A DNA stretch of 64,000 bases from Pseudomonadota bacterium (GCA_023432855.1 JAEZEZ010000019.1:2988-66987); one strand, 5' to 3'. Positions 1 to 64,000 are shown, counted from the first letter of the stretch. Translations and numbers: made by a program. Notes: generated by a model not told the origin, from the letters alone.

Positions 1-168
1 CACCAGGTTGGCGGCGAAGATCAGCACCAGTCCGCTGTCGTTGAGCCGCATGCGCCGGATCTCCTGGCCGCGGAAGGCGGTCCAGGCGGCGATGACGAGG
101 GCGGCGCCCAGGCCCATGGCGATCCACGCGCCGGTGCTGGCGACGACAGCCGGGTCCGGACCGATCAC
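1..168 (-). CDS. N-terminal 56 codons of a hydrophobic membrane protein; the gene continues past the left edge of the window
   Basis: GTG at 166-168 (minus strand) is preceded 8 nt upstream by GGAGG (plus-strand CCTCC at 177-181). My translation is VIGPDPAVVASTGAWIAMGLGAALVIAAWTAFRGQEIRRMRLNDSGLVLIFAANLV, which looks like a TM segment. It is not PntB-like. It is too short in the window to appear in the ORF track. Confidence 0.35.
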   Translation of the reverse strand, partial: MIGPDPAVVASTGAWIAMGLGAALVIAAWTAFRGQEIRRMRLNDSGLVLIFAANLV

Positions 169-264
169 GCACCGCCCCTCCTGTCCCCCGGAGCCATCGT
201 CAGTGGACCAACGGCATGGCCGGCAGGCTGGGCCCGGCAATCAGGACGATCGCGGAGGGCATGC

Positions 265-567
265 TCACGCCCCCTGCTCGCTGGCCCGCGGGCGCCGGCG
301 GCGCAGCGCCGCGATCAGCTGGAAGACCACCGCCGTCGCCAGGGCCAGCACCACATAGGCGATGGCGCCCGGGCGGCCTTCGTCAGCGGCCATGCCGACC
401 AGGGTGGGCATGGCCAGCAGCGCGGCGCCGGTGAGAAGCAGGCCCAGGCTGCTGGACGGCCGCACGTAGGGGCGGTTGCGCAGGAAGGCGGCGACGTAGC
501 CCCCGATCGCCGCAAGCGCCGCGATCCAGCATATCCAGTCGAGGGTGATCAGCAGGCCCGGGCTCAT
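265..567 (-). CDS. small (about 100 aa) three-TM membrane protein of unknown function
   Basis: Internal start MSPGLLITLDWICWIAALAAIGGYVAAF within track ORF 265..807. Its ATG (565-567) overlaps the pntAB TGA stop (564-566) as ATGA. The protein has three hydrophobic stretches. Confidence 0.5.
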   Translation of the reverse strand: MSPGLLITLDWICWIAALAAIGGYVAAFLRNRPYVRPSSSLGLLLTGAALLAMPTLVGMAADEGRPGAIAYVVLALATAVVFQLIAALRRRRPRASEQGA

Positions 568-881
568 TTCGCCGCCTTCTTCTTGTACATGGCCAGCATC
601 CGCTGGGTGACCAGGAAGCCGCCGAAGATGTTGACCCCGGCAAGCGCCGCCGCGACCACGCCTGCGCCCTTGCTGATCCAGGCCCGCGCCCCTTCCTGCT
701 CCCCGCTCATGGCCGCCGCCGCCAGCAGGGCGCCGACGATGATGACCGAGGAAATGGCGTTGGTGACGGCCATCAGCGGCGTATGCAGCGCGGGCGTCAC
801 GCTCCACACCACGTAGTAGCCGACGAAGATCGCCAGCACGAAGATGGCCAGGCGGAAGACGGTGGGATCGACGTGTTCCAT
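564..881 (-). CDS. pntAB: NAD(P) transhydrogenase subunit alpha part 2 (small membrane subunit)
   Basis: 105-aa product MEHVDPTVFRLAIFVLAIFVGYYVVWSVTPALHTPLMAVTNAISSVIIVGALL matches the conserved PntAB signature. It lies 2 nt downstream of pntAA. Confidence 0.9.
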   Translation of the reverse strand: MEHVDPTVFRLAIFVLAIFVGYYVVWSVTPALHTPLMAVTNAISSVIIVGALLAAAAMSGEQEGARAWISKGAGVVAAALAGVNIFGGFLVTQRMLAMYKKKAAK

Positions 882-883
882 GG

Positions 884-2008
884 CTATGCCTTCAGTCCTT
901 CATGCACCACCGCGCCGTCGCGGGTGACGAGCGCCGCCTTGAGGATCTCGTCCTCCCAGTCGGGCGCAACCGCGCCCTCCTTCGCCAGCAGGCCGACGAA
1001 GGCCAGCAGGTTCTTGGCGTAAAGGCCCGAGGCGTCGGCGGCGACGCGGCCGGGCAGGTTGCCAAGCCCCACGATCTTCACGCCGTTGGCGGTTTCGACG
1101 ACCTCGCCCGGACGCGAGCCCTCGACGTTGCCGCCCTGCTCGACGGCCAGGTCGACGATCACCGAGCCCGGCTTCATCGACGCCACGTGCGCGGCGGAGA
1201 CGAGCCGGGGCGCCGGGCGGCCGGGAATCAGGGCGGTGGTGATGACCACGTCCTGCTTCTGGATGTGGCTGGCCACCAGCGCCGCCTGCTCGGCCTTGTA
1301 GGCGTCGCTCATTTCCTTGGCGTAGCCGCCGGCGGTCTCGGCCTGCCTGAACTCCTCGTTCTCGACCGCGATGAACTTGGCGCCCAGCGAGGCGACCTGT
1401 TCCTTGGCGGCGGGGCGCACGTCGGTGGCGGTGACCACCGCGCCCAGCCGCCGGGCGGTGGCGATGGCCTGCAGGCCGGCGACGCCGACGCCGATCACGA
1501 ACACCTTGGCCGCGGCCACCGTGCCGGCGGCGGTCATCATCATCGGGAAGACCCGGCCGTACGCCTCCGCCGCCTCGATCACCGCCCGGTATCCGGCGAG
1601 GTTCGCCTGGCTGGACAGGGCGTCCATGACCTGGGCGCGGGTGATGCGGGGGACGAATTCCATCGCAAACGCCGAGGCCCCGGACTTCGCCAGGGCCTGC
1701 AGCAGTTCCTTCTCGCGATAGGGGTCGAGCAGGGCGACGACAGCGGCGCCCTTCTTCAGGGCCGACACCTGGCCCTGCTCCGGGCCACGCACCGACAGCA
1801 CGATGTCGGCCTTGTCGAGCACCTCGCCCACGACGCGGGCTCCGGCCTCGGCGTAGGCGGCGTCGGGATAGGAGGCGGCCTGTCCGGCGCCGGTCTCGAC
1901 CAGCACCTCCGCGCCCATGGCGACGAACTTCCTGACCGTATCGGGGGTCGCCGCGACGCGCGTCTCGCCGGCGCGCCGCTCCCTGATCACAGCGATCGTG
2001 AACCCCAC
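884..2008 (-). CDS. pntAA: NAD(P) transhydrogenase subunit alpha part 1 (alanine-dehydrogenase-like dI domain)
   Basis: Track ORF 884..2143. The conserved N-terminus VGFTIAVIRERRAGETRVAATPDTVRKF starts at GTG 2006-2008. A Rossmann motif VFVIGVGVAGLQAIATARRLGA is present. The upstream extension is Arg/Pro-rich junk. Confidence 0.9.
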   Translation of the reverse strand: MGFTIAVIRERRAGETRVAATPDTVRKFVAMGAEVLVETGAGQAASYPDAAYAEAGARVVGEVLDKADIVLSVRGPEQGQVSALKKGAAVVALLDPYREKELLQALAKSGASAFAMEFVPRITRAQVMDALSSQANLAGYRAVIEAAEAYGRVFPMMMTAAGTVAAAKVFVIGVGVAGLQAIATARRLGAVVTATDVRPAAKEQVASLGAKFIAVENEEFRQAETAGGYAKEMSDAYKAEQAALVASHIQKQDVVITTALIPGRPAPRLVSAAHVASMKPGSVIVDLAVEQGGNVEGSRPGEVVETANGVKIVGLGNLPGRVAADASGLYAKNLLAFVGLLAKEGAVAPDWEDEILKAALVTRDGAVVHEGLKA

Positions 2009-2260
2009 GCCGGCCCCTCGCGTCCTGGTTAATCCGGAGACGGGGACGTTAGGCTGACCCGGCGGGCGGCGTAAAGCCACTCTCCTTCTCGTTTTTCGAG
2101 AAGGATGGCCCGGCATGCCGGCGCGCGCAGCGCAAAGGCCCATGCCGGAGGATGAGCGGGAAGCGGGACGGTGGCGGGGCGACCCTCACGCGACAGCGAT
2201 TCCCGCTCACTCTCCCGCGCAAGAACCTCCGGCGCCGAAGCGCCTCCGGTGCGCGGGGCC

Positions 2261-2289
2261 CTCTCTCTCGGAGGCGAGAGAGAGAGAGA
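2261..2289. repeat. (TC)4-5 / (GA)7 dinucleotide inverted repeat hairpin
   Basis: CTCTCTCTC (2261-2269), loop GGAGGC, then GAGAGAGAGAGAGA (2276-2289). It sits in the intergenic region between the subunit IV-like gene stop and the pntAA start. Confidence 0.6.
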
Positions 2290-2294
2290 TGTCG

Positions 2295-2528
2295 TTAGTG
2301 CGCCTCGGGCTTCTTGCGCAGCATGAACCAGCCCAGCACCATCATCACCACGAAGGCGATGGCGCCCGGGAAGAAGCCCGCGTCGGTGGCGAACCAGATG
2401 GTAAGGCCGAGCAGGCTCGCCGCGGTCAGCAGCGATCCCCACTTGGTCAGGCCCATGAACAGGTCGTAGGTCGCCTTCTGCTCCGAGATGTCCATCTGGC
2501 CGCGGTGGTATTCCTCGTGCTCGGCCAT
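2295..2528 (-). CDS. aa3-type cytochrome c oxidase subunit IV family small membrane protein
   Basis: Internal ATG (2526-2528) gives MAEHEEYHRGQMDISEQKATYDLFMGLTKWGSLL followed by two TM segments. The H..G.MDI..Q..T pattern is typical of bacterial COX subunit IV (COX4_pro_2-like). Confidence 0.7.
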   Translation of the reverse strand: MAEHEEYHRGQMDISEQKATYDLFMGLTKWGSLLTAASLLGLTIWFATDAGFFPGAIAFVVMMVLGWFMLRKKPEAH

Positions 2529-2748
2529 GGCCGGCGTCTCCTCAGGAAAGGCTTCGAATTCAGGGGCGGACCTATACCACGCCGCCGCCGGGCTCAAGCT
2601 GTCACGTCGCGGATCGCCCCCGTCCGCGAAGCTCGGCAGTATCGTTCCGGCACACAATAACCCGATCTTCACCCGCGCCCCGTACAACGAAGGCTGAAAC
2701 GACCCGGGACGTCAGATTCCGGGCGCTCAAGGTGGACGGGTGTTTCCA

Positions 2749-4191
2749 ATGGCCAAGACGGTTCTCGTCGTCGACGACGACCCGACGCAGCGGCGTCTCA
2801 TCCAGGCGGTTCTCGACCGCGAGGGCTACGAGGTGGTCCACGCCGAGAACGGGCGCGAGGCGCTCGAGCGGCTCCAGCACGGCGGCGGCGCCGACGTGGT
2901 CCTGCTCGACCTCGTCATGCCCGGCCTGTCGGGCATCGAGACCCTGACCGAGGCGCGCGCCGCGGGCGTACGCACGCCTGTCGTGGTCCTTACCGCCACC
3001 GGCGGCATCGACACGGTCGTGAAGGCGATGCAGGCCGGGGCCCAGGACTTCTTCGTCAAGCCGGCCAGCCCGGAGCGGATCCTGATCTCGATCCGCAACG
3101 CCCTGCAGACCGGCGACCTGGTGGCCGAAGTGGACCGGCTGAAGAAGCGATCGACCAACCAGACGGGCTTCGACGACCTCGTCGGAAACTCGCCGGCCAT
3201 GACCATGGTCAAGCGCCTGGGAGAGCGGGCGGCGAAGTCCGCCATCCCCGTCCTGATCCTGGGCGAGAGCGGCGTCGGCAAGGAAATGATCGCCCGCGCC
3301 GTGCACGGCGATTCCGAGCGCGCCGGCCGCCCCTTCGTGGCCGTGAACTGCGGCGCCCTGCCCGCCAACCTCGTCGAATCGATCCTGTTCGGGCACGAGA
3401 AGGGCAGCTTCACCGGCGCCACTGACAAGCACCTGGGCAAGTTCCAGGAGGCCAACGGCGGCTCGCTGTTCCTGGACGAGGTCGGGGAGCTCCCGCTCGA
3501 GATGCAGGTCAAGCTGCTGCGCGCCCTGCAGGAGCGCGAGATCGACCCGGTCGGCTCCAAGCGGCCGGTGAAGGTGGACGTGCGCATCATCGCCGCCACC
3601 AACCGCGACCTGGCCCAGGCCGTGGCCGAGGGCCGCTTCCGCGAGGACCTGTTCTATCGCCTGAACGTCTTCCCGATCGAGGCGCCGTCCCTGCGCGAGC
3701 GCCGCGAGGACATCCCGGCCCTGGTCGATCACTTCGTCCGCCGCTTCAACGTCGAGGAAGGCAAGCGAGTCGTGGGCGCCACGCCCGAGACGCTGGCCCT
3801 GCTGCAGGGCTTCGACTGGGCCGGCAACGTCCGCCAGCTCGAGAACGCGGTCTATCGGGCCATCGTCCTGTGTGACGGCATGTACCTGCAGCCGCACGAC
3901 TTCCCGGCTATTTCGGGCGTCGCCGCGCCGCTGCCCGAGGCCGTCGACCGGCCCGCGGCGACGGTCGTCGCGGCGCTGCCGGCGGCGCCCGACGCGCCGG
4001 TGCGGTTCCTCGACGAGAAGGGCCACCTGCGCAAGCTCGAGGAGGTCGAACGCGACCTCATCCAGCACGCCATCGACGTCTATGCCGGCCACATGAGCGA
4101 AGTCGCCCGCCGCCTCGGCATCGGCCGCTCCACCCTCTACCGCAAGGTCCGCGAGCAGGGCATCGAGGTGGAGCTGAAGGAGGCGGGTTGA
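2749..4191 (+). CDS. tacA: sigma-54-dependent response regulator (receiver + AAA+ + Fis-type HTH), TacA-like
   Basis: [17 protein letters not shown] receiver domain with DLVMPG. Walker [15 protein letters not shown]-type loop (GSFTGA), ESELFGHEKG-like [10 protein letters not shown], and a C-terminal [11 protein letters not shown]. Its position a few genes from gapR mirrors Caulobacter tacA. The symbol is tentative. Confidence 0.85.
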
Positions 4192-4244
4192 CGGGTCGAC
4201 CGACCAGTCTCCCGGCCCCGGCCGCCGCAGCAAAATGAGGTTGA

Positions 4245-5023
4245 TGGGGTGACCGGTCCACGGCGCGATTGATCCTGCTCAAGGCGGCGCCGGTCTTCCG
4301 CAGCCATCCTTCCTGGCGGCGCGAGGGCGCGGAGCGGCTGGTCCTCGTGGCGCCCTACCTCTGCTACATGCGCCAGGACGCCCTGCTCCGGGCGAGCCGG
4401 CCAGCCAGCGGGTGGTCGGTCGTCTCCTCGCCGACCTCTTCGATCGCGTCGTCACGGTGGATCCGCATCTGCACCGCACCCGCGCGCTGGGCCAGGCGCT
4501 GCCCGGAACCGAGGCCGACAGCGTGTCGGCGGCCGACGCCTGCCGCAGGTGGCTGGACCGCCTTCCCGACGACACGGTCGTCATTGGCCCCGACTCCGAG
4601 GCGGCCCAATGGGTCGAGCCCCTTGCCGGCGGGCGCGACTGGGCGGTGCTCAGCAAGACGCGCCTAGGCGACAGGGCCGTAGAGATGGAAATCGAGGACA
4701 CGATGGATCTCGCGGGCCGGCCCGGGCTGCTTGTCGACGACGTCTGCTCGACGGGCGTCACCCTGATGCGGGCGGCGGAACTGCTGAAGCGCCGCGGCGC
4801 GGCGGAGGTGACAGCGCTGGTCACGCACGCCCTGTTCGACCGGCGAACGGCGCGGGCCCTTCGCGAGGCGGGGGTGACGCGGATCGTCTCCACCGATTCC
4901 GTCCGGCACCCGACGAATCGAATACGCCTCGCCGGCACGCTGGCCGCCGCCCTGGCCCCGGCACTGCGCCGCCAGGAAGCCCGACCGACCCTCCAGCCCT
5001 GCGGCCACACGCCGGATTTCTGA
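4245..5023 (+). pseudogene. ribose-phosphate pyrophosphokinase (Prs)-like gene, 5-prime truncated and frameshifted
   Basis: Frame A (4245-4383) carries LVLVAPYLCYMRQD, the PRPP-synthetase PY..YARQD motif. Frame B (from about 4382) continues PGEPASQRVVGRLLADLFDRVVTVDPHLH ... LLVDDVCSTGVTLMRAAELLKRRGA, the PRPP-binding loop. A frame switch is required near 4380-4390. Only about 45 codons precede the RQD motif, where about 100 are expected, and the tacA stop is at 4191. Confidence 0.6.
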
Positions 5024-5220
5024 AGTAAGTGACGAGCAGGACGTCGAAGTTGAGCTGACGGAGAGGCCGCGCATGGGCGTGGACTAGCAACCCGGCTTGC
5101 CACTCACCCCCGAACCAGTGTGCGATTCCGCCTCGCGGCCGCGGGTTCCGCCGCCGCGACGGCGGTCTTTGACAATTGAACTTCAGCGATGACTCGGATC
5201 ACGGTTTTCGAGGGGTGAAT

Positions 5221-5313
5221 TCCCTGTTCCGGAACGCTGAAATTCCCTGTTCCGGGACGGCCAAATCCCTGTTCCGGGACGGTGAATTTCCCTGTTCCGA
5301 GTTCCCTGTTTCC
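5221..5313. repeat. array of five direct TCCCTGTT(T)CC repeats, unit about 22-23 bp
   Basis: Copies start at 5221, 5244, 5266, 5289 and 5303, with spacings of 23, 22, 23 and 14 bp. An inverted copy (GAAACAGGGA) lies at 5371-5380. Confidence 0.85.
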
Positions 5314-5434
5314 GGCTGAAAACCGCAAAAATTTCAATGCTGCGGTTGTTTGAGAATTTTCTGGCATCGGGAAACAGGGATCGGCAGGCGCGAGGACGGC
5401 GAACACCGGGGACGGGATGGCGGTCGCAGACCGC

Positions 5435-5480
5435 TTCCTGTCCCCGAAGGTCGCCTGCGTCCTGCGTTCGGGGACAGGAA
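5435..5480. repeat. perfect 14-bp inverted repeat (stem-loop)
   Basis: TTCCTGTCCCCGAA (5435-5448) and TTCGGGGACAGGAA (5467-5480) are separated by an 18-nt spacer. Confidence 0.85.
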
Positions 5481-5520
5481 CGCGCCTGCGGCGCCGATCC
5501 AGTCCCCGAAGCGGCGCCGG

Positions 5521-5742
5521 CCGCTGTTCGACGGAACAGCGAAATAACAGCGGGGAACAGCGAGAAAACAGCGGGCGGAGTCGGCAAGGGCGGCGGCGCG
5601 CCCTCGTCCTTCGACACGCTCAGGATGAGGGCGACTGAGACGACGGTAGCCCCGAAATCCTCATCCTGAGCCTGTCGAAGGACGAGGATTTCGCTCCGCC
5701 CCGCTGTTCGCCGGAACAGCGGGAAAACAGCGGGAAACAGCG
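5521..5742. repeat. two copies of a roughly 50-bp segment (palindrome plus phased AACAGCG repeats), 180 bp apart
   Basis: CCGCTGTTCGaCGGAACAGCG (5521-5541) and CCGCTGTTCGcCGGAACAGCG (5701-5721) match at 20 of 21 positions. Each is followed by AACAGCG repeats at 10-11 bp phasing (starts 5535, 5546, 5556, 5567 and 5715, 5726, 5736). Confidence 0.85.
5602..5687. repeat. 29-bp-arm imperfect palindrome (REP/MITE-like intergenic element)
   Basis: CCTCGTCCTTCGACACGCTCAGGATGAGG (5602-5630) pairs with CCTCATCCTGAGCCTGTCGAAGGACGAGG (5659-5687) with one mismatch and a 28-nt loop. The arms translate as the SLSKDE / FD.LRMR strings often seen in spurious ORFs over alphaproteobacterial intergenic palindromes. 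Confidence 0.75.
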
Positions 5743-5751
5743 GGCAGACGC

Positions 5752-6111
5752 CTACTCCGGCTTCTTCCGTGTGAAGCCCTTGCGCGGTTTGAACTCGCGC
5801 TTCTCGCCCTTGGCCTTGGCGGTGATCTCTTTCAGCTTGCGGCCCTGCATCACCGACAGGGGCGCCGAAAGGTCGCCCTTGTCGGCGTCGCCGAAGGCGC
5901 GGCCGTAGGTCTTCACCCGCTCGGCCACGGAGCCGAGGAATTCGTCCTCCCACTCCGACAGCTGCACGCCGGTGCGCGCGGCGATGCGCTGGGCCTTCTT
6001 GAGGGCGTTGACGGCAGCCTTTTTCGCCCGGTCTCGGGCGACCTGCGCCGGGTGCTTGCCGGGCTTGGGCGGGCGGGCCGCCTTGCCCTTGCCGGGAGGC
6101 TTTCGCTGCAC
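5752..6111 (-). CDS. highly basic hypothetical protein (Lys/Arg-rich termini), downstream of gapR
   Basis: 119-aa ORF with a GTG start, 15 nt after the gapR stop on the same strand. Sequence MQRKPPGKGKAARPPKPGKHPAQV ... KGEKREFKPRKGFTRKKPE. I recognise no family. Confidence 0.55.
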   Translation of the reverse strand: MQRKPPGKGKAARPPKPGKHPAQVARDRAKKAAVNALKKAQRIAARTGVQLSEWEDEFLGSVAERVKTYGRAFGDADKGDLSAPLSVMQGRKLKEITAKAKGEKREFKPRKGFTRKKPE

Positions 6112-6125
6112 CCGGCCGACCGCGA

Positions 6126-6401
6126 TCAGATCTCGCCGATGGCCGACAGATAGAGGTCGAGGATCGCCTCCTCCTCCTGGCGCTTGGCCTTGTCCTGCTT
6201 GCGCAGGCGGACGACCTTGCGGAGGATCTTGGTGTCGAAGCCCTCGCCCTTGGCCTCGGCCATCACTTCCTTGATGTCGCCGGCGATGGCGGCCTTGTCC
6301 TCCTCGAGCCGCTCGATGCGCTCGATGATGGTCTTCAGCCGGCCCTGGGCCGTGGCGGTCATGACGTCGGGGTGGGAAGCGAAGGACGCGTCGTCGGCCA
6401 T
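6126..6401 (-). CDS. gapR: GapR nucleoid-associated protein (DUF2312/UPF0335 family)
   Basis: From the internal ATG (6399-6401): [91 protein letters not shown]. This is near-identical in pattern to Caulobacter GapR. Confidence 0.9.
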
Positions 6402-6523
6402 GGCGGTCGAGGCTCCGAAAGAGAACTGCGGGATCGGCCCGACGCTAACCATGCGGCTTCCGCCGGCTCAACCGGCGCGGCGCGATTGGCTGCGGACCGC
6501 GACCTTCCGGCTGTGGATAAGCC

Positions 6524-8284
6524 TCAGGCCTTCGCCTTCTCGGCGGCGATCCAGGCTTCCACGTTCTGGCGCAGCTTGGCCAGGGGCACGACGCCCGAGC
6601 CCAGCACCACGGCATGGAAGCCCTTCAGGTCGAAGCGGTCGCCGAGCTCCCGCTGCGCCTGTTCGCGCAAGGCCATGATGAACAGCCCGCCGGAATCGTA
6701 GGAGGTCAGCTGGCCCGGCCAGACCGCGATGCGGTCGGCCATGTCCTTCGCGTCCTGGGCGGTGAAGCGCCCGGTCTCCAGCGCATAGGCCTCGGCCTGC
6801 TCGCTGGTCCAGCCGAAGAGGTGGATGCCCGGGTCCATGACCATGCCCCGCGCCGGCCACAGCCGTCGGGCGATCAGGGTGTGGTCGTTGTCGTAGAGCC
6901 CCAGCTCCTCGGACAGCATCTCGGAATAGCGCGCCCAGCCCTCGATGTAGGCGCCGTTGAAGCTGAGCTTGGAGATGTCGCTCTTGGGCAGGGCGGCCGA
7001 GGTCGCCAGCTGCATGTGGTGGCCGGGCCAGCCCTCATGCACGGCCGTGATGGCCGCCTGGGAGCGCCGTTCGCCGGCCACGTCGTCGAGGTTGATACGG
7101 TAGATGCCGGGCTTCGTCGGGTCGGTCGCGACCACATAGTGCGAGCTGACGCCCGAGCCGCGCATGAACTCCGGGAAGGGTTCGACGACCAGCGGCTGGC
7201 TGGGCACGGTCGCGAAGGCGCGCGGCATGGCCGCCTCGGCCCGGGCCACCACCGCGCGTGAGTAGGCCAGCAGCTCGGCCTCGTCCTTGAAGCGGTTGGC
7301 GGGGTCCTCGGCGATGCGCGCGACGATCGTGGGGAGGTCGGACGTCCCGAACGCCTTCTCGCCCAGGGCCTTCACCCGCTCCATATTGGCCGCCACCGTG
7401 CGCTGGCCGAGTTCGAAGACCTCGCGGCCCGAGCGGTCGAGCGTGGTGTAGCTGCGCAGGCTGGCGCGGTAGCAGGCCTCGCCGTTCGGGTGGGCGAGGA
7501 TCCCCAGGCTCTCGCGCGCGGCGGGCAGGTATTCGGCGACGAGGAAATCGCGGTATCGCTTCATCGCCGGGTTGATGCGGTTGGCGACCACCGCTCGCAT
7601 GGCGGCCTTGAAGGTCGGATCGTCGTCCCGCTCGGCCGGAGAGAGGAACGGCGACTTGTCCACCGGCTGGGCCAGCAGGGCGTCGAACTGCTTGATGACC
7701 CGAGCGACCACCGTCTTCGGCGCGGAATAGCCGGCGGCCAGGCCGCGGCGCAGGTTGGCGATCTCGTCGTCGACCACCTTGGGCATGGAGCCCCAGCGCC
7801 TCAGCGCCTCGCTCCGCGCCTCGGGCGTCCCGACAGCCTGCTTTGCGGCGATGTCGGCCATGCCGGTCTGCCAGCCGAAGTGGCTGACGTTCCACAGCTC
7901 GCCCCGGCACACGCGCGACCCGATGCTGGATTCCAGCTGCTCCTTCAGGATGGCGTAGTCGATCCCGTCGGCGGCGTTCAGGGTCGCTGGGTCGATCCGT
8001 TGCAGCCGCGCGTAGAGGCCGTCCTCCACCGCCTCGATGGCCGCGATCCCCGCAGCGCTGCGATCGGCGAAGCGGTCCTGGTAAGGCGCCTTCAGGCCGG
8101 TGAAATACTCGATCGTCGGGTCGTAGGCGAGGAAAGCCTGGATGGCGTCGCGACTGATGGCGGCGAGCGCCTCGGACCGCTGGGCCTGATCGGCAGGCGC
8201 TGACTGGGCCAGGGCGGCGGGCGCGAGCGGGCCCCACGCCATGGCGAAGATGGCCGCGGCGGTGACGGCGTGGCGCAGTTTCAT
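6524..8284 (-). CDS. DUF885 family secreted/lipoprotein (metallopeptidase-like HE..PGHH motif)
   Basis: The start at ATG 8282-8284 gives signal peptide MKLRHAVTAAAIFAMAWGPLAPAALAQ. The motif AVHEGWPGHHMQ is present. A paralog lies at 49504..51297. Confidence 0.85.
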   Translation of the reverse strand: MKLRHAVTAAAIFAMAWGPLAPAALAQSAPADQAQRSEALAAISRDAIQAFLAYDPTIEYFTGLKAPYQDRFADRSAAGIAAIEAVEDGLYARLQRIDPATLNAADGIDYAILKEQLESSIGSRVCRGELWNVSHFGWQTGMADIAAKQAVGTPEARSEALRRWGSMPKVVDDEIANLRRGLAAGYSAPKTVVARVIKQFDALLAQPVDKSPFLSPAERDDDPTFKAAMRAVVANRINPAMKRYRDFLVAEYLPAARESLGILAHPNGEACYRASLRSYTTLDRSGREVFELGQRTVAANMERVKALGEKAFGTSDLPTIVARIAEDPANRFKDEAELLAYSRAVVARAEAAMPRAFATVPSQPLVVEPFPEFMRGSGVSSHYVVATDPTKPGIYRINLDDVAGERRSQAAITAVHEGWPGHHMQLATSAALPKSDISKLSFNGAYIEGWARYSEMLSEELGLYDNDHTLIARRLWPARGMVMDPGIHLFGWTSEQAEAYALETGRFTAQDAKDMADRIAVWPGQLTSYDSGGLFIMALREQAQRELGDRFDLKGFHAVVLGSGVVPLAKLRQNVEAWIAAEKAKA

Positions 8285-8353
8285 GATCGGCCCCCTGACT
8301 GGTCGAGGCCGCACGGTCCGCCGTGCAGCCAGGGGCCGCAAGTTAATTGCAGT

Positions 8354-8569
8354 TCAGGCGATCAGCGGCAGCAGCTCGCCATGGCGCTGCTGGACGAGCA
8401 CGCGGGCTTCGCGGCCTTCCGCCTTCGACTTGGCGGCCAGGCGCAGGGCGGCCTCCTCGGCGTCGACGCGGTACTGGAAACGGCCCCAGCGGCGGTCGCC
8501 GGACAGCAGGCGCCAGCCGTCGGGAAAATGGACGATGGTGATATCGGACACGGACTCGGACTGCTTCAC
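8354..8569 (-). CDS. small hypothetical protein (71 aa)
   Basis: ORF MKQSESVSDITIVHFPDGWRLLSGDRRWGRFQYRVDAEEAALRLAAKSKAEGREARVLVQQRHGELLPLIA has a non-repetitive, protein-like composition. I recognise no family. Confidence 0.45.
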   Translation of the reverse strand: MKQSESVSDITIVHFPDGWRLLSGDRRWGRFQYRVDAEEAALRLAAKSKAEGREARVLVQQRHGELLPLIA

Positions 8570-8664
8570 TGGGCGCCCCCGGGGATGATCGGCGGCGGCG
8601 GGATAGTCCCGATTGATTGCGGAACGGCGACAGAACGGCGACAGCCAAGCTTCGTTCCAGGCAG

Positions 8665-8693
8665 CAAAAAAGCCGCGGCGGGACCCGCGGCTT
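8665..8693 (-). terminator. rho-independent terminator downstream of rpmJ
   Basis: The minus strand reads GAAGCCGCGGGTCCCGCCGCGGCTTTTTTG: a GC-rich stem (AGCCGCGG/CCGCGGCT) followed by a T6 run, about 40 nt after the rpmJ stop. Confidence 0.65.
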
Positions 8694-8731
8694 CCTGCGA
8701 ACTCGGCGGCGGCCCGGCGGGCCGCCGGACC

Positions 8732-8857
8732 TCAGCCCTGCTTCGCCTTGAAGCGCGGGTCGGTCTTGTTGATCACGTAGACGCGGCCCTTGCGGCGCAC
8801 GACCTTGCAGTCCCGGTGGCGGGACTTGAGCGACTTGAGCGAGCTGCGGACTTTCAT
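8732..8857 (-). CDS. rpmJ: 50S ribosomal protein L36
   Basis: It is absent from the ORF track because it is under 60 aa. Hand translation of the minus strand gives [41 protein letters not shown], 41 aa, the canonical L36 sequence. Confidence 0.92.
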
Positions 8858-9049
8858 CGTGATCGGGCCCTGAGAAAAACAAACGCCGCCCTTCGCCGTT
8901 CAGGCGCCGAGCGGTGCGAGCGCGGGGGTATATGCCGTGGAGCCCCGCAAAGTCAACGGGCTTCCCCATCCGGCCCGCCACGGCCGCGCTTAACCAATAT
9001 AGCAGCCTTGTGATTGAACGGTTCGCGCCGCGGTTGCTAGGCTCCCCGC

Positions 9050-10426
9050 ATGAAACTGCGTCTGTTCCTGATCGCCTGCCTGGGCGCCTGCGCCCCGACC
9101 GTGTCGGCCGTGACCCCTACCGTCACCGCCGAGGCGGACCTGCCGCCCGTGGGCGCAGCCGGCGGACTCGTGATGATCGCGGACACGCGACCCGTGGGTC
9201 AGACCACGCCCAGCCAGCCGGTGCCCTATTCCTCGATCGCCTCCCCCGGAGACGACGAGGCGAGGCTGAGGGCATGGCGCGCAGCCTTCATCCAGAAGGC
9301 CGTGGCGGCGGGCGTGAGCCGCCAGACGGCCGAGCGGGAGCTGGCCAACATCACCGTCGAGCGCGACGCCATCAGGCTGGACGGCTCGCAACCCGAGTTT
9401 TCGACCCCTGCCGGCCTCTACATCCAGCGCGACACGGGCGAGGCCACGGTCCAACGGGCGCGCGCCAAGATGCGCGAGCTGAGCTGGCTGCCCGAAATCG
9501 AGCAGCGCTACGGCGTGCCCGGGGAGATCATCGTCGGCATCTGGCGCCAGGAATCGGACCTCGGCGGCAACACCGGCTCCTTCGACGTCATCAACACGCT
9601 GGCCACGCTCTCGGCGCTCAGCGAGCGCGCCACGCCCGAGCGCACCGCCACCCGCCGCGCGGCGATGGAGGGCTATCTGATCGATGCGCTGAAGGCGATC
9701 GACGCGCGCAAGCTGACCCGCGCCGAACTGAAGGGATCCTGGGCCGGCGCCGTGGGTCAGGTGCAGTTCATGCCGACCCACATCCTGAACCTGGCCGTCG
9801 ACGGCGACCGGGACGGCAAGGTCGACGTCCGCGGCTCCGCCCGCGACGCGTTCCACTCCGCCGCCGCCCTGCTGCGTCGCGACGGATGGAAGCCAGGCCA
9901 GGGATGGCACCAGGAGGTGACGCTGCCGGCGAACTTCAACTACGACCTGGTCGAAGGGCCGAAGATGACGCCGGCCGAGTGGGAACGGCTCGGCGTGCGG
10001 CGGGTGGACGGCGGCCGCTGGTCCAGCGCCGACGCCGAAGCCCAGGCCGGCCTGATCCTGCCCGCCGGCGCGTCCGGGCCCGCCTACCTGGCGCTTCCGA
10101 ACCACTACGTCATCCGCAAGTACAATGGCTCGGTCGGCTCGCCGCACTACGCCATGACCGTCGGCATCATCGCCGACCGCATGCTGGGACGCCCCGGCCC
10201 GTCGAGGTCCTGGCCCGCCGAGAACCGCTTCTCGGTTGCGGAAATCACCGCGGCGCAACGGGCCCTGACCGCCCAGGGCTTTGACACCAATGGCGCGGAC
10301 GGCCGCATCGGTCCCGACACTCGCGCGGCGGTGAAGGCCTGGCAGAAAGCCAACGGCGTCACCCCCGACGGCTACCTCACCAGCGGCCTGATAGCCCGCA
10401 TCACCGGCCAGCAGCGCGGCGGGTAG
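9050..10426 (+). CDS. lytic murein transglycosylase (MltB/SLT_2-like) with C-terminal peptidoglycan-binding domain
   Basis: Signal peptide MKLRLFLIACLGACAPT. Catalytic-region motifs IVGIWRQESDLGG and GAVGQVQFMPT. C-terminal PG_binding_1-like segment AAQRALTAQGFDTNGADGRIGPDTRAAVKAWQKANGVTPDGYL. Confidence 0.85.
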   Translation: MKLRLFLIACLGACAPTVSAVTPTVTAEADLPPVGAAGGLVMIADTRPVGQTTPSQPVPYSSIASPGDDEARLRAWRAAFIQKAVAAGVSRQTAERELANITVERDAIRLDGSQPEFSTPAGLYIQRDTGEATVQRARAKMRELSWLPEIEQRYGVPGEIIVGIWRQESDLGGNTGSFDVINTLATLSALSERATPERTATRRAAMEGYLIDALKAIDARKLTRAELKGSWAGAVGQVQFMPTHILNLAVDGDRDGKVDVRGSARDAFHSAAALLRRDGWKPGQGWHQEVTLPANFNYDLVEGPKMTPAEWERLGVRRVDGGRWSSADAEAQAGLILPAGASGPAYLALPNHYVIRKYNGSVGSPHYAMTVGIIADRMLGRPGPSRSWPAENRFSVAEITAAQRALTAQGFDTNGADGRIGPDTRAAVKAWQKANGVTPDGYLTSGLIARITGQQRGG

Positions 10427-10430
10427 CGGA

Positions 10431-11699
10431 TCAGACAGGGGTCGGGGGCGCGGGGCCCTCGAGCTCCACAGCCGTGACGCCCGCCGACTTCAGGGTGCGG
10501 TCCCAGAAGGCGTAACCCAGCATGAGGGCGATCAGCCCTAGGTTCATCAGGAACGGCGCGGGGCCCTTCCACTCGTAGAGCGCGACCCCGATCACCGGCG
10601 CCGCGAGCCAGCCCGCCCCGTTGACCGCGGCCACCGCGCCGGCCACCGCCCCCTGCTCGCTGCCCTTGGCCGCGAGCGAGGCGCCCGCCGTGAAGCCCGG
10701 CCGGGCGAAGCCGAAGCCGAGGCTGAGCAGCGAGAAGCCGATGACGATCGAGAAATAGCCCGGCGCGAATACCAGCAGCAGGTTGCCCGCCGCAGCCGTG
10801 GCGGCGCCGAGGCGCAGAAGCTCCTTCGGGCCCAGATCGAGAATCCGGATGAGGCCCCACTGCGCAATCAGGGCTGCCGCCGCGCCGGCGAACATGGCGA
10901 TGCCGATGAAGGCCTGGGCCTGGGCAGGGCTCTGACCGAGCGCGTCGATGACGTGGAAGCCCAAGACCTGGGTATTCACCGCCTGGGCGCTGCCCATCAG
11001 GAAGCCGTAGACCAGGAAAGGCATGAAGCGCGGATCGAACCAGACGCCCCGCGCCGGCGCCATGGCCTTGGTCGGCCGCGCCCCTTCGGGGGTCAGCGGA
11101 ATGTCACCGGACGGCAGCCTGCGCCAGATCAGGTACATCACCACCGCGCCGATCACGGCGAAGGCGAACATCGGCCCGGCCAGGCCCACGCCGGGGAGCA
11201 CGAAGAAGGGCGCAAGCGCCGGGCCTACGATGGTCCCGAGGCCAAAGGCGGAGGCCAGCAGCGCCAGGGACGCAGTGCGCTCCTTCCGGTCGGTGCGGTC
11301 GGCGACATAGGCCTGGGCGGCGGGATTGGCGGCGGCGCCGATCAGGCCGTAGATCGCCCGCGCCACGGCCATGCCTGCGAGGATGGCCACCGGCGCCGCG
11401 AGATGCGCGAGGCCCGCAAGCACGACAAGGCCGAACAGCAGCATCGACGCGGTGAAGCCGGCAAGCCCCAGCAGCATCATCGCCTTGCGTCCGCGCTTGT
11501 CGGACTGAGCGGCCCAGAATGGCGACGTGAGCGTCCAAAACAGCGCCGAGAGCGAGAACACCGACGCGATGAGGGTGTCCGACACGCCGATCTCGCGCCC
11601 GATGGCCGGCATCACCGTGATCAGCGCATTGCCCCCCGCCGCCGTCGTCATCAGGGCGGCGAAGACCAGGACGAACGGCAAGTTTCCCGGCTTGCGCAT
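10431..11699 (-). CDS. MFS transporter
   Basis: The start at ATG 11697-11699 gives MRKPGNLPFVLVFAALMTTAAGGN. There are about 12 hydrophobic segments and an MFS loop motif SDKRGRKAMM. The upstream part of the track ORF is junk. Confidence 0.8.
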   Translation of the reverse strand: MRKPGNLPFVLVFAALMTTAAGGNALITVMPAIGREIGVSDTLIASVFSLSALFWTLTSPFWAAQSDKRGRKAMMLLGLAGFTASMLLFGLVVLAGLAHLAAPVAILAGMAVARAIYGLIGAAANPAAQAYVADRTDRKERTASLALLASAFGLGTIVGPALAPFFVLPGVGLAGPMFAFAVIGAVVMYLIWRRLPSGDIPLTPEGARPTKAMAPARGVWFDPRFMPFLVYGFLMGSAQAVNTQVLGFHVIDALGQSPAQAQAFIGIAMFAGAAAALIAQWGLIRILDLGPKELLRLGAATAAAGNLLLVFAPGYFSIVIGFSLLSLGFGFARPGFTAGASLAAKGSEQGAVAGAVAAVNGAGWLAAPVIGVALYEWKGPAPFLMNLGLIALMLGYAFWDRTLKSAGVTAVELEGPAPPTPV

Positions 11700-11748
11700 G
11701 GGCGGCTCGCCCCTCCCTTGAGGGCCGGGTCCCGACCGGTCATGGTGC

Positions 11749-13104
11749 ATGCTTTCAGCAGGGGCGACGGGCATGCGATCCATCATGCGGACGGCGGGTT
11801 CGACGGTTGCGGGACTTGCGGCTCTGGCGACGGCGATGGCCGCGCCATCGGCATACGCCCTCGAACCGGCCCAGGTCGAGAGCGTTCGCAGCGCCGCCGC
11901 CGCGATGCAGCCCAAAGTCGTCGCCTGGCGCCGCGACATCCACGCCCACCCCGAACTGGCCAATCGCGAGAAGCGGACAGCCACGATGGTGGCCAAACAC
12001 CTTCAGAGCCTCGGGATGGAGGTGGAGACCGGGGTCGCCCACACCGGGGTCATCGGCGTGCTTAAGGGCGGCAAGCCCGGGGGCGTCATCGCCCTGCGCG
12101 CCGACATGGACGGCCTGCCGGTTCAGGAGCAGACCGGCCTGCCTTTCGCCAGCCGGGTCACCACGACCTACAACGGCCAGACCGTCCACGTGGCCCACGC
12201 CTGCGGCCACGACAGCCATGTGGCGATGCTGATGGGCGCAGCCGAAATCCTCGCCGGCATGCGTGCGGAAATCCCCGGCACGATCGTCTTCATCTTCCAG
12301 CCGGCGGAAGAAGGCGCCCCGGTCGAGGAGGACGGTGGGGCGCGGTTGATGGTCAGGCAGGGCGTGCTCGACAGGTACAAGCCCTCCGCCATCTTCGGCA
12401 TTCACTCGCTCAAGGGAGAAGCCGGAACCCTGCAGTACCGACCCGGTTCCCTGATGGCGGCCGCCGACGAAATCCACATCAAGCTGAAGGGCAAGCAGAC
12501 CCACGGCGCCTGGCCATGGCAGGGGATCGATCTGGTGGGCGTCGGCGCCCAGATCGTCCAGGCTCTGCACAGCGTCGCCGCGCGGCAGATGGACGTGCGC
12601 ATGCCCCTGGTGCTGACCATCGCGACCTTCAACGCCGGCGTCCGTTACAACATCATTCCCGAGGAGGGGGAGCTCTCCGGGACCCTGCGCACATTCGACC
12701 CCGCGCAGCGGACAGAGGTAAAGCGCCGCATCGAAAGGACATCGAAGGACATCGCAGCCAGCTGGGGCGCCACCGCCGAGGTCTCGTTCGTGGAGTCCGG
12801 GCCGGTCACCCGCAACGATCCCGAGCTCTCGTCCCAGGTCTTCGACAGCCTGGTGCTGGCGGCCGGGCGCGACAAGGTCTCGAACGACATCCTGCCCACC
12901 ACTGTCGCCGAGGACTTCTCGTACTTTCAGGAGAAGATCCCTGGGGTGTTCGTGTTTCTCGGCGTCACCCCGCCGGGGATCGACCAGGCGGACGCCCCGC
13001 CGAACCATTCACCCCAGTTCGACGTCTGGGAGCCGGCGATGGAGGTCGGGGTCAGAGCACACGTCTTCGCCGCGCTGCGCTACCTCGCGGGTGAAGGTCG
13101 CTGA
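11749..13104 (+). CDS. M20D family amidohydrolase (hippurate hydrolase/aminoacylase-like), secreted
   Basis: WRRDIHAHPELANREKRTA, HACGHDSH, FIFQPAEEG, GKQTHGA and NHSPQFD are typical M20D motifs. A signal-like N-terminus is present. The start could instead be ATG 11773. Confidence 0.85.
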   Translation: MLSAGATGMRSIMRTAGSTVAGLAALATAMAAPSAYALEPAQVESVRSAAAAMQPKVVAWRRDIHAHPELANREKRTATMVAKHLQSLGMEVETGVAHTGVIGVLKGGKPGGVIALRADMDGLPVQEQTGLPFASRVTTTYNGQTVHVAHACGHDSHVAMLMGAAEILAGMRAEIPGTIVFIFQPAEEGAPVEEDGGARLMVRQGVLDRYKPSAIFGIHSLKGEAGTLQYRPGSLMAAADEIHIKLKGKQTHGAWPWQGIDLVGVGAQIVQALHSVAARQMDVRMPLVLTIATFNAGVRYNIIPEEGELSGTLRTFDPAQRTEVKRRIERTSKDIAASWGATAEVSFVESGPVTRNDPELSSQVFDSLVLAAGRDKVSNDILPTTVAEDFSYFQEKIPGVFVFLGVTPPGIDQADAPPNHSPQFDVWEPAMEVGVRAHVFAALRYLAGEGR

Positions 13105-13193
13105 ACCCAAACGCCTTCGCGAAGGCAACTCCGCCTTAAGCATTCGTCGTCCATGCTCCGCTCGACTAACCATCGAGCGGGCGGGCTCCTTTC

Positions 13194-14069
13194 ATGTTCC
13201 AGATCATCGGCATCGTGGTGCTCTTCGCCATGGTGTTCGGCAGCTACATCATGGCCGGCGGCAATATGGGCGTGATCACCCATGCCCTGCCGCACGAGAT
13301 GATGGCCATCGGCGGCGCAGCCATCGCCGCCTTCCTGATCGGCAACAAGGTCTCCACGATCAAGGCGACCGCGGGCTGCTTCGGCAAGGTGTTCGGCGGC
13401 CCCAAGTGGAAAGCATCGGATTACCGCGACCTGCTGACCCTGCTGTTCCTGCTGACCAAGACTATGAAGTCCAAGGGCGTCATCGCCCTCGAAAGCCACA
13501 TCGAGAACCCGCACGACTCAACGATCTTCAATCGCTTTCCGAAGATCATGAAGGATCACTTCGCCATCGACTTCATCTGCGACACGCTGCGGATGATGAC
13601 CATGAACCTGGAGGACCCGCACCAGGTCGAGGACGCGATGGAGAAGCAGCTGGAGAAGCACCATCACGAAGCGCTTGCGCCTGCCCACGCGCTCCAGAGC
13701 ATGGCGGACGCCCTGCCCGCGCTGGGCATCGTCGCCGCCGTGCTGGGCGTCATCAAGACGATGGGCTCGATCACCGAGCCGCCGGAGGTGCTGGGCGGCA
13801 TGATCGGCGGCGCTCTCGTGGGCACCTTCCTCGGCGTCTTCCTCGCCTATGGCCTCGTCGGCCCGATGTCGACCCGCCTGAAGGAGGTGGTCGACGAAGA
13901 GGGGCAATTCTACAAGATCATTCAGTCGGTCCTGGTCGCCCACCTTCACGGCAACGCGGCTCAGATCTCCGTCGAGATCGGACGGGGCAACATCCCGTCC
14001 CCGGCCCAGCCGAGCTTCCTGGAGCTGGAAGAAGCGCTCAACAGCACGCCCACGGAAGCGGCCGCATAG
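13194..14069 (+). CDS. motA: flagellar motor stator protein MotA
   Basis: MFQIIGIVVLFAMVFGSYIMAGGNMGVI and ALPALGIVAAVLGVIKTMGS are the conserved MotA proton-channel segments. No motB gene is adjacent. Confidence 0.9.
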   Translation: MFQIIGIVVLFAMVFGSYIMAGGNMGVITHALPHEMMAIGGAAIAAFLIGNKVSTIKATAGCFGKVFGGPKWKASDYRDLLTLLFLLTKTMKSKGVIALESHIENPHDSTIFNRFPKIMKDHFAIDFICDTLRMMTMNLEDPHQVEDAMEKQLEKHHHEALAPAHALQSMADALPALGIVAAVLGVIKTMGSITEPPEVLGGMIGGALVGTFLGVFLAYGLVGPMSTRLKEVVDEEGQFYKIIQSVLVAHLHGNAAQISVEIGRGNIPSPAQPSFLELEEALNSTPTEAAA

Positions 14070-14316
14070 ATCACGAAGCTTGACCCTTGCTTCCGACTTT
14101 GGCCGCCGCTTCCGATCCGTGGCGCCTTCGCTAGCCTCGTTTACTGCTGCCTCATGGGTACGCCAGAACCGTATCCAGGCAGGGCTTTCACGCCCTTGCC
14201 CGCGATCACGAAGCCGTGAAATGACCTCTTGCGGCGGAGATCAAAAACGCGTTATCTCCGCGTGAAGCCGGAGATTCCCTTTCCGGTCTTCGTCCCTCTA
14301 GAAGGACCTGGGAAAC

Positions 14317-14580
14317 ATGATCCGCAAAATCCTCGTCGCCTCCGTGGCGATCGCCGCTCTGTCGGTCGCCGCCTGCCAGAAGAAAGAAGAAACCGCCGCC
14401 GAGCCGGCCGCTGAAGCCGCCGCCGCCGCTGACACGGCTGCCGACGCCGCCGCGACCGCCACGGAAGCCGCTGGCGATGCCGCCGCCGCCGCTGGCGAAG
14501 CTGCTGAAGCCGCTCCGGCCGACGCCGCTGCTCCGGCCGAAGGCGAAGCTGCTCCGGCCGAAACGGCTCCGGCTCAGTAA
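14317..14580 (+). CDS. small Ala/Glu/Pro-rich low-complexity lipoprotein
   Basis: MIRKILVASVAIAALSVAAC has a lipobox Cys and is followed by an acidic Ala-rich tail. A strong terminator follows the gene. Confidence 0.6.
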   Translation: MIRKILVASVAIAALSVAACQKKEETAAEPAAEAAAAADTAADAAATATEAAGDAAAAAGEAAEAAPADAAAPAEGEAAPAETAPAQ

Positions 14581-14609
14581 TCTCGCTTCCCTTCGGGGAT
14601 ACGAGTTGG

Positions 14610-14638
14610 AGGGCCGCTCTTCGGAGCGGCCCTTTTTC
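14610..14638 (+). terminator. rho-independent terminator
   Basis: GGGCCGCTC ttcg GAGCGGCCC followed by TTTTT (stem 14611-14619 / 14624-14632). Confidence 0.75.
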
Positions 14639-14661
14639 GTTGGCTGCTGTATGTCCGGCCC

Positions 14662-16419
14662 ATGACAGACGACGCTGACCCCTGCCTGGACTGGACGGAG
14701 AACCGCGCCCCCGTCTCAAGGCGGTTCGGTGATGTCTACTTCTCGGCTGAGGACGGGCTGGCGGAAACCCGCGCCGTATTCCTGGACGGCTGTGGATTGC
14801 CGGGAGCGTGGATCGGTCGATCCCATTTCGTGGTGGCCGAACTCGGGTTCGGCTCTGGCCTCAACATAGCCGCGCTGCTGGACCTCTGGAGGAGCAGCCG
14901 CCCCTCGAACGGACGGCTCCACGTCTTCACCGTCGAAGCGTTTCCGATGTCTGCGCCAGAGGCGTCGCGCGCCCTGTCCGCGTGGCCTGAACTGGGCGAG
15001 GCGGCCAGAGCCCTCACCGAGGCGTGGCCCTCCCGCACGCCCGGGTTCCACCGCCTCGACCTGCCTGCTTTCGGCGCCGTGATCGACGTGGCCGTCATGG
15101 ACGTGGTTGAAGCCCTGTCAGCCTGGAGCGGGCGCGCCGATGCCTGGTTCCTCGATGGCTTCTCGCCCGCGAAGAACCCTCGCATGTGGAGCGACGAAGT
15201 TCTGGCGCTGGTGCGAAGCCGCTCGGCGCCGGGCGCCCGTGCGGCCACTTTCACGGTCGCGGGTGCGGTGAGACGGGGCCTCGAAGCCCAGGGCTTCACG
15301 GTCGCCAAGAAGCCCGGACATGGTCGCAAGCGCGAAAGGCTGGAGGCGGCGTTACCGGGATCGAGGACCCACGCGCGCGAACCGCGGGTCGCCATAGTCG
15401 GCGCGGGGATCGCCGGAGCCAGCCTCGCGCGTGCGTTGCTTGCCGAGGGGCTTAGGCCTGTCGTGGTCGAGTGCAGGACGCCCGGCGCAGGGGCCTCTGG
15501 CAATCCCGCCGCGCTGGTGACGCCTCGCTTCGATGTCGGTCCCGGGCCGGAAGGCGCCTTCTTCGCTCAGGCGTTCGAACGCGCCATTGCTCTGTACGAA
15601 GCGGCGCCGAACGTCGTCCTGGAGCGGGGAGCCCTCCAGCTCGAGGCAAGCCCACGCGACGCCCGCAGATTCGACGCGATCGCCGGTCAATCGATCTGGC
15701 CGTCCGGGGCGATGAACCGCGTGTCTCCAAGCGACGCAGATGAACTGCTGGGTGACGTTGCAGGACGCGGCGGCCTGTTCATCCGGGATGGACTGACCAT
15801 CTCGCCAGCCGACGTATTGGATCGCTTCCTCGGCGGGTGCGACCTGCGCGCCGGCAGGGTGGAGAGCCTTGAGCGCGGTGAAGGGTGCTGGCGTCTGCTC
15901 GACCCGGATGGTCGTGAACTCGCCGAGGCGGAGGTTGTCTGCCTTGCCGCTGGCTGGGGCCTGTCATCCCTGCGGCCGGATCTTCCATTGTCGCCAGCGC
16001 GGGGCCAGGTCAGCTGGATCGATGGCCGTGCAGCCCGCGCAGCAGCCTGGGGCGGCTACGTGGTGCCCACCCGGTCAGGAGTCCTGTTCGGCTCCACATT
16101 CGATCGAGGGGACAGCAATACGGAGGTCCGGCCCCACGACCACGACCGGAATCTCGCGACCCTGTCTCTCGTTCGCGGCGCCTTGGCCGCTGAACTGGCC
16201 GACCGCCCATGGAGGGGTCGCGCCTGCATCCGGGCGACGACCCGCGACCATCTGCCGGTCGCGGGCCAGCTGGAGGCTGGGCTGTGGGTGCTGGGGGGCC
16301 TCGGTTCTCGCGGGTTCACGACCGGGCCTCTTCTGGCCGAGCATCTGGCGGCGTACATACTCGGGCTGCCTTCGCCGTTACCCCAGCCGATCGCGAGCCG
16401 GCTGCAACCACATCGCTGA
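14662..16419 (+). CDS. mnmC: bifunctional tRNA (mnm5s2U34) methyltransferase / FAD-dependent cmnm5s2U34 oxidoreductase
   Basis: N-terminal DUF752-type methyltransferase region (LDWTENRAPVSRRFGDVYFS, ELGFGSGLN, DAWFLDGFSP) followed by a DAO domain (VAIVGAGIAGASLA). Confidence 0.85.
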   Translation: MTDDADPCLDWTENRAPVSRRFGDVYFSAEDGLAETRAVFLDGCGLPGAWIGRSHFVVAELGFGSGLNIAALLDLWRSSRPSNGRLHVFTVEAFPMSAPEASRALSAWPELGEAARALTEAWPSRTPGFHRLDLPAFGAVIDVAVMDVVEALSAWSGRADAWFLDGFSPAKNPRMWSDEVLALVRSRSAPGARAATFTVAGAVRRGLEAQGFTVAKKPGHGRKRERLEAALPGSRTHAREPRVAIVGAGIAGASLARALLAEGLRPVVVECRTPGAGASGNPAALVTPRFDVGPGPEGAFFAQAFERAIALYEAAPNVVLERGALQLEASPRDARRFDAIAGQSIWPSGAMNRVSPSDADELLGDVAGRGGLFIRDGLTISPADVLDRFLGGCDLRAGRVESLERGEGCWRLLDPDGRELAEAEVVCLAAGWGLSSLRPDLPLSPARGQVSWIDGRAARAAAWGGYVVPTRSGVLFGSTFDRGDSNTEVRPHDHDRNLATLSLVRGALAAELADRPWRGRACIRATTRDHLPVAGQLEAGLWVLGGLGSRGFTTGPLLAEHLAAYILGLPSPLPQPIASRLQPHR

Positions 16420-16467
16420 CCCGGAGGTTCGGGATCCTGCAAGCCGGGTCTCCACGGAGATGATGAA

Positions 16468-16878
16468 ATGCGCACCCAGGTCTCAGGCATCGCCCTCGCC
16501 GCACTGACGGCCGGACTGCTCGGCGGCTGCTCCACCAATGCCCAGAGCCAGGCCGCATCAGCACCGCCGTCCGACCGGCAGTGTTTCCTTGCAAGCCAGG
16601 TCGACGGCTTCACCGCGCCGAGCGATGACCGGGTTTATGTTCGGGTGTCACCCAGACGGGTGTTCGAACTGCAGTTGCTTGGAGCCTGTCCGAATATCGA
16701 CTGGACCTATCGCATTGGCCTTCGAGCGCGCGGCGGCGGCTTCATTTGCACGGGCATGGACGCGGAGCTGATCGTCCCGGACGAAATGATGGGCGGCCCC
16801 CACCGCTGCATGGTGCGGGCGGTTCGCCAGCTCAGCCCTGCGGAGGTCGAGGCCCTCCCCGACCGGTCGCGGCCCTAG
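16468..16878 (+). CDS. small lipoprotein of unknown function (DUF6491-like)
   Basis: MRTQVSGIALAALTAGLLGGC lipobox. Conserved-looking Cys pattern (C.L...V.GF, GACP, C.G). The family name is from memory and is tentative. Confidence 0.55.
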   Translation: MRTQVSGIALAALTAGLLGGCSTNAQSQAASAPPSDRQCFLASQVDGFTAPSDDRVYVRVSPRRVFELQLLGACPNIDWTYRIGLRARGGGFICTGMDAELIVPDEMMGGPHRCMVRAVRQLSPAEVEALPDRSRP

Positions 16879-16881
16879 CTG

Positions 16882-18282
16882 TTACCCGGACCGTTGGGCC
16901 AGGCGGCTCTTGCGCATGCCGTACAGGAAGTAGGCGATCAGGCCGACGACATTCCAGGCCAGGAAAAGCACCTGGGTGTCCCGGGGCAGGCTGGCGAACA
17001 GGTAGAGGCAGCCGCCAAGAGCCACCAACCCGACTATCCACCCGAGCGGAGCCTTGAAGACCCGGGGACGGGCCTTCTCCTGCACACGCAGGACGAGGAG
17101 GCACACCGCGACGGCTGCGAAGGCGGCCAAGGTGCCCGCGTTCGCCAGGGCCGCCGCCTTGTCGATCGGCAGGAAACCCGCGAGCACAGCCAGGACAACC
17201 GCGGTCACCATGGTCATGAGGACCGGCGTTCTGGTCCGGGCGTTCACCTTGCTGAGCGCGCGCGGAAGCAGGCCGTCCCGCGCCATGACGAAGAAGATGC
17301 GGCTCTGGCCATAAAGGAAGGCCAGCAAGACCGTCGGAAGCGCAATAACGACCGCCGCGGCTATCAGCCGGGCCGCGCCGGGTGACTGGACCTCCCGCAG
17401 GATGACGGCCAGGGCTTCCGGGCTGTTGGCGAACGTCTGGAACGGAACAGCCCCGACGGCCACGGCCGCCACCACGATATAGATGGCGGTGCAGAGGATC
17501 ATTGAGCCCACGATGCCGATGGGTAGATCGCGGCCCGGGTTCTTGGTTTCCTCCGCAGCCGTGGAGATGGCGTCAAAGCCGTAGAAGGCAAAGAAGATGA
17601 TGGCGGCGGCCGCCATGACACCCGTCGGCTGCAGCGGCCCGCCGAAGCCGTAGGGCATGAACGGGTCGAAGCGGGACGGGTCGAAATGGGGGCCCGCCAC
17701 GGCCACGAAGAGACCGAGAGCCGCCAGTTTCACGAGCACCAGCACGATGTTGACGGTTGCGCTTTCGCGGGTGCCCAACATCAGCAAGCCGGCGACTACG
17801 AAGATGATCAGGATGGCCGGCAGATTGACCAGGCCTCCGGCCATCGGTCCTGCCAGCAGCTGCGCGGGTATGCCCATGCCTTCGGCGAAGGGCGCTGCGT
17901 ATCCTGACCAGCCAATCGCTACCGCCGTCACGACAAGCGAGTATTCGAGGATCAGGCTCCAGCCAATAATCCAGCCGACCAGTTCTCCAAGCACCGTATA
18001 ACTGTAAGTGTAAGCGCTTCCTGCTGCGGGAATGAGGGTCGAGACCTCCGCATAGCAGAGCGCCGCGCAGGCGCACACGACACCCACGATAGCAAAGGAC
18101 AGGAGCACGCCGGGACCGGCAAGGTTCACGCCGGTGCCGATGAGGACGAAGACTCCGGCGCCGATGATCGCGCCGACGCCGAGCGCGACGAGATGGGGCC
18201 AACTCAGCGTTCGGCCGAGCTTGTGATCGTCGTCGATCGATTCTTCATCGCCGATCGGCTTGCGGCGGCCCCAGAACGCCAT
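16882..18282 (-). CDS. APC-superfamily amino acid permease (cationic amino acid transporter-like)
   Basis: 466 aa with about 12 TM segments. The N-terminal LGRTLSWPHLVALGVGAIIGAGVFVLIG motif is typical of APC permeases. Confidence 0.85.
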   Translation of the reverse strand: MAFWGRRKPIGDEESIDDDHKLGRTLSWPHLVALGVGAIIGAGVFVLIGTGVNLAGPGVLLSFAIVGVVCACAALCYAEVSTLIPAAGSAYTYSYTVLGELVGWIIGWSLILEYSLVVTAVAIGWSGYAAPFAEGMGIPAQLLAGPMAGGLVNLPAILIIFVVAGLLMLGTRESATVNIVLVLVKLAALGLFVAVAGPHFDPSRFDPFMPYGFGGPLQPTGVMAAAAIIFFAFYGFDAISTAAEETKNPGRDLPIGIVGSMILCTAIYIVVAAVAVGAVPFQTFANSPEALAVILREVQSPGAARLIAAAVVIALPTVLLAFLYGQSRIFFVMARDGLLPRALSKVNARTRTPVLMTMVTAVVLAVLAGFLPIDKAAALANAGTLAAFAAVAVCLLVLRVQEKARPRVFKAPLGWIVGLVALGGCLYLFASLPRDTQVLFLAWNVVGLIAYFLYGMRKSRLAQRSG

Positions 18283-18412
18283 GACTTCCCCCAGGCATCT
18301 TGCTTTGGCGCGACCTTATGCGTGTTCTCTGCCGGGCGATACCCGAGGAAAAGCGTAGTGAAGCAGCTTCACCGAAACCCTCTCTCGGCTTAAAGCGCAT
18401 CCGGAGAAATTC

Positions 18413-19471
18413 ATGACGCAGCTGACGCCGGAAGAGATTCACAAGCGGGCCCGCGAAGGGGACCACGACGCCCAGTTCGCTCTGGCGCGACTGTTCGACC
18501 GCGAGGGCCGGCACGACGTCGCGATCGGATGGTTGCAGAAGGCGGCCGATGCAGGCCACGCCCTGTCAGCCACCTATCTCGGCATGCGATTCCTTACGGC
18601 CCAGGCGGCCCCCTTCGCACCCGTCGACGGCGCGCGCCTGATCTTCAAGGGCGCCGAAGCGGGGAATCCCGAGGCAGCCGGGCGCGCAGCGGTGCTCACA
18701 GCCGCAGGGGTCGGGCGGCCTCAGGACTGGCGAGGGGCCCTGGCCTGGCTGACCCGGGCCATCAAGGGCGGCTATGCCGGATCACAGGCGCAGATGGACG
18801 TTCTCGAGACCGAGGCGCGCTTCCACGGCAGGCCTCTGGACCTCAAGAAGCTCGTCGCTTCGCCTCGGGTCGAGACGGTCCGCGAGGATCCGCGAATTCA
18901 GGTGGTGAAGGGCTTCGCCTCACCAGAAGCCTGCGACTGGATCGCCGAGCGCTCAAAGCCCAGGCTCGAGCCCGCCCGGACCTATAACGCCCTCAAAGGC
19001 GGACGCGACTACAACGATATCCGGACCAACACGGGGACGGCGTTCGGCCTCTGGAACACCGATCTCGTCGTGCTGCTGATGCGCGCTCGCATCGCCGCCG
19101 CGAGCGGTCTGGCGCTCAACCGCTTCGAGCCGGTGAACATCCTTCACTACGACCCGGGCCAACAGTTCGAACCCCACTACGACTGGATCGACCCGGAGGT
19201 CGAGCATTTCGCAGCGGATCTCGCCGCGCGAGGACAACGCACGGCAACCGCCCTGCTTTATCTCAACGACGGATACGATGGCGGAGAGACCGATTTCCCG
19301 AGGCTCGGCTACAACCATAAGGGCCGGAAGGGAGACCTCCTGATCTTCTTCAACATCGATGGAGAAGGGCGGCCCGATCCGCGAACGCTTCACGCCGGCA
19401 CGCCGCCCACCAGCGGCGAGAAGTGGGTGCTGTCGCAGTGGATCCGCGACAAGGAACAGCCTGTGATCTAG
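18413..19471 (+). CDS. Sel1-repeat + 2OG-Fe(II) oxygenase (prolyl 4-hydroxylase-like) fusion protein
   Basis: N-terminal Sel1-like repeats (DAQFALARLFDREGRHDVAIGWLQKAADAGH). C-terminal P4Hc pattern HYDW.D ... TALLYLND.YDGGETDFP ... LHAGTPP..GEKWVLSQW. Confidence 0.8.
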   Translation: MTQLTPEEIHKRAREGDHDAQFALARLFDREGRHDVAIGWLQKAADAGHALSATYLGMRFLTAQAAPFAPVDGARLIFKGAEAGNPEAAGRAAVLTAAGVGRPQDWRGALAWLTRAIKGGYAGSQAQMDVLETEARFHGRPLDLKKLVASPRVETVREDPRIQVVKGFASPEACDWIAERSKPRLEPARTYNALKGGRDYNDIRTNTGTAFGLWNTDLVVLLMRARIAAASGLALNRFEPVNILHYDPGQQFEPHYDWIDPEVEHFAADLAARGQRTATALLYLNDGYDGGETDFPRLGYNHKGRKGDLLIFFNIDGEGRPDPRTLHAGTPPTSGEKWVLSQWIRDKEQPVI

Positions 19472-20958
19472 CGGTAGATCGCGCGCACGTCCCTTCGCAT
19501 GGCCGCGCGGCTGTCAGGCCGGCTGTAGAACATGTGGCCCCCCGGATAGACGGCCAGCCGAACCTGGTCGGCGCCGGCCATCACCGGGATCTGGTCGATC
19601 ACCAGACGGCTGGCGAAGTACGGCGTCTGGATATCGGTGAAACCGTGGACGATGAGCACCTGCATCTTCGGGTCCAGCGCCACGGACTGGCGAAGGGCCG
19701 TGGTGGACTCGGCGGTGGGGTCACGGTCCCAGAGCCGGCCGACTTCGCCGCTCAGCGCATGGTAGGCGCCCTCGGCCTTCCAGCCGATCACTCTGGTGAC
19801 ATAGTCGACCTGGGCCGACGTGGTCGGGGCGATGATGGCGTCCAGAATGGGATCTCCCGCCCGTGTGCTCGGCGACCAGGGAAATGGGTCAAAGGCGGAC
19901 ACGTTGACGTCGTAGCGGCTGGAGATGCGCCCCTCGGCGCGCTGGAATTCGCGGGCGAAGGTCGGCAGATCGACCCGCCCGCCCAGCCGACGAACCAGAG
20001 CCGGATCCAGCCCCGTATACCGGGACACCCGCTCCACGATCCGCTCCACCGCCGCGGGGTCGCGGGCGCCTCGCAGGAGGTCCACCATAAACTCGGTACG
20101 GGCGTACTCCTCCACGTCCGCCATGTCCGCGGCGGTGAGCAGGCGGCCGTCACGTTCCCGGCGGGCGGCGGCCATCGAGGGCAACGTCGAGACCCAGGGC
20201 AAGGGAGAGATGTCGCGGCCGCCGGGGAAGAAGTAATCCAGCCGCGGCGAAACCAGGGTCATTCCCCACACACCGACACCGAGTTCCGTCTGTAGTTCAT
20301 AGGCGATGCGCGGCAGCCGAAAGCCGCCGTAGCTTTCGCCCACGAGATACTTGGGAGACCCCATCCGACCGTTCTTAAGCAACCAGTCGTAGACCGAGCG
20401 TGACAGGTACTCGATGTCCTGGTTGGTGCCGTAGAAGAGCTTCTTCGCCTTCTCCTCGGTCACGTAAGAACGGGAAAAGCCGGTCCCGACGGGGTCGATG
20501 AAGACCAGATCGGTGAATTCAAGCCAGGTATCAGGGTTGTCCACGACGCGGGCGGCGGACGACGGGAAATCACCCTGGGCGCCGAAAGGGACCATCTTCG
20601 GACCGATCAGTCCCAGGTTCAGATAGACGGATGCGGCTCCGGGCCCGCCATTGAAGGCGAAGGTGACCGGGCGATCCAGGCGGTCTGGCGAGTCGAGAAG
20701 GAAGGCCGTGTAGGCCACCTCGCCGAGAACCTCCCCCGAAGCGTCGACGACAGGGATGGCGCCTGCGGAGGCGACATAATTCAGAGTGCGTCCGCCGAGC
20801 CTGATGGACTGCTTGACGCTGGCCGGCGCCGACAGCCGCTGAGCCGCGGGCTTCACTGCGGCGGCAGGCGAGGCCTCCCCTTGCCAGGCTAGAGCGGCGC
20901 AGGGGGCGAGGGCAACCAGAGCAGCCATGGCCAGCGAGCGGACGCGTTGGAAGATCAT
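19468..20958 (-). CDS. S10 family serine carboxypeptidase-like secreted peptidase
   Basis: The start at ATG 20956-20958 gives signal peptide MIFQRVRSLAMAALVALAPCAALA. Motifs FNGGPGAAS and the active-site GESYGG are present. Confidence 0.8.
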   Translation of the reverse strand: MIFQRVRSLAMAALVALAPCAALAWQGEASPAAAVKPAAQRLSAPASVKQSIRLGGRTLNYVASAGAIPVVDASGEVLGEVAYTAFLLDSPDRLDRPVTFAFNGGPGAASVYLNLGLIGPKMVPFGAQGDFPSSAARVVDNPDTWLEFTDLVFIDPVGTGFSRSYVTEEKAKKLFYGTNQDIEYLSRSVYDWLLKNGRMGSPKYLVGESYGGFRLPRIAYELQTELGVGVWGMTLVSPRLDYFFPGGRDISPLPWVSTLPSMAAARRERDGRLLTAADMADVEEYARTEFMVDLLRGARDPAAVERIVERVSRYTGLDPALVRRLGGRVDLPTFAREFQRAEGRISSRYDVNVSAFDPFPWSPSTRAGDPILDAIIAPTTSAQVDYVTRVIGWKAEGAYHALSGEVGRLWDRDPTAESTTALRQSVALDPKMQVLIVHGFTDIQTPYFASRLVIDQIPVMAGADQVRLAVYPGGHMFYSRPDSRAAMRRDVRAIYR

Positions 20959-21036
20959 GACCTGAGGCCTGCCATTGTTGGTTACGTGCCGGGACCATAA
21001 GCCGGTCGGTCGCCAGCGGCCAAGACCACCGAGCCT

Positions 21037-21819
21037 ATGGACCTGCGCCATTCGAATGCCCCATATGCGCCTGCGATGACCGGGCCTAATGACGCTCTCG
21101 CAGACGCTGTCGCGCGGCTGTCGCCTCGCGAGCGGGAATGCCTGCGCCTGGTTGGCCAGCACCTTCGCTCGAAGGAAATCGGGCGCCGCCTGGGCATCTC
21201 TGCTCACACCGTTGACTGGCACGTGAGCGAAGCCCGGCGACGGCTGGGAGCCGCTGATCGGCGGGAAGCTGCGCTCATGCTGCTCGCGGTAGAATCCCAG
21301 CCATCCCCCTCAATGATTGAGGGGGATGGAGCTTCGCGGGTTCCTCCCACTCCGGACGGATGGTCCGCTTTCCCTGAGAAGGGGATGCGTCATGTTGAGA
21401 GTAGTCCAGACCGCCAGCGCCGGCGAAGACACGACACCGGAGGAGGCCCTGGCCGCCCCGGCGTTCACGTGGGAGGAGTTGGAAGAAGCGCTGACGGCGA
21501 TCGCCGCGAGCGCACAGCAACGCGAGATGACGCCGGCATTGGTCGCCGCGACACGGCGGCGGGCTCCGAGCCTTCCACGCTCTCAGGCCTTGCGGGAGAT
21601 ATTGTCGCTGGCCTGGGTGATCGCGGACGAGTCGGTTCCAGCGACCGAGGCAGGCGCCTAGATCCGGGACGGCGACTGCTGCTGATCCTGGTTCTCGCGG
21701 TGGTGATTGGCGTGCTGTCGCTGGGGGTCGTGGCGGCGTCTCTCGGATTCGCGTCGGCGATCCAGTCAGCCTTGCCCCGCGATCCATCGCCGCCACGTTC
21801 CAGCTCGCCCGCGCCCTGA
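21037..21819 (+). CDS. LuxR-family HTH protein with possible C-terminal TM anchor; boundaries and frame are uncertain after about 21330
   Basis: The N-terminal LSPRERECLRLVGQHLRSKEIGRRLGISAHTVDWHVSEARRRLG is a clear LuxR/GerE HTH. The middle 150 codons are Arg/Gly/Asp-rich with poor third-position GC. The end encodes a good TM segment (LLLILVLAVVIGVLSLGVVAASLGF). See the finding on the embedded ORF. Confidence 0.5.
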   Translation: MDLRHSNAPYAPAMTGPNDALADAVARLSPRERECLRLVGQHLRSKEIGRRLGISAHTVDWHVSEARRRLGAADRREAALMLLAVESQPSPSMIEGDGASRVPPTPDGWSAFPEKGMRHVESSPDRQRRRRHDTGGGPGRPGVHVGGVGRSADGDRRERTATRDDAGIGRRDTAAGSEPSTLSGLAGDIVAGLGDRGRVGSSDRGRRLDPGRRLLLILVLAVVIGVLSLGVVAASLGFASAIQSALPRDPSPPRSSSPAP

Positions 21820-21860
21820 AGGCGCACGCACGCCCGCCGAGGGGAAGGAGCTGACAAGAC

Positions 21861-22604
21861 TTGGCTCAGGTGATCGCTCCAGACCTTGTCATCATCGCCG
21901 CCATGGGCGCCTGGGGCGTACTCGCGTTCTGGCGCGGATCCTGGCGAGAGCGGCTTTTCGCCGTCCTGTGGCCCCTCGCCTACTGGGGGGTTCGGCTGAT
22001 GCTCGGGGGCGGTCCGTCCGACGGCGTCGTGGATCCAGGCGAGGCGGTTCTTGTGACGGGAATGATCGTCAGCGCCGGATTAGCCCTCGGCGCCGGCCGG
22101 CTGCCCGAGATCGTACTGGTTCTTGCCTGGCCGGTGATCTGGGTTCTCGCGCAGGTGCATCAGCCCGGCGCGACGCTAACTCTCGTGGCGTTCTTGTTGG
22201 CCGGATCTTACGCCGTGTGGCGGGGAGGAAACCCAGAGCGGTTCATCGCCCTCGCCATGTCTATCGGCGGCGCGGCGGCTCGCATGGTTCAGAGCTACGA
22301 TTTCAGTCGTCCGCAGTACGGAATGTTCGCGGTCGATCTGGTTTTTCTGGCGGTGCTGCTTCCGCTTGCCATGTTCAGCAATCGCAAGTGGCTGCTTCCA
22401 TGCGCGGCGCTTCAGCTGCTGATCATCGGAGCTCACGTCGCCATGATCCTTGACCCCCGCATCCGGAGCTATGCCTATCTTACCGCCGTAATGGTCTGGT
22501 TCTGGTGCCAGATGCTCACCCTCGTTCTGGGCGTCTTCTTCGAAGCCGAGAGGGAACGGCGGCGGCTCCGCGCCGTCAGTGGAAATCCCGCGACTTCGGG
22601 ATGA
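21861..22604 (+). CDS. polytopic membrane protein of unknown function
   Basis: 247 aa with about 7 hydrophobic segments and a TTG start in the track. It is convergent with dnaE2 and overlaps it by 29 nt. Confidence 0.55.
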   Translation: MAQVIAPDLVIIAAMGAWGVLAFWRGSWRERLFAVLWPLAYWGVRLMLGGGPSDGVVDPGEAVLVTGMIVSAGLALGAGRLPEIVLVLAWPVIWVLAQVHQPGATLTLVAFLLAGSYAVWRGGNPERFIALAMSIGGAAARMVQSYDFSRPQYGMFAVDLVFLAVLLPLAMFSNRKWLLPCAALQLLIIGAHVAMILDPRIRSYAYLTAVMVWFWCQMLTLVLGVFFEAERERRRLRAVSGNPATSG

Positions 22605-25600
22605 CACGGACATCGCGGGGATGCCGCCCTCCCGGAGCTGCGTTCCTGGCGGGATCGGCCGCGGACAGGAGATCCAGGTCAGCGGTAAGATCCTCGATCG
22701 ACTGAGCGACCAGGTGGATGACCGGATGTTCCGGGGCGTCGTCGGCCCGCTGAACGTAGCCCCGCACCAGTACAAGCCTGGCGCCCATGACGACCGGCCG
22801 GAACTGATCGAACACCTTTGGCCAGACCACCACGTTGGCCACCCCGGTCTCATCCTCGATCGTCATGAAGACGACCCCCTTGGATGAACCTGGCCTTTGG
22901 CGGACCAGCACGACCCCGGCCACCGCCGCTCGTCGCTTGTCCCTGATCTCTTCCATTTCGCGCGCAGCGATCGCCCCCAGGCCCCGCATCCGCTCGCGCA
23001 GGAAACGCATCGGGTGGTCCTTCAGCGAAAGCCGGATGGTCTGGTAGTCGGCGACAACCTCCTCCGACACCGGTGAAGTCGGCAAGTGGGCGAACCCGGT
23101 CGGATCGCCCTCATCCAGACCGGCGGCTTCGAAAAGCGGGGCGGCGGTCTTCGCCCGGGGCAGCCCCTTTGCGTTCCACAGCCCGGTCCGACGGTTCTGC
23201 TTCAGCGAACCAAGCGCGTCGGCCTCGGCCAAGGCATCGATAGCCTCGGGGGGCAGGGCGGCGCGCGAGCGAAGCTGGTCGATGCTCTCGAAGGGCCCAT
23301 CCGCGGCCCGCGCGGCGCACAACGCCTCAGCCCAGGCCTGGCGAAATCCTCCGATCTGGCGAAGACCCAGCCGGACGACGCGCCGTCGACGTCCGGGCCT
23401 TGGCTGCAGAGTGCAGTCCCACTCGCTCTCGTTGACGTCGGGGTGACGCACCTCGACTCCGTGACCGCGGGCGTCACGCACGATCTGGGCCGGAGCGTAG
23501 AATCCCATCGGCTGGCTGTTGAGCAGGCCTGCGGCGAAGACCTCGGGGAAGACGCATTTCAGCCAGGACGAGACATAGACCAGCTGGGCGAAGGCCGCGG
23601 CATGGCTTTCAGGAAAACCATACTCGCCGAAGCCCTTGATCTGGTTGAAGCAGTTCCTCGCGAACTCGGGATCGTAACCACGAGCGATCATGCGTCCGAC
23701 GAGCTTCTCCTCGTAGGTGGAAATAGTCCCCACATGCCGGAAGGTGGCCATGGCGCGCCGCAGGCCGTTGGCCTCGTCGCCCGTGAATTTCGCGGCCTCC
23801 ATCGCGATACGCATGGCCTGCTCCTGGAACAGGGGCACGCCCAGCGTCTTGTGCAACACCTTGCGCAGTTCATCCGGCTCGCCGTGTTCCGGCGCCGGCT
23901 TCGGGTAGTCGATATCGAAAGGGCGCTGGTCCGCCGCAGCCTCACGTCGAAGCCGGCGCTGGGTCAGATAGGGGTGGACCATGTCTCCCTGGATCGGCCC
24001 GGGGCGTACGATCGCGACCTGCACAACCAGATCATAGAAGGTCGTCGGCATCAGCCGGGGCAGCATGGCCATCTGGGCGCGGCTCTCCACCTGGAAAACG
24101 CCCAGGGAATCCGCCTTGCACAGCATCCGGTACACACGCTGACGCTCGCGGGGCACGTTCATCAGATCGAGACGGGGACCGTAGTGACGCGCGATCATGT
24201 CGAAGCTTCGGCGGATAGCGGTCAGCATGCCCAGCGCCAGCACGTCCACCTTCATGATCCTGAGTTCGTCGATGTCGTCCTTGTCCCACTCGATGAAGGT
24301 ACGGTCCTCCATGGCCGCGTTGCCGATGGGGACGGTTTCCACCAGCGGCCCCTGGGTCAGAACGAAGCCGCCGACGTGCTGCGACAGGTGGCGCGGAAAG
24401 CCGATCAGCTGAGACGTGATATCCAGGGCCATGGCCAGCCTGGGGTCTTCACGCTGCACCCCCGTGGCGTCGACATGGCCGTCCTCCAGTTCCGCGCCTC
24501 CCGAGCCCCAGACTGTTCCGGCAAGGGCGGCGGTGACGTCTTCCGTCAGGCCCATCGCCTTGCCGACATCCCGGATCGCTGAACGGGGGCGATAGTGAAT
24601 GACGGTTGCGACAATGGCGGCGCGGTGACGGCCATAGCGCTCGTAGACATACTGCATCACCTGTTCGCGCCGCTCGTGTTCGAAGTCGACGTCGATGTCC
24701 GGAGGCTCCCTCCGCTCTTCCGAAATGAAGCGTTCGAACAGCACGTCCTGTTCGGCCGGATTCACCGAAGTGATCTCGAGGCAGTAACAGACCACCGAAT
24801 TCGCCGCCGAACCGCGCCCCTGACACAGGATGTTTCGGCCGCCGCCGCGAGCCCAGGAGACGATGTCGTGTACGGTCAGGAAGTAGGCCGCGTAGCCTAC
24901 GCGCCGGATCAATCTCAGCTCCTTGACCAGAGTAGCCAGCACCTGGGGCGGCACGCCTTTCGGGAAGCGGTCCCTGGCGCCCTTGAAAGCCAGCCGTATC
25001 AACTGGCGCTGTGGGGTGAAGCCGGGCGGCACAGGCTCGTCCGGATAGACGTAGGACAATTCGTCCAGCGAGAACCTGCAGGCCTCCGCAATCCTCACCG
25101 TATTTGCGAGCGCGTTCTCGAACCCACGAAAAAGGCGCGCCATGGCCGAAGGCGGCTGTAGGTATCGCTCTGCATTGGCCTGCAGCCGCAGCCCGGCCTC
25201 ATCGATGGTCACGCCTTCCCGGATACAGGTCAGCACGTCCTGGAGCGGCCGTCGTTCGTAGTGATGGTAGAGGACAGCGTTGGTAGCCACGAGCGGCGCG
25301 CCTGTTCGTCGGGCGATCTCCGACATTCGGGCCAACCGTGAGCGGTCGTCGCCCCGTCGGAGCGGCGAGACGGCAAGATAGAAGTCACCGGGCCAAGCGG
25401 TCCGCCAGGCCGCGATGCGCCGTTCGAAACCCCCGTCGATCGCCCTCGGCGCCACGGCAAGGGCGATCAGTCCCTCCCCCAATCGCGCCGCCTGGTCGAA
25501 GGTGAGCCGGGTGTCCCCCTTGGCGATCCGCTTTTCTTCCTCGCAGAAAGAGCTAGGGTCCGGCTCCGATGGGGACGCCGAGATGTTGCTCTTGCCCAGC

Positions 25601-25884
25601 GATAACAGGCGGCACAACCGGCCGTAGGCCGCCCGGTCCCGAGGATAGACAATCAGTTCCGCGCCATCGGTAAACTGGAGACGACAGCCAATGAGCAGAC
25701 GCATGCCGAGCTTCTTCGCCTCGACGTGCGCACGCACCACTCCCGCCAAGGTATTGCGATCGGCAACGCCGATGGCCGCCAGACCGAGATGCTGAGCCTG
25801 TCGGACCAGTTCGGCAGGATGGGAGGCGCCTTCCAGGAAGCTGAAGTTTGTCCGGGCATCCAGTTCCGCGTAGGCGAAGCTCAC
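22576..25884 (-). CDS. dnaE2: error-prone DNA polymerase III alpha-like subunit DnaE2 (ImuC)
   Basis: The GTG at 25882-25884 overlaps the imuB TGA stop (GTGA) and gives VSFAYAELDARTNFSFLEGASHPAELV, a PHP-domain start. The protein is about 1100 aa and the gene is third in an imuA-imuB-dnaE2 cassette. Confidence 0.95.
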   Translation of the reverse strand: MSFAYAELDARTNFSFLEGASHPAELVRQAQHLGLAAIGVADRNTLAGVVRAHVEAKKLGMRLLIGCRLQFTDGAELIVYPRDRAAYGRLCRLLSLGKSNISASPSEPDPSSFCEEEKRIAKGDTRLTFDQAARLGEGLIALAVAPRAIDGGFERRIAAWRTAWPGDFYLAVSPLRRGDDRSRLARMSEIARRTGAPLVATNAVLYHHYERRPLQDVLTCIREGVTIDEAGLRLQANAERYLQPPSAMARLFRGFENALANTVRIAEACRFSLDELSYVYPDEPVPPGFTPQRQLIRLAFKGARDRFPKGVPPQVLATLVKELRLIRRVGYAAYFLTVHDIVSWARGGGRNILCQGRGSAANSVVCYCLEITSVNPAEQDVLFERFISEERREPPDIDVDFEHERREQVMQYVYERYGRHRAAIVATVIHYRPRSAIRDVGKAMGLTEDVTAALAGTVWGSGGAELEDGHVDATGVQREDPRLAMALDITSQLIGFPRHLSQHVGGFVLTQGPLVETVPIGNAAMEDRTFIEWDKDDIDELRIMKVDVLALGMLTAIRRSFDMIARHYGPRLDLMNVPRERQRVYRMLCKADSLGVFQVESRAQMAMLPRLMPTTFYDLVVQVAIVRPGPIQGDMVHPYLTQRRLRREAAADQRPFDIDYPKPAPEHGEPDELRKVLHKTLGVPLFQEQAMRIAMEAAKFTGDEANGLRRAMATFRHVGTISTYEEKLVGRMIARGYDPEFARNCFNQIKGFGEYGFPESHAAAFAQLVYVSSWLKCVFPEVFAAGLLNSQPMGFYAPAQIVRDARGHGVEVRHPDVNESEWDCTLQPRPGRRRRVVRLGLRQIGGFRQAWAEALCAARAADGPFESIDQLRSRAALPPEAIDALAEADALGSLKQNRRTGLWNAKGLPRAKTAAPLFEAAGLDEGDPTGFAHLPTSPVSEEVVADYQTIRLSLKDHPMRFLRERMRGLGAIAAREMEEIRDKRRAAVAGVVLVRQRPGSSKGVVFMTIEDETGVANVVVWPKVFDQFRPVVMGARLVLVRGYVQRADDAPEHPVIHLVAQSIEDLTADLDLLSAADPARNAAPGGRHPRDVRVIPKSRDFH

Positions 25885-27494
25885 GGGAACACCCCATGGA
25901 GCCACCAGCTCGGGGGGCGTTCGTCGTCTTCCCGGCCGTACAGTCCTTCCCGGAAAACCCAGTAGCGCCCCCCGGCTTCGTCCTCGATCTTGTAGTAATC
26001 GCGGGTGCGGGCCCTGCGCCCTTCTCTGGCGGATGGGCGCCACCACTCGGGCGACAGTCGCTCGGGCCCCGTGGACCGGGTGACCCGCCTCGTGACCCGC
26101 CGCCAGGTGAAGCGGGCCGGGGCTCCTTCGGGCAACTCCGCCAAGGCCTCGATCGGCTCGGGAGGGTGAAGCAATAGCAGGGGACGTTCAGGGTTTTGCG
26201 TCTCTTCGCCCTGGGGGAGATGATCCCCCGAGACGGCTGACCTGGTCCTCTTCCCGCTGCCGGGGGAAAGGATAAGAGACGGGCTTACGCCCTCGCTTCG
26301 TTCCGGCAGCCAGCTCTGACGAAGTTCGGGCTGTCCGACGGCCTTTTCGCCCAAACGAGCCGTAAGACGGTCGATCAGGGCAGTGCGAGCGGCGAGACCG
26401 GCCTGCCTGGCCTGAATCTCGCTGTCGGTCTGGACGGCCTGCAGCGGCTCCACCACCAGGGCGGAAACCATGAGGGCGTCTATGCCGAACCCCAGGTCGA
26501 GCCGTTCCCAGCCCTTCTCACGCAACAGACGGAGAATGTGCTCGGGACGCCGTGAAGGCGCGCCGAGAGCCGCCTCCAGAACCGTGGCCTGCCCGTCCAC
26601 ACGGAAGCCGACGACCGCTACCCGACGCGCGCCTTTTCCATCCCGTTCCAACGCGGCGCAGAGGTCGGAAACCAGCGCCGCCGCCTTCCCGGCGCACGCC
26701 TCCACCACTGTCACCGGCTCGGCGAAAAGCTGGTGAGCCCGATAAGCGGCGGGACGCTGTTCGGTTTTCAACGGCTCTCCCAGGTTTCCCAGGGCGCGAT
26801 CCAGCTGTCCCACCACCTCAAATCCTTCCGCGCCGCGGAAACGTCGGGCAAGCCCCGCCCGCGGAAGAGCGTAGAGGTCGCGGATACGGCGCAGGCCGAA
26901 ACGTCCGAGAAGGGTCACCGCACGGGACGAAAGGCGAAGGGCTTCCATGGGCAGATCAGCCAGAGCGGCCTTTTCCTCCCCCGCAGGCGCAATCGGATCC
27001 TGGCGGGCAGTGTAGCGGGCCAACGCCCATGCCGCTCCCGGGGTGGAAGCCATCGCCGTCCTCGTGCGGATGCCTGCCCTGTCCAGCCGGATGCGGATAT
27101 CCGCCAGCATGGAAGCTTCGCCGCCCCAAAGGTGCGCCGCGCCGGTGACGTCGAGAAACAGGCCCTCCAACTCGGGACGGTCAGCATAGATGGCGACGGC
27201 CGGCGACCACCGCTCCGCCCAAAGGGCAAGTTTGACCAGAGCCTCATGATCCCGCTCGGGCTCCGCAGGCGCGGTGACCAGGACGGGGGCGATGGCGCAG
27301 GAGTCGGCGTGCGCTTGACCGTAGCGCAGCCCCAGCCGGCGAGCGGCGGGGTTCAGTCCGGACAGGGTTAGGCCGCGACTGGTCCGCTCCACCAGGGCGA
27401 AGGGAATGCCGTCATCCGGAAGCGACCGCCCGGGCTTTCTCGCCCAAACCGTCACTGGCCAGTCCTGCAACCAGATCGAGACGACCCGTCTCAT
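25881..27494 (-). CDS. imuB: ImuB, Y-family polymerase-like protein of the SOS mutagenesis cassette
   Basis: The internal ATG gives MRRVVSIWLQDWPVTVWARK, a typical ImuB N-terminus. The gene lies between imuA and dnaE2. Confidence 0.9.
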   Translation of the reverse strand: MRRVVSIWLQDWPVTVWARKPGRSLPDDGIPFALVERTSRGLTLSGLNPAARRLGLRYGQAHADSCAIAPVLVTAPAEPERDHEALVKLALWAERWSPAVAIYADRPELEGLFLDVTGAAHLWGGEASMLADIRIRLDRAGIRTRTAMASTPGAAWALARYTARQDPIAPAGEEKAALADLPMEALRLSSRAVTLLGRFGLRRIRDLYALPRAGLARRFRGAEGFEVVGQLDRALGNLGEPLKTEQRPAAYRAHQLFAEPVTVVEACAGKAAALVSDLCAALERDGKGARRVAVVGFRVDGQATVLEAALGAPSRRPEHILRLLREKGWERLDLGFGIDALMVSALVVEPLQAVQTDSEIQARQAGLAARTALIDRLTARLGEKAVGQPELRQSWLPERSEGVSPSLILSPGSGKRTRSAVSGDHLPQGEETQNPERPLLLLHPPEPIEALAELPEGAPARFTWRRVTRRVTRSTGPERLSPEWWRPSAREGRRARTRDYYKIEDEAGGRYWVFREGLYGREDDERPPSWWLHGVFP

Positions 27495-28161
27495 CGTTCC
27501 ACTCCAGATCCCATGCGCCCGGCGGCCCGTCCCGACGCCGCGCCAGTTGCGCCCGCCACCGCATCGCTCCCGAAGCGCGCGGGTCCCATGGGTGTGGGGC
27601 CGATGGGAGGGCGCCGACCCGCCACCGCCGGCGCGCCGCACTGAGAGGCCAGCTCGTTTCGGGGGAAACCCGCAACAACGCCGCCGTCGCTCCCGACGTA
27701 CGCGCAGCCATGTCCAGACGACGTGTCTGGGTGAGGGTGGCGTTTTCGACAGCGCCGATGGCAAGATCAGCGGCGTCCGATCGCAACACCTCCTCGAGCG
27801 CCCACAAGGCTTCGGTCTCGGTGCGGGTCCGCACGATCAGCAACTGTTCGGGAACAAGACCAAAACGCAGTACGCCTCGGGCCATCAGGCGGCCGCGCTC
27901 GCAACTCCAGGCGCGCGGAGCGACCATGACTACCAACCGTCCGCCGCCTTCTCCGACTCCGGCCAGCCTGGCCAGCCAGAAACCCAGGCCTGGGGCGATT
28001 TCCGCGCCGCCAGCTACCGTCGCCTCTTCCAGGCCCGGAGCGAGACGGAGGATTTGATCAGGCGCCTCCGCCGTTCGGGAGCCTGAAAAACTCCGGGCAA
28101 GCCCCTCCGACGACAGGGCAGAGCCTGTCGACTTGGCGGTAAGGGAAGGGCGCCGGGACAT
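27412..28161 (-). CDS. imuA: ImuA (SulA/RecA-fold-like) cell-division-inhibitor-like protein of the mutagenesis cassette
   Basis: It is the first gene of the cassette and lies immediately downstream of a GTTC-N7-GTTC SOS box. The start assigned at ATG 28159-28161 is uncertain. The 3-prime end overlaps the imuB start by 83 nt. Confidence 0.7.
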   Translation of the reverse strand: MSRRPSLTAKSTGSALSSEGLARSFSGSRTAEAPDQILRLAPGLEEATVAGGAEIAPGLGFWLARLAGVGEGGGRLVVMVAPRAWSCERGRLMARGVLRFGLVPEQLLIVRTRTETEALWALEEVLRSDAADLAIGAVENATLTQTRRLDMAARTSGATAALLRVSPETSWPLSAARRRWRVGALPSAPHPWDPRASGAMRWRAQLARRRDGPPGAWDLEWNDETGRLDLVAGLASDGLGEKARAVASG

Positions 28162-28163
28162 TG

Positions 28164-28178
28164 GTTCACTTTTTGTTC
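28164..28178 (-). promoter_or_regulatory. alphaproteobacterial LexA operator (SOS box, GTTC-N7-GTTC)
   Basis: GTTCACTTTTTGTTC is read directly at 28164-28178, which is GAAC-N7-GAAC on the imuA strand. It lies 2 nt upstream of the candidate imuA ATG. imuA-imuB-dnaE2 is a known LexA-regulated cassette. Confidence 0.75.
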
Positions 28179-28372
28179 TATACCTCGAAAGAGTCAACGC
28201 CCTCTCGCGCGAAGCCTTGAATCGCCCTCGACGGAAGTTCGGCTCCAGAGCCAAGCTTCGGACGAAACTGCGAAATTATGCCGCGGCTCGGCCGAACAAT
28301 GTTCGTTTTTCTCGACTCCCCGGTCGGGGAGTCCTAAGGGATTTGTCAGCCCAGAGGTGGGGGGAAGCCAAA

Positions 28373-30076
28373 ATGCGCGCATGGTGGGCAGGCGTGGGCC
28401 TGGCGTGTCTGACCGCCGGAGCCGCGGCGGCGCAAGATCCATTGACGCCCGCCGATCCGGCCGCCGCGCTGCCGCCGCCGCCGGAGCGCTCGGAAGATCT
28501 CGACCGCATGGTCCGAGAGTATCCGCCGGTCCCTGAGGGTCCGGGATCGGACCTCGGGTTCGTCGTCCAGGAAGTCACTTTTTCGGGGGTGACCGCGCTT
28601 GACCCGGTGAAGCTGCGCCCGGCGTGGGAGCATCTGCGCGGACGCCGCGCGACCCTGGCCGATCTACGCGCCGCCGCCGCGCGCGCGGAGGGCATCTACG
28701 CGGACGCCGGCTACCCGTTCGTGGCCGTCGTCGTTCCTCCGCAAGAGGTTCGCGATGGCCAGGTGCGTTTCGACGTGGTCGAGGGACGCATCAGCGACCT
28801 GACTGTGATCGGCGCCGATCCCGTCGCCCGACGCCAGGCGGCGGCGGCATTTGCGGGACTGACTACCCGGAGCCCGCTCTCGAGCACCGACGTCGAAAGC
28901 GCCTACGAACGTGCTCGCGAGATCCCCGGGCTTTCCATGTCCGGCGCCTTGCGTCGCGGCAGCGAAGCCGGCGGCATGGATCTGGTGATCCAGCCCCGAC
29001 GCAAAGGATGGCGCGCCTATCTCAACGTCAACAACCTGTTCTCCGAGCCGGTAGGCCCATGGGGCGCGCTGGTCGGCGCGGATTTCTACGGCGCTTCGCT
29101 CTACGGCGACCTGACCACCGTACAGCTGTATTCGACGTTCGATTCCCGAGAGCAGCAAGTGCTCAGATTGGGGCACCGGCGACGCCTGAACGCCGCGGGC
29201 ACCACGGTTGGTCTGTCCTACCTTCTGGCCAACTCGGAGCCTGGCGCCGTTGTCGCGCCCCTGGATCTCGCCACGGACGTGGAACTGTTCCGGGGTGAGG
29301 TCAGCCATCCTCTGCTCGCTCGCAGCTGGGGATCAGTGGTCATCGGCGCAGCGCTGGACTGGCAGGACCAGCAGACCGATGTGTTCTCTTCGATCCCCAT
29401 CACCGAAGATCGCACACGGGTCGCCAGCCTGCGGGTGTCCGCCCGCCGCCGCGGCGATCGATGGGGCGGGTCGGCCTGGATCGAAGGCCGCAAGGGTCTC
29501 GACATTGGCGGCGCCAGCCAGGCCGGCGACGCCCTCCTGTCACGCCTTGAAGGCGACCCCCAGGCGTTCGTGCTGCGTGGGGGCCTTGAAGCGGAAGCGC
29601 GCATCACGCGAGGATTCGGCGTCTACGGCCGAGCCGAGGGCCAATGGGCGGGCGAGGCTCTCCTCGCGCCTGAGGAATACAGCGTAGGAAACCTCACCAT
29701 CGGGCGAGGCTTCGACCCCGGCTCCGCCTTCGGAGACCGAGCCGCCGCGGTTTCTCTGGAAGCCCGGTGGGGGCCGTGGAGCCTGGTGAACGGCCGGGTG
29801 ACGGCCTCCCCGTTCATCTTCTTCGATGGGGTCAACTACTGGAATGAGGATTCCACGGGCGTCAGCGAACGCTGGGTCTCGTCCGCTGGCGGGGGCGTTC
29901 GCTTCGAAGCTCCGGGCGGCGGCCGGCTGGATGTGCTGTGGGCCAAACCGCTGCGCGCACCTCTGGGGCTCGGCGAGCCGGAGCCGAACGATCGCCTCCT
30001 CATCAATCTGACGGTCACACTCGACGACCTCGCCCGCCGCGCCTTTTCACGCACGCGTTCAGGAGCCAATCCATGA
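28373..30076 (+). CDS. two-partner secretion outer-membrane transporter (TpsB; ShlB/FhaC/HecB family, POTRA + beta-barrel)
   Basis: The ATG at 28373 has an upstream GGGGGAAG and gives signal peptide MRAWWAGVGLACLTAGAAAAQ. POTRA-like region FVVQEVTFSGVTALDP...VRFDVVEGRISDLTVIG. The C-terminal barrel ends in an aromatic-rich segment. The stop overlaps the tpsA ATG. Confidence 0.9.
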   Translation: MRAWWAGVGLACLTAGAAAAQDPLTPADPAAALPPPPERSEDLDRMVREYPPVPEGPGSDLGFVVQEVTFSGVTALDPVKLRPAWEHLRGRRATLADLRAAAARAEGIYADAGYPFVAVVVPPQEVRDGQVRFDVVEGRISDLTVIGADPVARRQAAAAFAGLTTRSPLSSTDVESAYERAREIPGLSMSGALRRGSEAGGMDLVIQPRRKGWRAYLNVNNLFSEPVGPWGALVGADFYGASLYGDLTTVQLYSTFDSREQQVLRLGHRRRLNAAGTTVGLSYLLANSEPGAVVAPLDLATDVELFRGEVSHPLLARSWGSVVIGAALDWQDQQTDVFSSIPITEDRTRVASLRVSARRRGDRWGGSAWIEGRKGLDIGGASQAGDALLSRLEGDPQAFVLRGGLEAEARITRGFGVYGRAEGQWAGEALLAPEEYSVGNLTIGRGFDPGSAFGDRAAAVSLEARWGPWSLVNGRVTASPFIFFDGVNYWNEDSTGVSERWVSSAGGGVRFEAPGGGRLDVLWAKPLRAPLGLGEPEPNDRLLINLTVTLDDLARRAFSRTRSGANP

Positions 30077-33000
30077 CCCGGTCGCCCGCCCTCAGTGGCC
30101 GCCGCAGCCGCCGCGCGGCCGGAGCCTCCGCCGCCGCGATCATCTGGTCCCTGGCCACCGCCGCCAACGCCCTGCCGACCGACCCCGTCATTGTCGGGAC
30201 CAGCGGCGGTCAGGGCCCGGGCGCTACATTCACGCCTAGCCAGGGAAACCTGACGGTCGACCAGTCGCACCAGCGCGTGGTCATCGACTGGGCGACCTTC
30301 AATATCTCCCAGGGCGAAACCGTCACCTTCAACCAGGGCGGCGTGGACTGGATCGCCTTCAACCGCGTCGATCCTTCCGCCTTCACCACGATTGACGGCA
30401 ATCTCAACGCCACGGGCGGCGTGTGGCTCTTCTCCCCCGGCGGCCTCCTGTTCGGCCCAAACGCCAGCGTCAACGTCGCCAGCTTCCTGGGGTCTACAGC
30501 GCAACTGCTCGATGCGGACCTGGCCGCTGCCCTGACCGCCGATACGCTGACCCTGTCGCCGCTCGCCGACCGCAACGGAGCAACGCTCGAGGTCCAGGCC
30601 GGGGCGGCGATCACCGCGACCGACGGTTATGTCGTGCTGCTGGGCGAGACGATTGTCCAGAACGGCTCTGTCGTCTCCAACAGCGACGCGGTCTGGTTCG
30701 GCGTGGCCGAAGGCGGTCAGGTCCAGATCGACTCGAACCCCGACGGCTCGACCCTGGTCGACGCGACAGTCTCGGCAGTCGCCGGGCGCGGCCGACCCAG
30801 CCTCACCCACGGCGGGATAACTACGGCGAACAGCTGGATCGGGATCGCTACCCCCGGAGCCGTTGAGTCGGGTTTCGAGACGGTCATCAACCTTACCGGG
30901 AGGCTCGAGGCTGACGGCGTGCGCTACGGCACGACCGAAGGCGTGGTCATCCTCACGGGCGCCGACGGGGTCATCGACGAGACCGCCGGAAGCGTGGTGA
31001 TCGACACGACCGCTGGCGAGATCGACTCGGAATACGACATCTACATCGTTGGCGGCGCCGTTCGTCTGGGCGAGATAAGCGGCGACAACATCCAGATCGA
31101 CGTTCTGGCCGACAGTCTGATCGAGATCGATCCTGCCGACCCCTACGGCATGTGGTCCACGCCCTACTCCGACATCAGCCTGCAGACGACCGGAACTGGC
31201 AGCCTCATCGATATTGGCGCGACGATCTACGCGGGGACCATCGCCGTCGACAGCGCCGGCGCGATCGTTGTCGAAGGCGCCGACATCGATGTTCGCAACT
31301 ATGTGCAGATCTCGCCCGGAGAGACGTCCATCTCCATGACGGCGGTGGACGATCTGACCATCTCTGGCGACAGCGTTCTGGACGCCCGGGAACAGGTCAT
31401 TCTTGAGGCGACCGGAGACGGCGTCATCAGCATGGGCGGCTGGATCCGCGGATCCGGCGTGACGCTCGACGGGGCGGGCGGCGTCGGGATCGGGGGATCC
31501 GGCATCAACAGCGCCGGGGCCATCACCATCCGTTCGGACACCTACGTCGACGTGCTGGCGGGACTTTTCGGCTACGACATCGACATCGAAACGACGGGAT
31601 CGGGATCGGGCATCTTCATCGACGCCTACCTGTCGGCTTCCACCATATCGATCGACGGAAGCGACTATGTGGTCCTTGGTGACGAAGCGTTCCTGAACGC
31701 TGGCTACAACGCCTATGGTTATTCGATCGACATCGCCGCAGCAGGCGACCTGACGCTCGACCTCGGAAGTTCGCTCTTCGCGCCCGGAGGCATTCATCTT
31801 CAAGGGGCCAACGTCGTCTCAAACGCTGACATCACCGGGATCGACATCTCGGTGGAGGCCACGGGCGACATTACGCTGTCGGCGAACATACTCGCCTATG
31901 GAGGGATTGCCGTTCTGAGCGATGCGCCCGGAACTGGCGCGGGCGACATCGTCCTCAACGGATCGATGAGCGCCCAGGGCGGCATCAGCATCGTCAATCA
32001 GAGCGACGGCGACGTCACCTTCACCTCGAACGCCGTCGTGGAAGCAACGGATCTCGGCTGCGGCTTCTCCTGCAAGGGAGACGGCGAAACCAGCCTGCTG
32101 GGAGCGGACGGCGACATCTACATCTACAGCGCCGGGCGGGTGATCACCGAGGCGGGTTCGGTGATCGAAGCGACGGGCGGCTACGGCGATGACGTCGGCC
32201 TCCTGACCATCGTCGCGGCCGGCGCCGATACCGCCGGAGGGGCGGCGGTCGATCTGTCCGGCTACATCGACGCCCGCACCGTCGACATTTCCACGACCCA
32301 GGGTTCCGTCAGGGTTCGGTCCGGGGAGATTTCCGTCTATGAGTACCTAAGACTCGACAGCGCAGCCGACCTCGTGATCGACGATGAGGCATCCGTTCGT
32401 GGCTTCGACGAAGTCAATCTGGCCGACATCTACCTGCTCGCCGATGGCGACATCCTGCTGGCCGGCGACATGCGGGGAGGCCAGATCGACATCCTGAGCA
32501 CGGGCGTGATGAGCCCGGGCGAAACGCTCATCAGCGTGTCCGGAGACATCCGCGCCTACTACGACCTGTCGGTCACCGCCTGGAATGGTGACATCGACAT
32601 CGGCGGCGATCTTTCCGCCCGCAGCATGGATATCGACGCAGGCTCGGATCTTCGCGTGCTGGCGACTGCGACTCTGAACGCTGCCGGCACCTATGGGGAA
32701 GGCTACGGACAAGTCTACGGCGGCGACATCGACCTGCGGGCGTCTGACACCCTGACGATCGCCTATGGAGCCCAGGTCACGGCAGACGGCAATGTGGAAC
32801 TCGCTACCCGCGAATTCGACAGCCTCCTCGACATTTCAGGTCTGGTCGTTGGCTACCACGTTGGCGTCTACGGAGCCGCCGACATCAATATATCGGGCGT
32901 CGTGGCGGGGTTCACTGGCGTCGCGATCCAGAGCCAGCTCGGAGACGGTGTGACGGATGCCGACATCGTCATTTCGGGTCTCTTGAGCGGCCCCGGCGGG

Positions 33001-36000
33001 GTCAGCATCAAGAACTACAATAACGGTGACGTGGTGCTGGAAAGCACGGCTGTCGTGTCCACCTACTACGACAGCGGCGAGTGCTACGAGGGGTGCGAGG
33101 TCGCCGGGAAACTCGGCGGTGAAACGGCGCTCTACGGTCTCGACGGGGACATCTACATCTACAGCGCGGGCTCGGTCATCACCGCCAGTGGCTCGCTGAT
33201 CGACGCCACCGGCGGTCTGGGCGCCGACGCCGGCCTGGTGACCATCGTCTCGACGGGCGCCGACGGAACGAACTCGGCGATCGATCTGTCTGGCGACATC
33301 GTGGCCGAGCGCCTCGACATGTCGACAACCCAGGGGTCGATCCGGCTGCGCGACGGCGAGATCACGGTCACCGAAGACCTCTACATCGACAGCGCCCTAC
33401 ACTTCATACAGGACGCGCCCTCCGTCATTAACGCCCTTCCCGGATCCTACACGGCGGCCACCTATATCCGGGCCGACGGCGACATGACCTTCGGCGGGAC
33501 TTTCGACGGCTATGAGGTCGAGATCGTCAGCACCGGCTCCGCGGTTCCGGGCGGCTCCACGATAGAGATCTCGGGGACCATCTTCGGAACGGACGTCGTC
33601 GAAATCCGCAACGCGAACGGAGACATCAACGTCGCGTCCACCGGCGTGATTCATTCAGGCCCAACCGAGGACAACCCCAACCCCTATATACTGCTGCAGG
33701 CGAACGGCACGGTCTCGACCGAGGCCGGGTCGCAGATCTACACCGATCCAGCCTACGACTTCGCAACGGTGGCCATCCGCTCGACCGCGACCGACGGTCT
33801 GGGCGTGGATCTGGCCGGCGACATCACCACCTCCGGCTTCATCATCGTCAGCTCCACTTATGACGCCGATGTCCAGATCACCGGCGGCACGCTGGATGCG
33901 GGCGAGGAGGTCTCCGTCAATAGCGGCGGCGCCGTGAACATCACAGGCGGCCTGATGACGGCGCGTCTGGTGCAGGTGCGGTCAGACCGTGACATGTTGC
34001 TAGCGGGCGATATCGAGGCCGACTACGCGCTTGCGTCCATCTATGGCGGCGAGAGCGGCGGCGTCGATGACTCCGTCATCCGCGTCGAGGGTGACATCTC
34101 CGCAGAGCAGTCAATTCAGATCCGGAACGAGGTTGGAGACGTCGAGATCGGCGCGACCGGTCGGCTTTACGGCCAGCTGGACGGCGCGGGCACCCTGGAC
34201 ACGGCAATCCTCATCGTCGGCGAACAGATCATCACCGAGGCGGGCTCCCTGATGCGGGCCGGCGCCCTCGCGGGGCCCGCTGTGGGAACGATCGAACTGC
34301 GCGCCGAGGGCGACGACGGCGCGGTAGCGGCGCTCGACCTCTCCGGCGACATCGACACCGAGGCACTCGTGCTAGACGCCGGCACGGGGGGCATGCACGT
34401 CCGTGACGGGCAGATTGACGTCATCAACACCTTCTACGGCGTTTTCGAGGGAGCCTTCGTCGTCGACGAGCCCGCCGTGATCACCAGCGAGACCTGGATC
34501 TCGGTCACGGCCGACGGCGGTGTGGTCATGGACGGGTCTATGTACTCGGCCGGCACCGTCACACTTTACTCACCCACGGCCTATGACGTCTCTGTCGGCG
34601 GTCTCGTTCAGGCGGCCGACGGCATCGTCCTGCGCAGCATCGGCGGAGACGTGGCCCTGACCGGGGACGCGCGGCTCCACGCGGACGCCGACGGCCTTTA
34701 CGGAGTGTCCGACGACATCACAATCGCCGCTGGCGGCAGCGTCACGACGGCGGCCGGGACGTCCATCCAGACTGGCCTCGATGGGGCTCCCACCGGCGAA
34801 GTCTATATCCAATCCGGCCTGGCCAGCCTCGGAGCCTTCGGCATCGACCTGTCCGGTGACATCACGGCGCAGCAGTTGACGCTGAGCGCCACCGGCTCGT
34901 CGATCCGTCTGCGAGATGGCGACATCGATGTCGTGGCGGCCCTAGCCATCGACTCGGTGGGCGACTTCCTGATGGACGCTCCGGCCACGATCACGTCAGG
35001 CGACGATGTCGATATCGAAGCCGCGGGCTCCCTGACCGTCGTCGGAACGATCACCGCCGCGGCCGACATCAGCCTGCTGAAGACCGGCGCGACGGGTGGC
35101 ATGACCGTGAACGGCGCCCTCTACGCTGGTGAGGATGTCTCGATCATCAACTCGGGTGGCGGCGACCTCATCCTGGGCGGGGCGACGATCGTCGCGGACG
35201 CGGACGGTGATGATCCCGGCTCGGACGTCTACATCTCCAGCCAGAATGCCGTGATTGCCCCAGGCGGCGGATCGATCCGCGTCGGCTCCACAGGCGCGCC
35301 GACCGGGGACGTGACCATCCTTGCGGCCGGAACGGACGCTGGAGGCTTCAACGCCATCGATCTGTCCATGGACATCGAGGCGATCAACCTGACCCTGACC
35401 GCGGCGAACGGCTCGATCCAGCTGGCCAGCGGCGACGTCCAGTTGAATGGAGATTTCGACGCGGCGGCAGGCGTGGACTTCCTCATGGAGGCGCCAGCTT
35501 CGCTGCAGGCCGCCGGGGACGTCACTGTCGAGGCGGCTCGTGCGATGGGGATCGAAGGGCAGATCGTCAGCCTGGGCGGCGTGAATGTCCAGCTCCAGGG
35601 CCCAGGCTCGCAGGACATCTCCATCGGCGGTGACATCGTCGCCGGCGGCGGGATCGATATCGAGAACGCGGGCGAAGGGGACGTCCTTCTTGCCGGAAGC
35701 CTGACAGCGGCTTCCCCGGCGGCTCCAGGCGGGTCGACGGCTTTGGCCGTGCCCGGCGGCGTCGAGATCACCAGCGGCGGAGCCGTGATTACGGCTGCTG
35801 GGTCTTCTATCCAGTCCGCGGACTTCGTGGCCATTTCGGCGGGCGGGACGGACTCCGGCGGCTTCAGTGCGATCGACCTGTCGGGCGACATCGTCACCGG
35901 TTCGCTCGAGCTCACCGCTGGTTCGGGCTCCATCCGGCTGCGCGACGGCGACATCGCCGTGAGCGACCCCCTGACCATCGCCACTGGCCTCGACTTCCTC

Positions 36001-38775
36001 ATGGACGCCCCGGCCGCGATTTACGCGGGCGATCTGGTGAACATCTCGGCCGCGCGGACCATGACCGTGGATGGCTCGATTATCGCCGAGGGCGGGGTGG
36101 ACCTGCTGCTCCAGGGCCCTGGAGCCCAGGATCTTTCCGTGGGCGGCCTGATCGACGCGTCGGGAATCGATATCGAGAACGCGGGCTCGGGCGACGTCCT
36201 GATCGGCGGGACGCTCATGGCGGACGGCGGATCCGCGCCCGATCCCGACGCCCTTGCGACGCCCGGAGGAATAGAGATCACGAGTGGCGGCGCCGTCATC
36301 ACAGGCGCCGCTTCGTCCATCCAATCTTCAGCCTCCGTCTCCATCGCGGCAGGCGGAACTGGTGGCGCCGGATATAGCGCCATCGACCTTTCCGGGGACA
36401 TCTCCACGGCCTCGCTGGACCTCGCCGCGAGCAACGGCTCCATCCGCCTTCGCGATGGTGTGATCACAGTCAGCGAGCCGCTGTCCATCGCCAGCGGCCT
36501 CGACTTCGTGATGGATGCTCCCGCCGTCATCGATGCTGAGGGAACCGTCGCCATTTCCGCGGCCCGGGCGCTCGTTGCAGATGGCGCGATCTCCGCGGGC
36601 GGCGACGTCGGTCTGGCGCTCTCCGGGCCCTTGGCGCAGAATCTTTTGATTGGCGGGGCGATCAGTTCGACGGGCGACATCTCCGTGGAGAACGGGGGTT
36701 CCGGGGCGGTGCTTGTCGGCGGCTCGCTCACGGCTACGGGCGACGTCATGCTCGCTTCGGGTGGCTCTGTCGTTACCGGCTCCGCATCGGTGATCACTTC
36801 CGGCGCGGAAGTATCGATCGCCGCCTCGGGCGGGGGCGACAGCATCGATCTGTCGGGCGATATCACCGCGCCTGTTCTCAGCCTGGACGCCGACGGGGGC
36901 TCCATCCGACTGCGCGACGGAACGATCGCGGTGCAAAGCGACCTGGTGATCGCGAGCGCCCTGGATTTCAGCATGGAGGCCCCCGCCCTGATCGACGCCG
37001 CTTCGGCCGTACAGATCAGCGCCGGCCGGAACATGACTGTGGACGGCGTCATCGACGCCGGGGGCGACGTCACACTGCTGGTCAGCGGCCCCGCTGCGGG
37101 CGACCTTTCGATCGGCGGCCTGATCACAACTTCCGGCGGCGCCTACGTCTACAACTACGGCGGCGGCGACATCTTCATCGACGGGGACATCCTCGCTGAC
37201 ACTGACGGGATCAGTTCGGGTCACGGCGACAATGTGGTCATCGACAGCGGAGGCCGCATCGTCACGGGCTCCGGCTCGGTGATCCGTGTGGGCGGAGAAG
37301 CGACGACAGGCACAGTGACTCTCTATAGCTATGGCGTAGACGGGGAAGGTATCGCCGCCGTCGAGCTGTCCGGCGACATCGAGGCCGACTACGTCACGGT
37401 GGAGGCCTACAACGGCTCGGTTCATCTGCGCGATGGGGCGTCGGTCGGAGCAGACGAGAACGCCGAGTTCTTCGCCTACGCCTACTTCGTGATGGAGCAA
37501 GGCGCCGCGATCTGGGGCGCGCGCGATCGGCAGAACCCGGGCGATCCCGGAGCCTGGCCAGTCCTGCCCGGCACGGCGCCGGGGGTGCTGATCGCTGCCG
37601 CGGACGTGGAGATCGACGGGCAGATCCGTGCGGGAACCGAAAGCGACGATGCGACCATCATCATCAGCGCAATCGACCCCAACGGACAGGTCACGATCGG
37701 CGGCGAGGACAATCTCCTGGGCGAAGGTTTCACGCTGTCGAACCTGGAGTTCCACAATCTCCAAGCCGCCCGGATCGTTGTGACCGCCGGACTGGGCGAG
37801 CCATACGGCGAAGGCGTCGATCTCTACCTTGCAGACCTCGATCTGGACTCGTCGCTGGTCAGTGAGGTGTGGTTCGGGACTTCCGAAAACCTGATTGTCG
37901 AGGGCGTCGTGGCGCCGACCGGCGGGGGGGAGGTGGACATCAATCTGGGCTTCACGTTGCTGTTCGACGGGCTGCCTGACGGACCGAGCACGGCAGCTGT
38001 CGAACCGGGCCAGACACTGGTGAACTTCATCCCGGACAACATCTACATCTCAGGCAGCCTGGGTACTGTCGACAATCCGTTCGGGGTCGTCACCCTTATC
38101 GCTCAGGGGGACGTGCTCATGGGCTCGCAGGCGTTTCTCGAGGCGGCGCTGGCCGATCCGGAATTCGACGCCTTCGAACAGTCGGAAGATCTCGACCCGG
38201 AAGCAGGCCACGTGTTCGTCGCCGCAGACGGCTTGCAGATCGCCGCCATGGGCCGCGTGCTGCAGCAGAATACGGGTGAGGATGGTGAGTTCGGCGGCCT
38301 GGTCCTTGGACTGCCAACTTCCGATGTGCAGCTGATCTTCTCCCCCGACCTAATCGAAGGTCAGACCATCGGCGGGCCGTCGAGCTGGACGGCCAACTTC
38401 TCGGCAGGCCCCCAGCGCGTCGAGCTGTTCGGCGTGTTCCTCGACGGGCAAGAGCAGATCGGCGGCTTCGACGCAGCCCTGGTGGACAATCTGCTCGATC
38501 CCGACATCGCTCTGGGTGACGACTTCTTCAATACCTGCCTGTTCGGGTCGAGCAGCGAGTGCAGTCGCGCGCCCGAGACGCCGCGCTTCGAGGATCCAGT
38601 GCCGCCGGTCCATCCCGATCCAATCGATGGCGACGAGGTGGCGAGCTTCTTCTCCGCCTTCCCCTTCACCGAGCCGGAAGAGGAGGAAGAGGAGGATGAG
38701 ACCCAAGGCGAACCAGTGACCGGTTCGGGCAACGAAGACCTCTGGCCGGTCGGATCCCGTGGAGGTCAGCGATGA
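30073..38775 (+). CDS. giant (2900 aa) two-partner-secretion exoprotein (TpsA) with N-terminal hemagglutination-activity (TPS) domain and a repetitive beta-helix-like body
   Basis: ATG 30073 forms an ATGA overlap with the tpsB stop. TPS-domain pattern LTVDQSHQRVVIDWATFNISQGETVTFNQGG..WIAFNRVDPSAFTTIDGNLNATGGVWLFSPGGLLFGPNASVNVASFLGS. The protein is very acidic, Gly/Asp/Ile/Ala/Ser-rich and Lys-poor. Confidence 0.9.
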   Translation: MTRSPALSGRRSRRAAGASAAAIIWSLATAANALPTDPVIVGTSGGQGPGATFTPSQGNLTVDQSHQRVVIDWATFNISQGETVTFNQGGVDWIAFNRVDPSAFTTIDGNLNATGGVWLFSPGGLLFGPNASVNVASFLGSTAQLLDADLAAALTADTLTLSPLADRNGATLEVQAGAAITATDGYVVLLGETIVQNGSVVSNSDAVWFGVAEGGQVQIDSNPDGSTLVDATVSAVAGRGRPSLTHGGITTANSWIGIATPGAVESGFETVINLTGRLEADGVRYGTTEGVVILTGADGVIDETAGSVVIDTTAGEIDSEYDIYIVGGAVRLGEISGDNIQIDVLADSLIEIDPADPYGMWSTPYSDISLQTTGTGSLIDIGATIYAGTIAVDSAGAIVVEGADIDVRNYVQISPGETSISMTAVDDLTISGDSVLDAREQVILEATGDGVISMGGWIRGSGVTLDGAGGVGIGGSGINSAGAITIRSDTYVDVLAGLFGYDIDIETTGSGSGIFIDAYLSASTISIDGSDYVVLGDEAFLNAGYNAYGYSIDIAAAGDLTLDLGSSLFAPGGIHLQGANVVSNADITGIDISVEATGDITLSANILAYGGIAVLSDAPGTGAGDIVLNGSMSAQGGISIVNQSDGDVTFTSNAVVEATDLGCGFSCKGDGETSLLGADGDIYIYSAGRVITEAGSVIEATGGYGDDVGLLTIVAAGADTAGGAAVDLSGYIDARTVDISTTQGSVRVRSGEISVYEYLRLDSAADLVIDDEASVRGFDEVNLADIYLLADGDILLAGDMRGGQIDILSTGVMSPGETLISVSGDIRAYYDLSVTAWNGDIDIGGDLSARSMDIDAGSDLRVLATATLNAAGTYGEGYGQVYGGDIDLRASDTLTIAYGAQVTADGNVELATREFDSLLDISGLVVGYHVGVYGAADINISGVVAGFTGVAIQSQLGDGVTDADIVISGLLSGPGGVSIKNYNNGDVVLESTAVVSTYYDSGECYEGCEVAGKLGGETALYGLDGDIYIYSAGSVITASGSLIDATGGLGADAGLVTIVSTGADGTNSAIDLSGDIVAERLDMSTTQGSIRLRDGEITVTEDLYIDSALHFIQDAPSVINALPGSYTAATYIRADGDMTFGGTFDGYEVEIVSTGSAVPGGSTIEISGTIFGTDVVEIRNANGDINVASTGVIHSGPTEDNPNPYILLQANGTVSTEAGSQIYTDPAYDFATVAIRSTATDGLGVDLAGDITTSGFIIVSSTYDADVQITGGTLDAGEEVSVNSGGAVNITGGLMTARLVQVRSDRDMLLAGDIEADYALASIYGGESGGVDDSVIRVEGDISAEQSIQIRNEVGDVEIGATGRLYGQLDGAGTLDTAILIVGEQIITEAGSLMRAGALAGPAVGTIELRAEGDDGAVAALDLSGDIDTEALVLDAGTGGMHVRDGQIDVINTFYGVFEGAFVVDEPAVITSETWISVTADGGVVMDGSMYSAGTVTLYSPTAYDVSVGGLVQAADGIVLRSIGGDVALTGDARLHADADGLYGVSDDITIAAGGSVTTAAGTSIQTGLDGAPTGEVYIQSGLASLGAFGIDLSGDITAQQLTLSATGSSIRLRDGDIDVVAALAIDSVGDFLMDAPATITSGDDVDIEAAGSLTVVGTITAAADISLLKTGATGGMTVNGALYAGEDVSIINSGGGDLILGGATIVADADGDDPGSDVYISSQNAVIAPGGGSIRVGSTGAPTGDVTILAAGTDAGGFNAIDLSMDIEAINLTLTAANGSIQLASGDVQLNGDFDAAAGVDFLMEAPASLQAAGDVTVEAARAMGIEGQIVSLGGVNVQLQGPGSQDISIGGDIVAGGGIDIENAGEGDVLLAGSLTAASPAAPGGSTALAVPGGVEITSGGAVITAAGSSIQSADFVAISAGGTDSGGFSAIDLSGDIVTGSLELTAGSGSIRLRDGDIAVSDPLTIATGLDFLMDAPAAIYAGDLVNISAARTMTVDGSIIAEGGVDLLLQGPGAQDLSVGGLIDASGIDIENAGSGDVLIGGTLMADGGSAPDPDALATPGGIEITSGGAVITGAASSIQSSASVSIAAGGTGGAGYSAIDLSGDISTASLDLAASNGSIRLRDGVITVSEPLSIASGLDFVMDAPAVIDAEGTVAISAARALVADGAISAGGDVGLALSGPLAQNLLIGGAISSTGDISVENGGSGAVLVGGSLTATGDVMLASGGSVVTGSASVITSGAEVSIAASGGGDSIDLSGDITAPVLSLDADGGSIRLRDGTIAVQSDLVIASALDFSMEAPALIDAASAVQISAGRNMTVDGVIDAGGDVTLLVSGPAAGDLSIGGLITTSGGAYVYNYGGGDIFIDGDILADTDGISSGHGDNVVIDSGGRIVTGSGSVIRVGGEATTGTVTLYSYGVDGEGIAAVELSGDIEADYVTVEAYNGSVHLRDGASVGADENAEFFAYAYFVMEQGAAIWGARDRQNPGDPGAWPVLPGTAPGVLIAAADVEIDGQIRAGTESDDATIIISAIDPNGQVTIGGEDNLLGEGFTLSNLEFHNLQAARIVVTAGLGEPYGEGVDLYLADLDLDSSLVSEVWFGTSENLIVEGVVAPTGGGEVDINLGFTLLFDGLPDGPSTAAVEPGQTLVNFIPDNIYISGSLGTVDNPFGVVTLIAQGDVLMGSQAFLEAALADPEFDAFEQSEDLDPEAGHVFVAADGLQIAAMGRVLQQNTGEDGEFGGLVLGLPTSDVQLIFSPDLIEGQTIGGPSSWTANFSAGPQRVELFGVFLDGQEQIGGFDAALVDNLLDPDIALGDDFFNTCLFGSSSECSRAPETPRFEDPVPPVHPDPIDGDEVASFFSAFPFTEPEEEEEEDETQGEPVTGSGNEDLWPVGSRGGQR
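32245..37650 (+). repeat. tandem 154-176-aa protein modules inside tpsA (about 10-11 units)
   Basis: The anchor motif A(I/V)DLSGDI...(T/A)..GS(I/V)RLRDG recurs in frame at 32245, 33277, 33802, 34330, 34840, 35353, 35869, 36379, 36841 and 37357. Spacings are 1032, 525, 528, 510, 513, 516, 510, 462 and 516 bp. Confidence 0.8.
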
Positions 38776-41700
38776 AACTCTCCGTTCAGCTGCTCGCCGC
38801 CGTATCCAGTGCAGTGCTCGGCGCTGCAGCCGGAACGGCGACAGCCCAGGCTCCGCGAGGGGCGTTCAGCCTCGGACAGAACGCCGAGGCCCAGACCTGT
38901 CGGGCCCAGACCCGGCTGGACGCTGGACGCGGCCGCGAGCGCGTCGACATCTACTGCGGTGAGTGGGAACGGGCTTCCGGCGAAGTCGTGGTCTGGCCGG
39001 CTTCGTCGGAGGCCGCCGCCCTGGCCCGGTTTGCCGAGGATTGTCCGGGCGTCGGCCAGACCCTGAGTTCTCCGGACTTCACCGAGCTTCGCCAAATTCC
39101 GTGCGAGCGGGCTTCTGACGATGGCGCCGTCCGGCGCTATGGGCTGCTCGCGCGACGGGGCGATCAGCTTATCCTTGGCGCAGCATATCCGGCTGACTGG
39201 GCCCCCATGATCGCTGCCGCGCGGGTGCTCTCCGGAGCCGCGCGTGCGGAGGCGGTTACGCACAGCGACGGCCTGACCCCGGGCATGCGGGAGATCCAGT
39301 CCGTTTACCCGGCCGGGGCGCCGGGCATTTCAGCCTCTGTGAACCAGGAGCTGCTGCGCCGGCGTGCCTATGAACAGAACACGAGCTGGAGTTTCTCGGC
39401 GTCCGAACGCGACTTCGCCGAACTTCTACGCACCCAGGAACGGCTCGCTCCCGACGACGCCGAGGGCGCCGCGGAAATCCTGGCCGAGATCGGCCTGAAC
39501 CTCTCCGGTGAGCGACGCTTCCAAGAGGCGGAGGATTCCTTCGACGAGGCCGAACGGCGAGCCAATGCGGCGGGAGCCAGACTTCTCCTCACCAAGATCC
39601 TCAACTATCGCGCCATGGACAGGCTCAACCAGCGTCGGCCCGCAGATGCGCTGGAGCTTGCCCGGGCCGCCAACGCCGCCCGCGATGCGCTCTTCGGGGC
39701 GCCTTCTTCACGCGCGCCCGGCATCGGCGCCGCTGACGCCCGGCGCATCGAGGCGATGGCCGCGCCCGGTCGTCGCCGGGCCGTCGCGCCGCCGCTCAGC
39801 GGCATGACCGACCAGGATCGCGCCGCCATCCTCTCCGCCCAGGCGGACTATCTCGCCGCGGCCGCCGTCCGTGCGATGGGCGAAGGGGACGCGGGCCGTT
39901 ACCTGAACGCCGCTCGCGACCGCCTTGCGACCAGTGCGATCCAGCCCGCCTGGCTGACCGCCCTGATCTATGAGGAACGCTCGCGGCTGGCCGCGGAGCG
40001 TGGCGACACCGGCGTGGCCAGGCGTGAAGCCGAAACGGGCCTGGCCCTGCTGCGCCGCGCCGCTCCCGGAACCCGCGCCGAGGGCCATCTCTTGATGGCG
40101 CTGGCGGACGCTCGGCGGCTCGGTGGGGACAGTGCCGGGGCTCTCGCGGACGGCCGCGCTGCGGTCGTCCTGTTCACGCGGCATCGGGAGGCCCCGGGCA
40201 TCGCGCCGGACGTTGCGGCGTCGCACCTGGTCGCCCTCTACGAAGAGTGGGAGCGCACACGTGAGGCAACGGCCGCGAACGAGTATTTCGAGACGCTGGC
40301 GCTGGTGTGGGACGGCGCCGCCGCACGTTCGGCTGCGCAGCTTGCCGCACGCCTGGCGGCGAAGGAGGGCGGTGACGCCGTCCGCGCCTATCAGGACGCC
40401 GAGCGGGTCTATCGGGCTGCGCTGGCGAGGCGCCAACGCCTGTCCCTGAGCCCCGAAACGCTGCCCGAGAAGATCGCCGAGGCCGACGCCGCCGCCACGG
40501 CGGCCGCCGCCGCCCTGGCGCAGGCCGAAGACGGCGTCCGTGCATCGTCTCCGCGATATCTGGAGCTGCTCAGCCCGGCGATTTCGGCGGGCGAACTCGT
40601 TGGCTCGCTGGAAGACTGGGAAGGCTACGTCCGCATGGTGGTATCCCACCAGGGGGGCTTCGGAGCCGTCGTCACTTCCGCGGGCGTGACGCCCTACAGG
40701 ATCGCGATCGATGCCTCGCAGGCGGAAGCGCTTGCATCGAGACTGCGTAACAGCGCCAACCTTAGCCGCAGCGGCGCCCTGCCCGACTACGACATTGAAG
40801 CGGCCGGGGAGCTCTATCAGGCGCTGCTGGCGCCGGCCGCGGATCGTATCGCCGGCCTGGACAGCCTCCAGATCGACGCCAGCGGACCCCTGGCCGCCAT
40901 CCCCTTCGCGGCGCTCGTCACCGAAACGCCGGACCAGGCGGCTCAGGATCGAATCCGCGAAGCTCAGGACTACAGCGGACTCGCGTGGTTCGGCCGGGAC
41001 AGGACTCTGGCGGCCTCCCTTGGACCCGCCGCATTCGTGCGCACGCGCGCCGCTACACCCGCGGCGATCACCGTGCCCGCTTACGCCTTCGGCGACTTTC
41101 GGCCCGATCCCGCCGCCATGGCGCGACGTCTGGCCGAGACGCGAGGTCTCTCTGACCGCTGCCGCGAAGAGGTGCAGAGGGCATTGGCGAGGCTCGACGC
41201 GCTTCCCGAAACGGCGGAAGAGGCCCGAGAAAGCGCCGCGGTCTTCGGGCCCGCCGCACAGGTGCGGCTTGGCGAGACCTTCACCGACCAGGCGGTGCTG
41301 GAGGACCCGGCAGTAGGCCAGGCAGGTGTCCTCGTCCTGGCCACTCACGGCGTCCTCAGCCTGTCGTCCTGCCTCGCCGAACCCGCCCTGCTGGCTTCGC
41401 TTGGCCCGGAGGGCGACGGATTGATCGAGGCGTCCGAGGTTCTCGACGCGGGCGTCCGCGCTCGCCTCGTCGTGATGTCCGCCTGTGACACGGCCGGGGG
41501 CGGCGAAGGCGACGTCTCGCGAGGGGGCTTCGCCGGCGGAGGCGAAGCCTTGTCCGGGCTTGCTCGGGCCTTCATCTACGCGGGGGCCTCTTCAGTGCTA
41601 GCCACGCACTGGAAGGTGGACGCCACAGCCTCCAGCCTGCAGACGCGCGCCCTCCTGACCCAGGCCGCCCAGTCGAAAGCCACGCTGGCAGAGGCGCTGT

Positions 41701-41846
41701 CCTCCGCCCAGAGGACCCTCTACGAGGATCCCGAGACCGCCCATCCCTTCTACTGGTCAGGCTTTGTCCTGATCGGGGACGGCGCCGTCACGCTCGATAG
41801 TGGGGCAGCGGCCGGGGCCGGGACGGGGACTCGAACCGCTCCCTAG
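38772..41846 (+). CDS. secreted/periplasmic TPR-repeat + CHAT-domain (caspase-fold peptidase-like) protein
   Basis: ATG 38772 forms an ATGA overlap with the tpsA stop. Signal peptide MKLSVQLLAAVSSAVLGAAAGTATAQA. A four-Cys N-terminal module and a helical TPR-like middle follow. The C-terminal CHAT region has a candidate His/Cys dyad (VLVLATHGVL ... LVVMSACDTAGG) and ends PFYWSGFVLIGD. Confidence 0.85.
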   Translation: MKLSVQLLAAVSSAVLGAAAGTATAQAPRGAFSLGQNAEAQTCRAQTRLDAGRGRERVDIYCGEWERASGEVVVWPASSEAAALARFAEDCPGVGQTLSSPDFTELRQIPCERASDDGAVRRYGLLARRGDQLILGAAYPADWAPMIAAARVLSGAARAEAVTHSDGLTPGMREIQSVYPAGAPGISASVNQELLRRRAYEQNTSWSFSASERDFAELLRTQERLAPDDAEGAAEILAEIGLNLSGERRFQEAEDSFDEAERRANAAGARLLLTKILNYRAMDRLNQRRPADALELARAANAARDALFGAPSSRAPGIGAADARRIEAMAAPGRRRAVAPPLSGMTDQDRAAILSAQADYLAAAAVRAMGEGDAGRYLNAARDRLATSAIQPAWLTALIYEERSRLAAERGDTGVARREAETGLALLRRAAPGTRAEGHLLMALADARRLGGDSAGALADGRAAVVLFTRHREAPGIAPDVAASHLVALYEEWERTREATAANEYFETLALVWDGAAARSAAQLAARLAAKEGGDAVRAYQDAERVYRAALARRQRLSLSPETLPEKIAEADAAATAAAAALAQAEDGVRASSPRYLELLSPAISAGELVGSLEDWEGYVRMVVSHQGGFGAVVTSAGVTPYRIAIDASQAEALASRLRNSANLSRSGALPDYDIEAAGELYQALLAPAADRIAGLDSLQIDASGPLAAIPFAALVTETPDQAAQDRIREAQDYSGLAWFGRDRTLAASLGPAAFVRTRAATPAAITVPAYAFGDFRPDPAAMARRLAETRGLSDRCREEVQRALARLDALPETAEEARESAAVFGPAAQVRLGETFTDQAVLEDPAVGQAGVLVLATHGVLSLSSCLAEPALLASLGPEGDGLIEASEVLDAGVRARLVVMSACDTAGGGEGDVSRGGFAGGGEALSGLARAFIYAGASSVLATHWKVDATASSLQTRALLTQAAQSKATLAEALSSAQRTLYEDPETAHPFYWSGFVLIGDGAVTLDSGAAAGAGTGTRTAP

Positions 41847-41997
41847 GCGGGAACGAAGCTCGCCGTGCGACCGTTGCCGCCCTGAAAGGAGCGGCGTTGG
41901 TGGCTATGCAATTGGATAGTACCGGCCCTGCGGCGGCGATCACGTACCCGCGGGAGTCGCGCGCAGTCGTTGGGCCGGCCTGAACAGCGGGGACCCG

Positions 41998-42273
41998 ATG
42001 GCTTCGCAAAAGGACCGGCGTGGCTCTCAGAGTCTCGGATGCGTTTTTCTCGTCGCGGTGTTTGGGCCGATGATCGCCCTTGGATCGCTCTGGGCCCTGA
42101 TCGGCATGACCGGTGGCGCGGGCGCGACAGGCATGAGCGGGCCGCGCGACGAACTCATGCGCTTCATGGTGTGGATACTGCTTCTCGCGGGCCTTCTGAA
42201 TATTGGAGGCCTTGTCTACGCCGCTTACAGGCGCATCAGTCACCGACACCCTGAACGGGAATGGAGGCGCTGA
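41998..42273 (+). CDS. small two-TM membrane protein
   Basis: 91 aa with two clear hydrophobic helices (CVFLVAVFGPMIALGSLWALIGM and FMVWILLLAGLLNIGGLVYAAY). I recognise no family. Confidence 0.45.
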   Translation: MASQKDRRGSQSLGCVFLVAVFGPMIALGSLWALIGMTGGAGATGMSGPRDELMRFMVWILLLAGLLNIGGLVYAAYRRISHRHPEREWRR

Positions 42274-42343
42274 CCGAATTATTGGCTCGGAATGTCGTCG
42301 CCGGGCATAGTCCTTCGTCCTCTGCTGCGAAGGAACGGTTCAC

Positions 42344-42709
42344 GTGCTCTACGCCCTGCTCTGCTACAATGACGAAGCCATGGTCACCTCCTGGACCAAG
42401 GAGGAAGACGATGCCGTGATGGCTCGTCTTGACGTGGTTCATGAACGCCTGCGCCGGGCCGGAAAGATGGGCCCTTCCCTGAGGCTCGTTCCCACGACGG
42501 GGGCCATGACGCTCCACAAACAGAAGGACATGGTCATCGACGGGCCTTACGCGGAGACCAAGGAGGCGCTCCTCGGGTTCTACGTGCTCGACTGCGAGGA
42601 CCTCGAAGAGGCGGTGCAGATCAGCCGCGAGTTGGCCGCGGCCAATCCGGGCGGCGCCTATGAGATCCGCCCCGTTTCGCTGTTTCTGCCGGGGACATTC
42701 GAAGGGTGA
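42344..42709 (+). CDS. YCII-related (DGPF) domain protein
   Basis: MLYALLCYNDE...DGPYAETKEALLGFYVLDCEDLEEAVQISRELAAANPGGAYEIRPV is the typical YCII/DGPF pattern. The stop overlaps the GTG of the downstream sigma factor (GTGA). Confidence 0.8.
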   Translation: MLYALLCYNDEAMVTSWTKEEDDAVMARLDVVHERLRRAGKMGPSLRLVPTTGAMTLHKQKDMVIDGPYAETKEALLGFYVLDCEDLEEAVQISRELAAANPGGAYEIRPVSLFLPGTFEG

Positions 42710-43959
42710 TCGACGAGGCCTGGACCCATGCGGCGCTCGCCGCCGCCCGGCCCCAGGCCATAGGGGCCCTGCTTCGCTACTTCCGGGACCTGGACCTCGC
42801 CGAAGAAGCGTTCCAGGAGGCCTGCCTGCGCGCCTTGAGGGCCTGGCCGAAGAACGGCCCTCCCCGTGATCCTACGGCCTGGCTGATCATGGTGGGCCGC
42901 AATGCGGCGATCGACGTCACGCGCAGGCGGTCGAGAGAGCAGCCTCTTCCCCCCGAGGATGTGATCTCCGACCTGGAAGACGTCGAAGTCGACCTGGCGG
43001 AGCGGCTGGACGGGTCCGAGTATCGTGACGACGTCCTGCGTCTGCTCTTCATTTGCTGTCACCCAGACCTTCCCGCCACCCAGCAGATCGCCCTCGCCCT
43101 GCGCATCGTCTCAGGCCTCTCCGTGAAGCAGATCGCCCGGGCTTTTCTGGTCGGCGAAAGCGCGATGGAACAGCGCATCACCCGCGCCAAGGCCAGGATC
43201 GCCCAGGGCGGCGCACCCTTCGAAACACCCGGGCCAGTCGAGCGCGCCGAGCGGATCGGCGTTGTCGCAGCCATGGTCTATCTGGTTTTCAACGAGGGTT
43301 ACTCGGCGGCCCCCCAGGACCCCGACGCTCGCGGGTCGCTGTGCGATGAAGCCATCCGGTTGGGCCGCCTCCTCCTGCGCCTGTTCCAGACCGAACCGGA
43401 GCTCATGGGCCTCGTCGCGCTGATGCTGCTGCAGCACGCCCGCCGCCGCGCCCGTTACGACGCCGGCGGCGAAGCCGTGTTGCTGGAAGACCAAGATCGA
43501 TCGCTCTGGAACCAGAGCCTGATCACGGAGGGGCTCGCCCTCATCGACAAGGCCATGCGGCGCCGCAGCCCGGGCCCCTATCAGCTGCAGGCCGCGATCG
43601 CGGCCCTGCATGCGCGGGCGGCCCGCCCCGAAGATACGGACTGGTCCCAGATCAACCAGCTTTACTTGGCGTTGGAGCGCATTCAGCCGTCTCCGGTCGT
43701 CACCCTCAACCGCGCCGTGGCGGTCTCCAAACTGGACGGGCCGGCGACGGCGTTGGCGATGGTTGAACCGCTGGGCGAGCGGCTCGGGGGCTATTTCCAC
43801 TTCTTTGGGGTGAAAGGCTGGCTACAGATGCAGCTCGGCCGGGACCGCGATGCCCGGGAGTCGTTCAACCGGGCGATTGCGCTGGCCAATACACCCGCTG
43901 AGGCCGCTCACATCCGCAGGAATCTCGATCGTCTCAGTTCAGACGCCGCGATGGGGTGA
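42706..43959 (+). CDS. ECF sigma factor with long C-terminal TPR-like extension (ECF42-type)
   Basis: Sigma2 region (DLAEEAFQEACLRALRAWP, PTAWLIMVGRNAAIDVTRRR), sigma4 region (LRIVSGLSVKQIARAFLVGESAMEQRITRAKARI), then an extension of about 200 aa. Coupling to a YCII/DGPF gene is the known ECF42 context. Confidence 0.85.
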   Translation: MIDEAWTHAALAAARPQAIGALLRYFRDLDLAEEAFQEACLRALRAWPKNGPPRDPTAWLIMVGRNAAIDVTRRRSREQPLPPEDVISDLEDVEVDLAERLDGSEYRDDVLRLLFICCHPDLPATQQIALALRIVSGLSVKQIARAFLVGESAMEQRITRAKARIAQGGAPFETPGPVERAERIGVVAAMVYLVFNEGYSAAPQDPDARGSLCDEAIRLGRLLLRLFQTEPELMGLVALMLLQHARRRARYDAGGEAVLLEDQDRSLWNQSLITEGLALIDKAMRRRSPGPYQLQAAIAALHARAARPEDTDWSQINQLYLALERIQPSPVVTLNRAVAVSKLDGPATALAMVEPLGERLGGYFHFFGVKGWLQMQLGRDRDARESFNRAIALANTPAEAAHIRRNLDRLSSDAAMG

Positions 43960-44329
43960 CCTGGCTGTTGGGGGCGGCCCTTGTTTGAGGAAAGGTTGCG
44001 CGGGCGCAAAGTCTGCCGCCCTCAGGCTGCTAGACATTCGGCATTCCAGGCGGTCGAGGGGACCGGCTGGGGTGCCCGGCCTCCCCCGAGGCCAAGCGCA
44101 GTACCGGCCTCCTCCGACCCTTTGGCCGGCATTGCCGGTAAGCGGGCCCGCCGTCACCTCCGGCGGGCCCGCCTACACACGGGATGACGGCGGCGGAGGA
44201 CTGCGCCGCTTCGCGAACAGCTTCTCAGGCACATGCCCGTTGCGCCGGAACCGCTGCACGGGACCTAACAGATGCATATTGGGAGAGTCTGAGAGCGACT
44301 GCGCACGTGGTTCCGTGCGGAGAAGAAGA

Positions 44330-44404
44330 TGGTGGACGCGGCTGGGATTGAACCAGCGACCCCTACGATGTCAACGTAGTGCTCTCCCACTGAGCTACGC
44401 GTCC
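44330..44404 (-). tRNA. tRNA-Val (anticodon GAC)
   Basis: The minus strand folds by hand as GGACGCG TA GCTC AGTGGGA GAGC A CTACG TTGACAT CGTAG GGGTC GCTGG TTCAATC CCAGC CGCGTCC A CCA. That is 75 nt with an encoded CCA and a full cloverleaf. Confidence 0.95.
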
Positions 44405-44581
44405 GCCCCGGGAAGGACGCGCATATAGACCGGGGCCTCGCGGCAGCGCAAGCGGTCCGTTGGCGCAGGCTGGAAAACGGCGATTCAGGAAAGCGCCGAA
44501 CAGCGCACGATCCTTCCGCGGCATGTGCCTTCGGCCGGCCAGGATGGCCTGTTCGCCTGACCTCGCGGCCGCGCCGCGAGA

Positions 44582-44938
44582 TCAGGCGGCGATCATCCGC
44601 TCAACTTCGGCGACGAGGTCGCGCAAGTGGACGGGTTTGGAAAGGACCTTGGCCTGGGGCGTCGACTGGGCCGCGGACAAGGCGACCGCGGCGAAGCCAG
44701 TGATGAACATGATGCGCAGCTCGGGCTGTCGAACCGCGGCCTCGCGGGCGACCTCTATGCCGTCGGCCCCGGGCATGACGATATCCGTGAGAAGCAGGTC
44801 CCAGGGACCGTCGTCGAGGGCGCCGATGGCCTCGTCGCCATTCTCGCAGATCGCTACTTCGTGCCCCGCGCGCTCCAGGGCGCGCGCGAGGAAGCCGCGC
44901 AGGCTGTCGTCGTCTTCAGCGAGAAGGATGCGGGCCAT
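44582..44938 (-). CDS. cpdR: single-domain response regulator CpdR (ClpXP adaptor-type)
   Basis: MARILLAEDDDSLRGFLARALERAGHEV ... LLLTDIVMPGADGIEVAR ... RIMFITGFAAVAL ... VLSKPVHLRDLVAEVERM closely follows the Caulobacter CpdR pattern. Confidence 0.85.
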   Translation of the reverse strand: MARILLAEDDDSLRGFLARALERAGHEVAICENGDEAIGALDDGPWDLLLTDIVMPGADGIEVAREAAVRQPELRIMFITGFAAVALSAAQSTPQAKVLSKPVHLRDLVAEVERMIAA

Positions 44939-45100
44939 GCAGGCGAAACCCCGACGTTTACCAAATCCGACCCTACGCCTCCGTCCGTAAACCGCACGTG
45001 AAAACCACCGGTCGGAGAAAATCCTCCCGACCTTGCCTCGGGTCCCCCATCACACCCGGCCGGCGTTGACTAAAACCCGCCTCGAACGTTCTTAGTGCGC

Positions 45101-46006
45101 ATGTCCGCCGCCGAACCCATCGAAGACGAAGCGTCCGAGCAGAAAAAGCCGGCCCCCTTCGTCGTCCGAAGGCCGCGCATCCTGAAGACTCCGTTGATCT
45201 TCGCATCACCCCATTCGGGCCGGGTCTATCCGCAAGATCTGATGGCCGTGTCACGGTTGGATGCTCGCGACATCCGACGCTCGGAAGACGCGCTCGTGGA
45301 CCGGCTCCTGGAACCGGCCGGGGAGGCTGGTGCGGCGGTTGTGCTTTGCCAGATCGCGCGTGCCTATGTCGACGTCAACCGGGACCCTTGGGAGATGGAC
45401 CCTGCGATGTTCGCCGACGAGGCACCGGCCCATGCGCGCTCAACGTCGGCTCGGGTTGCGGCAGGGCTGGGCAGCGTTCCGCGCGTAGTGGGGGACGGTC
45501 AGCCAATCTACGCCCGCAAGATCCGGTTTGCGGAAGCGGAAGCCCGCATTGAGACGGTGCACGGCCCGTGGCATCAGGCTTTGACTTCCCTGCTGGAGGA
45601 GGCGAGGGCGCGTTTTGGCCTCGCGGTCCTGATTGATTGGCACTCCATGCCTTCTGCAGCTGGCAAGGCAGAAGCTCGTCGGGGGAGGCCGCGGCCCGAC
45701 ATCGTGCTAGGCGACCGCCACGGCGACGCGTGCTCGACTGGACTTTCGCGCCTCGTGCGACGGGAATTCGAACTGGCTGGCTACGTCGTATCGATGAACC
45801 GGCCCTACGCGGGGGGATGGACAACCCAGATCCACGGCCGCCCGAGCGAAAACGTTCATGCCCTGCAGGTCGAGATCGATCGCTCACTGTATCTCGACGA
45901 AAGAATCCTGGAGCCGGGCCCAGGCTATCCGAGACTGCAACAGGATCTCTCCCGCCTCTTCGAGACGCTCAGTCGGGCGGATTGGCCGGAGCTACTGCGC
46001 CTGTAG
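45101..46006 (+). CDS. N-formylglutamate amidohydrolase family protein
   Basis: Pattern PLIFASPHSGRVYP ... DVNRDPWE ... LIDWHSMPS ... VLGDRHG ... NRPYAGG is typical of the FGase family. The start is ATG 45101 or GTG 45095. Confidence 0.8.
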   Translation: MSAAEPIEDEASEQKKPAPFVVRRPRILKTPLIFASPHSGRVYPQDLMAVSRLDARDIRRSEDALVDRLLEPAGEAGAAVVLCQIARAYVDVNRDPWEMDPAMFADEAPAHARSTSARVAAGLGSVPRVVGDGQPIYARKIRFAEAEARIETVHGPWHQALTSLLEEARARFGLAVLIDWHSMPSAAGKAEARRGRPRPDIVLGDRHGDACSTGLSRLVRREFELAGYVVSMNRPYAGGWTTQIHGRPSENVHALQVEIDRSLYLDERILEPGPGYPRLQQDLSRLFETLSRADWPELLRL

Positions 46007-46027
46007 GCAGGTCCCTGGCATAAAAAA

Positions 46028-46050
46028 CCGCCCCGGGGACACCGGGGCGG
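46028..46050. terminator. GC-rich hairpin between convergent genes (likely a bidirectional or minus-strand terminator)
   Basis: CCGCCCCGG ggaca CCGGGGCGG, preceded on the plus strand by AAAAAA (46022-46027), which is a T-run on the minus strand. It lies 22 nt after the amidohydrolase stop. Confidence 0.55.
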
Positions 46051-46202
46051 CAAAGTCAGATAGGGAGGAAACGCCCAAAAAGGGCTGCCGGCCGTCAGGG
46101 AACGACCGACCCTTAAAATTTACGCTGCAGCGCACACAAATTCAAGAGCTCATTGTGTGATGCGGCGATCACGAACCGTTACACAGGATACGATCCAGCA
46201 AG

Positions 46203-46907
46203 CTATTCATCTTCAACTGAATTATTGCGGCTGCGTGGTTGAGACAGTTCCCGAGCCCTCCGGATGCCGTGCGCCGCGGGCGATCGCGACTGTCGCCACA
46301 CAAGCAGGGCCGTGGCGGCGATGGTCGCCACGGCCAGCCAGAGGGGGCCGTAAAGCCAAGCCGCCGCCGCCAGGGCGAAATAGTAGCCCCGCACGCCCCG
46401 ACTGAAGCCCTTCATGGCGGGGTTCAGTACTTCCGCCGACGCTTCTGCGAATGCCCCGGCTCGGGGACCCGGCTTCTCGGGCGCCGCGCCGATAAGGGCC
46501 AGACAGTAGTTGAGCTGGCGAATCGACCAGATGAACTCCAACAGGCCGCGGGCCAGGCAGGCCAGCACCAGGGCGAGCTTCGCCTCGAGGCGGCCCGGCG
46601 TTACGACTTCGAAGCCAGGGACATCCGGGATCATGGCCTGGCCTCCGAAGAGAGCGCCGGCCACCGCTGCAATCAGGATCAGGTTCGCCGATGCGAAGAA
46701 GGATGCCGAATTGATGGCGTGCCCCAGCAACTGGCTGTCCAGCAGCTTGATTTCACGGCCGGTCATGGCGCGCATCCAGGCGAGGCGCACGCCTTCCATG
46801 TCGCGTGTGATCGCCCCGGTCCGCCGTGACAGTCCGAGGAGCAAGGGTTCGTAGCCGAGCCAGCACACGGCGAAGATTGCTAGCGCGAACCAGTCCCAGA
46901 GGCTCAT
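46203..46907 (-). CDS. DUF599 family membrane protein
   Basis: MSLWDWFALAIFAVCWLGYEPLL ... and several TM segments. The family call is from memory of the conserved N-terminus. Confidence 0.65.
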   Translation of the reverse strand: MSLWDWFALAIFAVCWLGYEPLLLGLSRRTGAITRDMEGVRLAWMRAMTGREIKLLDSQLLGHAINSASFFASANLILIAAVAGALFGGQAMIPDVPGFEVVTPGRLEAKLALVLACLARGLLEFIWSIRQLNYCLALIGAAPEKPGPRAGAFAEASAEVLNPAMKGFSRGVRGYYFALAAAAWLYGPLWLAVATIAATALLVWRQSRSPAAHGIRRARELSQPRSRNNSVEDE

Positions 46908-46992
46908 TCCTCGTCTTTAACCGCCATCGCCCGCCCAGGGAATGCGCACCAGCGCCCTTGCCGTAACGAGGTTATCACCCCACTAAACGGAG

Positions 46993-47562
46993 ATGGCCGA
47001 CGCGAGCGACACGCCCTCCGCGCGCGCCCTGCTCATCTTCGCCCATCCGGCGCTCGAGCGGGGCCGGATCAATCCAGCGATGGCGGAAGCCGCAGCCCGG
47101 CTGCCGGGGCTGAGCGTCCATGACCTCTACGAGGCATACCCCGACTTCACCATCGACGTCCGGGCGGAGCAAAAGCGCCTGCTCAAGCACGACGTCATCA
47201 TCCTGCAGTTCCCCCTCTACTGGTTTTCCATTCCGAGTTTGCTCAAGGAGTGGATGGACGTGGTCTGGGTCCGGGGTTTCGCCTACGGCGACGGCGCCAG
47301 GTTCGCAGGCCGGACCCTCATGTGCGCGGTTTCCACTGGAGGCAACCGTGACGCCTACGGTCCCGACGGACGGTACCTCTACCCCATGGAGCAGTTCCTG
47401 GCCCCCCTCGCACAGGCGGCGCGCTACTGTGGCCTGAGCTGGGCTGAGCCCTTCGTCCTGCATGGCAACGAGGCGCCCGACGCTGCGGCGCTCGCTGCCG
47501 GAGTCGAGCGCTACCAAAGGCGGCTGTCCGGCCTCTTGGGCGTCGAGGGCGCGCCGTCCTGA
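46993..47562 (+). CDS. NAD(P)H dehydrogenase (quinone)/flavodoxin-like ancillary protein of a Kef K+ efflux system (KefF/KefG-like)
   Basis: LLIFAHPALERGRINPAM ... DVIILQFPLYWFSIPSLLKEWMD is a Flavodoxin_2 pattern. The stop overlaps the start of the Kef-type antiporter (TGATG). Confidence 0.8.
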   Translation: MADASDTPSARALLIFAHPALERGRINPAMAEAAARLPGLSVHDLYEAYPDFTIDVRAEQKRLLKHDVIILQFPLYWFSIPSLLKEWMDVVWVRGFAYGDGARFAGRTLMCAVSTGGNRDAYGPDGRYLYPMEQFLAPLAQAARYCGLSWAEPFVLHGNEAPDAAALAAGVERYQRRLSGLLGVEGAPS

Positions 47563-49427
47563 TGGATGGGGTGCTGCTTCAGGTCCTGATCTACCTGGGC
47601 GCTGCAGCGATCGCGGTGCCGGTAGCGCAACGCGTCGGTCTCGGTTCCGTCCTCGGATATCTGATCGCGGGCCTCGTGATCGGGCCCCACGTGCTCGGAC
47701 TGGTCGGCGATCAGAGCGAGGTCATGCATGGCGCCGAACTCGGCGTGATCATCCTCCTCTTCCTTATCGGCCTTGAGATGCGACCCTCTCTTCTGTGGCG
47801 CATGAAGAAGGTGTTCGGCCTTGGCGCCGCCCACGTGAGCCTCACCGGTTCAGTCCTCACGGCGGGCGCCCTCTTGCTTGGGATGGACTGGCGTCCAGCG
47901 CTTGCCGCGGGATTGATCCTGGCCCTGTCATCCACCGCCATCGCTTTGCAGACACTCGAGGGCCGTGGATTGCGGGACCGGCCACCCGGACGGGTCGCAT
48001 TCGGCATCCTGTTGTTTGAAGACCTGGCGGTCATTCCCCTGTTCGCCATTCTGCCGCTGCTGGTGACACTCTCGACTCCCGGGGCGCAGGAGGCCCGGGA
48101 CAGTCTTATCACCCACTGGCCGGCGTGGATGCAGGCGCTTGGCATAGTTTCGGCGGTCGGGGCGGTGCTTCTGCTCAACAGGTTCGCAGCGCGGCCCGTG
48201 TTCCGGTTCATTGCCCGTTCGGGGAAGCGGGAAGTCTTCACCATCGCCGCACTGCTCATCGTCGTCGGGGTCACCGGCCTCATGCAATCGGTCGGCCTTT
48301 CGCCAGCGCTTGGCGCCTTCCTCGCTGGCGTGGTGCTGGGCGGGAGCGAGTACCGACGGGAGATCGAGACCGATATCGAACCGTTCCGGGGGCTGTTGCT
48401 GGGACTGTTCTTCATCACTATCGGCGCCGACATCGATCTAGGCGCAGTCGCGGCGCAACCGGGCTCCGTCTTTGGGCTTGTGCTGGGCCTGATGCTGCTG
48501 AAGGCAGGCATGCTCTACAGCCTCAGCCGGCTTTTCGGCTTCGCCAATCCCATCGCCCTGGCTGTGGCGGCAAGCCTCTCCCAGGGGAGCGAATTCGCGT
48601 TCGTGCTGCTGGCTTTCGCCGGGGCCGGCGGCGTACTGGTCCCCGCCACCGCCGACCTTCTGACAATCGTCGTGGCAGTCTCCATGGCCACGACACCCTT
48701 GGTGATGCTCCCCTATACGAGGTGGACCGCGCGGATCGTGGGGCCAAAGCCAGCCGAACCTGAAAACGATGACTTCGACGAGCACCCCGAGGTCATCGTG
48801 GCGGGGTTCGGCCGCTTCGGGCAGATCGTGGGCCGCGTCCTCACCGCGAATGGGTTCAGCACATCCGTGCTGGAGTCGTCCGTAGAGCAGATCTCATTGC
48901 TGCGCCGGTTCGGCAGGCGTGTTCACTATGGCGACGCTTCACGCCTGGATCTGCTGCGGGCCGCTGGAGCCGAGAAGGCGCGCGCCCTCGTGGTGGCGGT
49001 GGACGATCGCGACAAGGCCGCCGAGATCGTGGAGCTGGCGCGGGAGAACTTCCCGCACCTGAAGGTGCTGGCGCGAGCCTTCGACAGGCGTCACGCCTAT
49101 GAGCTCCTTGATCGCGGGGCGGATGTTGTGGAGCGCGAGACCTTTGAGGGAGGGCTCGCACTCGCTGCGGAAAGCCTGCGCGCCCTTGGCTGGCGCGCCT
49201 ATCGCGCCGAACGAGCGGCGCGGCTGTTTCGCCTTCACGACGAGGCCCTGTTCCGGGAGCTCCGACCTCTCTGGGGAGACGAAGAGCGATTCGTGGTCGC
49301 CACCCGCGAGAGCTCGCCAAGGATGGACGACCTGCTTCGCGCCGACTTGCGCCAGCTCGGGGACGACGATGTGGACGATGACTGGCGCAACGACCCGGAA
49401 CCTGCGGGCGCTCCAGCCCGGGAGTGA
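47562..49427 (+). CDS. glutathione-regulated K+ efflux antiporter (CPA2; KefB/KefC-like) with TrkA-N domain
   Basis: A Na_H_exchanger-type membrane domain is followed by IVAGFGRFGQIVGRVL, a Rossmann KTN domain. Confidence 0.85.
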   Translation: MDGVLLQVLIYLGAAAIAVPVAQRVGLGSVLGYLIAGLVIGPHVLGLVGDQSEVMHGAELGVIILLFLIGLEMRPSLLWRMKKVFGLGAAHVSLTGSVLTAGALLLGMDWRPALAAGLILALSSTAIALQTLEGRGLRDRPPGRVAFGILLFEDLAVIPLFAILPLLVTLSTPGAQEARDSLITHWPAWMQALGIVSAVGAVLLLNRFAARPVFRFIARSGKREVFTIAALLIVVGVTGLMQSVGLSPALGAFLAGVVLGGSEYRREIETDIEPFRGLLLGLFFITIGADIDLGAVAAQPGSVFGLVLGLMLLKAGMLYSLSRLFGFANPIALAVAASLSQGSEFAFVLLAFAGAGGVLVPATADLLTIVVAVSMATTPLVMLPYTRWTARIVGPKPAEPENDDFDEHPEVIVAGFGRFGQIVGRVLTANGFSTSVLESSVEQISLLRRFGRRVHYGDASRLDLLRAAGAEKARALVVAVDDRDKAAEIVELARENFPHLKVLARAFDRRHAYELLDRGADVVERETFEGGLALAAESLRALGWRAYRAERAARLFRLHDEALFRELRPLWGDEERFVVATRESSPRMDDLLRADLRQLGDDDVDDDWRNDPEPAGAPARE

Positions 49428-49503
49428 TCCGCGATTGGCTGCAACAGCTTGCTCCAGCGGGCGCCGCGCGCGACTATCCAGTCTGAAAGTCGGGGATTTC
49501 CAG

Positions 49504-51297
49504 ATGCTGAAGGCCGCCGCCGCCGCGCTAGCTCTTACGCTCGCGCCTCTTTCCTTGGCTCATGCCCAGACCGCGCCAGCCGCGCCCCAGGTCAGCGCCG
49601 AGGACAGAGCGTTCGGCCAGTTGATTGCAGACTACGAGGCTTACGAACGGCGGGAGGATCCGTTCACGGCAGGACAGGAAGGCGACAAGGAGGCTCTCGC
49701 CCGACTGCCCGACTTCTCAAGAGCGGGCGAGCTTCGCCGCCAAGCCGACTATCGGAAATTCGCCGAACGCCTGCAGCGCATTGATGCGACCCGGTTGTCG
49801 GGGCCCGACGCGCAGATGAATCACGCGTTTCTGGCGCGAGAGCTGAGGCGCGCCATCGAGCGGGTCGATTTCGACGGCGGCCGGCTGGCGTTCGACTCCG
49901 AGGGAGGCCCCAACGGCTTCCTCAGCTACATGGGGTCCACCACGCGGATCGCGTCGCAGAGTGACGCCGAGGCCTATCTGGCGAGGCTTGCCCAGGCGCC
50001 GAAGGCCTTCGCCGACACGATGGAAGACGCGCGGCGCGGCGTGCGCACCGGCTTTACGCAGCCACGTTCAGTCGTCGAAAGCGCGATCGCCGTGATGCGC
50101 GCGGAAAACGCGATCTGGCTTGACGAGGATCCCCTGCTCAAGCCCTTCGCGAGCCTGCCTTCAACAATACCCCCGGCGCAGCAGGAACTGTTGCGAAAGG
50201 AGTTGCGGGACCTGATCGCGACGGAAATCGTGCCGGCGCGCCGGGCCTTCCTCCGGATGGTGGAGACCGAATATCTTCCGCATGCCCGCGAGGGGCTGGG
50301 CGTCGGCAGCCTCAAAGGCGGCCAAGAGTATTACGCATTCCTGGCGCGTAGCTACACCACCACCGACATGACGCCCGAGCAGGTCCACCAGCTCGGCCTT
50401 CAAGAAGTGGCCCGCATTCGCGCGGAGATGGACGGGGTGATGCGCGAAGCCGGGTGGACCGGAGACTTCGCCGCCTTCCTGGCCTTCCTTCGAACTGATC
50501 CGCAGTTTTACGCCCAGTCCCGGGAGGACCTGCTCGAGAAGGCGTCGGAAATCGCCAAGCGGGCCGACGACAAGCTGCCGGCGCTGTTCCGCGAAAGCCT
50601 GCCGCGCCTGCCTTACGGCGTTCGCCCCGTACCGCGGGAGATCGAAGAACAGTACACGACCGGACGCTACAATAGCGGTTCGATGGAGCTCGGCGTAGCC
50701 GGCGGCTACATGGTCAACACCTCACGGCTGGACCAGCGCCCGCTTTATGAACTTCCTGCGCTCACCGTTCACGAGGCGGTTCCCGGGCATCACCTACAGA
50801 TCGCCGTACAGCAAGAGCTCGGCGACCTTCCCTGGTTCCGACGCAACGCAGAGGTGACGGCCTTCGTGGAAGGTTGGGGTCTCTACGCCGAATTCCTCGG
50901 CATAGAGATGGGTATCTATCGGACTCCTTATGAGCGCTTCGGCAAGCTCAGCTACGAGATGTGGCGCGCCTGCCGCCTGGTCGCCGACACCGGTATCCAC
51001 GCCAAGGGGTGGACGATCGAGCAGGCGCGAGCCTGCTTTCGGGACAATTCAGCCTTGGCCCCCCACAACATCGAAACAGAACTCCAGCGTTACATCGGCT
51101 GGCCCGGGCAGGCTCTGGCGTACAAGATCGGAGAACTGAAGTTCCGCGCATTGCGCAGTAAAGCCGAGGCGGCCCTCGGTGATCGTTTCGACGTCCGGGC
51201 GTTCCACGATTTCGTCCTCCGCGGCGGGCCCCTGCCAATGGATTTGCTGGAACAGCGCGTGGACGGCTGGATCGCGGCGCAGCGCGCCGGCTCCTGA
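49504..51297 (+). CDS. DUF885 family secreted protein (second paralog)
   Basis: ATG 49504 gives signal peptide MLKAAAAALALTLAPLSLAHAQ. The motif TVHEAVPGHHLQ is present. The upstream 135 codons of the track ORF overlap kef and are rejected. Confidence 0.85.
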   Translation: MLKAAAAALALTLAPLSLAHAQTAPAAPQVSAEDRAFGQLIADYEAYERREDPFTAGQEGDKEALARLPDFSRAGELRRQADYRKFAERLQRIDATRLSGPDAQMNHAFLARELRRAIERVDFDGGRLAFDSEGGPNGFLSYMGSTTRIASQSDAEAYLARLAQAPKAFADTMEDARRGVRTGFTQPRSVVESAIAVMRAENAIWLDEDPLLKPFASLPSTIPPAQQELLRKELRDLIATEIVPARRAFLRMVETEYLPHAREGLGVGSLKGGQEYYAFLARSYTTTDMTPEQVHQLGLQEVARIRAEMDGVMREAGWTGDFAAFLAFLRTDPQFYAQSREDLLEKASEIAKRADDKLPALFRESLPRLPYGVRPVPREIEEQYTTGRYNSGSMELGVAGGYMVNTSRLDQRPLYELPALTVHEAVPGHHLQIAVQQELGDLPWFRRNAEVTAFVEGWGLYAEFLGIEMGIYRTPYERFGKLSYEMWRACRLVADTGIHAKGWTIEQARACFRDNSALAPHNIETELQRYIGWPGQALAYKIGELKFRALRSKAEAALGDRFDVRAFHDFVLRGGPLPMDLLEQRVDGWIAAQRAGS

Positions 51298-51459
51298 GCG
51301 GCGCGTCGATTTCGTCTGGGGATAGTGTGACCTTCCACTGACTGTCCGTCACATTGTGGCCACACGCCCGGAGCATGAGGCCGCCGCGCGCGCCCTCTGA
51401 CGCACATCGCGCGCTTTTTGTTTCCTCGGGCGTCCCCGTTTCAGACGAACAAGAAAAAT

Positions 51460-51714
51460 ATGGCTGACACGACCGGCGGTCCCTTCAGGCCGCACGAGGA
51501 CCTGTCCGCGCGTAGCGCCGTTCTCGATATCGACATGGAAGTGAACCTTGCCCTGGGCCGCGCAGCCGCTCGTACCCTGAGGCAGATTTCACCTGAGGTC
51601 TCTGACATCTTCAGCACCTTCCTTCAGCGAGAGATCGACCGACTGAAGCTGTCCGGCCGCGGGGCTCCTGAAGTCGCGGCCATGCAGCTCCGGCAGTTCC
51701 TGCGCGAAGGCTGA
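51460..51714 (+). CDS. small hypothetical protein
   Basis: MADTTGGPFRPHEDLSARSAVLDIDMEVNLALGRAAARTLRQISPEV... No clear SD sequence and no family recognised. Confidence 0.4.
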   Translation: MADTTGGPFRPHEDLSARSAVLDIDMEVNLALGRAAARTLRQISPEVSDIFSTFLQREIDRLKLSGRGAPEVAAMQLRQFLREG

Positions 51715-51846
51715 CCCCGATTGCGCGCCAGTCTCCGGACCGTCGCGCTCACTCTTGCCGCTGTGATAGTGCCGCAGCGGCTGCGTCGACCGGGCCGCCC
51801 GCCCCCTCCCCCCATAGGGCGGCCCGGTCCTTGCAGTTCAACCCGC

Positions 51847-52830
51847 ATGTCTGACGCCAGGATTCCCCGACCCGACGTTGCCGCGGACAAGGCCGACCTC
51901 CTTTCGGTCAGCGTCGTCATCGCCACGTTCCGCAGGCCAGGCCCCTTGCTGCTAGCCGCTCGCTCGGTGCTTGCGCAGGAAGGGATCGTCCCTGGCGATA
52001 TCGAGTTGATCATCGTGGACAACGATCCCGCCGGATCGGCGGCTCCAGTATTCGACGAACTGGTCCGTCAGGCTTCGATCAAGACGCACCTCGTTCACGT
52101 TCGGGAGCCCGGGGTAGCTCGCGCGCGCAATGCCGGGGTCGCGGCTGCCCGGGGCGAGTTCATCGTCTTCCTCGATGACGACGAGGAAGCGCCGCCGACC
52201 TGGCTGGCCGCCCTCCTCAGGATTCAGGCCGAGACCAGCGCAGATGTCGTCTTCGGTCCGGTGCGGGCGTCACTGCCCGACGGAGTTCACGAGCATCGCG
52301 AGTACCTGGAGCGCTTCTTCTCCCGCTCCGGGCCGGATGTATCGGGCCCTCTCGACCTCTACTACGGCTGCGGCAACAGCCTGCTGCGGCGCTCAGCCCT
52401 GCCGGATCCGCTTGCGCCGTTCTCGACGTCCCGGGACCACACCGGCGGCGAGGATGACCTGCTTTTCGGCGCGATGCAGCAAGGCAGCGCGCGCTTTGCC
52501 TGGGCTCATGAAGCGTGGGTCTTGGAACATGTACCCGTCGATCGGGCGCGGCTCGGCTACGCCCTCCGCCGAGCATTCGCCTACGGGCAGGGCCCTGCCG
52601 AGGCCGCCCACGCCGAGGGACGCTGGGGGGCGATCCTTCGCTGGATGGCGATAGGCGCCATACAGGCCGCTGCCTACGGCGTTCAGGCCGCGCTGCAATG
52701 GCTGTTTCGCACTCCTGATCGGGCGGACGCCCTGGACCGTACGATGCGCGGCCTTGGGAAGCTGTTCTGGTTTCGCAGCCAGGAGTTTTACGGACGCGCC
52801 GCGCTGGGGACCGGCCGCGAGACATCCTGA
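51847..52830 (+). CDS. family 2 glycosyltransferase
   Basis: [14 protein letters not shown] ... IIVDNDP ... [21 protein letters not shown] is the GT2 DxD architecture. The start is at the internal ATG 51847. Confidence 0.8.
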
Positions 52831-52880
52831 CCGGAACTGCGTACAGATGCGCCGGACTCAGCTTCGACGCGCCTCCTGCA

Positions 52881-53567
52881 ATGTCCCTGAACTTCGTCAT
52901 TGAACCGCCCGTCAGACCGTCGGCGCCTGTTGCGGGAACGAGCGCACGCTTCCCGGTCGGCCGGATTTGGTGCGTTGGCCGCAACTATGCAGCGCACGCC
53001 AGGGAAATGGGGGGTGATGGGCGAGAGGCGCCATTCTTCTTCTCAAAACCGGGAGACGCTGTCGTCGAGAGCGGATCCGAGATCCCTTTTCCGCGGGACA
53101 CGGAAGACCTGCACCACGAAGTCGAACTGGTGTGCGCCATCGGGAAGGAAGGCGCCGACATCGCGGTCGATCGGGCGTTGGACCACGTGTTCGGTTATGC
53201 CGTGGGCATAGATTTGACCCGGCGCGACCTCCAGGCGGAAGCGAAAGCCAGGGGGCGGCCCTGGGACATGGCCAAGGGTTTCGACAACTCGGCGCCCATA
53301 TCGGAAATCCTTCCAGGCAACGGGCCGAAGGACAGCGGCAGGATCTGGCTCAGCGTCGATGGGATCGTGCGGCAGGAGGCTGACTTGTCGGACATGACCT
53401 GGAGTCCCGCCGAGGTGATCTCGGCCCTGTCGCGTACGATCACCCTCAAGGCCGGGGACCTTATATTTACAGGGACTCCTGAGGGTGTCGGGCCGGTTCG
53501 GCGGGGTCAGGTCGTGGAGGGCGGCGTCGACGGAGTAGGGACGATCTCGGTCACTGCCGGGCGCTGA
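52881..53567 (+). CDS. fumarylacetoacetate hydrolase (FAH) family protein
   Basis: [16 protein letters not shown] ... FFFSKP ... HHEVELV ... [15 protein letters not shown] are typical FAH-family motifs. Confidence 0.85.
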
Positions 53568-54369
53568 TCGGGCAGGCGGAGCGATCCATCGGGCTGTCAG
53601 GCGAAACGATCGTTACGCCCAGGGCGGGCGCGGGCGTCCGCCGGCGGTACCTCACGCCCTTCAGCCAGATCCGGAAGGCGCCCCACCCGATTCCCGCGAC
53701 CACGGCGATCGTGTTGACCGGCCATCGCAGGACGGAATCGAGGAGCGTCCAGTCGTCGAACTCGCGACGGCGGCCCGTGAAGGAGGTGGCGATGAGCGGC
53801 CCATCCGCATCGGACCCGTCGACGCGAACCGTCACGTCTTCGGCAGGGGGCCGGACGGCGAAGTCGTAGCTCATGGACATGTCCATGAAGGGCGAGACGA
53901 AGAAGGACTTCGCACAACGCTGAAGGACGAGGTCGGCCGAGGCGGGGACCACGGGGATGACGTAGGCGTGGCGCTCTCCGAAGGTGTTGTTCACCTGGTA
54001 GATCAAAGCCGTCAGCCGACCGTCGTCGGCGTGGCAGAACCAAACTGACAGCGGGTTGAAGGCGAATCCGAAGACTCGCGGGATGCATAAGAGGCGGATG
54101 GGCCCATCCTGCGGAGAGATGCCGGCCTCGGCCAGCCGCGCCTGCGCCCAGCCGCGGAGGTCGCCGCTTCCGTCTCCGTGGTCGCCGTCGTGAAAGGCGA
54201 CCAGGGCCCGGCGGTTGCGCCCGAAGAAGCGCAGGCGCCGGTCCAGCGTGTCCAGTTCGTCGAGATCCAGCAGCACCTGGAACAGGCGCTGGCGCAGCAC
54301 GTGCGACTTCGGCCGCATCCGGCGATGGTAGACGGACCCCTCGTAAAGTCCGGACGCCAGGGCGCTCAT
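53551..54369 (-). CDS. DUF1365 family protein
   Basis: [32 protein letters not shown] ... is the DUF1365 N-terminal pattern. Its ATG overlaps the stop of the upstream FAD oxidoreductase (ATGA). Confidence 0.8.
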
Positions 54370-55733
54370 CCGACCGCCTCGGCCTCCGGTCGCAGGTGGA
54401 TGCGGCCGGATTCTTCGGCCACCCTCCAGGGGCGCCGCACGCCGCCCAGCGCCTCGGCGACGGCGAGCCCTGACTGGAGGCCGTCCTCATGGAAGCCGGA
54501 GCCGAAATAGGATCCGCAGAACCAGGTGTTCCTCATGCCCTGTAACGACCACAGCCTGCGCTGGGCGCGTACGGCGGCTGCGTCGAACAGGGGATGCTCG
54601 TAGGTTTCGTCCCTCACCACGCTGCCCGTCGCCGGTTCGACAGCCGGGTTGAGCGTCACGAACAGCTGACGTGAGGCTGGCAGGCCCTGGAGCCGGTTCA
54701 TCCAGTAGGTCACGCACAGGTCCCCGCCTTCGGCCTCACCGCCGGACCGGCCGATATAATTCCAGCTGGACCAGCAGGACCGGCGTCTGGGCATGAGGCG
54801 GTCGTCGCCGTGCAGCACCGCCCGGTTGGGCGTGTATCGGAAGGCGCCGAGGAGGGAAGCTTCCAGCACGCTCGGATCCTCCAGCAGCCGCAGGGCCTCG
54901 TCCGCATGGGTGGCGACGACTACGTGGTCGAAGCGCCTGACCTCCCCACGGCCGTCGCGGACTTCGACACCGTTTCCCTCCCGGCGCACCGCCTCGGCGC
55001 CGAGGCCGATCCTGATCCGGTGAGCGTAGGCGGCGGTCAGCTTCTCCACGTAGGCGCGACTGCCGCCGACCACGGTGCGCCATTGCGGGCGCGCCTTGAG
55101 TGAAAGCAGGCCATGGTTCTGGCAGAAGCGGATGAAGGCGGCGGCGGGGAACTCGCGAATCCTGACCGCCGAAGTGGACCAGATGGCCGCAGCCTGCGGC
55201 AGCAGGTGATCCTCCTGGAAAGCGCGTCCGTACCCTTGCTCACACAGGTAGTCGCCCAGCGAGGTCAGCCGCTGGTCGAGCGCGCAGCAGTCGTTCGGGG
55301 CCTCGCGGTAGAACCGGACCAGGTCGGCAAGCATCGACCAGAAGCGCGGGCTCAGGAGATTGCGCTTCTGGGCGAACAGGGCGGCGGCGCTGTTGGATGA
55401 GTATTCCAGACGCCCGTCGTCGACCGAGACCCCGAAGGACATGTCCGAGCCGCGGGTGGCGACGCCCAGATGCTCGAACATCGCCGTCAGGTTCGGATAG
55501 TTCGCTTCGTTGTAGACGATGAACCCCGTGTCCACGGGGATCGGCCCGTCCGGCCCCGGAGCGTCGACCGTATGGCTGTGACCGCCCAGTCGCCCTTCGC
55601 GTTCGTACACCGTCACGCGATGGCGCTGGCTCAGCAGCCACGCCGCGGACATCCCCGAGATTCCTGAGCCGATCACGGCAATGTCCAGCGGCTTACGCGC
55701 GGGCGTGAAAGAAGGTGAGCTGTCGAAGGGCAC
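54366..55733 (-). CDS. FAD-dependent (amine-oxidase-like) oxidoreductase
   Basis: IAVIGSGISGMSAAWLL dinucleotide-binding motif. It is the conserved partner of DUF1365 in RpoE/ChrR singlet-oxygen regulons. Confidence 0.85.
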   Translation of the reverse strand: MPFDSSPSFTPARKPLDIAVIGSGISGMSAAWLLSQRHRVTVYEREGRLGGHSHTVDAPGPDGPIPVDTGFIVYNEANYPNLTAMFEHLGVATRGSDMSFGVSVDDGRLEYSSNSAAALFAQKRNLLSPRFWSMLADLVRFYREAPNDCCALDQRLTSLGDYLCEQGYGRAFQEDHLLPQAAAIWSTSAVRIREFPAAAFIRFCQNHGLLSLKARPQWRTVVGGSRAYVEKLTAAYAHRIRIGLGAEAVRREGNGVEVRDGRGEVRRFDHVVVATHADEALRLLEDPSVLEASLLGAFRYTPNRAVLHGDDRLMPRRRSCWSSWNYIGRSGGEAEGGDLCVTYWMNRLQGLPASRQLFVTLNPAVEPATGSVVRDETYEHPLFDAAAVRAQRRLWSLQGMRNTWFCGSYFGSGFHEDGLQSGLAVAEALGGVRRPWRVAEESGRIHLRPEAEAVG

Positions 55734-55771
55734 GGGATGCTCGCGTCATGGCCGGTGGCGGTCGCCTTTGA

Positions 55772-55797
55772 TACGGTCGAGGCAACCCGCCGGATCA
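55772..55797 (-). promoter_or_regulatory. RpoE/ChrR-type ECF promoter (TGATCC-N16-CGTA) driving the FAD oxidoreductase-DUF1365 operon
   Basis: The plus strand has GGATCA at 55792-55797 and TACG at 55772-55775. On the minus strand this reads TGATCC, a 16-nt spacer, then CGTA, about 40 nt upstream of the GTG at 55733. Confidence 0.6.
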
Positions 55798-55822
55798 GTC
55801 CCGGCGCGAAAGGCTCCGGAGG

Positions 55823-55848
55823 TGATCCGCCCGACCGCGAGCCGCGTA
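55823..55848 (+). promoter_or_regulatory. RpoE/ChrR-type ECF promoter (TGATCC-N16-CGTA), likely autoregulatory
   Basis: TGATCC at 55823-55828, a 16-nt spacer, then CGTA at 55845-55848, about 90 nt upstream of the sigma factor ATG at 55938. Confidence 0.6.
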
Positions 55849-55937
55849 ACAGGGGCATGAACGGGATTGCGCTCGCCTGTGACAGAAGCCTGTTTCCGCC
55901 GGCCGGACGTCCGCGCCTGGGCGCATGGACGTCAGCC

Positions 55938-56501
55938 ATGAGCGCTCCGCAGGATCCGGCGCCGGAGAACGCCGCGGCGCTGATACTGGCCATCGCCGCG
56001 CGCAACGACCGCGCGGCCTTCGCGGCCCTGTTCGAGCGGTTCGCTCCCCGGGTGAAGAGCTACATGCTGCGGTTGGGGGCGACTCCGGAGGCGGCGGAGG
56101 AACTTGCGCAGGAAGCCATGCTGACGGTCTGGCGGAAGGCGGCGCTGTTCGACCCCGCGCGCGCGGGCGCGTCGACCTGGATATTCGCCATAGCGCGCAA
56201 CCTGCGCATAGACGCGATCAGGCGCGAGCGCCGGCCTCGCATCGAGGACGACCCGACGGACGAGCCGCCACCCGAGCCGGCCGCCGACGCCGTGATCGCC
56301 GCCGCGGAGCGGGATGTTCGACTGAGGAGCGCAATGGCGGCGCTCCCGAAGGAGCAGGCCGAGGTGATCCGTCTGTCGTTCTTCCACGACAAGCCTCATT
56401 CCGAAATCGCCGCCGATCTTCGCCTGCCCCTGGGCACGGTGAAATCGAGGCTCAGGCTGGCCCTGGGCCGCCTGCGAAGCCTGGTGGGAGACCTCGCGTG
56501 A
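55938..56501 (+). CDS. rpoE: ECF sigma factor, RpoE (SigE)/ChrR-group
   Basis: MSAPQDPAPENAAALILAIAARNDRAAFAALFERFAPRVKSYMLR ... sigma2 and sigma4 regions (EVIRLSFFHDKPHSEIAADLRLPLGTVKSRLRLAL). It is followed by, and overlaps, chrR. Confidence 0.85.
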   Translation: MSAPQDPAPENAAALILAIAARNDRAAFAALFERFAPRVKSYMLRLGATPEAAEELAQEAMLTVWRKAALFDPARAGASTWIFAIARNLRIDAIRRERRPRIEDDPTDEPPPEPAADAVIAAAERDVRLRSAMAALPKEQAEVIRLSFFHDKPHSEIAADLRLPLGTVKSRLRLALGRLRSLVGDLA

Positions 56502-57145
56502 CAATCGTCCATCACCCTTCCGAAGCCCTGCTGATGGACTTCGCGGCCGGCAGCCTTGGCCAGGCGCGCTCCCTTGTGATCGCAGCCCACATCCATGCCT
56601 GCCCGCATTGCCAGGACATGGTCGAGGCGGCCGAAGCGGCCGGCGGAGCCCTGCTGGAGGACCTGCCTCCCAGCGAGATGGGACCCGACGCGCTGGAGCT
56701 CGCCATGGCCCGCATCGAACGTCCCGCCCCCGGGCCGATCGAAACGCCGGCTCTCGCGCCGGCCCAGCCGGCCGACTGGATCCGCGTTCCGGTGGAGGTC
56801 CGCGAGGCGGTTCGTCACAAGCGGTGGGTCGCGCCCGGCGTGTGGGTGGCGCCGATCCGCCAGGGTCACGGCGAGCCTCTGTCCTACCTCCTGAGAGTGG
56901 GGCCGGGCATGCGCATGCCCCTCCACACGCACGAGGGAACGGAGCTGACCCTCATCCTGAAGGGCGCGTTCCAGGACGGCGACGCCGTCTTTGGGCCGGG
57001 CGACGTGGCCGAGGCTGACGACCACACCGAGCACAGCCCGCACATCCTTCCGGGTGGCGAATGCGTGTGTCTCGTGGCCTGTGACAACCGGCTGGTCGTT
57101 CGCGACTGGCTGGGCCGGATCGTCCAGACTTACGCAGGAATATGA
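56498..57145 (+). CDS. chrR: ChrR-family anti-sigma factor (zinc-binding ASD + cupin)
   Basis: GTG 56498 forms a GTGA overlap with the sigma factor stop. H..ALLMDFAAG ... AAHIHACPHCQ is the zinc anti-sigma motif. A C-terminal cupin (HTHEGTELTLILKGAF) follows. Confidence 0.85.
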   Translation: MTIVHHPSEALLMDFAAGSLGQARSLVIAAHIHACPHCQDMVEAAEAAGGALLEDLPPSEMGPDALELAMARIERPAPGPIETPALAPAQPADWIRVPVEVREAVRHKRWVAPGVWVAPIRQGHGEPLSYLLRVGPGMRMPLHTHEGTELTLILKGAFQDGDAVFGPGDVAEADDHTEHSPHILPGGECVCLVACDNRLVVRDWLGRIVQTYAGI

Positions 57146-57146
57146 G

Positions 57147-57962
57147 GTGTCCGGCGCGCTTCCTTTCCTGCTGATCCCGCTGGGGCTGTGCGGCGCCATG
57201 GCAGGCGCCTGGGCGGTGCAGAGGTCCGGCGGGAGCAGCGGCTGGATCGATTCGATCTGGTCCCTGGCCACCGGCGGGGCCTGCATCGCCTTCGCCCTCG
57301 TCACGCCCGGGTCAGAACCGAGTTCCCGGGCGTGGCTGGTCGCCGCCCTCGCCGCCGCGTGGTCGCTGCGCCTCGGCATTCACATCGCGAGACGCTCGCC
57401 GGGTCACGACGATCCCCGCTACGCGCACCTGAAGCGGGAGTGGGGGTCCGCCTATCAGGCGCGCCTGTTCCGCTTCCTCCAGATCCAGGCTCTCGCCGGG
57501 GCGGCCCTGGCGCTGGCCGCGTGGCTGGCGGCGAGAAATCCCGAACCGGGTCTGACATGGCTGGACGCTGTCGGTGCGTTGGTCGCCGTCGCCGGCCTCG
57601 TCGGCGAGGGCGTCGCGGACTCCCAGCTGGCGGCGTTCAAGGCGAACCCTGCGAACCGGGGCGGGATCAACGACCGTGGACTCTGGGGCTGGTCGCGCCA
57701 CCCGAACTACTTCTTCGAGTGTCTGTTCTGGCTGGGCATCGCGCTCATCGCCCTGAGCCCCTCGGGTGTCTGGGCCTGGGGCTGGGCCGCGCTGGGAGCG
57801 CCGGCGTTCATGGTCTGGCTTCTGACCCGGGTGTCCGGGATTCCGCCGCTGGAGGCTCACATGGAGCGCTCGCGCGGTCGGGCGTGGCGTGACTACGCGG
57901 CGCGCACCAGCCCCTTCCTTCCCCTGCCCCCCAGGGCTTCGGCCAAGGAGATCCTGCGATGA
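57147..57962 (+). CDS. DUF1295 (steroid 5-alpha-reductase/ICMT-like) membrane protein
   Basis: GLWGWSRHPNYFFECLFWLG motif and multiple TM segments. The GTG start is 2 nt after the chrR stop. Confidence 0.8.
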   Translation: MSGALPFLLIPLGLCGAMAGAWAVQRSGGSSGWIDSIWSLATGGACIAFALVTPGSEPSSRAWLVAALAAAWSLRLGIHIARRSPGHDDPRYAHLKREWGSAYQARLFRFLQIQALAGAALALAAWLAARNPEPGLTWLDAVGALVAVAGLVGEGVADSQLAAFKANPANRGGINDRGLWGWSRHPNYFFECLFWLGIALIALSPSGVWAWGWAALGAPAFMVWLLTRVSGIPPLEAHMERSRGRAWRDYAARTSPFLPLPPRASAKEILR

Positions 57963-58363
57963 TCAAGTATCTGGCCGCCTACGTAGGCAGCGCCGTCACG
58001 ATTGCGGTTCTGGACGCCGTATGGCTGACGCTGGCGGGCAAGCATCTCTATCGCCCTGCGATCGGCGAACTGCTCATGCCGGACGGCTTCCGCCTGGCGC
58101 CGGCGGTCGTCTTCTATCTGCTGTTCGTCCTGGGCGTGGTGATCTTCGGCGTTTCGCCGGCGCTGCGTTCCGGACAATGGACCACCGCCGCCCTGATGGG
58201 CGGTCTTTTCGGTTTCTTCTGCTACGCGACCTACGACCTGACGAACCAGGCGACGCTCAAGCTGTGGCCGGTCCACGTCACCCTGATCGACATGACCTGG
58301 GGGACCCTGCTGGCCGCAGCCGGCGCGGTCGCCGGAGCCCTGGCGGCGGCGAGGTTCACCTAG
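57959..58363 (+). CDS. DUF2177 family membrane protein
   Basis: MIKYLAAYVGSAVTIAVLDAVWLT ... with four TM segments. It has an ATGA overlap with the upstream gene. Confidence 0.7.
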   Translation: MIKYLAAYVGSAVTIAVLDAVWLTLAGKHLYRPAIGELLMPDGFRLAPAVVFYLLFVLGVVIFGVSPALRSGQWTTAALMGGLFGFFCYATYDLTNQATLKLWPVHVTLIDMTWGTLLAAAGAVAGALAAARFT

Positions 58364-58411
58364 CCGCGCTCCGCGGGTCCCACTAAGCTCTCGGCCGAGA
58401 CGCAGGGGGGC

Positions 58412-59740
58412 ATGCGTATGACCGTAGCCGCGACGGCCGAGGGTCGCCACAAGATGGGCCCCGTGCTGGCGACGTTTCACGTCGCCGGAAATATGATCGG
58501 GTCAGGTGTTTTCCTGCTTCCCGCCACCCTGGCGACGATCGGCTCGGTCAGCATCATCGGGTGGGTCGTCACGACCCTGGGCGCCTTGCTGCTCGCCGCG
58601 ATCTTCAGCCTCCTGGCGAGGGTCCGACCGGCGGCCGGGGGCCTGGTGGCCTTCGTCGGGGACGGCCTGGGTCGCTTCTTCGGCTTCGAGGCGGCGTTCG
58701 GCTACTGGCTCACCTGCACCATCGGCAACGTCGCCATCGCACTCGCCGTGGTCGGATACCTTTCCTTCTTCATCCCGGCCCTGAAGGCCCCCCTCTTCGC
58801 GGCGGCGGGCACTTCGGCGGTGATATGGCTGCTGACGCTCGCCAACATCGTCGGGCCCCGGTTCGTGGGCCGGATGCACGGCGCGGCGCTTCTGATCGGG
58901 CTGCTTCCGATCGCGGCTGCAGCCGTGCTCGGATGGCTCGCTTTCGATCCCGCGGTCTTCCGGGCCTCGTGGAACGTTTCAGGTCACTCGGACATCAAGG
59001 CGGTCGGCCTGACCCTGGTCATGGTCTTCTGGGCTTTCCTCGGGCTCGAGACCGGCGCGGTCTGCGCCCGCGTGGTCCGCAATCCCGAGCGCAATGTGCC
59101 GATCGCGACCTTCGGCGGCGTGGCGCTTGCCGCCATTGTCTATCTTCTCGCCAGCGCTGCGGTGATGGGGGTGCTCCCAGCCGCCGTCCTGGCCCAGTCG
59201 GCGGCTCCGTTTGCAGATGTCGTGGCGAGGATCGTGGGCGCCGGGGTGGCGGGGATCGTCGCTGCCTGCGCCATCGCAAAGGCGTCCGGTACGCTCGGAG
59301 GATGGATTCTGGTTACCGCGGAAACGAACCGCGCCTCCGCGGAGGCGGGGTTCCTGCCGCGCTTCGTGTCGCGCTCCGACGGCGATGGCCCCCCGGTCCG
59401 CGACCTGATCGTGCTCGCATCCCTGATGACCGTAGTCGCCTTCGTGACCGCATCGCCCACGATCGGCGAGCAGTTCGGGGTCCTGATCAACGTGTCCACG
59501 AACCTGGCGCTGGCCGTGTTCGCCTTGTCCAGCGCGGCGTTGTTCCGCTTCGCGGGCGGCATGTCCTCGGGCCGCGGGCTCGCGCGAGCGGTGGCGGTCG
59601 CTGGGGTCCTATTCTGCGTCGGCGTAATCGCCGCGTCGGAGCCGCAACTGCTTCAGGTGCAGGCGTGGCTGTTCCTGCTGAGCCTGCCGCTTTGGGCCCT
59701 GATCGTCTGGAACGGCCGACGCCGCGGGCGGCAGACCTAG
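58412..59740 (+). CDS. APC-family amino acid permease/antiporter
   Basis: GNMIGSGVFLLPATLA motif and 12 TM segments. The start could instead be the internal ATG near 58454. Confidence 0.8.
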   Translation: MRMTVAATAEGRHKMGPVLATFHVAGNMIGSGVFLLPATLATIGSVSIIGWVVTTLGALLLAAIFSLLARVRPAAGGLVAFVGDGLGRFFGFEAAFGYWLTCTIGNVAIALAVVGYLSFFIPALKAPLFAAAGTSAVIWLLTLANIVGPRFVGRMHGAALLIGLLPIAAAAVLGWLAFDPAVFRASWNVSGHSDIKAVGLTLVMVFWAFLGLETGAVCARVVRNPERNVPIATFGGVALAAIVYLLASAAVMGVLPAAVLAQSAAPFADVVARIVGAGVAGIVAACAIAKASGTLGGWILVTAETNRASAEAGFLPRFVSRSDGDGPPVRDLIVLASLMTVVAFVTASPTIGEQFGVLINVSTNLALAVFALSSAALFRFAGGMSSGRGLARAVAVAGVLFCVGVIAASEPQLLQVQAWLFLLSLPLWALIVWNGRRRGRQT

Positions 59741-60015
59741 TAGAAGATGTTTTCCGACTTCGGCGTCTCGGGCGGCGGCGGGCTTTCCCCAGCCTCGTAG
59801 GGCACCGGTTCGGCCGGGGTTTCCGGCACGGGGTCCTCTTCCGGAGTCGCCGCGGCCGCGGCCGCAGCCTCGGCGGCGACCTCTTCCGCCGTGGGCGCCT
59901 CGACCCCCTGTTCCTCCGGGACGGTTTCCGACGGGGCGGAAACCTCACCGTCCCCGCAGGCCGCGAGCATGAGGGCGGCGCCGCTGAGCGCCAGTCCGGC
60001 CAGAATCCTTCGCAT
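59737..60015 (-). CDS. small Ala/Glu/Pro-rich low-complexity lipoprotein
   Basis: The internal ATG (60013-60015) gives MRRILAGLALSGAALMLAAC, a lipobox, followed by an acidic Pro/Ala/Glu tail. Confidence 0.55.
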   Translation of the reverse strand: MRRILAGLALSGAALMLAACGDGEVSAPSETVPEEQGVEAPTAEEVAAEAAAAAAATPEEDPVPETPAEPVPYEAGESPPPPETPKSENIFY

Positions 60016-60074
60016 CTTCGTCCTTCCTCGGCGGTTCACGGCCGCGCTTCCTTATATCCGAACGCACGCGCGGC

Positions 60075-60824
60075 CTACACGCTCCCGCAGGCGGGGCAGG
60101 AGGGGTCGGCGGCCAGCGTGCTCCGCCGGACACGCCAGGAAAGGGCGTCGAAATGGAGGAGTTCTCCCGTGGGATCCTCACCCACCCCGGCGACCAGCTT
60201 GATGACGGCCAGCGCGGCCATGGACCCGATCACCCCGGGTAGCGCGCCGACCACCCCGACGCGCTCGCAGGTCTGGGCGTCCGGCGGCGCTTCGTTGACC
60301 AGGCAGCGGTAGCAGGGTCGCCCCTTCAGAACGGCGAGGACGCCTTCCCAGCGGCCGATGGCGGCGGAGACCAGGGCGACGCGCTCGCTCACACAGGCGT
60401 CCGACACCGCCAGCCGTGTCTCGAAGTTGTCGACCCCGTCGACCACCAGATCCCATCCGGCGACCCGTTCCCGGGCGTTCGAGTCGTCGAGGCGCTGCTG
60501 GAATGTTTCGACCACGACGTGGGGGTTGAGGTCGGCCAGCCGCCGCTTCGCTTCCTCGACCTTGGCCCGGTACAGGTCGCTTTCGCCGTAGAGGATCTGA
60601 CGCTGAAGGTTGGAGAGGCTGACGACGTCGTCGTCCACCAGGCCGAGCCGGCCGATTCCCGCGGCCGCCAGATAGAGCGCCGCCGGCGACCCGATGCCGC
60701 CGGCCCCCACCACGAGAACCGAGGCGGCCTTCAGCTTCTGCTGACCTGATCCGCCCAGTTCGCGCAGCACCAGATGGCGTGCGTAGCGCTCGACTTCGCG
60801 GTCGCTGAAAGGGCCCTCGGACAT
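60075..60824 (-). CDS. ThiF/MoeB/HesA-family adenylyltransferase (E1-like)
   Basis: The internal ATG gives MSEGPFSDREVERYARHLVLRELGGSGQQKLKAASVLVVGAGGIGSPAALYLAAAGIG. CYRC and CPACG zinc-site pairs are present. Confidence 0.85.
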   Translation of the reverse strand: MSEGPFSDREVERYARHLVLRELGGSGQQKLKAASVLVVGAGGIGSPAALYLAAAGIGRLGLVDDDVVSLSNLQRQILYGESDLYRAKVEEAKRRLADLNPHVVVETFQQRLDDSNARERVAGWDLVVDGVDNFETRLAVSDACVSERVALVSAAIGRWEGVLAVLKGRPCYRCLVNEAPPDAQTCERVGVVGALPGVIGSMAALAVIKLVAGVGEDPTGELLHFDALSWRVRRSTLAADPSCPACGSV

Positions 60825-60976
60825 GGGGAAGTGATAGGCCCCGGACACGCAGAACACCACTCGCCAGACGGCCTGCGCAGGTCTAACGTCGGTATAGACG
60901 CCCTGCGCGACGCGGCCGGGGAGTACATCCCGACCTCGCCTCGTCCCCGTCAGGGGCCAAGGGGGAGGAGTTCGGC

Positions 60977-62767
60977 GTGGAGCCAACGAACACCGAAGCG
61001 CCCGAGTACTTCCACAAGGTCGTCGACTGTCAGTGGGCATGCCCCGCCCACACCCCGGTGCCTGAGTACATCAGGATGATCGCCGAAGGGCGTTACGACG
61101 ACGCCTATATGCTCAACTGGCGGTCCAACGTCTTCCCCGGAATTCTCGGCAGGACGTGCGACCGGCCCTGTGAGCCGGCTTGTCGTCGGGGCCGCGTCGA
61201 AGCCGAGCCTGTCGCGATCTGCCGGCTGAAGCGCGCGGCCGCCGACAACAAGGGCGATGTGTCGGCCCGCATGCCGCTTCCGGCTGCGGTGATGAACGGC
61301 AAGCGCGTCGCCTGTGTGGGAGCCGGCCCCGCTTCCCTGACCGTGGCCCGCGATCTCGCGCCGCTGGGCTACCAGGTTACGATATTCGACGGCGACCGGC
61401 GTGCAGGCGGCATGATTCGCAGCCAGATTCCCCGCTTCCGCCTGCCCGAGGAAGTGATCGACGAGGAGGTCGGATATATCGCGGCCCTGGGCCCGGAGAT
61501 GCGGCTGGGCCAACAGGTCGACAGCCTGAGGAGCCTGCTGGACGAGGGGTGGGATGCGGTCTTTGTCGGGTCCGGCGCCCCCAGGGGCCGTGACCTGGAC
61601 GTTCCCGGCCGGCGCGAGGCCGCCGCCAACATCCACATCGGCATCGACTGGCTCGCCAACGTCTCCTTCGGGCACGTCTCGCGCATCGGACGGCGCGTGA
61701 TCGTTCTCGGCGGGGGAAACACGGCCATGGACTGTTGCCGCACCTCCCGGCGCCTGGGCGGCGAGGACGTGAAGGTGATCGTCCGCTCGGGCTTCGACGA
61801 GATGAAGGCTTCTCCCTGGGAGAAGGAGGATGCGATGCACGAGGGCATCCCGATCCTGAATTTCCTCTCGCCCAAGGCTTTCACACACGACAATGGCCGT
61901 CTGACCGGGGTCGTTTTCCAGCCGATGGGGTGGACGGTGGACGAGGCCACCGGTCGCCGGGCGTTGCGTCCGACGGGCGAAGCCGACCAGCACTTCGAAT
62001 GCGACGACGTGCTGGTCGCCATCGGCCAGGAGAACGCCTTCCCCTGGATTGAGCGGGACATCGGTCTGGAGTTCGACGAGTGGGGAATGCCGAAGGTGAA
62101 CCCGATCACCTTCCAGTCGACCAATCCCAAGGTGTTCTTCGGCGGGGATGCGGCTTTCGGGCCGAAGAACATCATCTGGGCCGTCGCTCACGGCCATGAG
62201 GCGGCGGTGTCGATCGACCGCTGGTGCCGCGGCCAGGACGTGCAACTCAGGCCACCCCCGGGGGTGAGCCTCGCATCCCAGAAAATGGGCATCCACGAGT
62301 GGAGCTACGACAACGACGTTTCGATCGACGAGCGGCGGAAGGTGCCGCTCATGGACACCGCCAGGGCGCTGTCGGACGTGAAGGCCGAAGTCGAACTGGG
62401 GTTTGACCGGGCGCTCGCCTATGCGGAGACGCAGCGCTGCCTGAACTGTGATGTCCAGACGGTGTTCGCTGCACCACTCTGCATCGAGTGCGACGCCTGC
62501 ATGGACGTCTGTCCGACCGATTGCATCACCTTCACCGCCAACGGGCCGGAGGAGGAGCTTCGACCCCGGCTCAAGGTCCCGGCCGACAACCTCGAGCAAC
62601 CACTCTACGTATCGGGCGCGCTCAAGACCGGGCGGGTCATGGTGAAGGACGAGGACGTCTGCCTGCACTGCGGCCTGTGCGCCGAGCGCTGCCCCACCGG
62701 CGCCTGGGACATGCAGAAGTTCCTGCTGGAAATGACGCATGCGGGGTCGCCATGCCAGGGGCACTGA
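60977..62767 (+). CDS. NAD(P)H/FAD-binding (glutamate synthase small-chain-like) oxidoreductase fused to a 2x[4Fe-4S] ferredoxin domain
   Basis: The GTG start is preceded by GGGGGAGGAG. Motifs: RVACVGAGPASLTVARDL, VIVLGGGNTAMDCCRTS, and C-terminal CLNCDV...CIECDACMDVCP and CLHCGLCAERCP. It overlaps the start of the downstream 2-oxoacid oxidoreductase gene by 16 nt. Confidence 0.8.
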   Translation: MEPTNTEAPEYFHKVVDCQWACPAHTPVPEYIRMIAEGRYDDAYMLNWRSNVFPGILGRTCDRPCEPACRRGRVEAEPVAICRLKRAAADNKGDVSARMPLPAAVMNGKRVACVGAGPASLTVARDLAPLGYQVTIFDGDRRAGGMIRSQIPRFRLPEEVIDEEVGYIAALGPEMRLGQQVDSLRSLLDEGWDAVFVGSGAPRGRDLDVPGRREAAANIHIGIDWLANVSFGHVSRIGRRVIVLGGGNTAMDCCRTSRRLGGEDVKVIVRSGFDEMKASPWEKEDAMHEGIPILNFLSPKAFTHDNGRLTGVVFQPMGWTVDEATGRRALRPTGEADQHFECDDVLVAIGQENAFPWIERDIGLEFDEWGMPKVNPITFQSTNPKVFFGGDAAFGPKNIIWAVAHGHEAAVSIDRWCRGQDVQLRPPPGVSLASQKMGIHEWSYDNDVSIDERRKVPLMDTARALSDVKAEVELGFDRALAYAETQRCLNCDVQTVFAAPLCIECDACMDVCPTDCITFTANGPEEELRPRLKVPADNLEQPLYVSGALKTGRVMVKDEDVCLHCGLCAERCPTGAWDMQKFLLEMTHAGSPCQGH

Positions 62768-64000
62768 CCGCGACCAACGACTTCGTCGTCAAGTTCGCCA
62801 ACGTCAACGGATCTGGATCGGCCTCGGCCAACTCGCTCTTCGCGCGCTCCATCCTGCGCATGGGCGTCCCGGTCGCCGCGCGAAACATCTTTCCCTCCAA
62901 CATTCAGGGCCTGCCGACCTGGTACGAGGTCAGGGTCTGCGAAGCGGGCTGGCTGGGACGACGGGGCGGGGTCGACCTGATGGTCGCCATGAACCCGCAG
63001 ACCTGGGACCGCGACGTCGCCGAGATCGAGCCGGGCGGCTATCTCTTCTACGACTCCACCAAGCCGATCCCCGGATCGAGATTCCGCTCGGACGTCACCG
63101 TACTGGGCGTGCCGCTCACGCGGCTTACCAACGCCGCCTACACGGATCCCCGCCAGCGGCAGCTGTTCAAGAACATCATCTATGTCGGCGCCCTCGCCTT
63201 CCTCCTGGGTGTGGAAACAGCGGTGATCGAGCAGCTGCTGGCAGAGCAGTTCGCGGCCAAGCCGAAGCTCGTGCCGGCCAACGTCGAGGCCCTGAAGATG
63301 GGCTCGGACTGGGCGGCGGAAAACCTGCAGCCGATCGGCCTCAGGGTCACGCGCGCCGACCGGGTCGGCGATCGCATCTTCGTCGAGGGAAACAATGCTG
63401 CGGCCCTGGGCGCGGTCTACGGCGGAGCGACGGTTTGCGCCTGGTATCCGATCACGCCGTCGACCTCGCTGGCCGAGGCCTTCACCGAGTACTGCCACGC
63501 GCTGAGGATCGATCCCGACACCGGTGAAGCGCGCTTCGCCATCGTGCAGGCCGAGGACGAGATCGCCTCCATCGGCATCGTCGTGGGCGCAAGCTGGAAC
63601 GGCGCGCGGGCCTTCACCTGCACATCGGGGCCGGGCGTCAGCCTGATGCAGGAGTTCATCGGCCTGTCCTATTTCGCCGAGATTCCCGCCGTCATCTTCG
63701 ACGTCCAGCGGGGCGGACCGTCCACCGGGATGCCGACGCGCACCCAGCAGTCCGACCTGCTGCTCGCGGCCTACGCCAGTCACGGCGACACCAAGCACGT
63801 CCTGCTGCTGCCCATGGACCCGGGAGAATGCTTCGAGTTCGGCGCCCTGGCCTTCGACCTCGCCGACCGCCTGCAGACCACGGTCTTCGTCATGCTCGAC
63901 CTCGACATCGGCATGAACGACTGGCTGACCAGGCCCTTCGCCTGGGATGACGGGCGCGGGCTGGACCGGGGCAAGGTCATGACGGCCGAGATGCTGGAGG
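62752..64000 (+). CDS. 2-oxoacid:acceptor (ferredoxin) oxidoreductase alpha subunit (fused gamma-alpha type), 5-prime partial; continues past the window end
   Basis: It is not in the ORF track because there is no stop in the window. Hand translation from ATG 62752 gives MPGALTATNDFVVKFANVNGSGSASANSLFARSILRMGVPVAARNIFPSNIQGLPTWYEVRV ... GNNAAALGAVYGGATVCAWYPITPSTS ... DVQRGGPSTGMPT, the classic KorA/OFOR alpha pattern. Confidence 0.85.
   Translation, partial: MPGALTATNDFVVKFANVNGSGSASANSLFARSILRMGVPVAARNIFPSNIQGLPTWYEVRVCEAGWLGRRGGVDLMVAMNPQTWDRDVAEIEPGGYLFYDSTKPIPGSRFRSDVTVLGVPLTRLTNAAYTDPRQRQLFKNIIYVGALAFLLGVETAVIEQLLAEQFAAKPKLVPANVEALKMGSDWAAENLQPIGLRVTRADRVGDRIFVEGNNAAALGAVYGGATVCAWYPITPSTSLAEAFTEYCHALRIDPDTGEARFAIVQAEDEIASIGIVVGASWNGARAFTCTSGPGVSLMQEFIGLSYFAEIPAVIFDVQRGGPSTGMPTRTQQSDLLLAAYASHGDTKHVLLLPMDPGECFEFGALAFDLADRLQTTVFVMLDLDIGMNDWLTRPFAWDDGRGLDRGKVMTAEMLE

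Follow-up and report, generated by a model that had tools for sequence, protein, structure and literature searches.

In a 64,000-nucleotide stretch of DNA from a Pseudomonadota bacterium (GCA_023432855.1 JAEZEZ010000019.1:2988-66987), hereafter the window, three plus-strand genes encode a TpsB transporter, a giant TpsA exoprotein and an exported protein with a CHAT domain (Table 1). The linkage of TpsB, TpsA and CHAT is not due to chance. New here is a near-invariant short peptide that, from sequence comparisons, appears to serve as a C-terminal tag on otherwise hypervariable giant exoproteins. On balance, we consider it probable that the trio forms a three-component variant of type Vb secretion, in which CHAT, as a periplasmic protease, docks on the tail of TpsA or cleaves it.

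The boundaries of the three genes were initially proposed by a sequence-only reading and were borne out by the ORF listing, the translations and the public-record gene calls. Direct reading of the sequence confirmed that both junctions are ATGA stop/start overlaps. In the longest-ORF listing the first two ORFs begin farther upstream, at 28133 (tpsB) and 29938 (tpsA); the ATG starts at 28373 and 30073 were preferred because of the Shine-Dalgarno-like sequence, the signal-peptide-like N-termini and the agreement with the public-record gene calls. Downstream of the locus, a YCII gene and an ECF sigma gene also overlap by 4 nt; the ECF sigma gene (42706-43959) pairs with the YCII gene and is not kept beside CHAT in relatives.

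Table 1 Features of the tpsB-tpsA-CHAT locus, with positions counted from the first nucleotide of the window.
Feature	Coordinates	Strand	Details
Shine-Dalgarno-like AGAGGTGGGGGG	28353..28364	+	9-20 nt upstream of the TpsB start codon; direct sequence reading
tpsB	28373..30076	+	567-aa outer-membrane transporter, ShlB/FhaC type; N-terminus signal-peptide-like (MRAWWAGVGLACLTAGAAAA/QDP)
IGRGF (TpsB residues 443-447)	29699..29713	+	candidate (V/I)RG(Y/F) loop-6 signature of Omp85/TpsB barrels; loop 6 assigned by motif only
ATGA overlap, tpsB stop/tpsA start	30073..30076	+	
tpsA	30073..38775	+	2900-aa Gly/Ala/Asp/Ser-rich exoprotein, 0.1% Lys; signal peptide; body with internal repeats
TPS secretion domain (TpsA residues 53-221)	30229..30735	+	Pfam PF05860 E 4.6e-20; NCBIfam TIGR01901 (adhes_NPXG) E 3e-16
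TpsA repeat region	32170..36972	+	DLSG[DY]I...R[LV]R[DS]G, eight copies; spacings: two of ~345 aa, five of ~154-172 aa
Cys loop C2822-x7-C2830 (CLFGSSSEC)	38536..38562	+	59 aa before the tail motif
Acidic linker EPEEEEEEDE (TpsA residues 2867-2876)	38671..38700	+	acidic or poly-Pro in relatives
Tail motif GEPVTGSGNEDLW (TpsA residues 2879-2891)	38707..38745	+	10 residues before the end of the window TpsA
ATGA overlap, tpsA stop/CHAT start	38772..38775	+	4-nt overlap kept in ~2/3 of related adjacent pairs
CHAT gene	38772..41846	+	1024-aa exported protein: helical repeats and CHAT domain
Sec signal peptide (MKLSVQLLAAVSSAVLGAAAGTATAQA/PRG)	38772..38849	+	lipobox Cys absent; AlphaFold pLDDT <50 for residues 1-26
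N-terminal alpha/beta domain (CHAT protein residues 27-165)	38850..39266	+	conserved C43, C62, C91, C111 (alignment invariants); domain model pLDDT 87.6
TPR-like helical-repeat solenoid (residues 186-612)	39327..40607	+	AlphaFold secondary structure; Foldseek to TPR proteins and TPR parts of DdvA, Csx29 and separase
CHAT (caspase-hemoglobinase fold) protease domain (residues 617-1003)	40620..41780	+	Pfam PF12770; Foldseek to DdvA, separase and Csx29
Predicted catalytic His859 codon	41346..41348	+	in T-H-G motif, 84/84 family members
Predicted catalytic Cys905 codon	41484..41486	+	in S-A-C-D-T motif, 84/84; followed by disordered Gly-rich loop, residues 907-923, pLDDT <50

Pfam searches, suggested earlier as a check on the three products, gave significant matches for each. 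POTRA_2 (E 2.8e-16, residues 63-138) and ShlB (E 4.3e-7, residues 341-510) both exceeded the Pfam cutoffs on TpsB, the TPS domain scored 73 bits on TpsA against a cutoff of 33.5, and CHAT (PF12770, E 3.2e-40, residues 677-1003) scored 138.8 bits on the third protein against a cutoff of 24. By these domains, TpsB and the giant TpsA are a standard type Vb (two-partner secretion) pair, for which TpsB-dependent export is predicted, and the adjacency of tpsB and tpsA, with its 4-nt overlap in the window, is also kept in relatives. The length and repeats of related TpsAs are highly variable, and a C-terminal tail module is common to them. No VENN-type motif and no toxin domain (Pfam, NCBIfam) was found in TpsA, and the next gene encodes the 1024-aa CHAT protein, not a small immunity protein; the earlier judgement that this is not a CDI locus therefore holds.

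The gene-neighbourhood census proposed by the same reading was performed on 45 loci anchored on CHAT, drawn from other genomes and flanked by 9 kb or more on both sides, and the linkage of CHAT with TPS genes was found to recur. TpsB was present in 43 of the 45 loci, and TpsB and/or a motif-bearing TpsA in 44, in a census that began from CHAT homologues, the frequency of motif-bearing TpsAs without CHAT lying outside its count. The trio was spread over dozens of alphaproteobacterial genomes of Caulobacteraceae and Sphingomonadales through rearrangements, with four different gene orders that included divergent and permuted ones, and the window's flanking genes were shared with no relative. At the TpsA/CHAT junction, the 4-nt overlap was observed in about two-thirds of approximately 47 adjacent pairs, down to ~28% protein identity, and most of the remainder had a 1-nt gap. 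In loci L017 and L030, TpsB was followed directly by CHAT with no TpsA between, and in locus L006 CHAT was found without TPS genes within 10 kb.

Four-nucleotide overlaps are common in GC-rich bacteria, as in the downstream YCII/ECF sigma genes, and the three genes might be regarded as unrelated neighbours whose ATGA overlaps are incidental to gene packing. This reading is contradicted by the census and deserves next to no credence: the linkage survives four gene orders and two bacterial orders while the flanks are never conserved, the reciprocal motif search described below leads back to CHAT clusters, and identities of 27-73% among the proteins of related loci argue against one recently transferred island. 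The census and the junctions also sustain the idea that the CHAT gene belongs to a conserved, tightly coupled unit, whereas calling it a stoichiometric part of that unit over-read the translational coupling. We found no published description of such a TPS operon with a CHAT protease.

The AlphaFold model of the CHAT protein (pLDDT 81.6) matched DdvA, separase and Csx29 in Foldseek (E 1e-10 to 1e-8), and no PDB chain was matched by sequence. In its modelled fold the protein is like these three, and it is a predicted protease. The T-H-G and S-A-C-D-T motifs were invariant in 84/84 family members, at identities down to ~27%, and the candidate His/Cys dyad picked out earlier aligns with these catalytic motifs. 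The original description of the third product as signal peptide, TPR and CHAT stood for its first and last parts; by HMM no TPR family reached E <= 0.01 (Pfam) on the window protein, and the TPR-like solenoid is seen in the AlphaFold model only, as a structural resemblance. Its N-terminal domain had no confident match in the PDB (best PsbP/DcrB-like, E ~0.01, TM ~0.33). The suggestion that the protein is Sec-exported is supported by the predicted signal peptide and by approximately 50 inspected homologue N-termini, all of which were hydrophobic and signal-peptide-like.

The signal peptide and the shared operon, along with the two loci in which TpsB is followed directly by CHAT and TpsA is absent, could indicate that the CHAT protein is an exported effector or a second TPS cargo, as had been put forward as an alternative. 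This idea found no support and is highly improbable, since TpsB substrates require a TPS domain and the CHAT protein lacks one, and since the family is conserved and collinear, with no toxin-like or polymorphic C-terminus and no PADLOC match.

DdvA, the best structural match (Foldseek E 1.1e-10), is also periplasmic and also has a TPR solenoid followed by CHAT, and its dyad (H862/C907) is nearly identical in position to H859/C905 of the window protein. At its N-terminus DdvA carries a zf-HC2 anti-sigma domain; it also has a transmembrane helix and an ECF sigma partner, whereas in the window protein a cleavable signal peptide precedes another N-terminal domain and the partner genes are TPS genes. 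Assignment as a DdvA-type TPR-CHAT anti-sigma factor was rejected, as the CHAT domain was the only one detected, the protein starts with a signal peptide and the nearby ECF sigma gene is not conserved; more remote TPR-CHAT relatives adjoin sigma/anti-sigma genes, but the window's clade does not. Csx29 (Craspase TPR-CHAT) and separase share the TPR-plus-CHAT architecture and fold, and both are substrate-specific, tightly regulated proteases; unlike the window protein, they work in the cytoplasm or nucleus, under the control of RNA-guided Cas7-11 or securin. A type III-E CRISPR Craspase or a catalogued defence system was also rejected, as none of the three proteins matched the PADLOC defence models and no cas genes were present among the ORFs examined around the locus.

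Comparisons of related TpsAs revealed that the tail module comprises a small Cys loop, then an acidic or Pro-rich linker, and then a 13-residue peptide located ~25 residues from the end, with the consensus [DE][DE]P[VI][TAS][GS][GSA]G[ND]xxL[WY]. Among 59 unique examples, obtained with a looser pattern that yields one extra, spurious match, the P and the V/I were present in 59/59, the G at +5 in 54/59 and the N/D at +6 in 56/59. The strict pattern, scanned over 6700 ORFs, occurred 52 times no more than 45 aa from a C-terminus, each time in a TpsA ORF. An equivalent C-x(4-7)-C loop was located 47-128 aa ahead of the motif in 45 of 61 related TpsAs. Known C-terminal sorting signals, such as PEP-CTERM, GlyGly-CTERM, LPXTG and T9SS CTD, gave no NCBIfam match up to E 10, whether the final 120 aa or the final 480 aa of TpsA were searched, and there is no hydrophobic stretch after the motif.

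In a reciprocal metagenomic DNA-pattern search, 120/120 motif matches were C-terminal in giant ORFs, 15-62 codons before the stop, and 8 of these 120 ORFs had CHAT directly downstream, in a set whose flanks were mostly too short for CHAT to be visible. Both Sphingopyxis loci seen with wide flanks had the order CHAT-CHASE2-small protein-TpsB-TpsA, with the motif in TpsA. The tail motif was absent from the TpsA of Thalassospira, which has no CHAT neighbour (one case); Burkholderia sp. YI23 has the order CHAT-ShlB-giant protein, yet this giant protein carries no tail motif. The motif class co-varies with the CHAT clade, inseparably from taxonomy. The conserved motif is a concrete candidate target of the CHAT protein, which strengthens the idea that CHAT acts on the C-terminal region of TpsA. 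Since the motif persists in loci without the CHASE2 and small proteins, TpsB and CHAT are the only constant cluster-encoded partners, and the partner of the motif could be TpsB instead of CHAT.

In about half of the relatives, the trio was found in a five-gene cluster that also encodes a small exported protein and a CHASE2 sensor, which is often a cyclase. This pair was located beside CHAT in 22 of the 45 full-flank loci, always together. The window locus has neither gene, and many loci of Novosphingobium and Allosphingosinicella are likewise TpsB-TpsA-CHAT with the tail motif and no CHASE2 or small protein nearby. The five-gene clusters suggest a signalling role, in which TpsA would be an extracellular sensor or contact filament and CHAT a site-1-type protease, whose real substrate would be CHASE2, the small partner or itself and whose output would be a cyclic nucleotide; the TpsA tail would then only regulate the protease, or the freed tail would be the CHASE2 ligand. 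Besides the constant pairing, this is favoured by one cyanobacterial protein that fuses CHAT and CHASE2, next to DUF928 and POTRA-TPR-CHAT, by a metacaspase-CHASE2 fusion in Trichodesmium, by a Crp/Fnr regulator adjoining the Sphingobium cluster, and by an Azospirillum arrangement of small protein-CHASE2 cyclase-ShlB from which TpsA and CHAT are absent. DdvA, the nearest solved relative, was itself proposed to be a signal-activated site-1 protease (a putative activity), and in S. meliloti the signal that CHASE2 cyclases sense, via an outer-membrane beta-barrel, is a protein. However, the three-gene loci keep the trio and the motif without CHASE2 or the small protein, so CHAT must have a role independent of them; the CHASE2 partners of Caulobacteraceae have no output domain, and the CHAT of the cyanobacterial fusion would face the cytoplasm, a different topology. 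We regard signalling as the primary role as possible but unlikely.

It is improbable that the CHAT protein is a non-proteolytic dock or chaperone, a holdase or plug keeper that retains the tail or the still unfolded TpsA within the periplasm, or that the motif binds TpsB and CHAT is an assembly factor, with catalysis secondary in either case. The large TPR-like solenoid and the extra N-terminal domain suggest binding, translational coupling fits a partner that must be available as its client is made, and DdvA dyad mutants had no phenotype under the conditions tested. Cyanobacterial POTRA-TPR-CHAT fusions, which form at least 25 protein clusters, are also consistent with it. Against a non-catalytic role, the dyad motifs are invariant in 84/84 members at <30% overall identity, which is hard to explain without catalysis, and the TPS systems characterised so far do without a dedicated chaperone in the periplasm (TPS review).

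The favoured reading, in which CHAT docks on or cleaves the tail, is supported because the tail motif is exclusive to TpsA C-termini, the dyad is invariant, the junctions are conserved, the action of LapG on CdrA offers a precedent and the cyanobacterial POTRA-TPR-CHAT fusions bring such proteases close to Omp85-type transport substrates. Weighing against it are L017 and L030 without TpsA, L006 without TPS genes and the motif-free giant protein of YI23. In the proposed mechanism, the C-terminal tail of TpsA would be retained in the periplasm while TpsB threads the body out, by analogy with HMW1, HxuA, FhaB and CdrA, and the Cys loop would be the stopper. In the periplasm, CHAT would bind the tail peptide with its TPR-like solenoid and cut the tail with its active site, possibly after the conserved Asn/Asp, a cut that would decide whether TpsA is matured, anchored or released. 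Through translational coupling, synthesis of the substrate would always be accompanied by synthesis of the protease. Where relatives have the five-gene version, its CHASE2 membrane sensor, frequently cyclase-fused, and the small exported partner may link the cut to cyclic-nucleotide signalling, a branch that the window does not have.

In Pseudomonas aeruginosa, the periplasmic Cys protease LapG cuts the periplasmic tail of the TpsA protein CdrA, under cyclic-nucleotide control through LapD (TPS review, LapG paper). By analogy, this is a functional precedent, missed by the sequence-only reading, for cleavage of a TpsA tail by a cysteine protease of the periplasm, and the window tail may similarly be a target whose cleavage decides between retention and release. 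A further likeness lies in the five-gene relatives, which, as in the CdrA/LapG system, possess an inner-membrane component that has a periplasmic domain and is linked to cyclic nucleotides. LapG belongs to the transglutaminase-like proteases and is encoded, like LapD, outside the cdrAB operon, whereas the window enzyme is an unrelated caspase-fold CHAT protein encoded within its operon. For LapG a double-alanine site has been proposed, and no TAAG-type site was found by direct reading of the window tail; LapD binds c-di-GMP, whereas the relatives have a CHASE2 sensor as the partner, frequently one that carries an adenylate/guanylate cyclase domain, and the window has no such partner. A LapG/LapD-type system was rejected, as the CHAT protease is not LapG-like and no LapD-like gene lies beside it; the resemblance is functional only.

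The TpsA C-terminus is also periplasmic in FhaB, as a prodomain, and in HMW1 and HxuA, as a small disulfide-bonded anchor that locks into TpsB (TPS review), which the Cys loop of the window tail resembles. In Bordetella, FhaB is processed by the unlinked proteases SphB1, DegP and CtpA, in contrast to the linked CHAT, and the third gene of the Haemophilus HMW1 locus encodes a glycosyltransferase (TPS review) rather than a CHAT protease. FhaB, HMW1 and HxuA all lack the tail motif of the window family, and none of them has a caspase-fold protease encoded in its operon.

A more far-reaching version, which we offer tentatively and consider doubtful, is that type Vb secretion uses the tail peptide as a new sorting or signalling tag at the C-terminus, with CHAT as its dedicated processing enzyme. 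CHAT might make a sortase- or PorU-like cut after the Asn/Asp, releasing TpsA or transferring it to an envelope acceptor, or it might act in a relay, in which the freed peptide would be the long-sought CHASE2 ligand and events at the surface filament would be reported as cAMP/cGMP. PorU of type IX secretion is a clan CD (gingipain-like) Cys peptidase that removes a conserved C-terminal signal from secreted cargo. The secretion system differs from that of the window, and the T9SS signal is a folded C-terminal domain of ~80 aa, in contrast to a 13-residue peptide.

According to the TPS review, type Vb secretion consists of two proteins, and its substrates are matured by proteases reported to be encoded elsewhere. 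This picture changes with a predicted caspase-fold protease inside the operon, and protease and tag make up a simple, testable candidate enzyme-substrate pair. The tail motif can serve as a practical annotation marker, as one scan returned at least 120 giant metagenomic ORFs. The full five-gene cluster is present in the cultured strains Sphingopyxis sp. PAMC25046 and Sphingobium herbicidovorans MH, so that what CHASE2 senses becomes experimentally approachable. CHAT enzymes have so far been represented by separase, Craspase and the still unexplained DdvA, and the trio offers a first physiological context for a periplasmic CHAT protease.

The TpsB, TpsA and CHAT genes were recovered as three plus-strand open reading frames (ORFs) exactly where the sequence-only reading had placed them, with ATGA at both junctions, and the gene calls in the public record of the source scaffold, a 92-kb metagenome contig, agree with all three. 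The identities proposed for the products were borne out by profile searches, which matched the first to TpsB (Pfam POTRA_2, E 2.8e-16; ShlB, E 4.3e-7), the second to TpsA (Pfam TPS domain, E 4.6e-20; NCBIfam adhes_NPXG, 3e-16) and the third to CHAT proteins (Pfam CHAT, E 3.2e-40). The TPR region also claimed for the third protein gave no TPR profile match, but its AlphaFold model contains a helical solenoid that Foldseek matched to TPR proteins, so this part of the claim stands at the level of fold. The locus had further been judged not to be a CDI system, and the window TpsA indeed has neither a VENN motif nor a toxin domain, the TPS domain being its sole domain in Pfam and NCBIfam. None of the genes flanking the operon was present in any related locus compared, which indicates that the conserved block consists of exactly the TpsB, TpsA and CHAT genes. 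The 91-aa ORF that follows the CHAT gene was considered as a fourth component and rejected, being absent from all related loci. The YCII-domain and ECF sigma genes look like an independent two-gene unit and are not kept beside CHAT in relatives. Scans of the window found no promoter-like site and terminator-like sites at chance level, neither of which informs on the transcript, and no GC anomaly.

Features of the window operon and its surroundings, with one regulator gene from a related plasmid locus
Feature	Position	Strand	Remark
imuA/imuB/dnaE2-type damage-inducible mutagenesis cassette	22576-28254	-	upstream of and divergent from the TPS operon
dnaE2-like DNA pol III alpha gene	22576-26046	-	domain detected
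imuB-like IMS-domain gene	25881-27764	-	domain detected
Likely imuA	27412-28254	-	position only; no Pfam match
TpsB gene	28373..30076	+	first ORF
TpsB/TpsA junction	30073-30076	+	ATGA
TpsA gene	30073..38775	+	second ORF
TpsA Cys loop	C2822-C2830		followed by acidic linker EPEEEEEEDE
TpsA tail motif	38707-38745	+	GEPVTGSGNEDLW
TpsA tail peptide			EEDETQGEPVTGSGNEDLWPVGSRGGQR; motif residues P2881, G2886, N2887, L2890, W2891
TpsA/CHAT junction	38772-38775	+	ATGA
CHAT gene	38772..41846	+	third ORF
91-aa ORF	41998-42273	+	two hydrophobic (TM) segments; directly after CHAT gene; called in public record
YCII-domain gene	42344-42709	+	4-nt overlap with ECF sigma gene
ECF sigma factor gene	42706-43959	+	DUF6596/TPR C-terminal extension; downstream
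tRNA-Val(GAC)	44330-44404	-	farther downstream
Crp/Fnr-family (cyclic-nucleotide-type) regulator gene	L087 (plasmid pMSHV locus), 11374-12012		directly upstream of the CHAT-CHASE2 cluster

The association of the CHAT gene with TPS genes was found to extend well beyond the window. About 58 full-length homologues of the window CHAT protein share 49-73% identity with it, the named ones all being from Caulobacteraceae or Caulobacterales metagenome-assembled genomes (MAGs), and a scan with the CHAT alignment over one genome per species brought up at least 572 relatives; the 80 best loci cover Caulobacteraceae and Sphingomonadales (Erythrobacter, Novosphingobium, Sphingomonas, Allosphingosinicella and Sphingomicrobium). 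Every locus was mapped with HMMs, built iteratively, for TpsB, CHASE2, the TPS domain and a small unknown protein; the census, anchored on CHAT, counted those with at least 9 kb on either side of CHAT (n=45). TpsB was present in 43 of these 45 loci, and a TpsB or TpsA gene in 44, supporting the proposal that CHAT and TPS genes are linked beyond chance. The observed gene orders were TpsB-TpsA-CHAT as in the window, TpsB-TpsA-CHAT-CHASE2-small protein, CHAT-CHASE2-small protein-TpsB-TpsA, and divergent layouts. Such linkage, kept through rearrangement at 27-73% identity, is a classic hallmark of genes that function as a unit. Where TpsA directly precedes CHAT, a 4-nt overlap of stop and start (ATGA, GTGA or TTGA) is seen in about two thirds of some 47 pairs, and most of the other pairs are separated by a single-nucleotide gap. 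Exceptions were two loci in which TpsB is followed directly by CHAT with no TpsA between (L017, 8127-12547; L030, 7599-12481) and one (L006) with CHAT, CHASE2 and the small protein and no TPS genes within 10 kb. In one Caulobacteraceae MAG (L009, 1859-2344) the place of the giant TpsA is taken by a 161-aa ORF overlapping both TpsB and CHAT. Its product has no TPS domain; it combines a signal peptide with a stretch rich in Cys and Gly, an acidic linker and, at the C-terminus, the motif (NAPITGSGNSDLI), and is either the remnant of a deletion or a minimal substrate that occurs naturally. More remote TPR-CHAT proteins have sigma/anti-sigma or other genes as neighbours, which indicates that the TPS link is specific to the window CHAT clade and not general to CHAT. 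Two such remote genes (L084, 98-4970; L086, 9043-13384) adjoin an ECF sigma or zf-HC2 anti-sigma gene, as does that of DdvA, the TPR-CHAT anti-sigma factor of M. xanthus, and after one of them comes a series of surface proteins with Big_5/Ig domains.

Comparison of the TpsA proteins showed that they vary widely in their bodies and mostly share one ending. The window TpsA is Gly/Ala/Asp/Ser-rich, with 0.1% Lys and repeat spacings of ~154-172 and ~345 aa; those of related loci range from ~1100 to 3100 aa, some with YDG/GLUG repeats that are absent from the window protein. Nearly all end in a Cys loop, an acidic or poly-proline linker and a 13-residue tail motif with the consensus [DE][DE]P[VI][TAS][GS][GSA]G[ND]xxL[WY], whose distance from the C-terminus is 13-45 residues, with a median of 25. 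Across 59 unique examples of the motif, Pro and Val/Ile were each conserved in 59, Gly(+5) in 54 and Asn/Asp(+6) in 56, and a C-x(4-7)-C loop was found 47-128 aa upstream of it in 45/61 TpsAs. Among 6700 ORFs from 84 loci, all 52 occurrences of the strict pattern within 45 residues of a C-terminus fell in TpsA ORFs; a looser pattern added one spurious match. No curated C-terminal sorting model matched the tail, and there is no hydrophobic helix downstream of the motif. Several tails (L048, L049, L062, L070 and L081) have uninterrupted runs of 25-40 prolines between loop and motif, and in others this stretch is long and acidic; for the linker, length or stiffness seems to matter more than a particular sequence.

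A reciprocal search of metagenome contigs with a DNA pattern for P[VI]TG[SAT]GNxD[LF]W gave at least 120 loci. Whereas chance matches would be expected across frames and positions, all 120 matches listed kept the reading frame of a long ORF (up to >4000 codons) and lay 15-62 codons ahead of its stop, and their conservation extends to PL[IL]D[DE]PVTGAGN[DE]DLW. Among the matches listed, CHAT lay directly downstream in 8 loci, and Sphingopyxis was the commonest class. Flanks in this set are short, most loci ending before the region upstream of the giant gene; the small protein was found upstream of TpsB in 8/8 loci with room for it, and CHASE2 beyond it in the 2/2 that reach so far. Two Sphingopyxis loci with 10-kb flanks, one from the complete PAMC25046 genome, are arranged as CHAT-CHASE2/cyclase-small protein-TpsB-TpsA, and the TpsA of both ends in ...PLLDDPVTGAGNDDLWTPPAQ. 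In a single control, a Thalassospira TpsB-TpsA pair without a CHAT neighbour, the tail motif was absent; motif class and CHAT clade both co-vary with taxonomy.

The features of the CHAT protein point to a periplasmic protease. All predicted CHAT N-termini inspected are signal-peptide-like, that of the window protein being MKLSVQLLAAVSSAVLGAAAGTATAQA/PRG without a lipobox, and the proposed catalytic dyad aligned throughout, the motifs T-H859-G and S-A-C905-D-T being invariant in 84/84 sequences. In the AlphaFold model (pLDDT 81.6, pTM 0.76), residues 186-612 form the helical solenoid. The closest PDB fold in Foldseek was the periplasmic TPR-CHAT domain of DdvA (E 1.1e-10), followed by human and yeast separase and Csx29 (Craspase); the CHAT profile matched nothing in the PDB by sequence at E 0.01, so these proteins are tied to the window CHAT by fold comparison only. 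The dyad of DdvA is H862/C907, and its authors proposed it as a signal-activated site-1 protease, with activity so far unseen. The N-terminal domain (residues 27-165) has four conserved Cys and, modelled separately, a pLDDT of 87.6; a fold search found no confident relative (PsbP/DcrB/EagT6 at E ~0.01, TM ~0.33). The clade-specific part, residues 27-620, had 151 representatives among 1.84 billion, mostly ~1000-1050 aa and collinear. A PADLOC search of the three proteins gave no matches.

Precedents for a processed TPS tail are available. According to a 2017 TPS review, TpsA C-termini can stay periplasmic, and HMW1 or HxuA can be held in its TpsB by a small disulfide loop acting as a lock; in CdrA, a TpsA of Pseudomonas aeruginosa, the periplasmic tail is the target of LapG, a periplasmic Cys protease whose cut releases the adhesin. 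By analogy, the window TpsA tail may be held in the periplasm with its Cys loop as the stopper, where the CHAT solenoid would bind the tail peptide and the CHAT active site would cut it, thereby setting TpsA maturation, anchoring or release. Strict P1 preferences are typical of clan CD peptidases; the near-invariant Asn/Asp of the motif would suit such a preference, and the cut may fall after it. On the combined comparative and structural evidence, we lean towards this account, in which a periplasmic CHAT protein binds and cuts the TpsA tail. The motif is kept in clusters without CHASE2 and the small protein, so its partner should be either one of CHAT and TpsB or the product of a gene located elsewhere, and it is possible that TpsB takes this role instead of CHAT. 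The proposed system would work as LapG does on CdrA, yet it fails every feature of LapG-system membership tested.

The main rival explanation would give CHAT a primary role as a signalling protease in the CHASE2 branch. CHASE2 membrane proteins are paired with a 230-290-aa exported protein in 22/22 loci (for example L001 13094-15443, L002 3414-6105 and L221 6990-9825), and they have a Guanylate_cyc domain in Sphingomonadales and no output domain in Caulobacteraceae. In S. meliloti, a plant protein is sensed by CHASE2 cyclases via the outer-membrane barrel NsrA. On the plasmid pMSHV of Sphingobium herbicidovorans, a Crp/Fnr regulator precedes CHAT-CHASE2-small protein-ShlB-TpsA, and this TpsA carries the motif. 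With the window operon consisting of TPS and CHAT genes alone, we regard the rival as unlikely and retain cleavage of the TpsA tail by CHAT as the preferred reading. The small exported protein had no Pfam match even at E 1, and a relationship to cyanobacterial DUF928 was rejected (hhalign probability 0.2%); its N-terminus is FecR-like by eye only, and no kinship is claimed.

Similar components were also observed in more distant taxa. A Burkholderia sp. YI23 plasmid (L097, 13360-24273) carries TPR-CHAT, ShlB and a 2301-aa protein inside a T6SS gene cluster; the 717-aa TPR-CHAT, with ATHAQ and LSACETALG motifs, is annotated merely as 'Tetratricopeptide domain protein', and the giant protein has no tail motif. 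Azospirillum sp. B510 (L093, 10728-15317) encodes a small hypothetical protein, a CHASE2 adenylate/guanylate cyclase and a ShlB-family barrel; TpsA and CHAT are missing from this layout, which recalls nsrA-cyaK of S. meliloti. Homology to NsrA is not claimed, since a tblastn search of all plasmids, including pSymB, with the window TpsB gave no Sinorhizobium match at E 1e-6. In cyanobacteria, POTRA-TPR-CHAT fusions form at least 25 protein clusters at 90% identity (L091, 9058-16636; L099, 6190-13891); their POTRA is most like that of BamA, whereas the N-terminal domain of the window CHAT is not POTRA-like. One cyanobacterial locus is ordered Trypco2, CHAT+CHASE2 fusion, DUF928 and POTRA-TPR-CHAT, in another, genes for DUF928 and CHASE2 lie 2-3 kb off, and a metacaspase-CHASE2 fusion was previously listed in Trichodesmium. 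CHASE2 kinases of Burkholderia are paired with FecR-domain periplasmic proteins. These contexts across taxa indicate that CHASE2 sensors, a small exported protein, caspase-fold proteases and Omp85-type barrels associate recurrently, and the window holds the TPS and CHAT half of this association.

The third partners described in the 2017 TPS review are immunity proteins, a glycosyltransferase and a TonB-dependent receptor, and the review places the genes of maturation proteases outside TPS operons. Literature searches that covered few subscription journals found nothing relevant linking the CHAT domain to two-partner secretion, to filamentous hemagglutinin, to ShlB or to the outer membrane. We regard the window system as a probably new form of type Vb secretion, in which the operon itself encodes a dedicated, predicted caspase-fold protease and TpsA bears a conserved tag at its C-terminus.
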